DNA of 35,858 nucleotides, from IMG/VR virus record IMGVR_UViG_3300005893_000001, positions 1 through 35,858 of that record. One strand, 5' to 3'. Positions 1-35,858 of the stretch are shown piece by piece. The DNA is from a virus. A model generated the notes under the pieces. It saw only the letters and a program-made list of their open reading frames with translations. It was not told the DNA's origin and ran no database searches. How positions within the stretch are numbered: the first letter of the stretch is position 1; each line of letters opens with the position of its first letter. A program made the translations under genes and the position numbers.

Positions 1-80
1 CCCCCCAAACAAAAACAAGAGGCTCAAAAACCTTTATTTCAGAGACTCGCCCTCCATTTTCCATAGTGCAGAAAAAAAAA
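1..80. repeat. Direct terminal repeat, left copy (identical to 35779..35858)
   Basis: Read directly: nt 1-80 (CCCCCCAAACAAAAACAAGAGG...GTGCAGAAAAAAAAA) equal the last 80 nt of the window. Indicates a complete genome with terminal redundancy or an assembler circular overlap. Confidence 0.95.
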
Positions 81-94
81 GCTAGCGGGAAATT

Positions 95-118
95 GAGGCC
101 GAGATTACTCTCGACCTC
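95..118. other. Stem-loop in left-end noncoding region (10-bp stem, one mismatch, TTAC loop)
   Basis: GAGGCCGAGA-TTAC-TCTCGACCTC read directly. Function unknown. Confidence 0.5.
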
Positions 119-161
119 TATAGGCTTAAATTCTTTAGTTATGAGTTTAGGCTAAATAGAA

Positions 162-198
162 AAACCGATTCGAGTCGCAAGCTCATATGAATCGGTTT
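162..198 (-). terminator. Strong stem-loop; terminator-like only when read on the minus strand
   Basis: AAACCGATTC (162-171) pairs with GAATCGGTTT (189-198), with an inner GAG/CTC extension. On the minus strand it is followed by TTTTCTATTT; on the plus strand there is no T-run. No minus-strand gene lies upstream of it, so the role is unclear. Confidence 0.35.
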
Positions 199-213
199 AG
201 GGACAGTACAGTT

Positions 214-243
214 ATGTGATCCGAATATAACAATAGATCACAT
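214..243. promoter_or_regulatory. Inverted repeat ATGTGATC-N14-GATCACAT upstream of the replication-initiator gene (candidate operator)
   Basis: Perfect 8-bp arms read directly, about 50 nt upstream of the ATG at 295. Confidence 0.4.
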
Positions 244-294
244 TTTCTGTCTACCGTCTCCTGCAAGAAAAACAACTTTTGTCAAAGGAGCCGT

Positions 295-1203
295 ATGGCT
301 AACGCAACTTCACACAGCTTCAACGTAGACTTAGCAACAAAGTACGGCGTTCACGAAGCCATAATTCTTAATCATATCATGCACTGGATCGCTTTTAACG
401 AACGGGCGAAGAAGAACTTTCATGAAGGAAAGTATTGGATGTATGAAACGCTGAAGGATATGGCAAATCATTTCCCCTATTTCTCTTTTAAGCAAGTTCG
501 TACGGCTTTGGACAACCTAGTTAAGAAAGGGGCAATCATCAAAAGCAACTTCAGTAAAAATAAATTTGACGTGACTATCTGGTATGCCCTAGAGGACAAA
601 TGCATTTTACCAAATGGGCAAATCCCATTTGCCCAAATGGGCAAATGTATAAATAAGGAAACAGATACTGAAACAGATACAGAAAAGAAAAGAACAGCGA
701 AGGCGGAAGCTGGCGCTTCCGTGTCGGACGCTGCGCGCCGACTTGTTAATATTTTTATTGAAAAAATCAAAGAGCGAGACCCGAATTTCAAGGAACCCAA
801 CCTCAAGAAGTGGGCTCTCGTCTTTGACCGTATGCATCGCATAGACGGAAGAAGCTATGAAGAGATCGAAAAGCTCCTCCTCTTCTCTCAAGGCCATGAG
901 TTCTGGTCGGGCGTAATCCTAAGCCCCGAATCGTTCCGCAAAGCTACAAGCAAGCTATTTATGCAATACAACGCCGCCATTGCCAAAACTCAACCCGAAA
1001 CGCGTAAAGAGTCCAAGTGGAAAGAAAACGCAGCCTACGCCAAGGAAATGGCCTCCCTTGACGAAGACAGAATTTTCGTAGACGAAACCACTATAACCAT
1101 CGTAATCAATCGAAACAGAAAGGAAAACTGCGTTATCCCCTTCAACGAGGAAGGATTCCACGAACAGCTAGGCTCTGCTCTTAGAAAGGCTGGTATCATA
1201 TGA
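295..1203 (+). CDS. Replication initiator / replisome-organizer-like winged-helix protein
   Basis: AAGGAG just upstream of the ATG. N-terminal segment HEAIILNHIMHWIAFNERAKKNFHEGKYWMYETLKDMANHFPYFSFKQVRTALDNLVKKGAII matches the winged-helix pattern common to phage replication-initiator N-domains. A low-complexity linker carries iteron-like DNA repeats. Confidence 0.6.
   Translation: MANATSHSFNVDLATKYGVHEAIILNHIMHWIAFNERAKKNFHEGKYWMYETLKDMANHFPYFSFKQVRTALDNLVKKGAIIKSNFSKNKFDVTIWYALEDKCILPNGQIPFAQMGKCINKETDTETDTEKKRTAKAEAGASVSDAARRLVNIFIEKIKERDPNFKEPNLKKWALVFDRMHRIDGRSYEEIEKLLLFSQGHEFWSGVILSPESFRKATSKLFMQYNAAIAKTQPETRKESKWKENAAYAKEMASLDEDRIFVDETTITIVINRNRKENCVIPFNEEGFHEQLGSALRKAGII
610..680. 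repeat. Iteron-like repeat cluster inside the initiator gene (candidate ori)
   Basis: CCAAATGGGCAAAT at 610-623 and 633-646. Palindrome GGGCAAAT-CCC-ATTTGCCC at 616-634. GAAACAGATAC at 658-668 and 670-680, followed by an A-rich stretch. All lie in the linker-coding part of the gene (ETDTETDTEKK). Confidence 0.55.
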
Positions 1204-1532
1204 ACGAGAAAGCCGAATCAATCCCAATTCTCAAAGAACCTCACCCTCTCTATTACCACTTTCTAAAATTCAAAAAGAAAATTTTTGAAAATGAGCAAAT
1301 ACCTGTTTCTAAAGATTTTAACCTCTATGTCAACCCTCATCATTTGGACTTTCAAGTCAAAAAAGGCCATGGAGATGTACGCTCTTATGATGATCCTCAA
1401 TTAGCTGATCTTGTCTGGTGCTTCGTATATCTAATTAATGAATATTCTACGTATGATAACTATCATTATCATTTAATGAATGATTTTTATAAGTTTTATA
1501 AACCACAAAGAAGCACATATAAAAGATATTGA
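1200..1532 (+). CDS. Hypothetical protein (110 aa)
   Basis: ATGA start/stop overlap with the upstream gene (translational coupling). No recognisable motif. Confidence 0.55.
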   Translation: MNEKAESIPILKEPHPLYYHFLKFKKKIFENEQIPVSKDFNLYVNPHHLDFQVKKGHGDVRSYDDPQLADLVWCFVYLINEYSTYDNYHYHLMNDFYKFYKPQRSTYKRY

Positions 1533-1592
1533 CCCAAATACCACCCTCGCTTAACATCCAATTGCCAACTGAATCTAGCTGGTGTAACGTTT

Positions 1593-1617
1593 GGGGGGAC
1601 TGTATGCCCCCCTATTT
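1593..1617 (+). terminator. GC stem-loop after the replication genes (weak T tail)
   Basis: GGGGGG-ACTGTATG-CCCCCC followed by TATTT. Confidence 0.45.
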
Positions 1618-1626
1618 AGGTTCCAT

Positions 1627-1776
1627 ATGCCAATCAAAAAAGGCTCCTCTAAGAAGACAATAAGCAGCAACGTCAGCAAGCTTTCGAAAGAAGGGTACCC
1701 CCAAAAGCAAGCGATCGCAATCGCTCTCAGCTCCGCAGGTAAAAGTAAGAAAAAAAGAAGTCCAAAGAAACGTTGA
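1627..1776 (+). CDS. Small basic protein (49 aa), DUF6496-like
   Basis: From the internal ATG of ORF 1591..1776: [49 protein letters not shown]. The [11 protein letters not shown] core resembles a widespread small basic protein family (recalled from memory). Weak SD. Its 3' end overlaps the convergent XRE gene by 50 nt. Confidence 0.45.
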
Positions 1777-1963
1777 AAACGTAGGCCAGTTGCCGCCTCT
1801 CCTTATCCGTCGGAAGCTCGTCGCCACGCTCTAGACACTGATAGCGGTACATAGTCATATGCGCCCTCCTAGCAGTCTCCCTCTGCGTCAAATTCATCTG
1901 CTCTCTGAATCGCTGCAACTGCTTAGAAAAATGTGTGACTTTACGTATGTGAGGTTTCCCCAT
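1727..1963 (-). CDS. XRE/Cro-type helix-turn-helix transcriptional regulator
   Basis: [50 protein letters not shown] is a typical XRE HTH layout. Confidence 0.7.
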
Positions 1964-2264
1964 CGACTTGGGAAACTATTTTAATCGGCACAGCGTTTAA
2001 ATCAAGCTCGTCCACAAATTGAGACAAAAGGTCGAAGTCCAATGCGGGGAAATCAACCTCTCGATTTACCCAAATCGGCTCTCCCTCTATCTCCAGAGGC
2101 TTCTTGATCGCATAGTACAGCAAATTCCCCCGCCGATCCTCCTCCGTCACGCTGTAATAAAGAGCCCCATTCGGTACCGTCGCCGTAAACTCGAGAGTCC
2201 GTTTAGAATTATCATTTAACATTATCTCCATGCTATGCTTTAAGTGCTTAAGTATCATGGTCAT
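1941..2264 (-). CDS. Hypothetical protein (107 aa)
   Basis: Long ORF co-oriented with and overlapping the XRE gene start. No motif recognised. Confidence 0.5.
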   Translation of the reverse strand: MTMILKHLKHSMEIMLNDNSKRTLEFTATVPNGALYYSVTEEDRRGNLLYYAIKKPLEIEGEPIWVNREVDFPALDFDLLSQFVDELDLNAVPIKIVSQVDGETSHT

Positions 2265-2354
2265 TCATTTACCCATTAATTTCTTGAGTGTGGATTGTTC
2301 TATAAGTGTTCTATGTATTTAATTTTTTAATGGCTTTCTCTAACGATTTACCGA

Positions 2355-2600
2355 TTAAACCCCCACCAATGTTTTTGCTTGTTTTGTTGATTCAAACGTA
2401 TTGATGGTTACCCATGGCCCATACGCAATCAAAATATCTCCTTCGTCCTTAGCTTTTGTTGTGGCTAGGCGAGCATGCCCTTTGAATCGTGGATATTTAG
2501 AAATAAACTGTTTGTATGCATCATTAGCGTCTGAAAACCATGAGCTAAACACGTATTTTTCTGCTGCTGTATAGCCTGTGATTGAGAAAATTGTCTTCAT
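2355..2600 (-). CDS. Hypothetical protein (81 aa), first gene of the leftward operon
   Basis: Preceded by the conserved leader ATAACAAAAACAAGGAGAC (SD AAGGAG) also found at 28.4 kb and 19.1 kb. Confidence 0.6.
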   Translation of the reverse strand: MKTIFSITGYTAAEKYVFSSWFSDANDAYKQFISKYPRFKGHARLATTKAKDEGDILIAYGPWVTINTFESTKQAKTLVGV

Positions 2601-2659
2601 TTTAGTCTCCTTGTTTTTGTTATGGATTTAGCATAACAGAATTCGGCAATATCGCACAA
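2601..2659 (-). promoter_or_regulatory. Conserved promoter/operator/leader module, copy A
   Basis: Read on the minus strand: -35 TTGTGC (2654-2659), 18-nt spacer, TG-extended -10 TATGCT (2630-2635). Inverted repeat GTTAT-N9-ATAAC (2619-2637) spans the -10 and predicted +1. Leader is ATAACAAAAACAAGGAGAC then ATG. Confidence 0.55.
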
Positions 2660-2672
2660 CAGGAAAAAATCA

Positions 2673-2701
2673 TAGACCGTGAAAAAAAATAACATTATAT
2701 A
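2673..2701 (+). promoter_or_regulatory. Candidate rightward promoter giving a leaderless rusA mRNA
   Basis: TAGACC (2673-2678), 17 nt, TATATA (2696-2701). The ATG at 2709 is 7 nt downstream and has no SD. Confidence 0.35.
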
Positions 2702-2708
2702 TATAGAT

Positions 2709-3158
2709 ATGGTTGAAATCGTCCTACACAGGAAACCAGTTGCATTAAAACGCCCCCGTTTCGTAAGAAGGGGAATCGGCGTCGATGTAATCAATTCACA
2801 AAAGCAGCAGATGAACGCGGACTATTGGGACATTCGGGAACAATATATAGATCCCCCATTATCGGGGGCGCTAGACGTTGACCTAGAGTTTGTATTCGCC
2901 TCTAAAAAAGCAGGTCCGCGAACGGAACGCCCCGATATAGACAACCTAGTGAAATACATTCTAGACGTTGCAAATGGCCTCTTGTGGACAGATGACTCGA
3001 TCGTAGTTAAACTATCAGCAACAAAATTCAATGGTAAACACAATCAGATAACGATCAAAGTAAGGGAAATTGACCATGAGCGAAGCACCACGCCGCCCGG
3101 GACGGCCAAAGAAAGAGGAAGCCCAACCAGAAAAAAGACGAATGGGCCGCCCTCCTAA
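2709..3158 (+). CDS. rusA: RusA-family Holliday-junction resolvase
   Basis: RPDIDNLVKYILDVANGLLWTDDSIVVKLSATK matches the RusA catalytic DxDN...DD pattern. An alternative GTG start lies at 2679. The C-terminal tail overlaps the next gene. Confidence 0.8.
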   Translation: MVEIVLHRKPVALKRPRFVRRGIGVDVINSQKQQMNADYWDIREQYIDPPLSGALDVDLEFVFASKKAGPRTERPDIDNLVKYILDVANGLLWTDDSIVVKLSATKFNGKHNQITIKVREIDHERSTTPPGTAKERGSPTRKKTNGPPS

Positions 3159-3627
3159 AAATGATCCTATGTACATGAATCACAAAGAGCGGCACCAAAT
3201 GTTTGCTGACACGTCGAAGTGTTGGAAGCTCACGGAAGAATACGCGCTAGAAGTCTGTGAAAAAATGTTTCACATGATTATGACGGATGAAAGCATACTC
3301 GATATCAAAGAAATGCTCACGCGCCAGTGTCTTCCGCAATCCTCATATCTCAAGCTCAGAGAAAATTTCAAGGTGGCCTCTGATTTCCATAGTCTTGCTA
3401 AAACGATCATTGGGGCTAGGCGTGAGAAGCTTGCGCTTCACGGCAAAATTGATAGCACTATTGTAGGCAGAACGTTGCAGCATTTTGACGCGGATTATCT
3501 TGCAACCGAGATGTCAATCAAGAAGACAGCTTCCGAGCAGTCCGCCGAGTTCATCCAGCAGATGGGCGAGTTTATCCAGAAGATTCAAGCGAGCACAAAC
3601 AACAAGTTGCCCTATAAGAAAAAATGA
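3070..3627 (+). CDS. Putative terminase small subunit
   Basis: Immediately upstream of, and ATGA-coupled to, the large terminase. N-terminus has AT-hook-like basic motifs (RRPGRPKK, MGRPPK). Confidence 0.55.
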   Translation: MTMSEAPRRPGRPKKEEAQPEKRRMGRPPKNDPMYMNHKERHQMFADTSKCWKLTEEYALEVCEKMFHMIMTDESILDIKEMLTRQCLPQSSYLKLRENFKVASDFHSLAKTIIGARREKLALHGKIDSTIVGRTLQHFDADYLATEMSIKKTASEQSAEFIQQMGEFIQKIQASTNNKLPYKKK

Positions 3628-5099
3628 CGGACATTTCCTCTCTTCTTGATGACCCTCTTGTTAGGCTGGAAAACCTATATCGCATCGTCGATAAAAACGG
3701 AAAACTCATAGATTTTCGTCTCAATTGGGCGCAGCGAGAGCTTTACCACGAGATGCACAACCGCAATTGCGTGCTCAAAGCTAGACAGCTTGGAATATCG
3801 ACGTTCTATTGCCTCGTCTTGCTTGACCTTGCGCTGTTCACGCCCAACCAGACGATAGGAATCATCTCTCACTCTCTAGAGGGTGCGCAGCATCTATTCA
3901 AACGCGTCATACACGCAGCCTATGAAGGATTGCCCGAGCCGATAAAGGCTCTCTGTCCCGTGGTGAATATGTCCGCTAGAGAGATCTCATTTACCAACGG
4001 CTCCTCTATTCGTTGCGATACCACCATGCGAGGGGGAACGCTTTCCGCTCTCATGATCTCAGAGCTTGGGCCGATTTGCGCAAGGTACCCTGCAAAGGCG
4101 CAGGAGATCATTACGGGCTCTTTGAACGCACTACCTACCGATGCACTCTGCATCATTGAAAGCACGGCTGAGGGCGTTGGAAACGCGTTCCATACGATCT
4201 GCAAGCAGGCTCAGAAGAAGACGCAAAACCTATCCCCTCTCGACTTCAAGTTTTTCTTCCTTCCATGGCACAAGCACCCCGACTATTTCCTAGATTACCA
4301 CATCATTATACCGCGCTATCTCGATGAGTATTTCAGATCGCTAGAATCTCTAGGCGTTCACCTAACCGAATCGCAGAAATACTGGTATGTCAATCAATGG
4401 ACAATTTTGGGCGAGTCGATGCGCTCAGAGTATCCTTCGTTTCCCGATGAGGCGTTTGAAGTTTCATCTATAGCTAACTTCTACACGAAAGAGCTGATGG
4501 ATATCGAGAAAAACCGCTATACGCACGTTCCCTATCAGAAGCATTTGCCTTGCTACATAAGTTTAGATATCGGCGTTCATACGGCAGCGTGGATTTATCA
4601 AGTTCTACCCTCTGGACAGATCCACGTTCTCGATCACTTTTTCGACGTAGGCAGCTCATTCGACGAGATCGTTCGGCAGATCAAGAACTTACCCTATATC
4701 ATTGAGAAATGGTATTTGCCTCACGATGCAGACTCAAGGCAGCCGGGAGGCGGAAAGACCTACCTGCAGCTTCTGCAAGCATTTGGACTCAATTGTGTAG
4801 TTCTTCCCCGTGAGTCTATCGACATAGGAATAAACCGAGTCCGTCAATGTCTATCGCGCTGCTACTTTGACTCGACTCACACGGCAGACGGATTTGAGCA
4901 TCTGAAGCAGTACAAGAGGAAATACAATGCTCGTTTGGGAATGTACGGAAGCGAGCCCGAACATGATTTTTATAGTCATAGCGCAGATTCGTTACGTTAT
5001 GGAATTCTTGCAACAGAACTCTACGCCGACTCGACCAAAAAGAATACCGCTTTAGACCACCAAAACCTAAAAGCGATGGCTCGTCATTTAAAGTTTTAA
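3624..5099 (+). CDS. terL: Terminase large subunit
   Basis: RLNWAQRELYHEMHNRNCVLKARQLGISTF (ATPase N-domain pattern of podovirus-type terminases) and a C-terminal nuclease-like LPHDADSRQ. 491 aa, followed by the portal. Confidence 0.9.
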   Translation: MTDISSLLDDPLVRLENLYRIVDKNGKLIDFRLNWAQRELYHEMHNRNCVLKARQLGISTFYCLVLLDLALFTPNQTIGIISHSLEGAQHLFKRVIHAAYEGLPEPIKALCPVVNMSAREISFTNGSSIRCDTTMRGGTLSALMISELGPICARYPAKAQEIITGSLNALPTDALCIIESTAEGVGNAFHTICKQAQKKTQNLSPLDFKFFFLPWHKHPDYFLDYHIIIPRYLDEYFRSLESLGVHLTESQKYWYVNQWTILGESMRSEYPSFPDEAFEVSSIANFYTKELMDIEKNRYTHVPYQKHLPCYISLDIGVHTAAWIYQVLPSGQIHVLDHFFDVGSSFDEIVRQIKNLPYIIEKWYLPHDADSRQPGGGKTYLQLLQAFGLNCVVLPRESIDIGINRVRQCLSRCYFDSTHTADGFEHLKQYKRKYNARLGMYGSEPEHDFYSHSADSLRYGILATELYADSTKKNTALDHQNLKAMARHLKF

Positions 5100-5141
5100 G
5101 TAAGTGTTGCTTAAAAATTTAAGTAAAGCTAACTTTAGCTC

Positions 5142-5372
5142 ATGAACTTCTTGAAACGCTCCCCCGACGCTGAACTAATCCGCATTGTCAATACGCTTTC
5201 AGAGATGGAAGCATCCGCAGAAATTAAAGAGTGGACTCCTGCACGTTGCCGCATCGTCCATGGCCTTTGCAAGATGATCGTCGATCTCTCGTTAGACATC
5301 CGAGATAAAACGGCAGGTCATTTCAAAATGCTCGACGATGATTGCTGTTTTGGGACAACAGATGTGGATTAA
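5142..5372 (+). CDS. Hypothetical protein (76 aa)
   Basis: ORF in the operon context between terminase and portal. No motif. Confidence 0.45.
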   Translation: MNFLKRSPDAELIRIVNTLSEMEASAEIKEWTPARCRIVHGLCKMIVDLSLDIRDKTAGHFKMLDDDCCFGTTDVD

Positions 5373-5598
5373 ATTATTTGATATACTACCAGCTCACAAT
5401 CAAATCTGTCTCGTAACGGCTCGTAAACCCAACGGCGAATACTACGTACCTCAACGCGCCCAATACTCAGAAGTTACGCAAATGTTTCATGCTCTAGATC
5501 TTACGGAAGGGTATCCCCTTTATGTGACGGACTGGATGCAAGTTATTGAGGTTCCAACTCACCACAAAAAAACATTTTGCCCAGAAATAGCAAATTAA
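5338..5598 (+). CDS. DUF551-like small protein
   Basis: MWIKLFDILPAHNQICLVTARK...LYVTDWMQVIEVP fits the W..LP ... WM..P pattern of DUF551 phage proteins. The likely true start is the ATG at 5362. Confidence 0.5.
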   Translation: MIAVLGQQMWIKLFDILPAHNQICLVTARKPNGEYYVPQRAQYSEVTQMFHALDLTEGYPLYVTDWMQVIEVPTHHKKTFCPEIAN

Positions 5599-5623
5599 AT
5601 TACTAAATGGTATTTTAGCGGAA

Positions 5624-7702
5624 ATGGCGAGCGAAGACGAAGTCAAGCAAGATTATAACAAATTTTGGATCTATGCAAAATCCGCATGGTCGCTCATGTG
5701 GGAACGTCAATCAGTTGCACTTCGTGCTTACGCTGGTGAGTCATGGCGCTTCGACGAGCAAACGAAGTTCCGCCAGCAGGGCAGGGACTCTCTCGAGTTC
5801 AACATTCTCCGCCCTCACATCAACATGTTTTCCGGCTACGCCCGCGATAACATCAAGTCGACGATCATCGGCCCACAGGAGCCCCAAGACCAGCAAGCAG
5901 CCGACGATCTAACAGGAGTCATGCAATGGGTCTACGAGAAAGGCGATGCGCGGAATCGCCTCCTAAACGGGTTTGACGATGCGCTCAAATCGGCGATCTC
6001 TCTCGTTGGCTTTTCGATGGACTACACGAAAGACATGGCGAATGGTGACTTTCAGTTTTGGAAGCGGTCATATAATTCATTTTGCCTAGATCCCAACTTT
6101 ACCGACCCATCACTAGCCGACTGTTCGGAAATTCTCATGCGTGACTTTGTGACACGCGACCAAGCGAAGATGCTTCTTCCGATGGTTGACCCAAAGGTGA
6201 TTGATGACGTTCCCTCCTACGTTGCCGATGACAAGTTTGTACTCCTTCGTCCCCGCAACATGCTTTGGCAAACCCGCAATCTCCTCTCATTCGATAGCTA
6301 CTATCGCCAGACAACCAAGCGCGTCAAAGTCCTAATCGATGAAGACACAGGCGAAGCGCGTGAGATGCGCGACTCTAAGATTGACATCGAAGGCCTAGAG
6401 CAGTTCTTGAAAGAGCAGTACGCAGCGACAGGGCAGCGCTTTAAAGTTGTAGAGCGCAGCAAGCCGACCATCGAGAAAAATATCATCCTTTCGGGCGTTG
6501 TAGTCTATTCGGGGCCAGATCCCACAGGGCTAGACGAGTATCCATTCGTCCCGATCATGTGCTACTTTGAGCCTCAGCTAGACGATTTCGCGATTAAGCT
6601 CACCTCTATGGGCTGGTCGCTACTCGACGCTCAGAGGACATTCAACAAGCGCCAGATGCGAAACATCGACATGATGGATCGCCTCATTACGTCCGGTTTT
6701 GCGTTTAAGCCGTCTAAGCTCATCGACACGAAAGACCTGCTTTCAAGCGGATTCCAGCTCATCGGTATGACTGATGACGCAGAGTTTGGCCGTGACGTTG
6801 TTCCCCTCTCTCAAGGAACGCTTCCCGGCGGATGGCTTGAGTTTACCGCAGAGATCCCCGGCCTAATGACACGCATTGCAGGCGCTAACGAAACGTTATT
6901 TGGTCAAGACGAAGGCGGAAATACCCAAGTATCCGGACGTCTTGCTCAAGTGAGAGCAGCTAACGGTCTACGTGCAAACCGCGCTCTATTTGACCAGTTC
7001 GAACAAGCGCAGATGTGGCTTGGAAACAAAGTCATGAAGGCGATTCAGCTAAACTTCGATGAGCGCAAATTTGCCAAGATCCTTGGAAGACAGCCAGACC
7101 CATCAGTATTTGACGTGTCGATGGATCGCTACAACACAGTCATTAAGCAAGACGTTTTGAGCCAGACTCAGAAAGATGCGTACTACTTCGAGCTTCTCCG
7201 TCTCGTTGAAATCCTTGGGCCTTCACCACCTATTAATGAAGCCTTAATAGAAGCACTTCCAATGAACGATAAGAGCGACCTTCTCAAGAAGATGGCCGCT
7301 TACCAGCAGCAACAACAGCAGCAGGCTCAAGTTCAGCAGCAAGACCAAGACCGTCTTCGCGAGCTGCAAGAGTCGCAGATAGAACAGAACTTAAGCTTAG
7401 CTCAAGAGAGACGCGCACGCGTTCTTGCCGACATAGGACTTGCAAGAGAGCGCCTATCTCAAGTAGATGCAGATAGAGCTAAAGCACAGCTAGATAGGGT
7501 GAAAGCCCTCGCAGAACTTCAAAAGCTCTCTGATGATAGGTTGATTGAACTCGTTATGTTTGCAAGGTCTTTAACGGCCGAAGCAGAGGTAAAGGATGAA
7601 GCGACACTTCTCAGAGATCTCGAGAAAGAAAAACAAATGGCCGTACAAAGCGGCCAATTAAAAAATGAGGTGAACAATGGCCAAATCATACAAGGGCAAT
7701 GA
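5624..7702 (+). CDS. Portal protein
   Basis: 692 aa in the canonical position after the terminase. Long C-terminal coiled coil with a polyQ run (YQQQQQQQAQVQQQDQDRLRELQES...) reminiscent of the barrel helix of P22-type portals. Confidence 0.8.
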   Translation: MASEDEVKQDYNKFWIYAKSAWSLMWERQSVALRAYAGESWRFDEQTKFRQQGRDSLEFNILRPHINMFSGYARDNIKSTIIGPQEPQDQQAADDLTGVMQWVYEKGDARNRLLNGFDDALKSAISLVGFSMDYTKDMANGDFQFWKRSYNSFCLDPNFTDPSLADCSEILMRDFVTRDQAKMLLPMVDPKVIDDVPSYVADDKFVLLRPRNMLWQTRNLLSFDSYYRQTTKRVKVLIDEDTGEAREMRDSKIDIEGLEQFLKEQYAATGQRFKVVERSKPTIEKNIILSGVVVYSGPDPTGLDEYPFVPIMCYFEPQLDDFAIKLTSMGWSLLDAQRTFNKRQMRNIDMMDRLITSGFAFKPSKLIDTKDLLSSGFQLIGMTDDAEFGRDVVPLSQGTLPGGWLEFTAEIPGLMTRIAGANETLFGQDEGGNTQVSGRLAQVRAANGLRANRALFDQFEQAQMWLGNKVMKAIQLNFDERKFAKILGRQPDPSVFDVSMDRYNTVIKQDVLSQTQKDAYYFELLRLVEILGPSPPINEALIEALPMNDKSDLLKKMAAYQQQQQQQAQVQQQDQDRLRELQESQIEQNLSLAQERRARVLADIGLARERLSQVDADRAKAQLDRVKALAELQKLSDDRLIELVMFARSLTAEAEVKDEATLLRDLEKEKQMAVQSGQLKNEVNNGQIIQGQ

Positions 7703-7916
7703 TGTTCGCAGCGCAGGCAAAGGCTACGGGGATCAAAACCCGGGCTATGCTCGCGGTATGTACTCTGTAAAATCAACAGAGTCTCCCGCACCAGTACCAA
7801 TGAAAGGTTCTCAGTTGAACCTCTCCTCTCCGGTACAAGGACGCGATGCGGCTAAAGTAAAAGGAATGGGAAAGGTAGAAAGCAAACGTGAAGACCTCCG
7901 CGGGATGGCAAGCTAA
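7677..7916 (+). CDS. Hypothetical protein (79 aa)
   Basis: ATG overlaps the portal 3' end. G/K/S-rich. Confidence 0.4.
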   Translation: MAKSYKGNDVRSAGKGYGDQNPGYARGMYSVKSTESPAPVPMKGSQLNLSSPVQGRDAAKVKGMGKVESKREDLRGMAS

Positions 7917-8280
7917 GGGAAACCTTGTCTTACCAAAATCAGTCATCGAGAAGGGCAGAGACGATAAAGAGACACTGCTCGCACGTTTTCAGGAGTCGCT
8001 AGATGATTTTCTAACGCGACATGAAAACATGAGAGAGCCGTATTTCTTGTTCTACAAAGCCAAGTTCGATGGCCGCGACGGGTCGATATGTAGGCAGGCT
8101 TTTACAATCTACAAAGATCGAAAGCCTCCTTTCGTCCAGAACTCTTGCGTCTACTTCGTCGATAATTCTAGAGGTCTGTATGTGATGCTCTGGATGGTCG
8201 ATGAGAGAGCAAAAGTGATATTCAATACCGAAGGCGTCCAACAACTCAAGGGCATTCTTCGCAGTAGCGCCACCGGCTAA
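7888..8280 (+). CDS. Hypothetical protein (130 aa, GTG start)
   Basis: ORF in the operon context. No motif. Confidence 0.45.
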   Translation: MKTSAGWQAKGNLVLPKSVIEKGRDDKETLLARFQESLDDFLTRHENMREPYFLFYKAKFDGRDGSICRQAFTIYKDRKPPFVQNSCVYFVDNSRGLYVMLWMVDERAKVIFNTEGVQQLKGILRSSATG

Positions 8281-8329
8281 CAATCGGGTGTAAAACAATT
8301 GAGTTAGTGTCTCCAACTATAAGGGTGTT

Positions 8330-8935
8330 ATGACAGACGAAAATACCGTGGCGCAAGAAGTCACAAACGAGCTTGTTCAAGAGGCTCCTGCACAAGAGCA
8401 GGCGACTCAAGAGCAGCCGCAGGAAAGAACAGTTCCACTATCTGCACTAGAAGCAGAAAGGAAAAAAAGGCAAGAAGCGGAACTTCGAGCTTTTTACGCA
8501 GAGCAACAGAGGACGGCGCAGCCGCCTCAGCAAAAAGAAGACGATAACGAGGACGATTATACACGACAGTTGAAGGCCTCTTTGCTGAGTAAGATCAAAG
8601 AAGAGAACCGTCGCGATCGTGAACAAGAGTTTTTAAGACGTAATCCGGATGCTGTCTCTCGTATAGAAGCCGAACTCCCAGAAATATTGAAAAAACGCCC
8701 CTCACTTGCTTATGCGATTCAAAACGCAGACAACAAGTATGAGGAGGCTATGGCAATAATTGAGGATTACTCTACGAGGAAAAACGACACTCAGAAGAGA
8801 ATCGAGGCGAATAGCATGAAGCCCGGAACTCCCACAGGAGCCGCGAAAGCAGCGAAAATGGGAAAGGCCGAGATGATTGCTAATATGAATTCGAGCGATT
8901 TTCATCAGTGGAGGAAGCAGATTCGTAAGAGGTAA
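8330..8935 (+). CDS. Putative scaffolding protein
   Basis: Acidic, Q/E-rich, helical 201-aa protein directly upstream of the major capsid gene. Confidence 0.6.
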   Translation: MTDENTVAQEVTNELVQEAPAQEQATQEQPQERTVPLSALEAERKKRQEAELRAFYAEQQRTAQPPQQKEDDNEDDYTRQLKASLLSKIKEENRRDREQEFLRRNPDAVSRIEAELPEILKKRPSLAYAIQNADNKYEEAMAIIEDYSTRKNDTQKRIEANSMKPGTPTGAAKAAKMGKAEMIANMNSSDFHQWRKQIRKR

Positions 8936-8951
8936 TCCATGAGGATTAAAC

Positions 8952-9890
8952 ATGGCAGTTACCACCACAACACAATTGAACCCGAACCCGTCGAATTATT
9001 TCGACAGAGTTCTTTGGGATCGCGAAAAACGTTTCGACGTTTATAACCTCTTCGGTCAAGTCCGCAGACTTCCGATGAAGAACTCCAAAACGCTTACTGT
9101 AAGACGTTTTGACAACCTCGATGACACCCCGGCGGTGCTCACCGAAGGCGTTACACCAGCACTCGAAACCGTAACAAAAGCTGACGTTAATATCGTCATC
9201 CAAGAGTTCGGTAAAGTTGTTGCTCTCACAGACCAAGTTATCATTGAAGACCAATCAGACGATGCTAACGAAGTCGCAGACATGCTCTCTCAGAACATGT
9301 TTGAGATGCTCGACAAAGTAACACGTAATACACTCGCAGCGACAAGCACCCAATTTGACGCGGTAAACGGTGTAAACGGCCTAACGCCAACAGAAATTAC
9401 TCTTGCAGATCAGGACGTAGTTGTTGATTGGCTACTTGGTAACAGTGGTAAGCGCTTTACCCCGGATATTCGTGGTACACTCGCTTTCGGTTCTAACCCT
9501 GTAGAAGCGGCTTTTTGGGCAATTATCTCTACGGATCTCCGTAAAGACGTTCGTTCATTAGCTCCTTTCTTCCCTGTATCTCAATACCCACGCGACGAAG
9601 CTCTTCAATCAGAACTTGGTTCTGTTGACGAAGTACGCTATGTAATGACATCAGCCGGATATAAAACATCAGGCGATCCAGATATCTATTACAACATGTA
9701 CTTTGCACAAAACGCGTACGGTATCGCAGATATCGACGAAGTCGCAACCGAGATGATTATAAAGCCTCTTGGATGGGGTGAAGACTACCTAAACCAACGT
9801 CAAACGATGGGTTGGAAAGGCTTCTTCGGCGCTGCTGTTGTAGTAGACGAATGGATGGCTGTTCTCCGTTGTACAAAGTCTGACGGATAA
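8952..9890 (+). CDS. Major capsid protein (HK97 fold, N4-gp56-like type)
   Basis: N-terminus MAVTTTTQLNPNPSNYFDRVLWDREKRFDVYNLFGQVRRLPMKNSKTLTVRRFDNLDDTPAVLTEGVTPA follows the pattern of this capsid family. Follows the scaffold gene. Confidence 0.85.
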   Translation: MAVTTTTQLNPNPSNYFDRVLWDREKRFDVYNLFGQVRRLPMKNSKTLTVRRFDNLDDTPAVLTEGVTPALETVTKADVNIVIQEFGKVVALTDQVIIEDQSDDANEVADMLSQNMFEMLDKVTRNTLAATSTQFDAVNGVNGLTPTEITLADQDVVVDWLLGNSGKRFTPDIRGTLAFGSNPVEAAFWAIISTDLRKDVRSLAPFFPVSQYPRDEALQSELGSVDEVRYVMTSAGYKTSGDPDIYYNMYFAQNAYGIADIDEVATEMIIKPLGWGEDYLNQRQTMGWKGFFGAAVVVDEWMAVLRCTKSDG

Positions 9891-9902
9891 GGAGAAAAAA
9901 AA

Positions 9903-10598
9903 ATGGCAAATTTCAATCTTAACTATACAAATACCTACGCGGGAACGTTCATCGCGACCGGATCGGCAGTGTCTTTATCGCTTCCGTTCGCACCCGATGC
10001 ACTTTTCCTATACAACTACACCAAATCGGGAACTGCTGGACAGTCTCCGGTTGCAGTGTGGTTTGATGGATTCCCGGCAGGTGACGCGATCGTGATGAAA
10101 GTCATCGCGGACAACGGCGCAACAGGCAACCAGAACTTGAACCTTGAGACAACTAACGGCGTAACCGATGCATCTACTGCAGCAGGCGTAACCGCTTCTC
10201 AAGTGACAATTACTGGTGCTACAGCCGCTAACCCTTGCGTTATTACAGCAGCATCTCACGGCCTTTCTACTGGTGATCGTATCACCATCACGAAAGTTCT
10301 TGGTATGACTGAACTGAACGCGCCAGAGAGAAACCCATATGTTGTAACTGTACTGTCTTCAAGCACTTTCAGCATTGCAGACATCTACGGAAACGACATC
10401 AATTCAACTTCCTTCACAGCTTATAGCTCTGGTGGACAGTTGAACAAGACGGGACTAGCGGCAAACTTCGAATACCTTGCACCTACCTATGCGCTTACGC
10501 TTGGTACAGCAGTTGCAGGTAACGATTCCGATGTTTTCTACTTCATTGCTTACAGCTTTGGAGCCTTTGAGAACCTAGGCGACGCTGCTAACTTCTAG
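9903..10598 (+). CDS. Putative capsid decoration / head-fibre protein
   Basis: Strong SD (AAGGAG), directly after the capsid gene. Contains the module TITGATAANPCVITAASHGLSTGDRITITKVLGMTELN...YSSGGQL, which is also present in the 719-aa tail protein. Confidence 0.45.
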   Translation: MANFNLNYTNTYAGTFIATGSAVSLSLPFAPDALFLYNYTKSGTAGQSPVAVWFDGFPAGDAIVMKVIADNGATGNQNLNLETTNGVTDASTAAGVTASQVTITGATAANPCVITAASHGLSTGDRITITKVLGMTELNAPERNPYVVTVLSSSTFSIADIYGNDINSTSFTAYSSGGQLNKTGLAANFEYLAPTYALTLGTAVAGNDSDVFYFIAYSFGAFENLGDAANF

Positions 10599-10612
10599 AA
10601 TTAAACAATGAT

Positions 10613-10633
10613 GAGGGGGTGAAATGCCCCCTC
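10613..10633 (+). other. GC stem-loop after the capsid/decoration genes (no T-run)
   Basis: GAGGGGG-TGAAATG-CCCCCTC. Likely a partial terminator or mRNA stabiliser. Confidence 0.45.
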
Positions 10634-10649
10634 AAATAGGAAAAAAGAT

Positions 10650-11099
10650 ATGGCTAGACCACGAAAGAACTTATTCGAGACTACAAGCGCAGACACTCTC
10701 GCAGGAGAGCTTGTGAAGCGCGCTGAACGCGTCAACTTAGAGGATATGCCTCTAGAGAAACCAGACGATTACAGAGCCTACAATGAAGAAGCGAGAAGAC
10801 AGAAGAAGCAGGTTAAATTCATTCCCGATGACATGTTTCCTAAGACAAAAGTCCGTTTCGTCCGTATGGATGGACAGGCCGGAAACCCCCTTCATGTTAG
10901 ATGGAGAGACGCAAAGACGCTGATCGACTTCGACCGCACGCTTAAAGATGGCGAAGAAGTTGAGCTTCCCAACGTAGTCATTGATTACCTTAACAACAAA
11001 AAGATTCCCAAGTATAAACAAGTCAAGTACCCGGACGGATCGGCAGAGACGGTGCTCTCTCACTACGATCACAGGTTTACTTGCCAAATGGTGCTATAG
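10650..11099 (+). CDS. Hypothetical virion-module protein (149 aa)
   Basis: ORF in the structural operon. No motif. Confidence 0.5.
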   Translation: MARPRKNLFETTSADTLAGELVKRAERVNLEDMPLEKPDDYRAYNEEARRQKKQVKFIPDDMFPKTKVRFVRMDGQAGNPLHVRWRDAKTLIDFDRTLKDGEEVELPNVVIDYLNNKKIPKYKQVKYPDGSAETVLSHYDHRFTCQMVL

Positions 11100-11753
11100 A
11101 TGATTACCAAGACGCTGCAAGATTCGCTAGACATCATGAAGAAGGTGATCGGTGAGCAAGGGTCGCAAGATCCCAACGCCTCCGATGATGTGCTATTTGA
11201 TTACATCGTGGATTTTGTAAGTCTGATCATGCCTCAAGATATAAAGGTGTATGAAAATTACACCTTTTTTGAGTTCGATACCGTCGCCGACCAAGACGAA
11301 TACCCGATGGGTGTCGCTCCTTTACCTCTTGACACGTTCACGAACTTAGAGCCTCCCGCTTTCATCGGTATTCAAAAGATGTGGTACTACCAAGACCCCA
11401 ATGCGTTTTATACGAAATGGCCTCTTGATACCACCAATCTTGGAACAGGAAAGCCAACTGACTTGCTCTTTTGGGACAACAAAATAACCCTTCGCACCGT
11501 CCCTAATGACGTTTACACAATCCGCATCGTAGGCTACAAACAGAAGGGCGACGTTGACGAACACACCGACAACATCTATGAGGCTTACTGGTGGAGATAT
11601 ATCGCCTACGGGGCTGCAATTGATTGGCTAAGCGACTTTGGACAGATAGAAGAGGCAATGAAAATAGCGCCAGCTTTTGAGCGCTACAGAAGCCTTGTAA
11701 CACGTAGAACAGCAATACAATACTCAACCCAAGTGCCATACTTGGCCATCTAG
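11100..11753 (+). CDS. Putative head-tail adaptor / tail tubular A-like protein (by synteny only)
   Basis: 217 aa in the position equivalent to podovirus adaptor genes. Confidence 0.4.
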   Translation: MITKTLQDSLDIMKKVIGEQGSQDPNASDDVLFDYIVDFVSLIMPQDIKVYENYTFFEFDTVADQDEYPMGVAPLPLDTFTNLEPPAFIGIQKMWYYQDPNAFYTKWPLDTTNLGTGKPTDLLFWDNKITLRTVPNDVYTIRIVGYKQKGDVDEHTDNIYEAYWWRYIAYGAAIDWLSDFGQIEEAMKIAPAFERYRSLVTRRTAIQYSTQVPYLAI

Positions 11754-11761
11754 GAGACAAA

Positions 11762-12376
11762 ATGCCTTGGAATAATCCCGTTATCAACGGCTCTAACTCA
11801 GTATCTTCTAACAAGACACCTCTTAACCAGAACTCAGCCTACATCGAAACGACTCAGCAGGTGGATCACTTCTGGGATAACGGAAACTCAAACTATGACG
11901 GCCATCACGATGTCATTGAGTCAATATCTCAATCGGGAACGCCAACGCTTTCAACCGACATGACCTCTGCAATGTGGTCAAAAGACATCGCTCAGCCAGC
12001 TAGAGCTACCGACCTTACAGAGCCTTACTATAGAGGAAAGTTCGGAGGAAGCACATTTATCTCTCAGTTCGGACTTGTGCGTGCTATGGTCAATTTTGAT
12101 GGCCGTGGAACGAACGGAGCTGCAACGGTAAACTACAGCTATAATGTGTCCGGTGTTTCTCGTACAGGGACAGGAGTATATGTTGTAACCTTTACAACAG
12201 CGCTTCCCTCTGCTTCCTATGTTCCATGTCTTTTCAGCTTTAAATCCGGAAACAAACTATCTCCTTACACAGAGACAGCCTTTGCAACTGGAACTTTTAC
12301 GATTAAAAATGCCGACTTCAACACAGGTTCAGAAACAGACCCAACCGTTTGCACATTGGTAATTTTCGGTGGATAG
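11762..12376 (+). CDS. Hypothetical virion protein (204 aa)
   Basis: SD AGGAGA. Structural operon. Confidence 0.5.
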   Translation: MPWNNPVINGSNSVSSNKTPLNQNSAYIETTQQVDHFWDNGNSNYDGHHDVIESISQSGTPTLSTDMTSAMWSKDIAQPARATDLTEPYYRGKFGGSTFISQFGLVRAMVNFDGRGTNGAATVNYSYNVSGVSRTGTGVYVVTFTTALPSASYVPCLFSFKSGNKLSPYTETAFATGTFTIKNADFNTGSETDPTVCTLVIFGG

Positions 12377-14528
12377 ATACCTGATAGCTAACTATGGAAC
12401 GGGTCAAGATAAAGAGCGCGAGCCGTGGCTTCTTCCGAAGGATGCTTTCACTACTTTGACCAATGGCTATACATATAGAGGTGTCCTTCAGCCAAGGAAA
12501 GGGATTTCTGAACTTGGAAAGCTGAAGTGCATGACTGCTGTTGCGACTGTCAACAACACGGGCGTTTTGCCAGCTGTAGCATTAACGGGTCTTACTCTTC
12601 CATCTAGGGGTTCTATCCGCATTGTGGACGCTTCAGGAGCTTTCCTAGTCATCATTGGAGATGACAATACTTTCGAAGGTGACTTCGTAGCAGCTTCCGA
12701 TGCGATCGACAGAGTCGCAGGTACCATCTCTTTTACTTGGGACGGAGCGGCAACAGATGACCCAACGATCCAGTATCAAGAAGAGTGTGACGATCCAGTC
12801 ATGGGTCTTTTCAATTACGTAGCAAATGACAACTCTAGAACTTCTATAGGGATGAACACCGACTATGTTAGCAAATATCGTTCTGGTACAAACGATTATG
12901 TTGTCCTTTCTTTTAGTGCTGCTGCTGGTGCTGCTGCACTTAGTGGTGATGAGACAGATTTCTTTTCAGGGTGTATGTACCCCGACGCTGATGGAAATCC
13001 GCGCCTTGTGTTCGTCAATAACGTCAATGTCCCGCTCTTTTATAGCGAAAGCGTTTCATCTTCTACGATATTTAAATATAACAACACTACAGACAACCCG
13101 GACTATCAAGCTCCTGCTGCTGGTATTGGCGGTGAAATTGTCTCAGCACTTCACATATTTTACTTTGGTGAGAGACTTGTTTTTATAAAGCCTCAGCTCA
13201 CAACAAGAAGCTACTCAACGGGATATCTTTATAGCGCCATCAACGATGCTTCGGGAACTGGAGATAAGTTCAACTCGCCGGGTGCAGGTCTAAACATATT
13301 GCCCGATGAAACACCCATCACAGGCGCAACCCTGATGGGCGACCGTCTGATAATCTTCACTCAAAGGAACATTTGGGAGGTTACATCAACCCAAAACGCA
13401 GATCTTCCTTTCCGCCAGCGTCGCATCATGGATTCCGATTTTGACATGACGACGGGCGCATATTCAGTCATTAATAATCTTGGCCTCGTCTATGGATTTG
13501 GATTTTGGGGGCTGTTTGCATCGGACGGCAGGCAGTCTCAGAGATTTGACAACAAGCTACCTTTCTTCACACGTAACGAAGTCTTTTCAGACAAAATACC
13601 CCTATCTAATGCGGGTTCTGTCCAAGAAGCGTCTCAACTATGGTGGACTTATCCATCTAATGAAGTTGAGGAAGCGGTAGACTTTTGCGATAGGGTTCTT
13701 ACCTACAACTTTGAAGAGTCTTCCTTTTCGCAATATGACCTACCATTGACCACTTTCGGAGACTTTAGGCAACTGGATTATGTCCCGTGGGACGATGTTA
13801 ACGAGAACTATGGCCCGGGGTTTGAGCATTGGGCCGAGTGGGATACAACAGACGAGATTTGGGACTCTTGGCTATGGGATTCAGGCTCCTATACCTCTAT
13901 TGCAGGCGACCAGCTAGGAAACGTCTATCTTCTTGAGTCTGGAACAAATGACTGGACAGCGACTATTACAGGTATCACGGCAGCCAATCCAGCGGTGATT
14001 ACTGTGGACTCAGTTTTCATGTTCAAAGTGGGCGATTGTCTACGTATAAGCGATGTTACAGGCTACGAGGTAGATAGCGAGTCAATTGTCAATGGTCTTA
14101 CATTCACAGTCACAGCAGTAGGCGCGACAACTCTAACGATCAACCTAGACGGTTCGGCAGCCTCTGCTTACACGTCTGGAGGGTATCTATCACGCCTCTA
14201 CAATTTCAAATGTCTCACCAAGGACTTGAACCCATATGCTGAGCAAAACCAGCGCTGCAGGCTTCTAAAGCTTTGGTTTTATGTCGATGCGAACACCGAC
14301 AACTTCCTTCTAGACTTCTACAAAGATGATATGGATCAGCCCTACCGAATCGACGTTGTTCTAGATACCTCAGACGATCGTGAGCAGATCTCTAAAAAAT
14401 GGGTGCCTATATCGGTTGGAACGATCGGCAGCTTCCACCGCGTAGGTATCCGCCAAGAGTGCATTCAGAATCCCGGTAAGATTCACGCTATGATGATGAT
14501 GACTACACCATCGGGGAGACTCTACTAA
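12369..14528 (+). CDS. Putative tail nozzle / tail tubular B-like protein (by size and synteny)
   Basis: 719 aa with a GTG start overlapping the upstream stop. Carries ITGITAANPAVITVDS...VGDCLRISDVTG...YTSGGYL, shared with 9903..10598. Confidence 0.45.
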   Translation: MDRYLIANYGTGQDKEREPWLLPKDAFTTLTNGYTYRGVLQPRKGISELGKLKCMTAVATVNNTGVLPAVALTGLTLPSRGSIRIVDASGAFLVIIGDDNTFEGDFVAASDAIDRVAGTISFTWDGAATDDPTIQYQEECDDPVMGLFNYVANDNSRTSIGMNTDYVSKYRSGTNDYVVLSFSAAAGAAALSGDETDFFSGCMYPDADGNPRLVFVNNVNVPLFYSESVSSSTIFKYNNTTDNPDYQAPAAGIGGEIVSALHIFYFGERLVFIKPQLTTRSYSTGYLYSAINDASGTGDKFNSPGAGLNILPDETPITGATLMGDRLIIFTQRNIWEVTSTQNADLPFRQRRIMDSDFDMTTGAYSVINNLGLVYGFGFWGLFASDGRQSQRFDNKLPFFTRNEVFSDKIPLSNAGSVQEASQLWWTYPSNEVEEAVDFCDRVLTYNFEESSFSQYDLPLTTFGDFRQLDYVPWDDVNENYGPGFEHWAEWDTTDEIWDSWLWDSGSYTSIAGDQLGNVYLLESGTNDWTATITGITAANPAVITVDSVFMFKVGDCLRISDVTGYEVDSESIVNGLTFTVTAVGATTLTINLDGSAASAYTSGGYLSRLYNFKCLTKDLNPYAEQNQRCRLLKLWFYVDANTDNFLLDFYKDDMDQPYRIDVVLDTSDDREQISKKWVPISVGTIGSFHRVGIRQECIQNPGKIHAMMMMTTPSGRLY

Positions 14529-14815
14529 TGGGAATTGTCAATGAAGACCTGAACCTTGGAGCCGTAGACGACTCGCTAGAAAAACCTGTATTAGATCAGT
14601 TCACTACGTTATATAATAATCTAGAGGATCAGTGGAACCAGCAAGCGATTGAGATCAACGTAAAGGCGGACGTTGTTCTAACAGACAGAGCGCCAGCAGC
14701 GACAGATATAAGGCAACGTGGCACGATCTGGATCGACACAACCACAGACGAAGCATGGCTTGCAACGTCGAAAAGTTCGCCCACTAACGTAACGTGGAGC
14801 CAATTCTTACCTTAA
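14528..14815 (+). CDS. Small virion protein (95 aa) with fibre-anchor-like motif
   Basis: TAATG coupling. GTIWIDTTTDEAWLATS...VTWSQF resembles the N-termini of the fibre proteins at 19211 and 23882. Confidence 0.5.
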   Translation: MGIVNEDLNLGAVDDSLEKPVLDQFTTLYNNLEDQWNQQAIEINVKADVVLTDRAPAATDIRQRGTIWIDTTTDEAWLATSKSSPTNVTWSQFLP

Positions 14816-14823
14816 GGAACGAT

Positions 14824-15402
14824 ATGCAATTTTTACCCTTAGCACTTCAAGCAGCTTCTCTAGGAGCGCAATATTTAGGAAGAAATAAACAGCCGGATCA
14901 ATTTTCGACCGTCAACCCTCAGCAACAAGAATTACTTCAGCAGCTTCTTTCTGGTGTGCAGGGCCAAGGTGGGTCTTTCGGCTATCTGAATCCCCAGACG
15001 CAGTCGCAGAACTTCCAGCAATATGTCGCTGATCCCACGATGCAGCGCTTCATGAATAGAACAGTTCCCGGAATCCAGCAAAAATATGCAGGAATCGGAC
15101 AGCTTAGAGGTACTAATGCGGGCGACGATATTCTTCGTTCAGGCGCAGACATTGAAAGCGAGCTAGCAAGATTGCAATTTCAGGCAATGCAGGGATCGCA
15201 GGAGCAGGGTTTACAAGCAGCTCTAGGGCTTCTAAACAAGCCTCTATTCAACCAGAACCTAACACCTGAATCAGATCCTCTCAATGACATCCTGAAGGGC
15301 TTTTCAAGCGGTTTGCCTAACTCTCTCACTCAGCTTCTCAGTCAGTTTACAAGGCCATCAGGCGGCGGAATGTCACAACCTAATCAAACCACGGTGGGAT
15401 AA
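14824..15402 (+). CDS. Q-rich putative internal virion/ejection protein
   Basis: ATG with AAGGAA SD (the track ORF begins at a GTG at 14794). Q/G/L-rich low-complexity sequence. Confidence 0.45.
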   Translation: MQFLPLALQAASLGAQYLGRNKQPDQFSTVNPQQQELLQQLLSGVQGQGGSFGYLNPQTQSQNFQQYVADPTMQRFMNRTVPGIQQKYAGIGQLRGTNAGDDILRSGADIESELARLQFQAMQGSQEQGLQAALGLLNKPLFNQNLTPESDPLNDILKGFSSGLPNSLTQLLSQFTRPSGGGMSQPNQTTVG

Positions 15403-16544
15403 TGTTTTTCCAAAGACCACAAGATCCATTTTACCAGAATCTAGGCGCTGGTTTCGCTCAAGGACTGAATCAGGTTACGCAGCAGAACCAAGAGCAAGAG
15501 GCGATAAACCGCATCCTACAGCAGCAGCAACAAGGGGGCGACTATCTTACCTCTATCCTGCAGAGCTATCTTCCTCAAGAGAAAAAGACGCAACTCTTGT
15601 CAGACGTAGGCCAGTATCAGCAGCGTCAAGGCGACACAGCAGCTAAGTTTGCAGAGATTCAAAGAAAACAACAGGAATCTCAAGCGAAGCTTCAGCAAGA
15701 GCAAACGACATCACAAGCTCAGGACAAATTCCTTGAGAGTATGGGTTATGACACAGAGACTATTAAGAATCTTGACCCTGTTACCAAGCGCTCTATCATT
15801 GGAAACGTGACGAAGAAAGAAGAAAACTCACCTTCTAATGTTGTAGCAGGGGAGCTTCTTAAGAAAGATCTAACGTCATATGACTCAGCAGTAAACGAAG
15901 CTAATCGCGGACAAAAGATCATTGATTTAGCCAATAAGCCTGGAACCTCTGTTGGCTCGATGAGAGGGGCTGTTAGTACTGCTCTTTCTACTATTGGTTT
16001 TGATGACTTAGCTAAAGCAGTACAAAACGCAGATGCAGCACAGCTTGAAAGACTCGTTGTTGAAGGCGCTCCAGAGCTTAAGCAGACCTTCGGAGCAAGG
16101 GTAACCAACTTTGACTATGACAAATGGCTTTCTGGACAGCCCGGAAGTAAGAGAACGCAAGCCGCAAACGTTGCGCTTGGTATTCTTACCCGTAACAAAG
16201 GGCTGATGCAACAAGAGATCTTCAACGAAATTCAGAAGATTGCAGGATTGCCCGGCCAAGAGTTCATTCAAAGACGAGCTGAAATTGTTCAGAATGTCCG
16301 CAACAAGTGGGATCAGAAGACAGAGCAAGATCTGATTGAAGCTCAAGGCGGAAAGAAAGAAAGCTCTAAGGACAATTTCAAAGATGCAAATATTGAACTT
16401 CTAACGACATTGAAAATTTCTCCTACAAGATATAATTTCAGCGAAAAGGGCGAAATAATTTTGCCTCCTAATGTGCCTGATGAAGAAATTGCAGAGTTTG
16501 AAAAACAGGGTTTCAAGATAAAGAAATTGGGTAAGAAGAAATGA
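15402..16544 (+). CDS. Q-rich putative internal virion/ejection protein (380 aa)
   Basis: TAATG coupling. QQNQEQEAINRILQQQQQGG and a helical composition. Confidence 0.45.
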   Translation: MFFQRPQDPFYQNLGAGFAQGLNQVTQQNQEQEAINRILQQQQQGGDYLTSILQSYLPQEKKTQLLSDVGQYQQRQGDTAAKFAEIQRKQQESQAKLQQEQTTSQAQDKFLESMGYDTETIKNLDPVTKRSIIGNVTKKEENSPSNVVAGELLKKDLTSYDSAVNEANRGQKIIDLANKPGTSVGSMRGAVSTALSTIGFDDLAKAVQNADAAQLERLVVEGAPELKQTFGARVTNFDYDKWLSGQPGSKRTQAANVALGILTRNKGLMQQEIFNEIQKIAGLPGQEFIQRRAEIVQNVRNKWDQKTEQDLIEAQGGKKESSKDNFKDANIELLTTLKISPTRYNFSEKGEIILPPNVPDEEIAEFEKQGFKIKKLGKKK

Positions 16545-18886
16545 ATAGCTCAATTTTAAAATACGCTTCTCCAGAAAAAGAAGAAAAGAAGGGTATAGAA
16601 AAATACGCTAGTCAACCATCTACACAAGAGGATTCAGGAAATGACATCTTTGCTTCAGAGCATATGCAAGAAGTTGAAAGACGCTTTAGACAAGGTCTTA
16701 GGGCTTTTGGGTCTGGATTAGGCGGTCTTCCTAAGATTGTAGCGGATATTCCTCAAACGGCTGCTAATGAGCTTTATAGGCTCTTTGCAGGAGAATATCC
16801 CACACCTTCACAACCGGGAACTGCTACTTACGAAACAGCACAGAACTTTGCTAGCCCACTAGATTTTCTACCTACTCCTCAAGACATACAACAATATATT
16901 GACGCATCAACAGGCGGTCAATACGCTCCTCAGAACTCTCAAGAGGAATTCGTAAGCCAACTTCTTACGGGCGCGGGAGCGGGTGCACCATTTGGTTTAG
17001 CAGGAGCAGCTTTTGGAGCTGGATTTACGCAGCTTGAACCAGCTTTAGATTATATTGGTGCTCCTGAACGTGTCAAAGCAGGTGCAAATTTATTGGCTCA
17101 AGCAGCTCCATTCATAGCAAAAGTTCCACGTGGAACAAAATCCCCACAATATAGCGCAGCAAAGCTATCAGCTTATGAGAGAATGGGACTCAATCCATCG
17201 ACAACACCTCTCTTCACTGAGGAAGCAACATTGAGCCGTGGCCAAAAGACGGCGATGAAGACAAACGTTGCAAAGAGTGCCTTCCAGAAAGATTTGAAAG
17301 ACATTGGAAAGGGTGCTTCTGAAGGATTTAAATCACTTTCCGAAAAAGTATCATCCAAAACATTCGAAGACCTTAGCAGTCAAGACATCGGATTGCCAAT
17401 TCCAGAAAGTTTAAAGGGTACGGCTCTTACAGAGATTCAAAACAAAGTTTCCCCTTCCGAATCCGCTCTATCTTCAGCCGATCAAGTTACCTCAGCAATA
17501 GACTCAACAATCAAAGGGCTTCGCGACGCAGCAAGAGAGCGCTACCAGTTCGTCGATGAAGTAGCAGGGAATGAAATCATCGACACGGCTCCAGTAGTAC
17601 GCTCAGCAGCGGCTATTAAACGCCGTCTAGAGCGTCCAGGTGAGTTTAAAGCAGATGTAACCAAGCGAGTGCTTACTAGCGTAGATAACCTCCTAAAAGA
17701 GATCGCCTACCCCACATCGGAAGGAAGATTCGTATCTCAAGAGATACCAATCTCAAAAGTCACCGCTCTTAAGCAAGAGATCAACCGCCTACAGAACTTC
17801 GACGTTCCCGACCAAGGTCTTAAAAACGAGCTAGGAAGACTTGGACAGGAGATGAATACTCTTGTACGAGAGAAGCTTGCCGAGAATCCAGAGGCACTCG
17901 ACGCTTACAATACCGCAGAGGCTCTATGGGCCGAGCAGGGTGAGAAGTTCGGCACTAAGTCCCCTTCTGTCTATAAGGCTAGATTCGAGACGAGAGCGCC
18001 TGAAGAGATGTTTAATGCTAAGAATCCTTCCGAGATAAGGGATTTTGCCAGAGCTTTAGAAGACACCGAGCAGGGACAGCAAGCTTTCTCCTCTTATTTG
18101 AAAGAGGTGATGAAGAGAAACGATAAGGCAAGTGATGTTGACTTTCTCCAAGAGGTTCATCGCGTTGTACCCGAACGTTTCAAAGAAGCCGTCGAAGATC
18201 AAATTAAAGTCATAGAGCCAACCTCTGATATTTCGATCAAATCTCGTAGTTTGGACAAGATTCGGCAAGATGTAGTCGAAGGCCTTCGAGTTACTGGAGA
18301 GCTACCCAAATACATTTCAGACTACGCAGGAACGCTTAAAGGACGCGATACACTCAGGAAGGCTTTAGGAAACTCACCAGAAGCAAAGCAGGTGCTACAG
18401 TCTATAGACAGAGCCTATGTGCAAAAGCTTCTAGACGGGTCGCTAAAGAATGACGGCACTCTAGATGTCAAATCCATTAAAGAACTTGCATCGAACAAGT
18501 CTACGCAGCCCGTCTTACGAGAAATAATGGGGCAAGAGGGCGTTCAGTTTATGCAGGACTTGGGAACCATCGCCGAGTCTGTGCATCAGGTACTTGAAAA
18601 ATATCCCAACATCGAGAAGCCCACCAATACGGCCTTGGATTTTCTTGCTAAGAATGCAATAGGTATATTGTTTGGAGGCAAAGCTAGCAAAGCTCTAGTT
18701 GGGACAAAGTTAATAGCTCAAGGTGGAAAAAACGCCTATGCCTCTATTCTCTTGAATAAGAAAGCAAGAGGGGCTATGCGTGATCTTCAGAAAGCTCAAA
18801 AAATGCCAGACTCAAAAGCTAAAATAGGACTGATAACAGGTAGCTTGAAGACGATACAAGAGGAATTGGGAGATGAGCTTGAATGA
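16541..18886 (+). CDS. Large putative internal virion/ejection protein (781 aa)
   Basis: ATGA coupling. Long helical protein immediately before the fibre genes. No enzymatic motif recognised. Confidence 0.5.
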   Translation: MNSSILKYASPEKEEKKGIEKYASQPSTQEDSGNDIFASEHMQEVERRFRQGLRAFGSGLGGLPKIVADIPQTAANELYRLFAGEYPTPSQPGTATYETAQNFASPLDFLPTPQDIQQYIDASTGGQYAPQNSQEEFVSQLLTGAGAGAPFGLAGAAFGAGFTQLEPALDYIGAPERVKAGANLLAQAAPFIAKVPRGTKSPQYSAAKLSAYERMGLNPSTTPLFTEEATLSRGQKTAMKTNVAKSAFQKDLKDIGKGASEGFKSLSEKVSSKTFEDLSSQDIGLPIPESLKGTALTEIQNKVSPSESALSSADQVTSAIDSTIKGLRDAARERYQFVDEVAGNEIIDTAPVVRSAAAIKRRLERPGEFKADVTKRVLTSVDNLLKEIAYPTSEGRFVSQEIPISKVTALKQEINRLQNFDVPDQGLKNELGRLGQEMNTLVREKLAENPEALDAYNTAEALWAEQGEKFGTKSPSVYKARFETRAPEEMFNAKNPSEIRDFARALEDTEQGQQAFSSYLKEVMKRNDKASDVDFLQEVHRVVPERFKEAVEDQIKVIEPTSDISIKSRSLDKIRQDVVEGLRVTGELPKYISDYAGTLKGRDTLRKALGNSPEAKQVLQSIDRAYVQKLLDGSLKNDGTLDVKSIKELASNKSTQPVLREIMGQEGVQFMQDLGTIAESVHQVLEKYPNIEKPTNTALDFLAKNAIGILFGGKASKALVGTKLIAQGGKNAYASILLNKKARGAMRDLQKAQKMPDSKAKIGLITGSLKTIQEELGDELE

Positions 18887-18992
18887 TAAATTACTCATCA
18901 TCTCCAAAGAAACAATCGAAAAAACACCATATATCGATCAAAAATGCAAACATAATAAATTTCCTTGTTTTAGGGTTAAGTTATAAGAAAGG

Positions 18993-19085
18993 CTAGGGAT
19001 GCTCCTCATAGGGTGGCCTACGATCCAGTTTCATAATGAGGCAAAAGAAAGCGTAAACCGCTACACATGAAAGAAAAATTAACAT
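18993..19085 (-). CDS. Micro-ORF (30 aa, hydrophobic) behind conserved promoter copy C
   Basis: MLIFLSCVAVYAFFCLIMKLDRRPPYEEHP, preceded by the conserved leader ATAACAAAACAAGGAGA. A second 20-aa ORF (18891..18953, MFAFLIDIWCFFDCFFGDDE) follows with AAGGAA. Confidence 0.3.
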   Translation of the reverse strand: MLIFLSCVAVYAFFCLIMKLDRRPPYEEHP

Positions 19086-19144
19086 GTTAAATCTCCTTGT
19101 TTTGTTATGAGACAAGTATAACAAAAAGAACCCAACCCCGTCAA
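19086..19144 (-). promoter_or_regulatory. Conserved promoter/operator/leader module, copy C (points antisense into the late operon)
   Basis: Minus strand: -35 TTGACG (19139-19144), 18 nt, TG-extended -10 TATACT (19115-19120). Inverted repeat TTGTTAT-N9-ATAACAA (core 19104-19122). Confidence 0.5.
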
Positions 19145-19210
19145 TAAGACGAATTATTTTACTGGTTGGCAAATAAAAATTAACCTATAACCTCTAATGG
19201 AGGGGGAAAA

Positions 19211-20791
19211 ATGGCTAACAAAAGATTTTATCAAACGCCGGGCGGGATTAAGCAATATAACTTACCTGACCTCGTGCAAGCTCAAGTTGCTCCTACTACA
19301 TCCGATCGCTATCAAGTTGGTACCCTCTGGGTCAACGAAGCAACAGGTAACGCCTATCAGCTCACCCAATACTCAGGTGGAAACCCCGTTTGGAGCGTTC
19401 TTGGCGGTGCGACAGGCGCAGTAGCAACCTTAACAGGTGACTCAGGCGTTGCAACTCCTGTAGCGGGCAACATCAACATTCTCACTGGTGCTAATCTAAC
19501 AACACTTGGCGCAGCTGATGATGTTACAATCAGCCTAGACACCACAATCAGCGGGCTTACTTCTGTAACCTCTACCTCTTTCGTAACAGGTTCAGCAACT
19601 GAAGGAGTGACCTACACAGGCAACTCTATCACTGCAACAGGTTCAGACGCTGCAATCAACCTAGAGCTTACTCCTAAAGGCACAGGCGACGTTAACGTTA
19701 CAGTAGGCGACCTTGTTGACCTAGCAGGTGACATCATCGCAACAAGAAGTGATGCTGGTGTAGACGTAACACTTGAAGCGACAAACTCAGACAATACAAA
19801 CGGCGCTTCTAATGCGTTTGTTGAGCTTGCAACTGGTGGTGCTTCTTCTGGAGATGCGGGCGTAAGATTCCAAGTTTCCGGTGTTGCTACTAACTGGAGC
19901 GCAGGACTCGACAATAGCGATTCAGATGCTTTTGTTATCTCTGGAGACAATGCGATTGGTACAGCTAATGCGATGCGTATCGACCACACTACCTTAGATA
20001 TACAGTTTCCAGGTGGAAACGTAGACATCACAGCAGGTAACCTAACAGTTAGCGGCTCTATTACCGCCGACGACATCGTTGAAAACATAACAGGTATAAC
20101 CTTCTCTCAAAGCCCTATTCTTCAATCAGCAGCAAATACAGGAGCAGCCCCTTCCGGTGCTACTGGTGACGTTAACGTGATGATGATCCAAGGTGGTCTT
20201 GTCATGGAGCAATTCATCCTAGGTGCTGGTCAAACGATCATCGCTCCTAGAATGACATCTACAGGTCTCCTTACTTCTCTTGACCTAACCAACGCTGAAG
20301 GTGCCGAGTACAACTTCGGAGCGGCTCTAAGCAACTCACCTTTTGCATTCACCATCGGAACAAGCCCGGCTTTCTATATCGAGCTAGCAGTCAACGCGGC
20401 AGACGTAGGAGGCCTAGATCCTTTCGTTGTAGGTTTCAGAAAGGCGCAGGCAAACGCTGCTACTTTCACCGACTACACCGATTTTGCAACAATCGGAGCA
20501 AGAGCAACAACCGCAGCAGACGTTATCGTCCTTCAAACAGACCTTAACAACGCTGGTGAGACAATCACCAACACAACAGACGCGTGGACAGATGGTCAGA
20601 CAAAGACACTGAAAGTTCTCGTTTCTGCAGCTGGTGTTGTGACCTATACAATCGACGGGCTTGCTCCTACTGTTACAGCGGCCTTTACATTTGATAACGC
20701 GGACGTAGTTGTACCTTTCATCCGACATGAGTTCGGCGCTACTACACCGGGAGCTATCAACTGGGTATCTCTAGCAATTGGTTTTCAATAA
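19211..20791 (+). CDS. Tail fibre protein
   Basis: SD GGAGGG. N-terminal GTLWVNEATGNAYQLTQYSGGNPVW anchor-like motif. DSGVATPVAGNINILTG module. T/G/A/N-rich beta-rich composition. Confidence 0.75.
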   Translation: MANKRFYQTPGGIKQYNLPDLVQAQVAPTTSDRYQVGTLWVNEATGNAYQLTQYSGGNPVWSVLGGATGAVATLTGDSGVATPVAGNINILTGANLTTLGAADDVTISLDTTISGLTSVTSTSFVTGSATEGVTYTGNSITATGSDAAINLELTPKGTGDVNVTVGDLVDLAGDIIATRSDAGVDVTLEATNSDNTNGASNAFVELATGGASSGDAGVRFQVSGVATNWSAGLDNSDSDAFVISGDNAIGTANAMRIDHTTLDIQFPGGNVDITAGNLTVSGSITADDIVENITGITFSQSPILQSAANTGAAPSGATGDVNVMMIQGGLVMEQFILGAGQTIIAPRMTSTGLLTSLDLTNAEGAEYNFGAALSNSPFAFTIGTSPAFYIELAVNAADVGGLDPFVVGFRKAQANAATFTDYTDFATIGARATTAADVIVLQTDLNNAGETITNTTDAWTDGQTKTLKVLVSAAGVVTYTIDGLAPTVTAAFTFDNADVVVPFIRHEFGATTPGAINWVSLAIGFQ

Positions 20792-20814
20792 CCATTAAGG
20801 ATTTGAGGTAACAA

Positions 20815-21147
20815 ATGGCATTCGGAAGAAGAGCACAATGGGAAGCCATCCGCACAAGGGCGGCTTCCACTTTCAACGGGTCTTATCAAACGTTTGGGTC
20901 AGTGCTTGCACATCCCGCCGTTTTGCTTAAGATCATCAACAACACAAACGTTGATGTAACCGTATCGCTGGACGGAACGACAGACCAGATTTTCATTCCG
21001 GACGGTACTTTTACGCTTTACGATATTAATACTAACCATCAAGATGAAAACATCTTCGCAGCCGCAGCCGGTACGCAATTCTATGTGAAGGGCGCAAACG
21101 GAACAGGAGACGTTTATCTTGAGGTAGTTTATAGCTATAGGGTGTAG
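20815..21147 (+). CDS. Hypothetical fibre-cluster protein (110 aa)
   Basis: Own SD. Located between fibre genes. Confidence 0.5.
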   Translation: MAFGRRAQWEAIRTRAASTFNGSYQTFGSVLAHPAVLLKIINNTNVDVTVSLDGTTDQIFIPDGTFTLYDINTNHQDENIFAAAAGTQFYVKGANGTGDVYLEVVYSYRV

Positions 21148-21684
21148 ATGAGCCAAGCTGGTGCTTTAAGTTCAGGGGGTAGCGGAGGGTCGCCGATCGA
21201 GCAAATCGATGCCGATACGGGAAGCGCTACCCCAGTGGCGGGAGTAATAAATCTCCTTGGTGATTCTAATAGTGATAACGTCACCGAGGGGATAACTACT
21301 GCAGCCAGTGGAAACACTGTAACCGTTCTTTTAACCAATCGCATCGAGGGTTCTAATACCACAGTAGGCGCGACAACGGAGACGGTGAACAGTTACAACT
21401 TACCCGCTGTTGCAGGCTCTTATCAGGTATTCACGCAAATAAGCGGCTATGAGTCTACAGGGCCGGGCTATGCAGGGATAACGATTCAAGGGTGTGTTGG
21501 TACTACAGGAGCAGCAACAGCTCTTGTGGGTGTTCCTACGATCAACTACACTGCATCCGCTGCTCTCGGTGCGATCGTCGCTGAGTTATCAGTATCTGGT
21601 AACCAGCTGATGGTTGACGTTACAGGCGTTGCAGGATTGACTATAGATTGGGTTGCTTTAACACATTTCACGGTGGCTAGCTAA
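21148..21684 (+). CDS. Fibre-like protein (178 aa)
   Basis: IDADTGSATPVAGVINLLG module shared with neighbouring fibre genes. Confidence 0.6.
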   Translation: MSQAGALSSGGSGGSPIEQIDADTGSATPVAGVINLLGDSNSDNVTEGITTAASGNTVTVLLTNRIEGSNTTVGATTETVNSYNLPAVAGSYQVFTQISGYESTGPGYAGITIQGCVGTTGAATALVGVPTINYTASAALGAIVAELSVSGNQLMVDVTGVAGLTIDWVALTHFTVAS

Positions 21685-22520
21685 TGGCTGGAAATTTCAA
21701 TGGTACAATTTACGGAGATAACGTAGATTTTAGTGGTGGTACTCCAATCACAGGAAAAGTAACCACGGATGGACAGCTACTTATCGGTGCTACTGCCGCT
21801 CCTAATATTAGGGTGGCTACGCTTACTGAAGGCACTGGAATAGACATTGTAAACGCTGCAGGCAGCATTACAATCAGCTTCGATGGAAGCGAAGTACCCA
21901 CCATCCCTCTCAGTTTCCCTACAGATTCTGGAACAGCAACACCAGCCGCAAATGCTCTAACAGTCGCTGGTGGAACTGGAATGAACACTTCCGGAGCTGC
22001 TGCTACCGTCACTATCAATCTCGACGTACCTGTTGACGAGACAAATGGCGGAACTGCGCAGACCACATATGCAACGGGCGATATCCTATATGCCTCTGCT
22101 GCTGATACGCTCTCTAAGCTCACTATAGGAAGCGCCGGAGAAGTTCTAACTGTCACTGGTGGCGTCCCTACGTGGGAACCTGCAGCAGGAGGGGCAATCA
22201 CTTGGAACGAAGTAACAGGAACGTCTCAAAACGCAGCTGTTAACAACGCATACATAGCAAACAATGGATCTCTAGTCACTATTACTCTTCCTTCTACTTT
22301 TGCAGTCGGTGATATTGTTTGGGTAGTCGGTAAAGGATCTGGTCTTTGGAGATTAGCTGCAAATACAGGTGATACAATTCACTTTGGTAGCCAAGACACA
22401 ACAGCTGGAGGATCACTTACTGCAACGAACCGATATGATGCAGTGCAAGTGGTTGGGATGACAGCAAATAGTGATTGGGTCTGTACAGGAATTTCTCAAG
22501 GTAATTTAACGGTAGCTTAG
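21684..22520 (+). CDS. Fibre / receptor-binding-like protein (278 aa)
   Basis: DSGTATPAANALTVAGGTG module and GEVLTVTGGVPTWEP motif. The C-terminal ~105 aa are paralogous to the C-terminus of 23882..25285. Confidence 0.65.
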   Translation: MAGNFNGTIYGDNVDFSGGTPITGKVTTDGQLLIGATAAPNIRVATLTEGTGIDIVNAAGSITISFDGSEVPTIPLSFPTDSGTATPAANALTVAGGTGMNTSGAAATVTINLDVPVDETNGGTAQTTYATGDILYASAADTLSKLTIGSAGEVLTVTGGVPTWEPAAGGAITWNEVTGTSQNAAVNNAYIANNGSLVTITLPSTFAVGDIVWVVGKGSGLWRLAANTGDTIHFGSQDTTAGGSLTATNRYDAVQVVGMTANSDWVCTGISQGNLTVA

Positions 22521-23200
22521 TGGCAACACAGAACAAAGTAAATAACAGTCTTGGAACCACATCCTACGCGGTAATATGTGGTGGTACCACTGCTAGCGGA
22601 GCAGTTCAACCAGTTGCATCAGTTGGAACAAGCGGCCAAGTTCTAAAATCAAATGGGGCTGCTGCGCTTCCATCTTTTCAAGATATCACAGGTCAGGGCG
22701 CATTAGTACAAATTGGAGCAACGCAAACAGCTAGCAACTCAGCCACCATAGATTTCACATCTGGTATAGACACAACTTATGACACCTATCTTGTGGTGTG
22801 TTCAAATGTTGTCCCTGCATCTGCCACAGGGTTTTTTGCTAGATTTTCAGTCGATGGTGGAAGCAATTATTTATCAACGAATTATCAATCGGGATCTATC
22901 TTTCATACCTACAACTCAGCAACTGTTTTCAATGATAACTCTACAAGCGGTATACAACTTTCTGGCGGCCAAGTGACGACATCCACTGTTGGGATAAGTG
23001 TTTGGGTTTGGTTTTATGGTTTAGCTACATCAAACCAACCTAAAGTGTATGCAATAGGTTACTGGAATAATGGAGGGCCTGTTTCTGGTAGATACATAAC
23101 CAAAAACACAACAACTTCAGGTGTTAATGCTCTTCGATTTGCTATGAATACAGGTAATATAAGCTCTGGAAGTTTTACTCTTTTTGGTTTAAGAAAGTAG
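22520..23200 (+). CDS. Receptor-binding-like protein, paralogue 1 (226 aa, GTG start)
   Basis: MATQNKVNNSLGTTSYAVICGGTTASGAVQPVASVGTSGQVLKSNGAAALPSFQ ... SGVNALRFAMNTGNISSGSFTLFGL. Same length and end motifs as the next gene. Confidence 0.6.
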   Translation: MATQNKVNNSLGTTSYAVICGGTTASGAVQPVASVGTSGQVLKSNGAAALPSFQDITGQGALVQIGATQTASNSATIDFTSGIDTTYDTYLVVCSNVVPASATGFFARFSVDGGSNYLSTNYQSGSIFHTYNSATVFNDNSTSGIQLSGGQVTTSTVGISVWVWFYGLATSNQPKVYAIGYWNNGGPVSGRYITKNTTTSGVNALRFAMNTGNISSGSFTLFGLRK

Positions 23201-23204
23201 GTAT

Positions 23205-23885
23205 ATGGCAACACAAAATAGTGTAAATAACAGCTTAGGAACAACTGCATATGCTGTGATTTGCGGAGGAACAACCGCCACTGGAGCAGTTCAGCCAATA
23301 GCCTCTTTAGGTTCAAGTGGTCAAGTTCTTACCTCCAATGGAGCAGGCGCTCTTCCTACAATGCAAACAGCTCCTACAGCTGGCGGTATTGTACTAATTG
23401 AGACACAAACAGCTTCAAGCTCAGCAAACTTAAGTTTCACAACCGGAATTTCTTCGACTTATACTTCATACTTATTTGTGTTGAACTCAGTCATACCTGC
23501 AACGAATGCTCAAGTTCTGAATCTCACCTTCTCTGTAGATGGAGGATCTAACTATCTTGCAACGAACTATCTAGCTGGAGTCAACACCAACGCTTACAAC
23601 AGTGCTACGATTTCGAACGCAAACTCAACGACAACTATCCCTCTTACAGGATCACAAGTAAACACTGCTGCAATCGGGGTGAGTGGAAATATTTATTTAT
23701 ACAATATCACCACTGCAAACAATCCAGAAATGGTTTCCAATATCAATTGGAATGACGGCACAACTAGATTCGCTGTGGGAATTGCTAGCAACTCAACTAC
23801 TTCAGGAGTAAATGCATTCCGATTTGCTTTCGCCAGCGGAAACATCTCCTCAGGAACAATTTCACTGTATGGAATTACAAAATGA
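23205..23885 (+). CDS. Receptor-binding-like protein, paralogue 2 (226 aa)
   Basis: MATQNSVNNSLGTTAYAVICGGTTATGAVQPIASLGSSGQVLTSNGAGALPTMQ ... SGVNAFRFAFASGNISSGTISLYGI. Confidence 0.6.
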   Translation: MATQNSVNNSLGTTAYAVICGGTTATGAVQPIASLGSSGQVLTSNGAGALPTMQTAPTAGGIVLIETQTASSSANLSFTTGISSTYTSYLFVLNSVIPATNAQVLNLTFSVDGGSNYLATNYLAGVNTNAYNSATISNANSTTTIPLTGSQVNTAAIGVSGNIYLYNITTANNPEMVSNINWNDGTTRFAVGIASNSTTSGVNAFRFAFASGNISSGTISLYGITK

Positions 23886-25285
23886 GCAGCCCACTCAACA
23901 ACCAACGTCAAGCCAAGCTCGAGAAATATTTCTACGTCCCGTTTGTTCAAAGGACATTCGAGCCTAGAGGCGCTTCTCCTCTTCTTTCAACAGATGTTAA
24001 GAACCCCCAAACGAACAAGTTCTACGACGTTGGTACGATTTGGTTAGATACGACGGCTGGAGACTTCTACATTCTTGAGAGTATCGATGACACGGCTCGC
24101 TGGGTGATCATTGCGGGATCTGGAACAAACCCAACCTCTCTCGATGCAGATGACGGCAACACCGCGGCTCCTTCCGGTGGTATCATCAGTGTATTCGGAA
24201 ACGTAGTAGCTAACGCAACACACGCGAAAGCAGTCTTCACCCGTGCAGATATAGCCAACACTCTCGATATAGACGTTCAGGTCGCAAATGACATAGCCTC
24301 TACAGACGTCACGAAGGTAGGTCTTGCAGCATTCGATAGCTCTCAATTCACAGTTGACGCCAATGGATTCGTTCAACTTGTTGGTTCTGGAGCAGGAATA
24401 CAACTTATAAACACCGATGACGGCTCTCAAGTCATTCCAGATGGTGGTGGTGAGATTAGCTCAATTGGTAACGTTGTCGCCAACGGAACGCATGCTAAAG
24501 CGGTATACTTTCATCGTGATTCGGTCACAACAAACGAGCTTGACTTAGACGTTCAAATATCGGCTGCAATTGCCGCAACAGATGTAACAAGCGTCGGACT
24601 AGCAGCCTTTAACGACGCACAATTTTCGGTAGATGCAAATGGTTTCGTTTCGCTTACAGGTGGTATTACTCCTCCTACTCTTGGTCTTACTCCTGACGCT
24701 TTTACCGGTCCGGGCACTGATCCTGTTGTTCCCGACGGATCGGGAAACATCGATGTTACAGGAGTTCAAGTCGCTACTGGAACAACAGCACAGGGACTTC
24801 GCACAAACTCGACAGCCGCAAACCAACTTAGATTAGAGATACAGCGATCTACATCGAATGCAACTACCAACGCCGATCTAAATGGTATTTCTCACTTCGA
24901 CAATGACTATTTCACCGTAGACGGAAACGCTTTCGTCTCATTGACAGGCATTTCCTCTTTCTTCTGGATCGAGGTCACGGGAACATCTGATAGCATGGTT
25001 GTAAACCGCGGCTACGTAGCCAACAACGCTGGCCTTGTCACGCTCACTTTGCCCGTCACTGCAGCTTTCGGAACAGTCATCAGAGTCGCAGGAAAGGGCG
25101 CAGGACTGTGGCGTATCGCCCAGAACGCCTCACAGCAAATACACGTTGGCTCTGTAAGCACAACCGCAGGCGTAGGCGGCCGTATCGACGCAGCAGATAG
25201 AAGAGATTGTATAGAGCTTCTCTGCATTGTAGCCGATACAGAATGGGAAACACTCAGCTCAGTTGGAACGCTCACTATCACTTAA
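23882..25285 (+). CDS. Tail fibre protein (467 aa) with internal repeats
   Basis: Three internal copies of the D.G...P.GG.I...G module, each followed by VGLAAFDSSQFTVDANGFVQL-type motifs that are common in phage fibres. C-terminal domain paralogous to that of 21684..22520. Confidence 0.7.
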   Translation: MSSPLNNQRQAKLEKYFYVPFVQRTFEPRGASPLLSTDVKNPQTNKFYDVGTIWLDTTAGDFYILESIDDTARWVIIAGSGTNPTSLDADDGNTAAPSGGIISVFGNVVANATHAKAVFTRADIANTLDIDVQVANDIASTDVTKVGLAAFDSSQFTVDANGFVQLVGSGAGIQLINTDDGSQVIPDGGGEISSIGNVVANGTHAKAVYFHRDSVTTNELDLDVQISAAIAATDVTSVGLAAFNDAQFSVDANGFVSLTGGITPPTLGLTPDAFTGPGTDPVVPDGSGNIDVTGVQVATGTTAQGLRTNSTAANQLRLEIQRSTSNATTNADLNGISHFDNDYFTVDGNAFVSLTGISSFFWIEVTGTSDSMVVNRGYVANNAGLVTLTLPVTAAFGTVIRVAGKGAGLWRIAQNASQQIHVGSVSTTAGVGGRIDAADRRDCIELLCIVADTEWETLSSVGTLTIT

Positions 25286-25294
25286 AGGAAAATT

Positions 25295-25915
25295 ATGGCA
25301 GTTAACAACAGCAGCAACTTAAGGCAAATCGACACCGACAGCGGTAGCGCAATCGTCACGGCAGCCGTCCCTAATTGGGAAGTGGTTGGTGGTACAGGCA
25401 TATCAACAAGCGCCAGCGGCAATACGATCACCATCACTAACACCGCTGGAGCCTCTTCTCTTGTTCAGCAGGTACGCGCTCAGAGCAACGCTTCTGTAAG
25501 CACTACTAAAACTCTTTCTTCAACTACAACGACTCCAACAACATCAAACACTGATCTTGTTTTATCAGCTACCATTACACCTACAAGCGCATCAAACTTT
25601 CTTGTGATCGACTTCATAACACCTTATAGCGCTGATACAGACGGAGTTATTCAATTTTGCTTATTTCAAGGGACAACTTTCTTAACTGGTTTTCCCATGT
25701 GGCAAAATGGAGCTAGCGTTGGAGCGGAAAGAAACACATATATGAATTTCACTTACTACTTACAAGCTCCTTCTACATCAGCAACAACATATAACGTATA
25801 TTGGGCCTCCTCTGCTGGAGCTACTTTAAGGACACTCCAAAACTCAAGCGGAACATCCTTTTATAATGGCTCAAATACAAAAACACAGATTATCATCACG
25901 GAGATCGCCGTATGA
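25295..25915 (+). CDS. Fibre-like protein (206 aa)
   Basis: IDTDSGSAIVTAAVPNWEVVGGTGISTSASGNTITITNT module. S/T-rich. Confidence 0.55.
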   Translation: MAVNNSSNLRQIDTDSGSAIVTAAVPNWEVVGGTGISTSASGNTITITNTAGASSLVQQVRAQSNASVSTTKTLSSTTTTPTTSNTDLVLSATITPTSASNFLVIDFITPYSADTDGVIQFCLFQGTTFLTGFPMWQNGASVGAERNTYMNFTYYLQAPSTSATTYNVYWASSAGATLRTLQNSSGTSFYNGSNTKTQIIITEIAV

Positions 25916-26067
25916 AATCCTTATCACTTTTTCTTACACTTGCAATACTCACTGGATGCGGTTTAAACGTGGCAATACGCGCAGGCATTGACATCGACCC
26001 AAGCATTGAAAGATTAACTAACGACATCCGTCAAATAATGGATGAGCAAAAAGGGGACAAAGAATGA
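25912..26067 (+). CDS. Small lipoprotein (51 aa)
   Basis: Not in the track (under 60 aa). MKSLSLFLTLAILTGCGLNV... with lipobox LTGC. ATGA overlap with the upstream stop. Confidence 0.55.
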   Translation: MKSLSLFLTLAILTGCGLNVAIRAGIDIDPSIERLTNDIRQIMDEQKGDKE

Positions 26068-26204
26068 GAAAGCAGACAATGGCAGATCGCATGGACGAAT
26101 CACTTGGCATGCGAAGAGGAAAAGAGTCAAAGAAAAAGCAAAGCTACAAGTCTCGCCGTGACGAGTCTAAGGGCGCTAAAAAGAAGAAGAAGGGCTGCAA
26201 ATGA
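26064..26204 (+). CDS. Small polybasic protein (46 aa)
   Basis: MRKQTMADRMDESLGMRRGKESKKKQSYKSRRDESKGAKKKKKGCK. ATGA coupling. The DESLGMR..GKES core resembles a recurrent small phage/bacterial protein family (from memory). Confidence 0.45.
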   Translation: MRKQTMADRMDESLGMRRGKESKKKQSYKSRRDESKGAKKKKKGCK

Positions 26205-26365
26205 AAGCGACAAAGTCTAAGAAGTACAGCATCAAAGACGTAAAGAAAGGCATTAAGCGTGGCGGTGAGCCGGGCTTCTCAATGCAGACAGGCGGACTTG
26301 ATTACGAGAAAGGCGACAAGCCTGCTGGTAAAAAGAAAGTAGCTAAGAAGAAGAAAAAGCGCTAA
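26201..26365 (+). CDS. Small polybasic protein (54 aa)
   Basis: MKATKSKKYSIKDVKKGIKRGGEPGFSMQTGGLDYEKGDKPAGKKKVAKKKKKR. ATGA coupling. Confidence 0.4.
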   Translation: MKATKSKKYSIKDVKKGIKRGGEPGFSMQTGGLDYEKGDKPAGKKKVAKKKKKR

Positions 26366-26526
26366 GGGCTTAAGTCTACTTTCTTACCTGTTTGGCTATA
26401 GATGTAGGTCTCAGCGGCCTGCTCGATGTAGTTATCGTGTCCGAGCCAATAGCCGGAGGCAACACCGACGACGCCAGCGGCAATAGTGCTCCCAATAGTC
26501 CAATAAATAAAGTTACCAGCATTCAT
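26362..26526 (-). CDS. Small membrane protein (54 aa)
   Basis: Strong SD (GGAGGG) then MNAGNFIYWTIGSTIAAGVVGVASGYWLGHDNYIEQAAETYIYSQTGKKVDLSP. One TM helix. Tail-to-tail 4-nt overlap with the plus-strand microgene. Confidence 0.5.
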   Translation of the reverse strand: MNAGNFIYWTIGSTIAAGVVGVASGYWLGHDNYIEQAAETYIYSQTGKKVDLSP

Positions 26527-26650
26527 AGTCCCTCCTGTTGGTAACTTCCACCATATTCATCCAAGACTTTTAAGGCAAATTAGCCCTCTTTGCAAAAAAG
26601 GGCTAAAAGGCTAAGATCAGATTAAGTATTTTTCATTAGTTTTCCTTGGG

Positions 26651-26682
26651 GAAGGGCCGTCGCAACGCGGCCCTTCTTTTTT
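26651..26682 (+). terminator. Strong intrinsic terminator of the rightward late operon (unidirectional)
   Basis: GAAGGGCCG-TCGCAACG-CGGCCCTTC followed by TTTTTT. Read on the minus strand no T-run follows. Confidence 0.75.
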
Positions 26683-27535
26683 ACTTACGAACCCGAATGG
26701 TGAAACGCACTGTTTCAGGGTTGCGGTACTTCTCCAAGTCGATATTCTTAAGCTCTGGAATCTCCTTATAGTTGATAGATCCCAAAGACTTTGACCTAAC
26801 AAAAGAGAGATGCTTTCCGTAGGATTTCTCCTCCACGCAGCGCTCCTCAAATCTCTTGCGGATCTCCTCTTTCTTCTCTTCAAGCGATGAGATTGTATCG
26901 AGAAGAGCCAAGTATTCCAGCTCTAGGCGCTCTGTCTCTTCGTCTGTGAGGAGATTGGTTGGAGGGGTATCATTCATCACGCTTTGCCAGAAAGCCTCTT
27001 CTAGCTCGTTTAAACGCGAAATATAGGCATCGTCGCGTGCTATCAGCATTGAGAATCCTTCCTCGTCAAAACCGTTACGAAACCAGAAATAAAGCACTAC
27101 CGAAGGAGAGCCTGTCACAGCCATTTGATGTTGGCACTGTGCATAGTAGTAGTCAGGAGGTGTTTTAGTCTCCTTAAGCTTATTGTAGCGGTCATATGTG
27201 AAGGGGCATTTTATCTCCACATAGAGGCTCTTATCGGGTGAAACGCCATCAAGAGAGGCCATTTGCCAAGGGCGCTCAGGAGAAAAAACAACATCGGGAA
27301 GCACGAAGCATCCTCTCTCTCTCTCAAAGAAGCGTCTTGCGTCCTCTTCTGAACGCTGTCCATGTTCCATTGCAGCATTCATCTCAGGCTCTGGCCTTCG
27401 ATTCGTTTTGATTTCCCAAAGCTCGTGAAGGGGCATGTATCCACACCCCATGATTACCGCTGCATCAGAGGAACCGACTTTGGTTTTCCTTAGTGCTTTC
27501 CACTCATCAGATCCCTGTTTCATTTGTAACCTCAA
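26681..27535 (-). CDS. YqaJ / lambda-Exo-like recombination exonuclease
   Basis: MKQGSDEWKALRKTKVGSSDAAVIMG...HELWEIKT...EHGQRSEEDAR...ASLDG...VEIKCP is the YqaJ PD-(D/E)XK pattern. The likely start is the ATG at 27523. Confidence 0.85.
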   Translation of the reverse strand: MRLQMKQGSDEWKALRKTKVGSSDAAVIMGCGYMPLHELWEIKTNRRPEPEMNAAMEHGQRSEEDARRFFERERGCFVLPDVVFSPERPWQMASLDGVSPDKSLYVEIKCPFTYDRYNKLKETKTPPDYYYAQCQHQMAVTGSPSVVLYFWFRNGFDEEGFSMLIARDDAYISRLNELEEAFWQSVMNDTPPTNLLTDEETERLELEYLALLDTISSLEEKKEEIRKRFEERCVEEKSYGKHLSFVRSKSLGSINYKEIPELKNIDLEKYRNPETVRFTIRVRK

Positions 27536-28238
27536 CTGTTTCCTTTTGAACCTTAAGAGCTTGCAGATATTTTACCACATTCTCCACGTCTTTAGCAGGG
27601 ATATTATCCAGTGCTTTGTAACGTGTGAGCAGGTTGTCTCTTGCCTTTGTGAACTCTTCGCAAAGTGAGGTAACGAGTGCTAATTGCTCCTCGCCGATCT
27701 TCTCTTCTGGAATCGGCTCAACAGTGATAGCAGGCTCTTTGATCTCTTCTGCTTCATCGGGATCATAGACCACGCTGCTAAGGACATCGGGGAAGTGCAC
27801 TCTTTGCAATAGAGAGATGCAACGAGCAAAGAGCATCTCTTTCGTGTGCTTCTTCCAATTGTCCTTGTTTAGGAGGCCCGCCATCGCTGCTTCGTCGATC
27901 CCGTAGGATACCTCTTCGCCCTTGGTTTCGCCCTTACGGATACCCTTAAGACGGCAAACTTTGTTCGTCCACTCGACAATCTCAACGCGGTGTCCGTGCT
28001 TCCTAATCATGCGATTTCTAGCATCAGCAGAGAGCGTTGGCCTTCCACTAACCAGATAGAGACCCTCCAGAGATTCGATAGGAGATAATCCCATATCGCG
28101 CCCTTTCATCAACAGCATCAGGATTTCCCCTGGCTTTTTACCAGCATGTTGAGGCATCGCCTGAACCAGCTTGGCAAAAGCAGAGAGCTGTTCTACGATC
28201 TGCAAGTCTCGTGTGATAGGTACAAGTTCATTATCCAT
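27507..28238 (-). CDS. recT: RecT/Red-beta-family single-strand annealing protein
   Basis: MGLSPIESLEGLYLVSGRPTLSADARNRMIRKHG ... NWKKHTKEMLFARCISLLQRVHFPDVLSSVVYDPDEAEE parallels the GL.P ... W..hp..ML..+a ... Y..DE pattern of Bet/RecT. Upstream of the exonuclease, as in lambda bet-exo. Confidence 0.7.
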   Translation of the reverse strand: MDNELVPITRDLQIVEQLSAFAKLVQAMPQHAGKKPGEILMLLMKGRDMGLSPIESLEGLYLVSGRPTLSADARNRMIRKHGHRVEIVEWTNKVCRLKGIRKGETKGEEVSYGIDEAAMAGLLNKDNWKKHTKEMLFARCISLLQRVHFPDVLSSVVYDPDEAEEIKEPAITVEPIPEEKIGEEQLALVTSLCEEFTKARDNLLTRYKALDNIPAKDVENVVKYLQALKVQKETVEVTNETGI

Positions 28239-28399
28239 TAGAACGCTCCTTCTTTGATGGCTCTTAATACGCCTACGGCAGCGATGAAATATTTAGCGTC
28301 GCAGTTTAGGATCTCAATTATGTTCTCAGCTTGTACCATCTCCTCTTGAGAGACAGGCTTATCAAGCGCCTTTTCCCTAGCTTCAAAAGTGTATTTCAT
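28238..28399 (-). CDS. Small protein (53 aa) in the position of lambda gam
   Basis: Start chosen at the internal ATG preceded by the conserved leader/SD: MKYTFEAREKALDKPVSQEEMVQAENIIEILNCDAKYFIAAVGVLRAIKEGAF. Confidence 0.5.
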   Translation of the reverse strand: MKYTFEAREKALDKPVSQEEMVQAENIIEILNCDAKYFIAAVGVLRAIKEGAF

Positions 28400-28458
28400 G
28401 TGTAGTCTCCTTGTTTTTGTTATACGATAAGCATAACGAAACCACAGGATTTGCACAA
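28400..28458 (-). promoter_or_regulatory. Conserved promoter/operator/leader module, copy B
   Basis: Minus strand: -35 TTGTGC (28453-28458), 17 nt, -10 TATGCT (28430-28435). Inverted repeat GTTAT-N9-ATAAC (28419-28437). Leader ATAACAAAAACAAGGAGAC. Confidence 0.55.
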
Positions 28459-28473
28459 GCATTTTCTTGTCTA

Positions 28474-28502
28474 TTGCCAAAAAATGTTAGAAATTCTAAT
28501 AT
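28474..28502 (+). promoter_or_regulatory. Candidate rightward promoter giving a leaderless mRNA for the HTH gene
   Basis: TTGCCA (28474-28479), 17 nt, TAATAT (28497-28502). The ATG at 28512 is 9 nt downstream with no SD. Confidence 0.45.
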
Positions 28503-28511
28503 CGTTATGCT

Positions 28512-28925
28512 ATGGGCAGACCTAAAATTGTAAAATCTCCTTTAATGCAGCACTTGGTTGATTTAGACATAACGCTTGATAAATTCGCCAAGAAACATAA
28601 GCTGAACCCCACTACATTCAGACTCGTCTTAGGAGGCCACTACAGGCCATCTAAAGAGCTTCTTAAGCGCATTTTGGAAGCTTATGGGGGTAAGTTCACA
28701 GAGGAACAAGTCCTCAACATATTCAAGAAGCGAAGGAATAAAGACAACATCGTCAAGACCCGCGTTTCTTATTCCGATTACCTCTACCTTCAAAGCGTAG
28801 CCCTTAAAAAATCGACCGATATTTCCTCATTAGTTTATGATGCGATAAACAAAAGCTACCTACGAAAAATGAGGGAATATGACACCCCCAAGCTCACCGC
28901 GAAAAGTAACTCTAAGCGAAAATGA
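28512..28925 (+). CDS. HTH DNA-binding protein (candidate repressor/Cro-like regulator)
   Basis: MGRPKIVKSPLMQHLVDLDITLDKFAKKHKLNPTTFRLVLGGHYRPSKELLKRILEAYGG. First gene of the rightward unit at a divergent promoter region. Confidence 0.6.
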   Translation: MGRPKIVKSPLMQHLVDLDITLDKFAKKHKLNPTTFRLVLGGHYRPSKELLKRILEAYGGKFTEEQVLNIFKKRRNKDNIVKTRVSYSDYLYLQSVALKKSTDISSLVYDAINKSYLRKMREYDTPKLTAKSNSKRK

Positions 28926-29055
28926 TCTCATCTGGAAGATGTACGAAGATGGACTCTCTCCAAAAGAAATTGCAGAGAAGTTTGCCAAGAGAGAACTCAC
29001 CGAAGAGAAAATTCGCGCAATCATCGTCACAATGAAGTTTACATATATCCACTGA
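28879..29055 (+). CDS. Mini HTH protein (58 aa, sigma70-region-4/LuxR-like)
   Basis: Not in the track. MTPPSSPRKVTLSENDLIWKMYEDGLSPKEIAEKFAKRELTEEKIRAIIVTMKFTYIH. Overlaps the 3' end of the upstream gene in another frame. Confidence 0.5.
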   Translation: MTPPSSPRKVTLSENDLIWKMYEDGLSPKEIAEKFAKRELTEEKIRAIIVTMKFTYIH

Positions 29056-29061
29056 TTCGTT

Positions 29062-29364
29062 ATGTTTTTTGACCTAACACTAAACCAGTGGGACAACATG
29101 CATAGAATCCAAACATTGAAAGCGACATATGGCTATACTCAAGAAACACATACCATCATTACGTCAACAGGTTCGCAGAAAAACAGCGTACTATCACAGT
29201 CGGTTACTGAGAAAATCGAAGTCTTGCTTAGTCAAGGATTTTGCGCCTATGATATCTCGCGCGCTCTCAACGTCGCCGTTGACCGCGTACAAAATATCGA
29301 AATCAGCCTAGAGGAAAAAGTATTCAATAAAGCTGTTCTCGGAAAAGTTGACAAAGAAAACTAA
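29062..29364 (+). CDS. Small HTH-like protein (100 aa)
   Basis: SVTEKIEVLLSQGFCAYDISRALNVAVDRVQNIE has the same helix-G-x-helix layout as its neighbours. Confidence 0.5.
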   Translation: MFFDLTLNQWDNMHRIQTLKATYGYTQETHTIITSTGSQKNSVLSQSVTEKIEVLLSQGFCAYDISRALNVAVDRVQNIEISLEEKVFNKAVLGKVDKEN

Positions 29365-29376
29365 AAGGAGCAAGAG

Positions 29377-29721
29377 ATGGATAGATACGAAGAACTCAAA
29401 GAATTCTACAAAAAAGCCTCAGACCCTTTAACGTTCTTCGATTATACACCTATTCTTGTCCTGAAGTTGACGGAGTTCATTTTGGAGGAATTTTCAGAAG
29501 ATAGATTCTTCCAAGAAGAAGAAAACGAAGAGGAAGACGAACCTCACTTCGACTACTTCTTTGAGAAGTTCGAGGCAAAGCTTCCAGATCACAGCTCTAA
29601 GATTTTGCACTTTGGAGATTGTTCAGAGTGCTTTTTAAAAGGATGCAGAGAACTTGAGACGCGCTGCAAAAGATGCGGACGTCTCGTCTGCACATCAACG
29701 CAAAACAAGGAAAAAAAATGA
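29377..29721 (+). CDS. Acidic protein with C-terminal Cys cluster (114 aa)
   Basis: SD AAGGAG. QEEENEEEDEPHFDYFFEKFE, then CSECFLKGC...CKRCGRLVC (zinc-ribbon-like). Confidence 0.55.
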   Translation: MDRYEELKEFYKKASDPLTFFDYTPILVLKLTEFILEEFSEDRFFQEEENEEEDEPHFDYFFEKFEAKLPDHSSKILHFGDCSECFLKGCRELETRCKRCGRLVCTSTQNKEKK

Positions 29722-29918
29722 AACTTTTAGCACTTTTAGCCACATTAAGCCTTCTTAGCGGTTGCGCTCCATTTTCTGGATTCGCAGTAACTAGCGGCAT
29801 CTCTACAGCGAGCTATAAATCCATGGAAGCTGACAACCTTTCTGATAATGGGAAAACGTTCCTAATTATGCAGTTAGACCAGAGATACCAGGCAAAGGAA
29901 ACATCACCAAAAGAGTAA
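29718..29918 (+). CDS. Small lipoprotein (66 aa)
   Basis: ATGA coupling. MKLLALLATLSLLSGCAPF with lipobox LLSGC. Confidence 0.55.
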   Translation: MKLLALLATLSLLSGCAPFSGFAVTSGISTASYKSMEADNLSDNGKTFLIMQLDQRYQAKETSPKE

Positions 29919-29985
29919 ATGCCGTTTTGGCGCATCCGCTGGCTTTCTCGATTTAAAGTCAGCGGGTTAAACATGAGGAGAAGAA

Positions 29986-30069
29986 ATGAAAGAATATGAC
30001 AAATACGTATTATCAGTGGTCGGCGTTATCGTCGCAGTTGCGCTATATGTTTACTTTTTTGTAGTGTGA
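29986..30069 (+). CDS. Micro membrane peptide (27 aa)
   Basis: SD GAGGAG then MKEYDKYVLSVVGVIVAVALYVYFFVV. Confidence 0.35.
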   Translation: MKEYDKYVLSVVGVIVAVALYVYFFVV

Positions 30070-30323
30070 GGAATATGCAACCTGTAAATCGTAGCTATCC
30101 TACAGCGCACTACGAATTGTATGGAGACCTTATGAAAGGTCTTCCTATGAAAGCATGTAGTGAAAAATATACTCTTTCGGAAGCTCAGATAGTAAGTATT
30201 TTTTATAACGTCACTAGAGAGTCGAAGGGGCTTCCTCCTCTCGATCCCAGTCCCCGTATTGTTCGGCCAATGAGCGGAAGAGTTTTTGCAATGGAGTTAC
30301 CTGATGATGATCCCCCCAACTGA
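30066..30323 (+). CDS. Small HTH-like protein
   Basis: KGLPMKACSEKYTLSEAQIVSIFYNV. The alternative start is the ATG at 30075. Confidence 0.5.
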   Translation: MRNMQPVNRSYPTAHYELYGDLMKGLPMKACSEKYTLSEAQIVSIFYNVTRESKGLPPLDPSPRIVRPMSGRVFAMELPDDDPPN

Positions 30324-30510
30324 AGTTGAATGGCGCATTCATCGTGAAGTTTGTGAAAATCATCCAGTTTACCTCATAGCAAAAAACTACTCTCTCACTC
30401 AGGAAAAAGTTATCGAAATTTATTGCAAATGTCTTTCTTGGAGAGAGTCTGAAGAAGGCGAACTCGTCCGAAACTACTCAAACAACCGCCGTAGATACCG
30501 CAGGCATTGA
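30304..30510 (+). CDS. Small HTH-like protein (paralogous motif)
   Basis: GGAG 7 nt upstream of the ATG at 30304. HPVYLIAKNYSLTQEKVIEIYCKC parallels the previous gene. Confidence 0.5.
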   Translation: MMIPPTEVEWRIHREVCENHPVYLIAKNYSLTQEKVIEIYCKCLSWRESEEGELVRNYSNNRRRYRRH

Positions 30511-30770
30511 TGAAAATCTCAAAAAGCTATTTCTTATCATCCGACCATGTCGGAGATAGTCCCCGATCATGTAGATATCGATCATTCGAAGTTTGCTTCA
30601 AAGTCCTTAGATCATCCGATTTAGATTTAGAACTCACATGTGTAGCAAAAGCGTCTAATCTTTCGTTATCGGAAACCCTGAAAATCGCCTCCTTCCTAAG
30701 AAAATGGACGCGCTTCGAAAGCATTCGCAAAGACTACTTCTACAAACTTGAGAACATCCTAAGGCAGTAA
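30507..30770 (+). CDS. Small HTH-like protein (87 aa)
   Basis: ATGA coupling. VAKASNLSLSETLKIASFLRKW. Confidence 0.45.
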   Translation: MMKISKSYFLSSDHVGDSPRSCRYRSFEVCFKVLRSSDLDLELTCVAKASNLSLSETLKIASFLRKWTRFESIRKDYFYKLENILRQ

Positions 30771-30962
30771 TTTGGACATATTTCGGACATTTGGCCATTT
30801 ATTGTCCGATAAGCTGCCAAAAGTGGCCGTATTCCGACGTTTTGGCGGAATATGCTGGATAATACGACGGATTTGGCTGAGTTGTCAGGAAAAACTGGAC
30901 AACTCAAAATCCAGATACTCGCTGAGGGCGAGCAACTGTTCGGTTTTTCCGTACAGTTCAAA
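30771..30962 (+). ncRNA. Structured noncoding tail (possible 3'UTR-derived RNA)
   Basis: Successive hairpins: TCGGACA-N13-TGTCCGA (30783-30809), TATTCCG-N9-CGGAATA (30830-30852), GTTGTC..GACAAC, CTGGA..TCCAG, CTCGC..GCGAG. Seven GGA triplets, plus an eighth in the terminator loop at 30975. The overlapping ORFs (30772..31020 plus strand, 30740..30967 minus strand) have implausible C/W/R-rich composition. Confidence 0.3.
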
Positions 30963-31001
30963 GCCAACTAGTAAGGATGACTTACCAGTTGGCCGTTTCT
31001 T
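30963..31001 (+). terminator. Intrinsic terminator between convergent units
   Basis: GCCAACTAGTAAG-GATGA-CTTACCAGTTGGC (12 bp, one mismatch) followed by CGTTTCTT. Confidence 0.65.
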
Positions 31002-31308
31002 AGAGAAGAACCGTTATTAGTAGTGATCCAGCGACCTTTAAAATTTTAATTGTTGCCGCTGGTAAAAGTTCCGTTAACAATTTTTTAATGATCTTCGCCG
31101 AAAGCCGAGAGACTTTGAAGAAGAATGCATTTTGTCGATCGAGCAGAGCCCTTGAGACTTTGCTAACCACGAGCTCCGTTTTAGATTGAGAGCCCTCTTT
31201 AACGGCTGCTACGACTTTTTGTGCAACCTCTGCGTGCCTTACGACTTCCTCGTGAGGCAAGTTCCCATAAATGGAAACATAGTTATTGTTTGTTATGTTT
31301 GGGGTCAT
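31000..31308 (-). CDS. Hypothetical protein (102 aa) with hydrophobic C-terminus
   Basis: Start chosen at the ATG preceded by TAAGGAGG: MTPNITNNNYVSIYGNLPHEEVVRHAEVAQK...AATIKILKVAGSLLITVLL. Confidence 0.55.
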   Translation of the reverse strand: MTPNITNNNYVSIYGNLPHEEVVRHAEVAQKVVAAVKEGSQSKTELVVSKVSRALLDRQNAFFFKVSRLSAKIIKKLLTELLPAATIKILKVAGSLLITVLL

Positions 31309-31318
31309 CGCGACCTCC

Positions 31319-31342
31319 TTACAGAGCGGTTGTACTCTGTAA
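31319..31342 (-). promoter_or_regulatory. Perfect inverted repeat abutting the SD of the 31308 gene
   Basis: TTACAGAG-N8-CTCTGTAA. On the mRNA the 3' arm is directly followed by GGAGG. Either an operator or a translation-controlling hairpin. Confidence 0.4.
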
Positions 31343-31375
31343 TAATATTTTACCAATTAAATGAATTTCTCGTAA

Positions 31376-31404
31376 TTGATTTAATTCCAGATGCTTGAGA
31401 TACT
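31376..31404 (+). promoter_or_regulatory. Candidate promoter for repeat element R1
   Basis: TTGATT (31376-31381), 17 nt, TGA-GATACT (extended -10, 31399-31404). The predicted start at about 31411 coincides with the first repeat. Confidence 0.35.
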
Positions 31405-31410
31405 TATTGG

Positions 31411-31593
31411 CGCAATGCCCAGCGATGCTGTTCCAACCTATGCGATGCCTAGCTATCCTGTGCGATGCCTAGCCAAGCAATGCGCACCTTAGCATAGCTT
31501 ACCAATGCATATCGGTGCAGACCAATGCAATTCAATGGAGCCGGACAATCGGAACCGGACATAGCCCCTTCAGAAATGAGGGGGCATTTTTTT
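31411..31593 (+). ncRNA. R1: repeat-rich noncoding element ending in an intrinsic terminator (candidate sRNA or protein-binding array)
   Basis: (G/C)C(G/A)ATGC motifs start at 31412, 31422, 31442, 31462, 31477, 31502 and 31522. TGCGATGCCTAGC occurs twice (31441, 31461). ACCAATGCA occurs twice (31501, 31521). There are four GGA in GGAGCCGGACAATCGGAACCGGAC. Terminator is GCCCCT...AGGGGC plus T7 (31564-31593). No plausible ORF. Confidence 0.45.
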
Positions 31594-31594
31594 G

Positions 31595-31623
31595 TTGGCA
31601 TAAATATCCTAACGTTATATCAT
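31595..31623 (+). promoter_or_regulatory. Candidate promoter of the four-gene cassette
   Basis: TTGGCA (31595-31600), 17 nt, TATCAT (31618-31623). The context AACGTTAT(AT)CAT resembles the promoter at 35728-35756. Confidence 0.4.
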
Positions 31624-31658
31624 TGTCCGCAGTCCTTAACAAATAAGGGCAAAGGAAG

Positions 31659-32291
31659 ATGAAAATGAATAACTTAAAGAAATACAAAATCACCATTGAA
31701 GGCGTAACGCCTATAATCATGCACAACTCTGATGCTGCTTCCCCCTTCTCAAAATACATGGAAGAGAGGAAGTCAATCACATCGAAGGGGTCAAAGAAAA
31801 GCGATGAGCAGGTAAAGCGCCTGAGCGAGATCCAGTTTCTAGAGAGCCTCTATTTCACCGAAGAGCTTGGGCTTTTTTTACCTAGCGAAAACATCCAGCG
31901 CATGCTTTTAGAAGCTTGCAGGCGCACAGAAAAGCTTCGAGAAAGCCGTATGTATTTCTCTGGAATCTCTGAAATTGGCCATCCACTTGGCTTCTCCTTG
32001 AAGACAGAAAATTGCAAAGATATTCAGGCGCTTTTGAAAGATCCAAAGAATAAGTATACAAAAATGGTCGTCATTCAAAAAAACCGTGTCTCATCAGTAA
32101 GAGCAATTTTCAATATGTGGGAATGCATGATTGAAGTTGAGATCGACACTGAAACTTTAAACCCGGCACAACTTGAAAAATGGTTTTGCACAGCGGGAAA
32201 GTTTTGCGGTCTAGGAGCAAGAAGGCCAAGCGGGCCAACTCCCGGACTTTATGGCCGTTTTATAGTAACAAATTTTAAAGAGGTGAACTAA
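31659..32291 (+). CDS. Unknown 210-aa protein, first gene of the cassette
   Basis: SD AAGGAAG; the start is the ATG at 31659 or 31665. KYKITIEGVTPIIMHNSD ... LFLPSENIQRMLLEACRR ... GKFCGLGARRPSGPTPGLYGRFIV. No family recognised with confidence. Confidence 0.6.
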   Translation: MKMNNLKKYKITIEGVTPIIMHNSDAASPFSKYMEERKSITSKGSKKSDEQVKRLSEIQFLESLYFTEELGLFLPSENIQRMLLEACRRTEKLRESRMYFSGISEIGHPLGFSLKTENCKDIQALLKDPKNKYTKMVVIQKNRVSSVRAIFNMWECMIEVEIDTETLNPAQLEKWFCTAGKFCGLGARRPSGPTPGLYGRFIVTNFKEVN

Positions 32292-32770
32292 TGATTATGC
32301 TTGAAGATTTCGAAGAAATTTCTATTGAGCCTCGTCCAGATAACGATGAGCTATCCAAGAGGCAAACTCTTTTGGCAAGGATGAAAGAAGCACGATGCCT
32401 TGATTATGGCATTACTTTAGAAGAATCTTTGCTCGAAGACCTGCTCGACATGAAAAAATCGGAAGTTAGCGAAACAGAGTGGAACTTAGCTTTGCTTCAG
32501 ATTTACGGTGCTCTTCTGAATGCGGGATTTTTCTCCACGAGAAGGGGAAAAAAAGGAGCACTTTATATTCATGAAGTTGAGGAAATGCCCCATGTTTCTT
32601 CCGAGAAAAACAGAAGCTCTTTGCAGAAGCTTAAACTTCGGCAGCGCGCACTTTTCAGAGCGCCTTACGATACAAATGAAGAGCTGCAAAAGATTTTCGA
32701 ATTTGAAACGAACAGGAATGCTAAAATCATGTTGCATGATTCTGTACTGTTGAAGGAGCGTTTGAGGTAA
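32291..32770 (+). CDS. Unknown 159-aa helical protein
   Basis: TAATG coupling and SD GAGGTG. No motif recognised. Confidence 0.6.
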   Translation: MIMLEDFEEISIEPRPDNDELSKRQTLLARMKEARCLDYGITLEESLLEDLLDMKKSEVSETEWNLALLQIYGALLNAGFFSTRRGKKGALYIHEVEEMPHVSSEKNRSSLQKLKLRQRALFRAPYDTNEELQKIFEFETNRNAKIMLHDSVLLKERLR

Positions 32771-32985
32771 TGGACTGGTATCAAATTGCTGCTCTATGCA
32801 TTTCTGGATTAGGATCAATTGTAGCTGTCCTTATTTGGTCTTGGTCAGAGAACAGAAATGTCGAAAGACATAGACAAACAGAATTGATGGCTATATTGGG
32901 AATCGTTGACTCGATTCGCCAAGATGTAAAAGATTTTCATGGACGCTTATGCTCACTAGAAGAGCGTCGTAAAGGAGAAAAATAA
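32770..32985 (+). CDS. Single-pass membrane protein (71 aa), paralogue 1
   Basis: MDWYQIAALCISGLGSIVAVLIWSW... then DSIRQDVKDFHGRLCSLEERRK. Confidence 0.6.
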   Translation: MDWYQIAALCISGLGSIVAVLIWSWSENRNVERHRQTELMAILGIVDSIRQDVKDFHGRLCSLEERRKGEK

Positions 32986-33164
32986 TGGACTGGATACAAG
33001 TACTCACAATCATAATCTCAAACTTCGTACTTTTTCTTTGGGCACGATCTGAATCTAGGGAAGATACTAGAATGATACTAGGAATGGTTGATGCCATTCA
33101 AAAAGAAATTAAAGACTTCCATGGCAGGCTATGTGCTATTGAAGAAAGGAATAAAAAATCATAG
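32985..33164 (+). CDS. Single-pass membrane protein (59 aa), paralogue 2
   Basis: Not in the track. TAATG overlap. MDWIQVLTIIISNFVLFLWARSESREDTRMILGMVDAIQKEIKDFHGRLCAIEERNKKS, clearly homologous to the previous gene. Confidence 0.55.
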   Translation: MDWIQVLTIIISNFVLFLWARSESREDTRMILGMVDAIQKEIKDFHGRLCAIEERNKKS

Positions 33165-33300
33165 CATAGCAGTGCGATGCGAAGCGTTGCGATGCTTAGC
33201 GATGCAGTGCGTACCTGAGCAGAGCTGAGCAAATCTTGCCAAATCTTAGGAGCCGGAAAATAGTGGCCGGACGCCCCTCTTCGGAGGGGCATAATTTTTT
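33165..33300 (+). repeat. R2: second copy of the repeat-rich element with its terminator (3'UTR of the cassette)
   Basis: GCGATGC at 33174, 33189 and 33199. TGCGTACCTGAGCAGAGCT (33208-33226) matches R1's TGCGCACCTTAGCATAGCT at 16 of 19 positions. CAAATCTT occurs twice (33230, 33240). GGAGCCGGAAAATAGTGGCCGGAC is present. Terminator is GCCCCTC-TTCG-GAGGGGC plus T6 (33273-33300). Confidence 0.55.
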
Positions 33301-33409
33301 ACTTAAACATCTTTTTCAGCATCTGAAAATAAGCGCCGAGAGCTAAGAAAATAACTATTGCTAAAGAAAGAGTAGGCCCAATCCAGTACACTAAAAAATC
33401 TTCAATCAT
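33299..33409 (-). CDS. Micro membrane protein (36 aa)
   Basis: SD AGGAGA. MIEDFLVYWIGPTLSLAIVIFLALGAYFQMLKKMFK. Confidence 0.4.
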   Translation of the reverse strand: MIEDFLVYWIGPTLSLAIVIFLALGAYFQMLKKMFK

Positions 33410-33569
33410 CCTTTTCTCCTTTCTTAGCATTCGAAATGAAATAGTCGCACTTCCATTCTTTAGGAGCGAACGATGCGTAGCTTTGCGAATACTCGTCTGC
33501 CTTAGCCGTCCAACGATAGCAGTTCTCTTTGAGAGGACATTGTGTGTTAATACACTTGGTGATATCCAA
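33402..33569 (-). CDS. Small Cys-rich protein (55 aa, TTG start)
   Basis: GGAG 6 nt upstream of the TTG. DITKCINTQCPLKENCYRWTAKADEYSQSYASFAPKEWKCDYF follows a C..C...C.R...C pattern seen in small phage proteins. Confidence 0.4.
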   Translation of the reverse strand: MDITKCINTQCPLKENCYRWTAKADEYSQSYASFAPKEWKCDYFISNAKKGEKDD

Positions 33570-33572
33570 ATC

Positions 33573-33671
33573 TCACTCCATCGTTTTTGCGAGTTGAGAA
33601 AAATATATGTAAGCTAAAGCAATGACGAACAGTCCCCATAAAAGCTCAGTACCTATGAATTCTTGAATCAT
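33573..33671 (-). CDS. Micro membrane protein (32 aa)
   Basis: MIQEFIGTELLWGLFVIALAYIYFSQLAKTME. Weak SD. Confidence 0.3.
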   Translation of the reverse strand: MIQEFIGTELLWGLFVIALAYIYFSQLAKTME

Positions 33672-33684
33672 CTCCAAATCCTAT

Positions 33685-33927
33685 TCAAATTTCACCTTGC
33701 ATGATTCGGTATAAGTATTTATTAGCTTCCTTTTCACTTTCAAAACCGTCTTCAATTACAATGCGTCCATATTCTTCTAATAAACCGAAGTGACATACAA
33801 TCTCATATCGTAAATTTCTATCCTGAGTGTCTTCAATCATTGCACTAACAGCAATGATTTCAACAATACTCATGGAATACCAATCACCATTAACATCTTT
33901 GATAAATCCGTTTCTAATCATTTCCAA
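33685..33927 (-). CDS. Hypothetical early protein (80 aa)
   Basis: ORF in the tightly packed leftward operon. Confidence 0.55.
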   Translation of the reverse strand: MEMIRNGFIKDVNGDWYSMSIVEIIAVSAMIEDTQDRNLRYEIVCHFGLLEEYGRIVIEDGFESEKEANKYLYRIMQGEI

Positions 33928-34142
33928 ATCCTATCCAAATCGACTTCCTCTCGAATCAACCTTCGGATCTCCTCGCAGAACGCCGCGTGCTTATCATCAG
34001 GCTCTTCATACTTCAGCTTGCTTCTGCAAAGCTGATCGATCTCAAAGAGCAGCCCTGCCATATCGCGCGCGTGAAGCGCCAGTAGCGCATCTTGCTCGTC
34101 AAAATAGCGGAATGCAAACTCGGGGTGGCGCTCTTCAGTCAT
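33918..34142 (-). CDS. Hypothetical early protein (74 aa)
   Basis: ORF in the leftward operon. Overlapping start/stop with its neighbours. Confidence 0.55.
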   Translation of the reverse strand: MTEERHPEFAFRYFDEQDALLALHARDMAGLLFEIDQLCRSKLKYEEPDDKHAAFCEEIRRLIREEVDLDRIWK

Positions 34143-34410
34143 TTTTCTTCTCCGGGAATGCTGGAAATCTCATCCAGTAAATAATCTCTTCTTCGACTAA
34201 TCCACAGCAGTAACGGCAAAACCAAAAGCCTTTAGGTTTTTTGGTGTAAAAAGCTTCGCCATTCTCCTTAAGGAATTTCGACTCGTTAGAATATCGAGCG
34301 ACACTTATCTCTTGATCTTTGTTTATAACGATAACCCACTCGAAGTTTTCGGGTAGCGCCTCTGAGGCTTTCACCCATTCTCCGAAATTAGTCATCTTCT
34401 CGTGCCTCAA
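34135..34410 (-). CDS. DUF551-like protein
   Basis: EWVKASEALPENFEWVIVINK...IIYWMRFPAFP. The likely start is the ATG at 34395. Confidence 0.55.
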   Translation of the reverse strand: MRHEKMTNFGEWVKASEALPENFEWVIVINKDQEISVARYSNESKFLKENGEAFYTKKPKGFWFCRYCCGLVEEEIIYWMRFPAFPEKKND

Positions 34411-34618
34411 TATTCGACCAGTATTTGATATCCTCAGTCTTCAGCATCGTAAAGAATCCATAGACTCTAGCACCCTCCGGATTGAATCCCAGCTCCACAA
34501 TCCAAGGCATAGGATGGTCGGGGAAGTAGCTACAAACGAAGTGGTTGCCTACCTTGTCTTCAGCAATAACCTCTTGTGCCCATCTTGGCAGCTCTTGTTC
34601 AGGTGTTTGCCAGTGCAT
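34388..34618 (-). CDS. Small protein, weakly DUF551-like (76 aa)
   Basis: MHWQTPEQELPRWAQEVIAED...IKYWSNIE. Confidence 0.5.
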   Translation of the reverse strand: MHWQTPEQELPRWAQEVIAEDKVGNHFVCSYFPDHPMPWIVELGFNPEGARVYGFFTMLKTEDIKYWSNIEAREDD

Positions 34619-34801
34619 TTAAGTCTCCTTTTTAACTTTTACTGTTGCCCATAGATACATGAGAATCATGCCCTTGCATAGCTCTCCAGTAAGCCATATC
34701 GTCAAAATGTATGGATTGCCTGCGTAAGCGATTAGCGCTGTCTGAACAATGACAAACAGCAGGAAAGCGAAAACGCCGTAGAAATCAATGGTGATTCTCA
34801 T
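34619..34801 (-). CDS. Two-TM small membrane protein (60 aa)
   Basis: FYGVFAFLLFVIVQTALIAYAG...GMILMYLWATV. Confidence 0.5.
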   Translation of the reverse strand: MRITIDFYGVFAFLLFVIVQTALIAYAGNPYILTIWLTGELCKGMILMYLWATVKVKKET

Positions 34802-35190
34802 GACTCCTCTCCAGACTCTGCTTTCTCCCTCTCTTCCGAAGATTCAGAAGGGCTCATCTCATCAACAGGCGTAGGGTTTAAGCTTGTGCCCCTTTCCTCC
34901 GGCGATAGATCGGCAAGAGGAGAAACGCTCTTGTAGTTCGGCATCTGTGACACGTCGCGCTCTTCTAGGCCAGCATTCAATCTGGTCACATCGTTGATTT
35001 GATGGATGAAAGTTTGCCCCGAATCACGCACTCGGACGGCAGTTAGCCAATAAATTTGCATGTTAGGACTGGCACCCGGTCGAAGATCGAGCATGCGATA
35101 GCCATTTCGGCCGAAAACCTGTGTCAATATAGGCAGCTCGCTCAAATAGACTCGCGATGAAAAAATGTCGATTTCTGGTTGTGGGTACAT
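34798..35190 (-). CDS. Hypothetical early protein (130 aa), acidic tail
   Basis: GRNGYRMLDLRPGASPNMQIYWLTAVRV core is shared with the next gene. C-terminus is SPSESSEEREKAESGEES. Confidence 0.55.
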   Translation of the reverse strand: MYPQPEIDIFSSRVYLSELPILTQVFGRNGYRMLDLRPGASPNMQIYWLTAVRVRDSGQTFIHQINDVTRLNAGLEERDVSQMPNYKSVSPLADLSPEERGTSLNPTPVDEMSPSESSEEREKAESGEES

Positions 35191-35198
35191 TGTCTCCT

Positions 35199-35495
35199 CT
35201 AAGTGGTTTTGTAGTATTCGTAGCTTTTAACTGGATTGACATACGGGCCGAACGTCTCCCGCATGCGCATATTCTTCTTCTCTTCCTCTTCTAGTCGCTG
35301 CAGGAAATTCTCGATCTTTGCGGCGGTAATCCAGAACTTTTGAGGAGGATTTTCCCACGAGGCAGCCTGCACGCTGATGACGCGGTAGCCGAGCTGACCT
35401 ATCGCAACCGTCATCCTCTCTAGATCGCATTCTCCCACCAGAGCGTGATGAACGTAAACAGCAGGAGGCTTATCGTGCATCGTCGGGGCGCCCAT
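35199..35495 (-). CDS. Hypothetical early protein (98 aa), paralogous core
   Basis: GQLGYRVISVQAASWENPPQKFWITAAKI. Confidence 0.55.
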   Translation of the reverse strand: MGAPTMHDKPPAVYVHHALVGECDLERMTVAIGQLGYRVISVQAASWENPPQKFWITAAKIENFLQRLEEEEKKNMRMRETFGPYVNPVKSYEYYKTT

Positions 35496-35721
35496 ATACT
35501 CTCCTCATCGTTTTAACGTGCTTCTTCAAGGAGGTGATGAATCCCTCTATTTCCTCATCGCTGCTGTCTTGCTCCACGAGAAGATGCGCCGAATGTAAGC
35601 ATAGTGCGTTAAGAATGACGTCAATACGTCGCTCTCTGAACATCTCGCTCATCGTATCGTATAATTGTGAAAAGTCTTCTAAAATGAAGTCAGGTAGATC
35701 GCTTATATTTTTCTCGCCCAT
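35470..35721 (-). CDS. Hypothetical first early protein (83 aa), apparently leaderless
   Basis: The ATG lies 6 nt downstream of a good -10 hexamer and has no SD. Confidence 0.55.
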   Translation of the reverse strand: MGEKNISDLPDFILEDFSQLYDTMSEMFRERRIDVILNALCLHSAHLLVEQDSSDEEIEGFITSLKKHVKTMRRVYGRPDDAR

Positions 35722-35727
35722 TTCTGA

Positions 35728-35756
35728 ATGATAACGTTACGAGAAAATTTCCGCAA
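35728..35756 (-). promoter_or_regulatory. Candidate leftward early promoter
   Basis: Minus strand: TTGCGG (35751-35756), 17 nt, TATCAT (35728-35733), then TCAGAA and the ATG. Confidence 0.5.
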
Positions 35757-35782
35757 GAAAAAGGGGAAGCGTTTAGCTCCCC
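35757..35782 (-). terminator. Minus-strand intrinsic terminator just upstream of the early promoter, reaching into the terminal repeat
   Basis: Minus strand reads GGGGAGC-TAAAC-GCTTCCCC followed by TTTTTCTT. Confidence 0.45.
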
Positions 35783-35858
35783 CCAAACAAAAACAAGAGG
35801 CTCAAAAACCTTTATTTCAGAGACTCGCCCTCCATTTTCCATAGTGCAGAAAAAAAAA
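35779..35858. repeat. Direct terminal repeat, right copy (identical to 1..80)
   Basis: Read directly. Confidence 0.95.

Follow-up and report, generated by a model that had tools for sequence, protein, structure and literature searches.

The sequence at 2601-2659, read on the minus strand, recurs twice more in front of leftward genes of an uncultivated tailed phage, and the question it raises is whether the three copies are promoters, whether the inverted repeat inside them is an operator, and which protein would bind it. The sequence analysed was IMGVR_UViG_3300005893_000001; the window, that is, the whole stretch of DNA under analysis, is a complete phage contig of 35,858 nt. Its first 80 nt are identical to its last 80 nt. 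Independent contigs of the same phage (L063 and L064) cross the junction with the 80 nt present once, so the terminal repeat is an assembly overlap and no demonstrated physical end. The ENA assembly of the same genome has 35,919 nt, which equals 35,778 + 141, and 141 is the overlap expected from an assembler with k = 141. The genome is 35,778 bp, circular or circularly permuted in the assembly. A megablast search of 50,697 phage records gave no matches, and the best identity of the large terminase among 5.8 billion proteins was 53%. The early genes are mostly ORFans, Rfam and tRNA scans gave no matches, and no integrase, CI-like repressor or lysogeny module was found among the phage genes by Pfam, PHROG and other searches. 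The gene layout and the features under study are collected in Table 1.

Table 1. Coordinates of genes, units, modules, dyads and promoter-like sites in the window.
Feature	Position	Strand	Composition or remark
DnaD/O-like replication initiator	295-1203	+	
Leftward unit with XRE HTH gene (unit 1)	1727-2600	-	81-aa ORFan 2355-2600; 107-aa ORFan 1941-2264; 78-aa XRE-type HTH 1727-1963
RusA	start probably ATG at 2709	+	first gene of long rightward block
Large terminase	3624-5099	+	
Portal	5624-7702	+	
Major head protein	8952-9890	+	
Tail and lysis genes	on to about 26.4 kb	+	same long rightward block
Unit 3	18891-19085	-	two tiny hydrophobic ORFs between two large structural-region genes
Unit 3, ORF 1	18993-19085	-	30 aa, MLIFLSCVAVYAFFCLIMKLDRRPPYEEHP
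Unit 3, ORF 2	18891-18953	-	20 aa, MFAFLIDIWCFFDCFFGDDE
Leftward RecT and YqaJ-exonuclease unit (unit 2)	26681-28399	-	53-aa ORFan 28238-28399; RecT-like annealing protein 27507-28238; YqaJ/RecE-like exonuclease 26681-27535
Terminator-like hairpin of unit 2	26606-26580	-	
Rightward ORFan block	28512-33164	+	
Leftward block	33299-35721	-	about ten ORFans
Module copy 1	2659-2601	-	TTGTGC-N18-TATGCT-aaatcc-ATAACAAAAACAAGGAGAC-taaa-ATG(2600)
Parts of copy 1		-	TTGTGC 2659-2654; 18-nt spacer; TG-T-TATGCT; predicted +1 A2623; leader ATAACAAAAACAAGGAGACTA
Module copy 2	28458-28400	-	TTGTGC-N17-TATGCT-tatcgt-ATAACAAAAACAAGGAGAC-tacac-ATG(28399)
Parts of copy 2		-	TTGTGC 28458-28453; 17-nt spacer; cG-T-TATGCT; predicted +1 A28423; 21-nt leader as in copy 1
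Module copy 3	19144-19086	-	TTGACG-N18-TATACT-tgtctc-ATAACAAAACAAGGAGA-tttaac-ATG(19085)
Parts of copy 3		-	TTGACG; 18-nt spacer; TG-T-TATACT; predicted +1 A19108; leader ATAACAAAACAAGGAGA, one A shorter than in copies 1 and 2
Dyad, copy 1	2615-2641		TTCTGTTAT-gctaaatcc-ATAACAAAA; 8/9 arm positions complementary
Dyad, copy 2	28415-28441		TTTCGTTAT-gcttatcgt-ATAACAAAA; 8/9
Dyad, copy 3	19100-19126		TTTTGTTAT-acttgtctc-ATAACAAAA; 9/9, perfect
GTTAT-type -10 without leader	28503-28508	+	just 5' of the 28512 gene
GTTAT-type -10 without leader	31612	+	5' of the 31659 gene
GTTAT-type -10 without leader	35737	-	5' of the 35721 gene
Promoter-like site, possible fourth divergent member	205-253	-	TAGACA-N18-TG-T-TATATT (promoter part 253-224)

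A first-pass annotation had described three minus-strand copies of one promoter, inverted-repeat and leader module at 2601-2659, 28400-28458 and 19086-19144, and we found the copies at these positions with the sequences that it gave. Comparison of copies 1 and 2 revealed three exact blocks, TTGTGC (6 nt), GTTATGCT (8 nt) and ATAACAAAAACAAGGAGACTA (21 nt), separated by a 17/18-nt spacer and a 6-nt discriminator that are unrelated between the copies. Exact blocks between unrelated spacers therefore point to selection on function and not to recent duplication. Eighteen nucleotides of the leader are exact in copies 1 and 2, where 0.07 matches would be expected in the whole genome even at up to 3 mismatches. 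The conserved downstream block opens 7 nt past the -10 hexamer, which is the expected +1, and the predicted transcript begins AUAACAAAA. Each copy lies directly 5' of an ATG-initiated ORF with a strong SD (3/3), and the conserved SD-containing leader of 17-21 nt places AAGGAGA about 4-7 nt 5' of the ATG of three unrelated ORFs. The only thing missing from the copy sequences as first annotated was the 4-6 nt between SD and ATG. A/T-rich tracts stand 5' of the -35-like hexamer in all three copies. Over their first 60 nt, the predicted transcripts of units 1 and 2 fold hardly at all (-4.1 and -1.9 kcal/mol), with most of the SD unpaired in unit 1; the predicted unit 3 transcript folds at -10 kcal/mol, and the SD of its first ORF is partly paired. 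These results support homology of the three sites, as promoter-like and leader modules ahead of their units, and we consider it highly probable that they act as co-functional promoter/leader modules.

The inverted repeat GTTAT-N9-ATAAC had been reported to span the -10 hexamer and the predicted transcription start. This held in each copy, and the symmetry proved to be longer than described: the three copies share TTTYGTTAT-N9-ATAACAAAA, a dyad of 27 bp with 9-bp arms, which covers about -18 to +9 at all three promoters. A whole-genome search for TTTTGTTAT-N9-ATAACAAAA with up to 3 mismatches gave 3 matches, which are the three copies, against 0.05 expected. Exact GTTAT-N9-ATAAC occurs at 3 sites in the genome, and with 1 mismatch at 4 sites against 0.83 expected; from the counts of GTTAT (31) and ATAAC (43) on the plus strand, about 0.04 matches are expected per spacing. 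When the spacing was relaxed to GTTAT-N(3-20)-ATAAC, the sole further site was one with N11 at 211-231, and all four sites lie at leftward promoter-like elements. Beyond these sites, half-sites turn up in the genome about as often as expected by chance. The arm spacing is N9 in 3/3 copies, while the -35 spacing (17/18) and the leader length vary. The 4 nt 5' of GTTAT (TTCT, TTTC, TTTT) complement the leader AAAA within spacers that are otherwise unrelated. By our estimate this T-rich extension has a chance probability of about 6e-4 to 1e-2, the value varying with the T content that is normal for promoter spacers, and the extension is suggestive, not decisive, as evidence for the dyad.

Symmetry beyond chance and overlap with the core promoter at several promoters, the two properties by which an operator would be recognised, were thus both seen, and we put the chance that the dyad is a protein operator at about even. 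Centre to centre, the half-sites are 14 bp apart for the core and 18 bp apart for the 9-bp arms. In small Cro-type HTH dimers the half-site distance is typically roughly 10 bp, shorter than here, which speaks against the operator reading. A role of the dyad as an RNA hairpin is unlikely, because it folds weakly as RNA (-4 to -9 kcal/mol) and has its left arm 5' of the predicted start.

From the sequence we infer promoter activity and the +1 position at the three copies. The -10 hexamer has the form TAnnnT with an upstream TG, as in sigma-70/sigma-A extended -10 promoters: TG-T-TATGCT in copy 1 and TG-T-TATACT in copy 3, with only the G kept in copy 2 (cG-T-TATGCT). Against the sigma-70 hexamers, copies 1 and 2 score 3/6 at -35 and 4/6 at -10 (7/12), and both were missed by a consensus promoter scan set at 9/12. 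Copy 3 is the best sigma-70 match of the three, with TTGACG at 5/6 and 10/12 overall plus the TG, and it was called by the scan. The -35 to -10 spacing is 18, 17 and 18 nt in copies 1, 2 and 3. The modules resemble extended -10 (TGn) promoters in their TG-n-TAnnnT motif, the invariant A2 and T6, the tolerated weak -35, the 17-18 nt spacer and the A/T-rich upstream tract, and they differ in the CG of copy 2. Copies 1 and 2 have the same TTGTGC although it is far from the consensus, a hint that this hexamer is under an extra constraint; it is TTGTGT in the diverged relative described below.

The left arm GTTAT coincides with the extended -10 motif TG-n-TAT, and G/CGTTAT or (C/T)GTTAT is found as well at the -10 of promoter-like sites elsewhere that have no leader (Table 1). 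The dyad could therefore be partly a by-product of the promoter, and since the left core arm is the -10 itself, independent evidence for a dyad is limited to the right arm, the T-rich extension and the fixed N9. The promoter-like site at 205-253 carries GTTAT-N11-ATAAC (211-231) and a perfect 8-bp inverted repeat of its own, ATGTGATC-N14-GATCACAT, around the -10. The conserved leader and an ORF are absent there, and a hairpin with a U-run lies downstream, at about 196-150. A 10-bp inverted repeat, AGCATAACGA/TCGTTATGCT, in the switch region 28400-28511 was tried as a second operator pair and rejected; its right copy reads GTTATACCT in the diverged relative.

The genes behind the modules were analysed by Pfam and PHROG searches. 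Copy 2 had been placed in front of a Red-like recombination operon, and the RecT-like (27507-28238) and YqaJ/RecE-like (26681-27535) assignments were borne out. Copy 3 does head an antisense unit in the late region, inside the structural-gene block, and its second ORF is preceded by a near-duplicate of the RBS region, AAAACAAGGAAATTTATTATG. That the module drives all short leftward units, as first proposed, is an overstatement: the block 33299-35721 and possibly the gene 26362-26526 are without it. The block starts with TTGCGG-N17-TATCAT followed by an ATG 6 nt later, with no SD, as in a leaderless-type start, and both the conserved leader and the ATAAC arm are absent from this promoter. The leftward gene 26362-26526 lies behind the terminator-like hairpin downstream of unit 2.

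Two phage products had been named as candidates for binding to the inverted repeat. The product of 1727-1963 is an XRE-type HTH protein, with Pfam HTH_3 at 26.3 bits against a cutoff of 23, HTH_31 at 27 bits and the PHROG annotation 'transcriptional repressor'. Against solved structures the 78-aa protein gave a weak match only (8tac, E = 0.0085). A word search found no homologues of it, and none with known operators were detectable. In the strain variant L072, 17 nt differences in the gene lead to only 2 amino acid changes, the conservative T37S and C43T, which both fall within the region predicted to form the recognition helix. We conclude from this that the protein is real and that purifying selection acts on it. 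Its gene closes unit 1, which makes it the natural candidate for the regulator, and that it binds the dyad is a tentative proposal. The 137-aa product of 28512-28925 had also been named as an HTH protein, and this was not borne out: Pfam, PHROG and PDB searches gave no match for it, AlphaFold modelled its single sequence at a pLDDT of 52, too poor for a structure search, and its sole match among 1.8 billion representative proteins was the representative of its own 50% cluster, 89% identical. With no family match, a pLDDT of 52 and a match only within its own cluster, it cannot be called an HTH protein. By eye, its N-terminus looks HTH-like.

The annotation had further suggested looking for the module in related genomes, where the outcome was divided: copy 2 is kept in one relative (L062), and three others (L015, L016 and L017) are without the module. 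Further contigs (L011-L013 and L063-L070) encode identical proteins; with 99.3-100% identity they belong to the same phage and say nothing about conservation. Changes near the module in L069 (2639 and 2644) were not trusted, as they lie about 30 nt from the contig end. L062, a contig of 3,854 bp from run SRR24200879, was reached via the 89%-identical cluster representative of the 137-aa protein. It is 87% identical to window positions 26041-29847 with the same gene order, and it is the sole diverged relative that covers a copy. A second contig of that run, L071, belongs to the same relative, with the two together at 83-88% identity. In L062 a 51-nt perfect run (28402-28452) at copy 2 extends over SD and leader, both arms, the -10 and the greater part of the spacer; the -35-like TTGTGC is changed to TTGTGT, and a rightward GTTATGCT to GTTATACCT. 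The run is in line with constraint. It is the 7th longest perfect run in the 3.8-kb alignment and takes in the non-consensus spacer, so the arms are not singled out by it.

L015-L017 share with the window RecT (67% identical), the exonuclease, tail-fibre genes and several ORFans. Their region upstream of RecT is different, and an analogous repeated module was not found in them. The contig of L018, whose RecT is 83% identical, ends within the 53-aa gene, and the module is absent from L014, the contig that carries the 53% identical TerL homologue. Scans of IMG/VR with RecT and TerL returned remote relatives or none. The exact dyad and leader pattern had no matches in IMG/VR, 2 in GTDB genomes and 6 in metagenomes; these lie at unrelated promoters, in sequences whose proteins show no similarity to those of the window, and we treat the matches as convergence or chance. 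They show that TGTTATA(A/C)T...ATAACAAAACAAGGAGG, and also TGTTATAAT...ATAACAAAACAAGGAGG, can evolve independently. One of these matches, in L010, is a full TTTTGTTAT-N9-ATAACAAAAACAAGGAGG that precedes an XRE gene of 125 aa. The dyad alone gave 43 single matches in IMG/VR, most of them in contigs that are AT-rich or from giant viruses; all were without the leader, and they were uninformative.

The annotation had also seen a degenerate copy of the leader at the opening of the terminal repeat. The sequence at 7-22 sits on the opposite (+) strand, no start codon follows it, and it differs at 5/18 positions; the description as a leader copy was not borne out. Its minus strand, CCUCUUGUUUUUGUUU, lies immediately 5' of an intrinsic terminator (35784-35762) and could pair with 15/16 positions of the leader and SD. 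The predicted duplex with leaders 1 and 2 has about -15 kcal/mol, which is marginally better than that of shuffled U-rich sequence (p = 0.03-0.1).

The best explanation overall, to which we give a probability of about 0.5, would be one start module in three copies with an operator superimposed on it. Each copy would be a host sigma-70/sigma-A-type promoter that relies mainly on its extended -10 (TG-n-TAnnnT), with a weak or moderate -35. Transcription would start at the A of ATAAC and give a short A-rich leader of 23-25 nt with the strong AAGGAGA SD, largely unpaired in units 1 and 2. The 27-bp dyad over the core promoter would serve as the operator, at which a dimeric DNA-binding protein, probably phage-encoded, would block RNA polymerase; both the binding and the binder's identity are putative, and the best candidate is the 78-aa XRE/Cro-like protein. 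As this protein accumulates, it would exert negative feedback on its own operon and lower the expression of both the RecT/exonuclease operon and the antisense unit with its two peptides. The outcome would be a Cro-like shut-off of early leftward transcription.

The main rival reading holds that there is a promoter and a leader but no operator, with the symmetry a by-product of the extended -10 and the conserved transcript start. The strong promoter and the optimised SD leader would then give high early expression, and ATAAC would be kept for initiation, escape or the mRNA 5' end. The G/CGTTAT at the -10 of the promoter-like sites that lack the leader motif (28503-28508, 31612 and 35737) fits this, as does the opening of the conserved block exactly at the predicted +1; the TGTTATA(A/C)T-N-ATAACAAAACAAGGAGG arrangement is also seen at unrelated promoters from metagenomes and MAGs, half-sites elsewhere are near chance frequency, and the binder can only be a candidate here. 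However, the symmetry runs 4 nt past GTTAT into unrelated spacers (8/9, 8/9 and 9/9), the N9 holds in 3/3 despite varying -35 spacing and leader length, and the four GTTAT-N(3-20)-ATAAC sites are all at leftward promoter-like elements. We regard the reading without an operator as possible, though doubtful. The copies might also be neutral relics, left by segment duplication or at a recombination junction and with no common function under selection. This would agree with the mosaic nature of phage genomes and with the relatives that have a related RecT and no module, but identity is limited to the -35, the -10, the +1/leader and the SD with unrelated DNA between them, position and orientation to the start codon are the same in 3/3, and copy 2 is unchanged over its 51-nt run in the 87%-identical L062, all of which makes relics very improbable.

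Regulation could also act on the RNA leader, AUAACAAAAACAAGGAGAC, through an RNA-binding protein or a small RNA, at the level of translation or stability; the candidate RNA would be a minus-strand transcript that ends at the 35784-35762 hairpin and carries CCUCUUGUUUUUGUUU. In favour of this, the 17-21 nt leader including the SD is conserved, the antisense 16-mer at 7-22 abuts the minus-strand intrinsic terminator, its duplex with leaders 1 and 2 is predicted at -15 kcal/mol, and a leftward promoter-like site (253-224) lies about 240 nt upstream. Against this, the duplex energy is marginal relative to shuffled U-rich sequence (p = 0.03-0.1), the hairpin and U-run at about 196-150 would halt most transcripts from 253-224, and an Rfam match is absent, so that we hold control through the leader to be improbable. 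We give a similarly small chance to a two-level element, in which the operator right arm would be the first nine bases of the transcript, a Cro-like protein would act on transcription, together with post-transcriptional control by an anti-leader RNA (minus strand 35806-35785, beside the 35784-35762 terminator) or an RNA-binding protein, and the same switch would release unit 3 as a timed device, either toxin-like or interfering with late genes. The dyad might instead be the operator of a host regulator and tie early leftward expression to host physiology. The dyad is real, and the sole recognisable DNA-binding protein of the phage is without characterised relatives, which would suit a host factor; but the IMG/VR dyad scan gave single matches in AT-rich genomes, none with the leader. 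To our knowledge, the dyad matches none of the LexA, Rex, CRP, Fur and ArcA consensus sequences, which we also counted against a host regulator, and we judge it to be unlikely by a wide measure.

Read as start modules with a superimposed operator, the three copies would have several known counterparts. Shared operators at phage early promoters are textbook knowledge, and small XRE/Cro-like repressors are found in temperate and virulent phages. As at lambda OL/OR with Cro, the dyad lies over the core promoter and is repeated at several divergent or early promoters, and as in Cro/CI-type control a small single-domain XRE HTH gene lies within one of the controlled operons, which would allow negative feedback. 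Unlike the lambda type, there is one site per promoter in place of tandem operators, the sites lie 9-16 kb from each other and not together in a single switch region, the distance between arm centres is 14-18 bp, and the gene searches revealed neither a CI-like partner nor an integrase or lysogeny module.

An analogy to the leader is the SAS (Start-Associated Sequence) of Cluster K mycobacteriophages, a conserved asymmetric SD-containing sequence (GGGATAGGAGCCC) located 3-8 nt 5' of the ATG of non-structural genes of different families (PMC3203893). SAS occur in 11-19 copies per genome, are restricted to Cluster K and lie within operons without a promoter (PMC3203893). An imperfect inverted repeat, ESAS, is found just upstream of about half of the SAS, with 17-bp arms and a variable 4-13 bp spacer, and its authors suspected protein binding (Pope et al. 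2011, PMC3203893). The modules described here likewise have an SD-containing conserved sequence just 5' of the ATG with an inverted repeat upstream; they differ in having 3 copies, 9-bp arms, a fixed N9 and a repeat that lies over the -10, and there is no sequence relationship. Because sequence, copy number and arm length differ, SAS/ESAS is an analogy and not a class to which the modules belong. Cluster A stoperators, which L5 gp71 binds, are asymmetric sites of 13 bp, present about 20-30 times, mostly inside genes or in the gaps between them and away from promoters (a contrast to SAS drawn in PMC3203893). The dispersed sites of a putative single repressor, with an orientation linked to the direction of transcription, are a likeness to stoperators; here, however, the three sites are symmetric and each is on a promoter.

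The concept itself, one switch for a group of early genes, is ordinary, and its value lies mainly in annotating this phage. If the preferred reading is true, one short operator, one candidate Cro-like regulator and three targets would make up a compact regulon in a phage lineage with almost no annotated relatives. Its targets would include the RecT/exonuclease operon and an unusual antisense two-peptide unit inside the structural genes, and the promoter and leader block could be a compact expression module.

Next to the replication initiator gene, we found a fourth leftward promoter-like site that contains GTTAT-N11-ATAAC, and a perfect 8-bp inverted repeat, ATGTGATC-N14-GATCACAT, flanks its -10. 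No ORF was found downstream of this minus-strand site. Because a 10-bp-stem hairpin (CCGATTC...GAATCGG) followed by a U-run lies there in place of an ORF, the site was taken as a small-RNA candidate, roughly 60-70 nt long and adjoining the replication initiator gene, with a fold z-score of only -1.9. The coordinates of this and the other features are collected in the table.

Coordinates of the features in the window
Feature	Position	Strand	Description
Fourth leftward promoter-like site	138-253	-	TAGACA-N18-(TG)TATATT
Iteron-like 21-nt repeats, CATTTKMCCAAATGGGCAAAT	603-646 and 1280-1300		Inside the replication initiator gene
ATAGAACA direct repeats, n=2	2300-2325	-	11 bp apart
Leaderless-type starts	28497-28514 (+), 2696-2711 (+), 35721-35750 (-)		-10-like hexamer near ATG, without SD
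Unit 3	18891-19085	-	Two tiny hydrophobic peptides
160-nt direct repeat	22512-22671 and 23197-23356		71% identity
Two related pentamer-array elements	31420-31590 and 33165-33295	+	Non-coding; GC recurring every 5 nt
TAACGTTA over -10 (TATCAT)	31610-31617	+	TTGGCA-N17-TATCAT, ahead of gene 31659
TAACGTTA over -10 (TATCAT)	35732-35739		TTGCGG-N17-TATCAT, ahead of gene 35721

The 80-nt stretch at both ends of the window (1-80 and 35779-35858), which the first-pass annotation had called a terminal repeat, is an assembly overlap, and the genome is 35,778 bp, circular or permuted. Two independent contigs of the same phage (L063 and L064) span the junction and carry the stretch once, and in a second assembly of this phage the overlap was 141 nt (k141).

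The 8-bp palindrome TAACGTTA occurs three times in the genome against 0.33 expected. It overlaps the -10 of two other promoter-like sites (see table), which may form a second promoter or operator class. At the operon-first genes 28512, RusA (ATG at 2709) and 35721, a -10-like hexamer was found 6-9 nt 5' of the ATG and the Shine-Dalgarno sequence was absent, whereas the repeated promoter/dyad/leader module has a strong SD leader.

In unit 1, the ATAGAACA pair is located in the 90-nt gap (2265-2354) between the 81-aa and 107-aa genes and may be an internal regulatory site. A strain variant contig was 98.9% identical to the window overall, and 17 of the 21 differences fell within the XRE gene, in the stretch 1805-1934; only two of these 17 change an amino acid (T37S and C43T). 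The pattern resembles that of an allele acquired by recombination and kept under strong purifying selection. Of the two unit 3 peptides, the longer (30 aa) has a charged tail and a single predicted membrane helix, and the shorter has 20 aa; their RBS regions are near-duplicates. This unit is antisense and flanked by two large structural-region genes, and no predicted terminator was found downstream of the peptide genes. The peptides may have a toxin-like or an exclusion role; alternatively, the unit may give rise to antisense transcripts that run into the late operon.

The iteron-like repeats are a likely origin, and a distant relative (L015) carries an analogous three-copy array at 18458-18538. 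The 160-nt direct repeat marks adjacent paralogous 226-aa genes (22520-23200 and 23205-23885), which are also the best-conserved genes in L015 and a second distant relative, L016. The pentamer arrays comprise about 15-20 units of the GATGC, AGTGC and TTAGC type, for which TRF called periods of 5, 10, 15 and 20, and each has on its 3' side the conserved motif GGAGCCGGA-N-CCGGAC, together with a strong intrinsic terminator. Rfam gave no match for either array; they may act as RNAs, structured or decoy, or as an array to which a protein binds.

At 700-790 of L010 (JABUBO010029886.1), an unrelated metagenomic contig without protein similarity to the window, we found TTTTGTTAT-N9-ATAACAAAAACAAGGAGG directly 5' of a 125-aa XRE-family gene. 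This could be a coincidence, or a hint that such a combination of dyad and leader turns up repeatedly alongside XRE genes.

What the first reader, a model, noticed from the sequence alone, without database searches (positions are those of the whole stretch)
31376..33300. Four-gene cassette bracketed by two paralogous repeat-rich noncoding elements, each closed by a GC-rich terminator
R1 (31411-31593) and R2 (33165-33300) are same-orientation copies of one architecture. Each has several GCGATGC-type short repeats and a conserved 19-mer (TGCGCACCTTAGCATAGCT versus TGCGTACCTGAGCAGAGCT, 16 of 19 identical). Each then has a pair of closely spaced short direct repeats, a GGAGCCGGA...CCGGAC block with four GGA, and a GCCCCT/AGGGGC hairpin plus T-run. 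Between them lie an unknown 210-aa protein, an unknown 159-aa protein and two paralogous single-pass membrane proteins, all translationally coupled and served by their own promoter-like site (31595-31623). The order promoter, short repeats, terminator, protein gene recalls type III toxin-antitoxin loci. The membrane-protein pair recalls abortive-infection or exclusion effectors. The repeats are far shorter than known ToxI-type repeats, and none of the four proteins is recognisable. This is the part of the genome least explained by ordinary phage modules.
Basis: partly seen in the sequence, partly recalled or inferred. Interest (0 to 1): 0.85.

Follow-up and report, generated by a model that had tools for sequence, protein, structure and literature searches.

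The report
Phage VIPR RNA-guided silencing cassette
The two "repeat-rich noncoding elements" are guide RNAs built from 5-base repeats, and the 210-aa gene is their Cas7-like partner protein (a VIPR system, first described in 2026); the guides are aimed at three small genes of closely related rival phages.

Summary
R1 and R2 are strict 5-nt periodic arrays, (A/T)(G/C)C + NN, of 25 and 18 units. Each ends in a shared tail plus an intrinsic terminator.

The 210-aa protein is a Vipr protein. It matches PDB 36pp "SUSP1 Vipr protein" at E 4.8e-15, and its AF2 model finds Csm3/Cas7 RAMPs. The locus is therefore a VIPR (Viral Interference Programmable Repeat) system, described in bioRxiv 10.64898/2026.04.26.720920. 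It is not a type III toxin-antitoxin look-alike.

I read the NN dinucleotides with the published 1-nt-skip code. This gives three in-frame target sites, all in small genes that border the cassette. A related phage contig without the cassette (L005) matches better than the window itself:
- R1 units 13-22: 20/20 in L005, 15/20 in self.
- R1 units 1-14: 24/28 in L005.
- R2 units 1-14: 25/28 in L005.

Other skip lengths, other dinucleotide registers and shuffled unit orders give only background.

Departures from the characterised systems:
- The scaffold is WGC, not GGY, and the G-loop Asp-Trp is replaced by Ala-Arg.
- The arrays are unusually long, and R1 appears to carry two guides.
- The vap-position gene has no relatives, and two paralogous membrane proteins sit inside the operon.

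Expression and silencing were not tested.

The parts
31376..31404 (+). Weak sigma-70-like promoter candidate for vrRNA1 (TTGATT-17-GATACT). It would start transcription at about 31410-31412, where the repeats begin.
   Evidence: Read by eye. It scores 8/12, below the 9/12 threshold of the scan, so this is inference only.
31411..31535 (+). vrRNA1 repeat tract: 25 pentamers of (A/T)(G/C)C + NN. NN code: AA CC GA TG CA TA GA CT TA TG GA CT CA AA GC TT AT TT AA AT GG AG AA AA AA. It appears to hold two guide segments, units 1-14 (site A) and units 11-25 (site B).
   Evidence: periodicity; target matches.
31536..31593 (+). vrRNA1 3' tail: TGGAGCCGGACAATCGGAACCGGAC (4-bp CCGG/CCGG stem with a 10-nt loop), then the terminator hairpin 31564-31585 and the T-run 31587-31593.
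   Evidence: MFE -24.1 kcal/mol, z -3.7.
31595..31623 (+). Promoter-like site for the vipr operon (TTGGCA-17-TATCAT, 10/12).
31659..32291 (+). vipr: 210-aa RAMP (Cas7/Csm3-like) protein predicted to polymerise on the vrRNA repeats. Its G-loop reads GLGARRP.
32291..32770 (+). 159-aa helical protein with no relatives, in the position of a vap (vipr-accessory) gene. It is translationally coupled to vipr.
   Evidence: Position only; there is no family assignment.
32770..32985 (+). 71-aa single-pass membrane protein, paralogue 1. Function unknown.
32985..33164 (+). 59-aa single-pass membrane protein, paralogue 2. Function unknown.
33158..33247 (+). vrRNA2 repeat tract: 18 pentamers. NN code: AT AT AG GA GA GT GA TT GA AG GT TG AG TG AA TT AA TT. 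Units 1-14 address site C. Units 17-18 (33238-33247) are a polymorphic 10-nt duplication.
33248..33300 (+). vrRNA2 3' tail: AGGAGCCGGAAAATAGTGGCCGGAC, then the terminator hairpin 33273-33290 and a T-run.
30096..30136 (+). Site A, self copy, inside ORF 30066-30323. This is the own-genome sequence closest to vrRNA1 units 1-14 (19/28). All 25 units laid on this site score 31/50. The match is in frame, with the skipped base at the wobble position.
31097..31140 (-). Site B, self copy, inside ORF 31000-31356(-), the gene next to vrRNA1. It matches vrRNA1 units 11-25 at 18/30 (units 13-22: 15/20). The homologue in L005 matches 24/30 (units 13-22: 20/20).
33919..33959 (-). Site C, self copy: the last 13 codons plus the stop of ORF 33918-34142(-). 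It matches vrRNA2 units 1-14 at 24/28 (25/36 over all 18 units).

Best explanation
The region is a phage-borne VIPR (Viral Interference Programmable Repeat) system with the layout vrRNA1 - vipr - vap-position gene - two small membrane-protein genes - vrRNA2.

By analogy with the solved SUSP1 and P. fulva systems, the mechanism would be as follows:
1. One Vipr protomer binds each 5-nt repeat of the RNA.
2. It hides the conserved trinucleotide (here A/U-G-C, not G-G-Y) and displays the two variable bases.
3. The displayed dinucleotides pair with double-stranded DNA in a two-on, one-off pattern.
4. The resulting filament blocks transcription.

Here the guides address three small early-region genes that border the cassette's own insertion slot: ORF 30066-30323, ORF 31000-31356 and ORF 33918-34142. 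They match the alleles of a related, cassette-free phage better than the phage's own alleles. The most likely function is therefore silencing of closely related competitor phages during co-infection or in lysogens.

Shown here:
- Vipr homology and RAMP fold.
- The pentamer architecture, the shared tail and the terminators.
- Code-consistent natural near-targets.
- The cassette as variable cargo.

Inferred, not shown:
- RNA expression, polarity and processing.
- Ribonucleoprotein formation.
- Silencing.
- Any role for the 159-aa protein and the membrane pair.
For: Protein:
- The 210-aa ORF matches PDB 36pp_D 'SUSP1 Vipr protein' at E 4.8e-15 over residues 8-191.
- It belongs to a family with 1557 50%-identity representatives at E<=1e-3.
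- The AF2 model has pLDDT 91.3. Its best PDB folds are Csm3/Cas7 subunits of type III and VII CRISPR complexes (E 1.8e-5, probability 1.00).
- The SUSP1 RNA-contact residues H17, K33, E71, R138 and R179 are kept as H22, K38, E77, R148 and R189 (residue roles from 10.64898/2026.04.26.720927).

RNA:
- R1 and R2 are the only two 5-nt periodic arrays in the window, and they flank vipr on its strand.
- Each is followed by a shared tail and a terminator.
- SUSP2 has the same upstream-plus-downstream layout and matches the published description.

Code:
- With the published 1-nt skip, L005 is matched 35/50 by R1 and 28/36 by R2. These are z 7.6 and 7.7 against 1000 unit-order shuffles, with 0/1000 reaching the observed score.
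- Skips of 0, 2 or 3 nt give background, 19-29.
- R1 units 13-22 match L005 20/20. The same pattern has no match in 2.9 million IMG/VR contigs.
- Only the dinucleotide directly 3' of WGC carries the signal.
- All matches are in frame, with the skipped base at the wobble position, as the paper reports for natural targets.

Context:
- L005 and L006 are syntenic relatives that carry other cargo genes exactly where the window carries the cassette. They have no pentamer arrays.
- A rival allele (L011) and the window-type allele (L021) come from the same ENA sample, ERZ27237459.
Against: - There are no expression data, so RNA ends, polarity and processing are inferred.
- Sites A and C have no perfect target in any collection searched.
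- R2 barely separates self from rival: 24/28 on its own gene against 25/28 in L005 and L011.
- The guide-segment boundaries (units 1-14 and 11-25) were chosen after seeing the matches. Over full-length guides L005 scores 70% and 78%, just under the paper's 80% criterion.
- The G-loop lacks the Asp and Trp that were mutationally or structurally important in SUSP1 (A187 and R188).
- Arrays of 25 and 18 units exceed the published range of 9-16.
- No other locus with the same scaffold and tail was found, so neither could be tested by covariation.
- The 159-aa protein shows no similarity to the vap-position genes of SUSP2 or LESphi2.
Confidence: 0.85

Rival explanations
1. It is a VIPR system, but it works mainly on its own genome. 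The vrRNAs would dampen or time the expression of the phage's own neighbouring early genes (autoregulation) and would not attack rivals.
For: All three best own-genome matches lie within 1.3 kb of the cassette and are in frame. R2 matches the phage's own gene 24/28 over units 1-14, above the 80% level used in the paper for calling targets.
Against: - Sites A and B match the rival L005 clearly better than self: 24/28 against 19/28, and 20/20 against 15/20.
- Full-length self matches are 62% and 69%, below 80%.
- The published systems showed no self-targets.
- The paper reports that perturbing NN pairing abolished silencing.
Confidence: 0.1
2. One reading: a type III toxin-antitoxin-like or abortive-infection module. 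R1 and R2 would be antitoxin RNAs, and one of the proteins (or the membrane pair) would be the toxin.
For: The gene order is promoter, repeats, terminator, protein gene. Two small membrane proteins of unknown function sit in the operon.
Against: - The protein next to the repeats is a RAMP/Vipr, not a ToxN/AbiQ-type endoribonuclease.
- The repeat unit is 5 nt with two hypervariable positions that spell out rival-phage gene sequences. A pseudoknotted antitoxin repeat would not do this.
- No PADLOC defence model is hit.
Confidence: 0.02
3. A decayed or inactive VIPR remnant. The cassette would be carried as passive cargo, with a Vipr that no longer binds its RNA (the G-loop Asp-Trp is lost) and arrays that have drifted.
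For: D177 and W178 of SUSP1 are A187 and R188 here. One metagenome copy has a 1-nt deletion in the 159-aa gene. The 3' units of both arrays are low in complexity (AA/TT).
Against: - The vipr ORF is intact and identical across at least four independent samples.
- The nearest Vipr relatives (P0002-P0005) also lack the Asp, so this is a clade trait and not a lesion.
- The scaffold bases remain highly regular. The second scaffold base is G in 18 and the third is C in 25 of the 28 pentamers tallied for R1, a frame that runs 3 pentamers past the repeat tract into the tail.
- A 20/20 match to a rival allele is not expected of a drifting array.
Confidence: 0.03

Closest known systems
VIPR systems, type II exemplars (Escherichia phage SUSP1/SUSP2; Pseudomonas fulva prophage). 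bioRxiv 10.64898/2026.04.26.720920 and 10.64898/2026.04.26.720927.
   Same: - A Vipr protein of about 200 aa with a RAMP fold.
- vrRNAs made of tandem pentamers with three conserved and two variable bases.
- A conserved 3' tail.
- One vrRNA upstream of vipr and more downstream of the accessory gene.
- Phage-borne.
- Target code with a 1-nt skip that falls on codon wobble positions.
- Targets in competing, related mobile elements.
   Different: - Only about 30% protein identity.
- The scaffold is A/U-G-C, not G-G-Y.
- The G-loop is GLGARRP, not GVGDWRP.
- Arrays have 25 and 18 units, against 9-16.
- vrRNA1 appears to carry two guide segments with no tail between them.
- The tail ends in a plain intrinsic terminator. 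Whether it forms a pseudoknot is unknown.
- The vap-position gene is unrelated.
- Two membrane-protein genes lie inside the operon.
- The targets are alleles of the genes that border the cassette itself.
Class 1 CRISPR backbone subunits (Cas7/Csm3 filaments on crRNA)
   Same: RAMP fold with G-loop and thumb. The best structural matches are Csm3 and type VII Cas7. One protomer binds per fixed number of RNA bases, with periodic base flipping.
   Different: - There is no CRISPR array, no cas genes and no other RAMPs.
- The period is 5 nt with 3 bases sequestered, not 6 nt with 1 base flipped.
- The guide is noncontiguous.
- The system is carried by a phage.
Type III toxin-antitoxin systems (ToxIN, CptIN, TenpIN)
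   Same: Promoter, then tandem RNA repeats, then a terminator, then a protein gene. Found on mobile elements and involved in phage conflict.
   Different: - ToxI-type repeats are about 34-36 nt and are cut by the toxin.
- The toxin is an endoribonuclease fold.
- Here the repeats are 5 nt, the protein is a RAMP, and the variable bases encode DNA targets.
Vipr loci of Vibrio phage 1.266.O and Listonella phage phiHSIC (unannotated in GenBank)
   Same: Vipr homologues at 24-28% identity, flanked by several pentamer arrays that each have a leader and a tail hairpin.
   Different: Their scaffold reads G-C-A + NN on the vipr strand. They keep the G-loop Asp but lack the equivalents of H17 and R138. 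The window keeps H and R but lacks the Asp.

Membership tests
VIPR system | Vipr protein: a stand-alone RAMP homologue with RRM core, glycine-rich loop and thumb. | tested here: met
   PDB 36pp_D SUSP1 Vipr, E 4.8e-15. AF2 pLDDT 91.3 with Csm3/Cas7 as best folds. G-loop G-L-G-x-x-R-P and thumb Arg conserved.
VIPR system | vrRNA: tandem pentanucleotide repeats with a conserved trinucleotide alternating with a hypervariable dinucleotide (GGY/NN 'or a related consensus'; at least 4 units, typically 9-16). | tested here: met
   25 and 18 units of (A/T)(G/C)C+NN. This fits the published alternative 'YNNNG' class. The unit number exceeds the typical range.
VIPR system | A conserved, structured 3' tail after the repeat tract. 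| tested here: inconclusive
   R1 and R2 share GGAGCCGGA.AAT.G...CCGGAC plus a GC-rich hairpin and T-run. With only two copies and no relatives, structure and covariation cannot be tested. A pseudoknot was neither shown nor excluded.
VIPR system | vrRNAs lie in the intergenic regions flanking vipr, in a minimal locus with an accessory vap gene. | tested here: met
   vrRNA1 lies upstream and vrRNA2 downstream, both on the vipr strand. SUSP2 has the same layout. The vap identity of the 159-aa gene is positional only.
VIPR system | NN dinucleotides specify DNA targets with a 1-nt skip, and natural targets reach at least 80% NN match. | tested here: met
   L005: 24/28, 24/30 (including 20/20 over 10 units) and 25/28 for the three guide segments. 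Only skip 1 and only the NN register work. Caveat: segment boundaries were set after the fact, and full-length scores are 70% and 78%.
VIPR system | No self-target at 80% NN match or above. | tested here: inconclusive
   Full-length guides score 62% and 69% on the window. R2 units 1-14 score 24/28 (86%) on the phage's own ORF 33918-34142.
VIPR system | vrRNAs are expressed as discrete RNAs, co-purify with Vipr, and repress transcription of matching targets. | not testable with these tools
   This needs small-RNA sequencing, pull-down and reporter assays.
VIPR system | Assignment to one of types I-VII (Vipr phylogeny, vrRNA architecture, vap family). | not testable with these tools
   The type-defining tree and data files are not held. 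The nearest relative is only 40% identical, on a 1.4-kb contig.
Type III toxin-antitoxin (ToxIN-like) | Tandem RNA repeats of about 34-36 nt that are processed by, and inhibit, the adjacent toxin. | tested here: not met
   The repeat unit is 5 nt. No longer-period repeat family was found in R1 or R2.
Type III toxin-antitoxin (ToxIN-like) | The adjacent protein is a ToxN/AbiQ/CptN-type endoribonuclease. | tested here: not met
   The adjacent protein is a RAMP/Vipr. There are no Pfam, PADLOC or NCBIfam hits to toxin families.
CRISPR-Cas | A repeat-spacer array with repeats of about 28-37 nt, plus cas genes. | tested here: not met
   No such repeats were found, there is no Rfam hit, and the only Cas-like protein is the single RAMP.

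The most novel reading that the evidence does not exclude
One 25-unit vrRNA carries two abutting, slightly overlapping guide segments against two different genes. Together with vrRNA2, all three guide segments are aimed at the genes that border the cassette's own insertion slot in cassette-free relatives. This would be 'slot-guarding' by a selfish cargo module, and it comes with a new scaffold/G-loop pairing (A/U-G-C read by an Ala-Arg G-loop) and membrane-protein accessories not described for VIPR.
Probability: 0.3. Interest if true: 0.7.

Novelty: new member of a known kind. Interest (0 to 1): 0.5.

Why it matters
VIPR was described only in 2026, and its natural biology rests on a few clades. 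This locus adds four things.

1. It is an independent, sequence-only confirmation of the two-on, one-off code in a distant Vipr lineage with a different scaffold trinucleotide. The controls cover skip length, register and shuffles.
2. It offers a small natural test of which protein residues read which scaffold base. The Asp is lost where G1 is lost, and the thumb Arg is lost where G2 is lost.
3. It is a concrete rival-phage pair, the window phage against an L005-type phage. Three target sites sit next to the cassette's own slot, which makes self/non-self discrimination and mismatch tolerance directly testable.
4. It gives candidates for new features: a dual-target guide RNA and membrane-protein accessories.

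For genome annotation, it shows that such loci can be found by a simple 5-nt periodicity scan next to PHROG 4652 proteins.

Tried and rejected
RNA families and near relatives:
- Rfam found nothing in the window.
- DNA similarity of the locus to GenBank phages found nothing.
- The word-indexed protein search found only identical or near-identical copies of Vipr and of the 159-aa protein.
- IMG/VR holds no relative of Vipr or of target genes A and C.
- JGI metagenomes hold only one identical copy and two 37%-identity relatives of gene C.
- GTDB species genomes hold none.

Exact-pattern target scans:
- R2 units 4-12 in IMG/VR gave one hit, L004. That contig has 31% GC, is unrelated to the window, and its flanks match at random level, so I judged it chance.
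- R2 units 2-14 in JGI metagenomes gave none.
- R1 units 5-14 and units 13-22 in IMG/VR gave none.

Tail motif scan: 0 hits in IMG/VR. The 4 hits in genomes are all in high-GC DNA without pentamers, about the number expected by chance. No covariance model was built for this reason.

The 159-aa protein:
- AF2 on the single sequence gave pLDDT 42.7, which is unusable, so I ran no fold search on it.
- It has no similarity to the gene downstream of vipr in SUSP2 or LESphi2.
- There is only a weak N-terminal resemblance (E 0.002, pairwise) to the gene fragment downstream of the closest Vipr homologue.

Ideas considered and dropped:
- CsrA/RsmZ-like GGA sponge: only 3-4 GGA, all in the tail.
- TRAP/HutP-like triplet-repeat RNA.
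- DNA iterons.

These were dropped once the Vipr match and the NN-code matches were in hand.

The contig of the closest Vipr homologue (L001) has no pentamer array in its 1.4 kb.
Full report
**What is in the sequence.** The window is a nearly complete genome of a tailed phage, about 36 kb. It carries a replication initiator, RusA, terminase, portal, major head protein and RecE/RecT-like genes. No close relative exists among GenBank phages, and the terminase is at most 39% identical to any of them.

- two same-strand noncoding elements;
- a shared GGAGCCGGA...CCGGAC block in each;
- GC-rich hairpins with T-runs at 31564-31585 and 33273-33290;
- a good promoter-like site at 31595-31623;
- four ORFs joined by TAATG overlaps;
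- two small membrane proteins that are paralogues (43% identity).

The decisive feature was not noticed. Both elements are strict 5-nt periodic arrays of (A/T)(G/C)C followed by two variable bases. R1 has 25 units (31411-31535) and R2 has 18 (33158-33247). These are the only two such places in the window. In-phase GC reaches 11 of 12 units, against a maximum of 7 in 200 Markov simulations.

The 'conserved 19-mer' is a by-product of this scaffold. Its 12 scaffold bases are identical and its NN bases match 4/8, and 55% of unit-order shuffles give an equally good 4-unit match.

**Identity of the protein.** Pfam, NCBIfam and PADLOC give nothing significant, and PHROGs gives only phrog_4652, 'unknown function'. 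A search of PDB sequences gives one clear hit: 36pp chain D, 'SUSP1 Vipr protein', E 4.8e-15 over residues 8-191.

The literature search led to two 2026 bioRxiv preprints from the Doudna and Brohawn laboratories. They describe VIPR systems as follows:
- A phage-encoded RAMP protein, Vipr, polymerises on vrRNAs, one protomer per repeat.
- The vrRNAs consist of 9-16 tandem pentamers (GGY + NN) followed by a conserved 3' tail.
- Each protomer hides GGY and presents NN.
- The NN dinucleotides read double-stranded DNA with one skipped base between them.
- Binding silences transcription.
- Natural targets are competing phages and satellites.
- Alternative repeat consensuses (NNNGG, YNNNG, NNNNG) and seven types are reported.

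Further evidence on the window protein:
- An exhaustive HMMER search shows it belongs to a large family: 1557 representatives at E<=1e-3. Its nearest relative is only 40% identical.
- An AF2 model built on 25 family members has pLDDT 91.3.
- Its best PDB fold matches are Csm3/Cas7 subunits of type III and type VII CRISPR complexes. This is the RAMP relationship the paper describes.

**Does the code hold here?** I took the two bases after each WGC as the guide and joined them with one wildcard, as in the paper's method.

Within the window, no site reaches 80% for the full guides. The best hits are still non-random. They are reached by 1.7% (R1) and 0.3% (R2) of unit-order shuffles, they are in frame with the skip at the wobble base, and they lie in genes next to the cassette.

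| Guide | Own-genome site | Score |
|---|---|---|
| R1 | ORF 30066-30323, at 30096 | 31/50 |
| R2 | Last codons of ORF 33918-34142(-) | 25/36 (24/28 over units 1-14) |

Homologues of the second gene led to contigs of related phages. One of them is L005 (Logan SRR20958183, 4965 bp). It is syntenic with the window but carries two other genes exactly where the window has the cassette. L006 does likewise with two different genes.

L005 is matched better than self:

| Guide segment | L005 | Self |
|---|---|---|
| R1, all 25 units at site A | 35/50 | 31/50 |
| R2, all 18 units at site C | 28/36 | 25/36 |
| R1 units 1-14 (site A) | 24/28 | 19/28 |
| R2 units 1-14 (site C) | 25/28 | 24/28 |
| R1 units 13-22 (site B) | 20/20 | 15/20 |
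| R1 units 11-25 (site B) | 24/30 | 18/30 |

Controls:
- The full-length L005 scores are z 7.6 and 7.7 against 1000 shuffles, and none of the shuffles reaches them. Skips of 0, 2 or 3 nt give background only.
- A sliding 10-unit scan found the third site, site B. It lies in the L005 homologue of ORF 31000-31356, the gene directly next to R1, and it is in frame.
- The site B pattern has no match in 2.9 million IMG/VR contigs.
- Taking any other dinucleotide register within the pentamer destroys all three matches.

The published code therefore applies to this WGC-scaffold lineage. R1 appears to carry two guide segments (units 1-14 and 11-25) that share units 11, 13 and 14.

**Scaffold and protein differences.** I aligned the window protein to SUSP2 Vipr, whose 179-aa core (chain residues 3-181) is identical to that of the solved SUSP1 protein. 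The window protein keeps H17, K33, E71, R138 and R179. It has Ala and Arg in place of D177 and W178. According to the structure paper, D177 reads G1 and W178 stacks on G2. The four nearest relatives also lack the Asp.

| Phage | Scaffold | Residues at the read-out positions |
|---|---|---|
| SUSP2 | GGU | D, R kept |
| LESphi2 | GGC | D, R kept |
| Vibrio phage 1.266.O, phiHSIC | GCA | Asp kept; H17 and R138 lost |
| Window | (A/U)GC | R138 kept; Asp lost |

. The pattern is consistent with each residue tracking 'its' base. It rests on four lineages and on assumed RNA polarity, so it is an inference.

**What remains open.**
- There are no expression data. Plus-strand polarity rests on the terminators, on co-orientation with vipr, and on the tail lying 3' of the repeats.
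- The tail could not be tested for conservation because no second locus of this clade was found. Copies of this phage from other samples are identical, apart from an in-phase 10-nt (two-unit) deletion in R2.
- Perfect targets for sites A and C were not found.
- R2 hardly discriminates self (24/28) from L005 or L011 (25/28). Autoregulation of the phage's own gene is therefore not excluded.
- The 159-aa protein has no relatives. Its single-sequence model is unusable (pLDDT 42.7), and it shows no similarity to the vap-position genes of SUSP2 or LESphi2. There is only a weak N-terminal resemblance to the gene fragment downstream of the closest Vipr homologue.
- The two membrane proteins have no informative family hit. 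Such genes are not mentioned in the VIPR paper (0 occurrences of 'transmembrane').
- The VIPR type (I-VII) and the host could not be determined.

**Verdict.** The finding is a genuine VIPR system, so it is a member of a kind described in 2026 and not a new kind of system. The type III toxin-antitoxin analogy is rejected on its defining features.

The locus still adds something:
- a distant lineage with an altered scaffold and G-loop;
- natural near-targets that independently confirm the code;
- a probable dual-target vrRNA;
- targets that are the rival alleles of the genes bordering the cassette's own slot;
- unexplained membrane-protein cargo.

Noticed in passing
window 33238-33247; L017 2756-2916, L012 2737-2897: Two metagenome copies of this phage lack exactly 10 nt (two pentamer units, one copy of CAAATCTT+GC) of vrRNA2. 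The repeat number is therefore polymorphic, and the change is in phase, in natural populations.
   Followed up: yes
window 32386 (vap-position gene); L016: One JGI contig (3300026008) has a 1-nt deletion that splits the 159-aa gene into 113 + 42 aa. This is either a natural knock-out or an assembly error. L019 shows five clustered G-to-A differences at 32479-32522, close to the end of that contig.
   Followed up: partly
L029 (Listonella phage phiHSIC) 3143-3400; L030 (Vibrio phage 1.266.O) 2353-2500 and 3163-3330: Unannotated vrRNA arrays with a G-C-A + NN scaffold flank Vipr homologues annotated as 'hypothetical protein'. In phiHSIC, the annotated ORF21 lies on top of the array and is probably spurious.
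   Followed up: partly
window 30066-30323 and 30286-30510: Two adjacent, overlapping small ORFs are distant paralogues. One L005 protein hits both, at 45% and 22% identity. Their sequences look helix-turn-helix-like, but no family is hit. The first one holds target site A.
   Followed up: partly
window 30916-30942: Terminator-like hairpins on both strands lie where the rightward operon that ends at ORF 30507-30770 meets the leftward gene 31000-31356. This is a likely bidirectional terminator.
   Followed up: no
L005 1335-1969; L006 860-1701: Related phages carry different unknown cargo genes (131 aa + DUF551-like 79 aa; 160 aa + 120 aa) in exactly the slot that holds the VIPR cassette in the window. 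The slot is a hot spot for variable cargo between conserved flanking genes.
   Followed up: partly
L011 and L021 (both ENA ERZ27237459): A rival-type allele of target gene C (64% aa identity; R2 match 26/36) and the window-type allele occur in the same sample. The VIPR phage and potential targets therefore co-occur.
   Followed up: partly
L015 (ENA ERZ27237455 k141_66744, 35919 bp): A 35,919-bp contig is 100% identical to the window over the stretches compared (window 29901-34300). The window is therefore probably an essentially complete genome, possibly circularly permuted. I did not look for an integrase.
   Followed up: no
L004 4929-4954 (IMGVR_UViG_3300033428_000236): This was the only IMG/VR match to R2 units 4-12. 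It encodes ...WDEVDLDRVC..., which resembles the true target peptide (REEVDLDRIW). However, the contig has 31% GC and is unrelated, and the flanks match at random level, so I judged it chance.
   Followed up: yes

Follow-up and report, generated by a model that had tools for sequence, protein, structure and literature searches.

The closest described counterpart of the locus analysed here is VIPR (Viral Interference Programmable Repeat), a phage-borne, CRISPR-like and RNA-guided DNA silencer first described in 2026 (bioRxiv 10.64898/2026.04.26.720920, 10.64898/2026.04.26.720927). Its type II exemplars come from Escherichia phage SUSP1 and a Pseudomonas fulva prophage (bioRxiv 10.64898/2026.04.26.720920), and structures are available under PDB 36pp (10.64898/2026.04.26.720927). 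The published vrRNA has 9-16 YNNGG pentamers and then a conserved tail, and the Vipr protein, a RAMP, coats it with one protomer per unit to form a helical filament in which GGY is buried and the NN bases are exposed (bioRxiv 10.64898/2026.04.26.720920,.720927). The NN pairs read one strand of double-stranded DNA with every third base skipped, mostly at codon wobble positions, and transcription is silenced; the natural targets are rival phages, satellites and prophages, no self-targets were found at an 80% threshold, and disturbed NN pairing abolishes silencing (bioRxiv 10.64898/2026.04.26.720920,.720927). Within the locus, which is usually viral, vrRNAs lie on either side of vipr, which is usually followed by an accessory gene (vap1-6); the system has been proposed as an ancestor of the CRISPR RAMP effectors (bioRxiv 10.64898/2026.04.26.720920,.720927). 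The published biochemistry concerns GGY systems, while the alternative repeats NNNGG, YNNNG and NNNNG are named in the methods, YNNNG there only (bioRxiv 10.64898/2026.04.26.720920,.720927).

The window, by which we mean the whole 35,858-nt stretch of viral DNA that was analysed (IMGVR_UViG_3300005893_000001), is a tailed-phage genome; its genes include those for terminase, portal and the major head protein as well as RecE/RecT-like genes. An ENA contig of 35,919 nt (L049) is 100% identical to it and circularly permuted, with an overlap of about 80 nt (window 1-2864 and 29418-35858), and the window is therefore a complete genome, circularly assembled or terminally redundant. Two arrays, R1 and R2, are paralogues with the same tail and bracket four plus-strand ORFs in the order vrRNA, vipr, possible vap, two small membrane proteins, vrRNA (Table 1). 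R1 sits between divergent genes, with early genes as neighbours, and ends 65 nt upstream of vipr; R2, which is without a promoter of its own, closes the operon.

The two arrays are very probably the vrRNA genes of a VIPR locus with W-G-C as its constant triplet, and the locus would serve as a weapon against related phages. The product of 31659-32291 is a homologue of SUSP1 Vipr with the RAMP fold and is flanked by the arrays, so that the locus is identified as a VIPR system. With the SUSP1 and P. fulva systems it shares the homologous Vipr, a vrRNA made of pentamers (three positions constant, two variable) and ending in a conserved 3' tail, the placement of vrRNAs in the intergenic DNA on both sides of vipr, a small gene after vipr, a viral (phage) genome as its carrier, and a code with a 1-nt skip that leads to codon-aligned matches in related mobile elements. 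As a description of the kind has existed since 2026, R1 is not categorically new; the locus is a compact and complete example of the little-documented YNNNG (W-G-C) class.

Table 1. Features of the locus and partial guide matches within the same genome (window coordinates).
Feature	Position	Strand	Description
Candidate R1 promoter	31376..31404	+	TTGATT-17-TG-n-GATACT; 8/12; inferred start about 2 nt before the first unit
R1 repeat tract	31413..31537	+	25 pentamers C-N-N-W-G; last 3-4 units pre-tail
R1 guide segment A, units 1-15	31413..31487	+	25/30 match to L043
R1 guide segment B, units 13-22	31473..31522	+	20/20 match to L043
R1 3' tail	31538..31594	+	GAGCCGGA-N-AAT..CCGGAC, terminator hairpin 31564-31585, U-run
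Promoter-like site for the vipr operon	31595..31623	+	TTGGCA-17-TATCAT, 10/12, consensus match only; directly after R1 terminator
vipr, 210-aa RAMP, homologue of SUSP1 Vipr	31659..32291	+	protein and profile matches
Candidate vap, 159 aa	32291..32770	+	by position only; start overlaps vipr stop (ATGA)
Two paralogous small proteins, 71 aa and 59 aa	32770-32985, 32985-33164	+	N-terminal membrane helix; from translations
R2 repeat tract	33160..33249	+	18 pentamers; begins on stop codon of the 59-aa ORF
R2 3' tail	33250..33300	+	GAGCCGGAAAAT..CCGGAC, terminator hairpin 33273-33290, U-run
Partial match to R1 segment B in own genome	31106..31140	-	15/20, own allele, gene 31000-31311 (-)
Partial match to R1 segment A in own genome	30096..30139	+	20/30, in ORF 30066-30323
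Near-match to R2 guide in own genome	33919..33959	-	24/28, 3' end of ORF 33918-34142 (LIREEVDLDRIWK*)

The repeat tract of R1 is an unbroken run of in-register C-N-N-W-G pentamers (CAATG CCCAG CGATG ... CAATG), which in another phase read as a constant W-G-C triplet alternating with two variable bases, and R2 is built in the same way. Over the 43 units of both arrays, position 1 is always C (43/43), position 4 is A or T in 42 units and position 5 is G in 31, with positions 2 and 3 nearly unconstrained (0.10 and 0.28 bit). Period-5 Fourier power of C has its maximum across the 35.9-kb window at R1 and its second peak at R2, and a scan of both strands of the window for at least five consecutive C-N-N-W-G units found none outside the two arrays. 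Judged from these units, C-N-N-W-G is the YNNNG repeat class of the published account.

This register had escaped the sequence-only reading, as had the division into constant and variable positions and the 3' tail common to both arrays. That reading had picked out an array of the heptamer SCRATGC, and all seven of its copies are present in R1 (starts at 31412, 31422, 31442, 31462, 31477, 31502 and 31522), as are three in R2 (33174, 33189 and 33199). Its proposal that the motif is enriched here also holds, with 26 copies in the window against 17.4 +/- 3.5 expected (0/100 shuffles reach 26), 10 of them within R1 and R2; GCGATGC is clustered as it had described, three times in 47 nt of R1 and three times in 32 nt of R2, which together account for 6 of the window's 11 copies. 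The spacings between starts (10, 20, 20, 15, 25 and 20 nt), most of which it had read as helical turns, have 5 rather than 10 as their common factor; the heptamers are only the units that stand out most in a continuous 5-nt register.

That helical phasing had led to one of the two interpretations offered for R1, a protein-binding site on double-stranded DNA, be it an iteron, a partition centromere or a regulator's operator array, without functional transcription. Close direct repeats, several of them spaced by 10 or 20 bp, and the divergent intergenic position beside early genes are what such a site would have. A 5-bp period, however, is half a turn and puts successive units on opposite faces of the helix. 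The signal is confined to one strand: reverse-complement units and minus-strand runs are both absent. A conserved hairpin tail and a terminator, both also present in R2, close the array, and no neighbouring gene matches a Rep or Par family. The same type of array moreover co-occurs with Vipr homologues across phyla, in unrelated phages, and its variable positions spell genes of related phages when read by the code of an RNA guide. We therefore regard a DNA site as scarcely credible. The other interpretation, a small RNA gene with direct repeats, was essentially right in outline, since R1 reads as a vrRNA gene adjoining a Vipr homologue.

Several elements of that small RNA gene were recovered. 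The expectation that the repeats would stay single-stranded agrees with the fold of the R1 tract, which has no significant structure (z = -1.57), and the strong terminator was found again by a terminator scan as the hairpin at 31564-31585 with its T-run. The TG-extended promoter is present as sequence, with just 8/12 consensus positions matched, and for this reason it falls under the threshold of the promoter scan and is missing from its listing. The R1 tail contains a further CCGG/CCGG hairpin at 31541-31558 and folds with z = -3.65. A 3' module of the form GGAGCCGGA.AAT..G...CCGGAC, followed by a GC-rich hairpin and a U-run, is common to R1 and R2, a comparison of two copies from one phage. 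Compared with the published VIPR tail, the tail here is predicted as two simple hairpins, of which the second is the terminator. The last 3-4 units of the tracts are semi-conserved in the R1/R2 alignment and absent from the guide matches described below, and were for both reasons counted as pre-tail; in R2 this leaves units 1-14 (33160-33229) as the guide and units 15-18 as pre-tail.

Rfam returned nothing for the whole window at gathering thresholds and, with E-value thresholds, one chance sRNA match on 31300-33400 (E 0.21); distant blastn of the locus against GenBank phages gave no match, and the shared tail motif had 0 matches in IMG/VR. The cassette proteins have no significant match in Pfam, PADLOC or NCBIfam, a word-indexed protein search with the vipr product found the product itself only, and a search for related loci from the single 210-aa protein gave no relatives. 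Binding to a TRAP-like ring, a type III toxin-antitoxin system and a Cas6-like processing nuclease had been considered and were dropped when homology to Vipr was found.

That homology is seen at several levels. The 210-aa product matches phrog_4652, a family of unknown function (E 1.5e-32), and as a single sequence it matches PDB 36pp_D, SUSP1 Vipr, in phmmer (E 4.8e-15, residues 8-191). A profile of 62 family members finds one match among solved structures, 36pp 'SUSP1 Vipr protein' (E 9.6e-61), and the family extends to 1557 representatives at E <= 1e-3, the closest being P0002 (40% identity), on a 1.4-kb contig without an array in view. The AF2 model (pLDDT 95.1, pTM 0.89) has the RRM core, glycine-rich loop and thumb of the RAMP fold, and all its top Foldseek matches in the PDB are Csm3/Cas7 proteins (probability 1.0, E 2e-5); the thumb arginine R148 is invariant across the family. 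The earlier suggestion that the cassette proteins may bind the repeats is thus, for the first of them, plausible by analogy, as it is a homologue of a RAMP known to polymerise on such repeats.

The residues that would read the constant triplet were compared by mapping the single-sequence alignment with 36pp onto the published residue contacts. The residues with which SUSP1 Vipr reads G2 and Y3 have identical counterparts here (R138->R148, E71->E77, R179->R189, H17->H22), and the one that hydrogen-bonds G1 is lost (D177->A187), with W178->R188 beside it. This combination fits a W-G-C triplet in place of G-G-Y, which together with the change in the G-loop (GLGARRPSGPTPGLYGRF; GARRP here against GDWRP in SUSP1) sets the locus apart from the published systems. 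The difference between the two loops suggests which residue sets the first constant base.

As a predicted structure, the protein also resembles the Cas7/Csm3 backbone of class 1 CRISPR systems, its best structural neighbours, which share the RRM core, the G-rich loop and the thumb, and in which each protomer likewise covers a set length of RNA, with the duplex of guide and target interrupted by thumbs. Unlike those systems, the locus has no CRISPR array, no cas1/cas2 and no processing repeat for Cas6, and its guide is noncontiguous, with 2 guide bases in 5 nt instead of 5 in 6 nt.

The same protein evidence bears on a further reading, in which R1 would be a repeat RNA that sequesters a protein, either as a type III antitoxin like ToxI or as a sponge of the TRAP/CsrA type, without guiding to DNA. 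In toxIN, a promoter, direct RNA repeats and a terminator precede the protein gene, and R1 and vipr follow this order. In the trp leader RNA of Bacillus, 11 (G/U)AG triplets separated by 2-3-nt spacers are bound by TRAP with one subunit per unit, and the period of about 5 nt, the constrained triplet with a free 2-nt spacer and the oligomeric protein recall the arrays here, as an analogy only. ToxIN repeats are about 36 nt long (about 34-45 nt in ToxIN-like loci) and are cut by the toxin, a ToxN/AbiQ endoribonuclease, whereas the units here have 5 nt and the downstream protein is a Vipr-homologous RAMP without a PADLOC match. TRAP has an unrelated fold and its spacers carry no information, whereas the 2-nt 'spacers' of R1 and R2 would be the guide. 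Matches to foreign genes that are codon-aligned and specific to the register, as described below, would be needless for a sponge. Sequestration is accordingly judged highly improbable, and the arrays are treated in what follows as vrRNA guides.

Period-5 arrays adjoin Vipr homologues in Pseudomonas, Vibrio and Mycobacterium phages as well as in metagenomic loci. Pseudomonas phage LESphi2 (L002) has NNGGC units and the G-loop GLCDYRP; Mycobacterium prophage prophiBWHA-1 (L004) has units of the GGY type and GDWRP; Listonella phiHSIC and a Vibrio phage (L001, L003) have NN-GCA units with the 5' handle GGGGTAAAACTCAA and GDFRP; and two metagenomic loci have NNTGC units with GVWRP (L009) and NNTGA units with GVWTP (L007). 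By these sequences, the constant triplet varies among Vipr clades. An aspartate in the G-loop corresponds to G as the first constant base in the 7 loci or clades inspected, a small sample with registers assigned by eye, and this suggests, as a lead from few cases, that the aspartate sets G at position 1 of the triplet. On the showing of the present case, a small RAMP-like gene with a tract of strict 5-nt periodicity next to it is a reliable signature of VIPR.

Some details of these loci may be recorded here. Each NN-GCA array of L001 (3620-3900) and L003 (2840-3000 and 3650-3830) is preceded by the handle, and hairpins separate the arrays. The NN-TGA units and the GVWTP loop are found in L008 as well as in L007. 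Upstream of the Vipr homologue of L004, a piece resembling a tRNA T-arm and acceptor (GGGTTCGATTCCTGGAACCGCACGACCA) lies at 2880-2930 between two tracts of the GGY type; it may be a tRNA-like processing element, and ARAGORN calls no tRNA there.

The guides were read by taking positions 2-3 of each unit as the NN pair with a 1-nt skip in the DNA (NNx), and targets were approached from the best partial matches in the window through homologues of the matched genes to the contigs that carry them. Against the window, the full arrays reach at best 31/50 (R1) and 25/36 (R2), and the best partial matches of both are codon-aligned within real ORFs beside the locus. One 5-kb contig, L043, holds the best target of all three guide segments. 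Units 13-22 of R1 match L043 2215-2243 (QNAFIFKIGR, in gene 2035-2346) at 20/20, compared with 15/20 for the phage's own allele; units 1-15 match 3347-3390 in a minus-strand ORF (YPDWHYTLYSDLQKG) at 25/30, compared with 20/30; and units 1-14 of R2 match 915-955 (LIREDVDLDRIWR*) at 25/28, compared with 24/28. Units 1-14 of R2 also match L048 at 25/28, a contig whose assembly, ERZ27237459, also contains a contig of this phage. All guide matches in L043 and L048 are codon-aligned, and none of 1000 guide shuffles reaches the L043 scores; with a skip of 0, 2 or 3, or with any other pair of unit positions, scores are 8-10 compared with 20. The 20/20 rival allele is known from L043 only, a single contig.

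Direct searches with exact windows in IMG/VR, JGI metagenomes and GTDB genomes returned matches at chance level only. The 9-NN windows had 25, 2, 1 and 1 matches in IMG/VR, none extending past the forced window, and the 25 fall into three unrelated families, about what chance would give. Among these candidates, 21 contigs of one family (within L011-L035) match R1 units 1-9 exactly; the match ends at unit 9 and lies outside ORFs, and it was rejected as chance multiplied by family size. The 10-NN windows had 2 matches in JGI metagenomes, in unrelated ORFs and without extension past the window, and 0 and 0 in GTDB genomes.

L043 retains synteny with the window to either side of the locus, with two unrelated genes at the VIPR position itself. 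This variable position, L043 1335-2035 against window 31311-33435, holds a 131-aa protein and a DUF551 protein in L043, and unrelated genes in L044 also. The guides fit genes of related phages without VIPR and are mismatched to the phage's own alleles, which argues for a weapon against co-infecting or resident relatives. Three predicted natural targets in a syntenic VIPR-less relative, with own alleles a few bases apart, would offer a handle on self/rival discrimination and on the tolerance of mismatches.

The closeness of the own alleles allows for another function, in which R1 and R2 are genuine vrRNAs that act mainly on the phage itself, as a developmental switch by which R2, and R1 more weakly, would silence the three own sites of Table 1. 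The R2 guide matches its own gene, a 74-aa gene with homologues in other contigs, at 24/28 (86%), a score reached by 0/1000 guide shuffles, and the three best matches in the window lie codon-aligned in genes beside the locus. In this respect the locus differs from the published VIPR sets, since R2 units 1-14 exceed the threshold of at least 80% NN identity above which those sets have no self-target; that property is reported for them and is not a defining feature of the system. The L043 allele is, however, the better match for all three guides, and the mismatches to the own alleles are synonymous or conservative, as between alleles. For R2 the four are single-base differences, CGA vs AGx (Arg), ATT vs GTx, AAA vs AGx and TTG vs ATx, and as these codons read they are the pattern of synonymous or conservative changes expected of allelic variation. 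The lack of self-targets in the published sets and the loss of silencing on NN disruption also speak against a self-acting switch (bioRxiv 10.64898/2026.04.26.720920,.720927), which we consider improbable as the main function.

For a weapon against relatives, the following course of events can be proposed. R1 would be transcribed from its weak TG-extended promoter and halted by its own tail and terminator, while the promoter at 31595-31623 would serve vipr and the three genes after it (the vap candidate and the two small ones). R2, being without a promoter, would need processing from the operon transcript, and could be released from its 3' end under the protection of Vipr. The 210-aa Vipr would then assemble with one protomer per 5-nt unit, burying W-G-C and exposing the two variable bases, and the conserved 3' tail and terminator would cap and end the RNA. 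The concatenated NN bases would pair with one DNA strand, skipping every third base, to form a gapped R-loop that blocks transcription. With two overlapping guide segments on R1 and one on R2, the guides would read, in alignment with the codons, genes that flank the VIPR position in close relatives lacking the locus. In a shared host, L043-like relatives could in this way have genes of their early region silenced by the phage, whose own alleles would escape by a few mismatches.

R1 is unusual in its 25 units, compared with 9-16 in the published arrays, and in what appear to be two overlapping guides, which may belong to one RNA or to a staggered pair. A tentative and rather doubtful extension of this is that R1 is a single two-guide vrRNA, its segments sharing units 11-15, with which one Vipr filament would address or bridge two rival genes, and that the 86% self-match of R2 in addition tunes the phage's own transcription, the few mismatches marking the boundary between self and rival. 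An architecture with two guides has not been described for VIPR (bioRxiv 10.64898/2026.04.26.720920,.720927).

The remaining genes of the cassette also depart from the published loci, with a vap candidate that has no detectable relatives and two extra membrane-protein genes. The 159-aa vap candidate has no match in Pfam, PADLOC, NCBIfam or PHROG, its homologues in a word-indexed protein search are those of its own phage only, the genes that follow vipr in L002 and L007 show no similarity to it, and its AF2 single-sequence model (pLDDT 42.7) is unusable. The 71-aa and 59-aa tandem paralogues share a C-terminal motif, KDFHGRLC..EER, and have a weak match to phrog_1863 only. In a JGI contig (L050, from 3300026008) that is otherwise 99.98% identical to this phage, a 1-nt indel splits the vap candidate into ORFs of 113 aa and 42 aa (1633-2111), and the cause could be either a mistake in the assembly or genuine loss of the accessory gene.

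R1 and R2 are identical in all variants of the phage except one. This variant, an ENA contig (L051, from ERZ27237462) of 99.5% identity, lacks exactly two units of R2 (10 nt, CTTGC CAAAT), a deletion in the tail-proximal part that preserves the 5-nt register.

Several small plus-strand ORFs (28879-29055, 30066-30323 and 30286-30510) have an HTH-like motif in common (..LS..EIAEKF.., ..LSEAQIVSIFY.. and ..LTQEKVIEIY..), with weak matches only to HTH families of Pfam. The second of them, ORF 30066-30323, is the phage's own allele of the target of R1 segment A.
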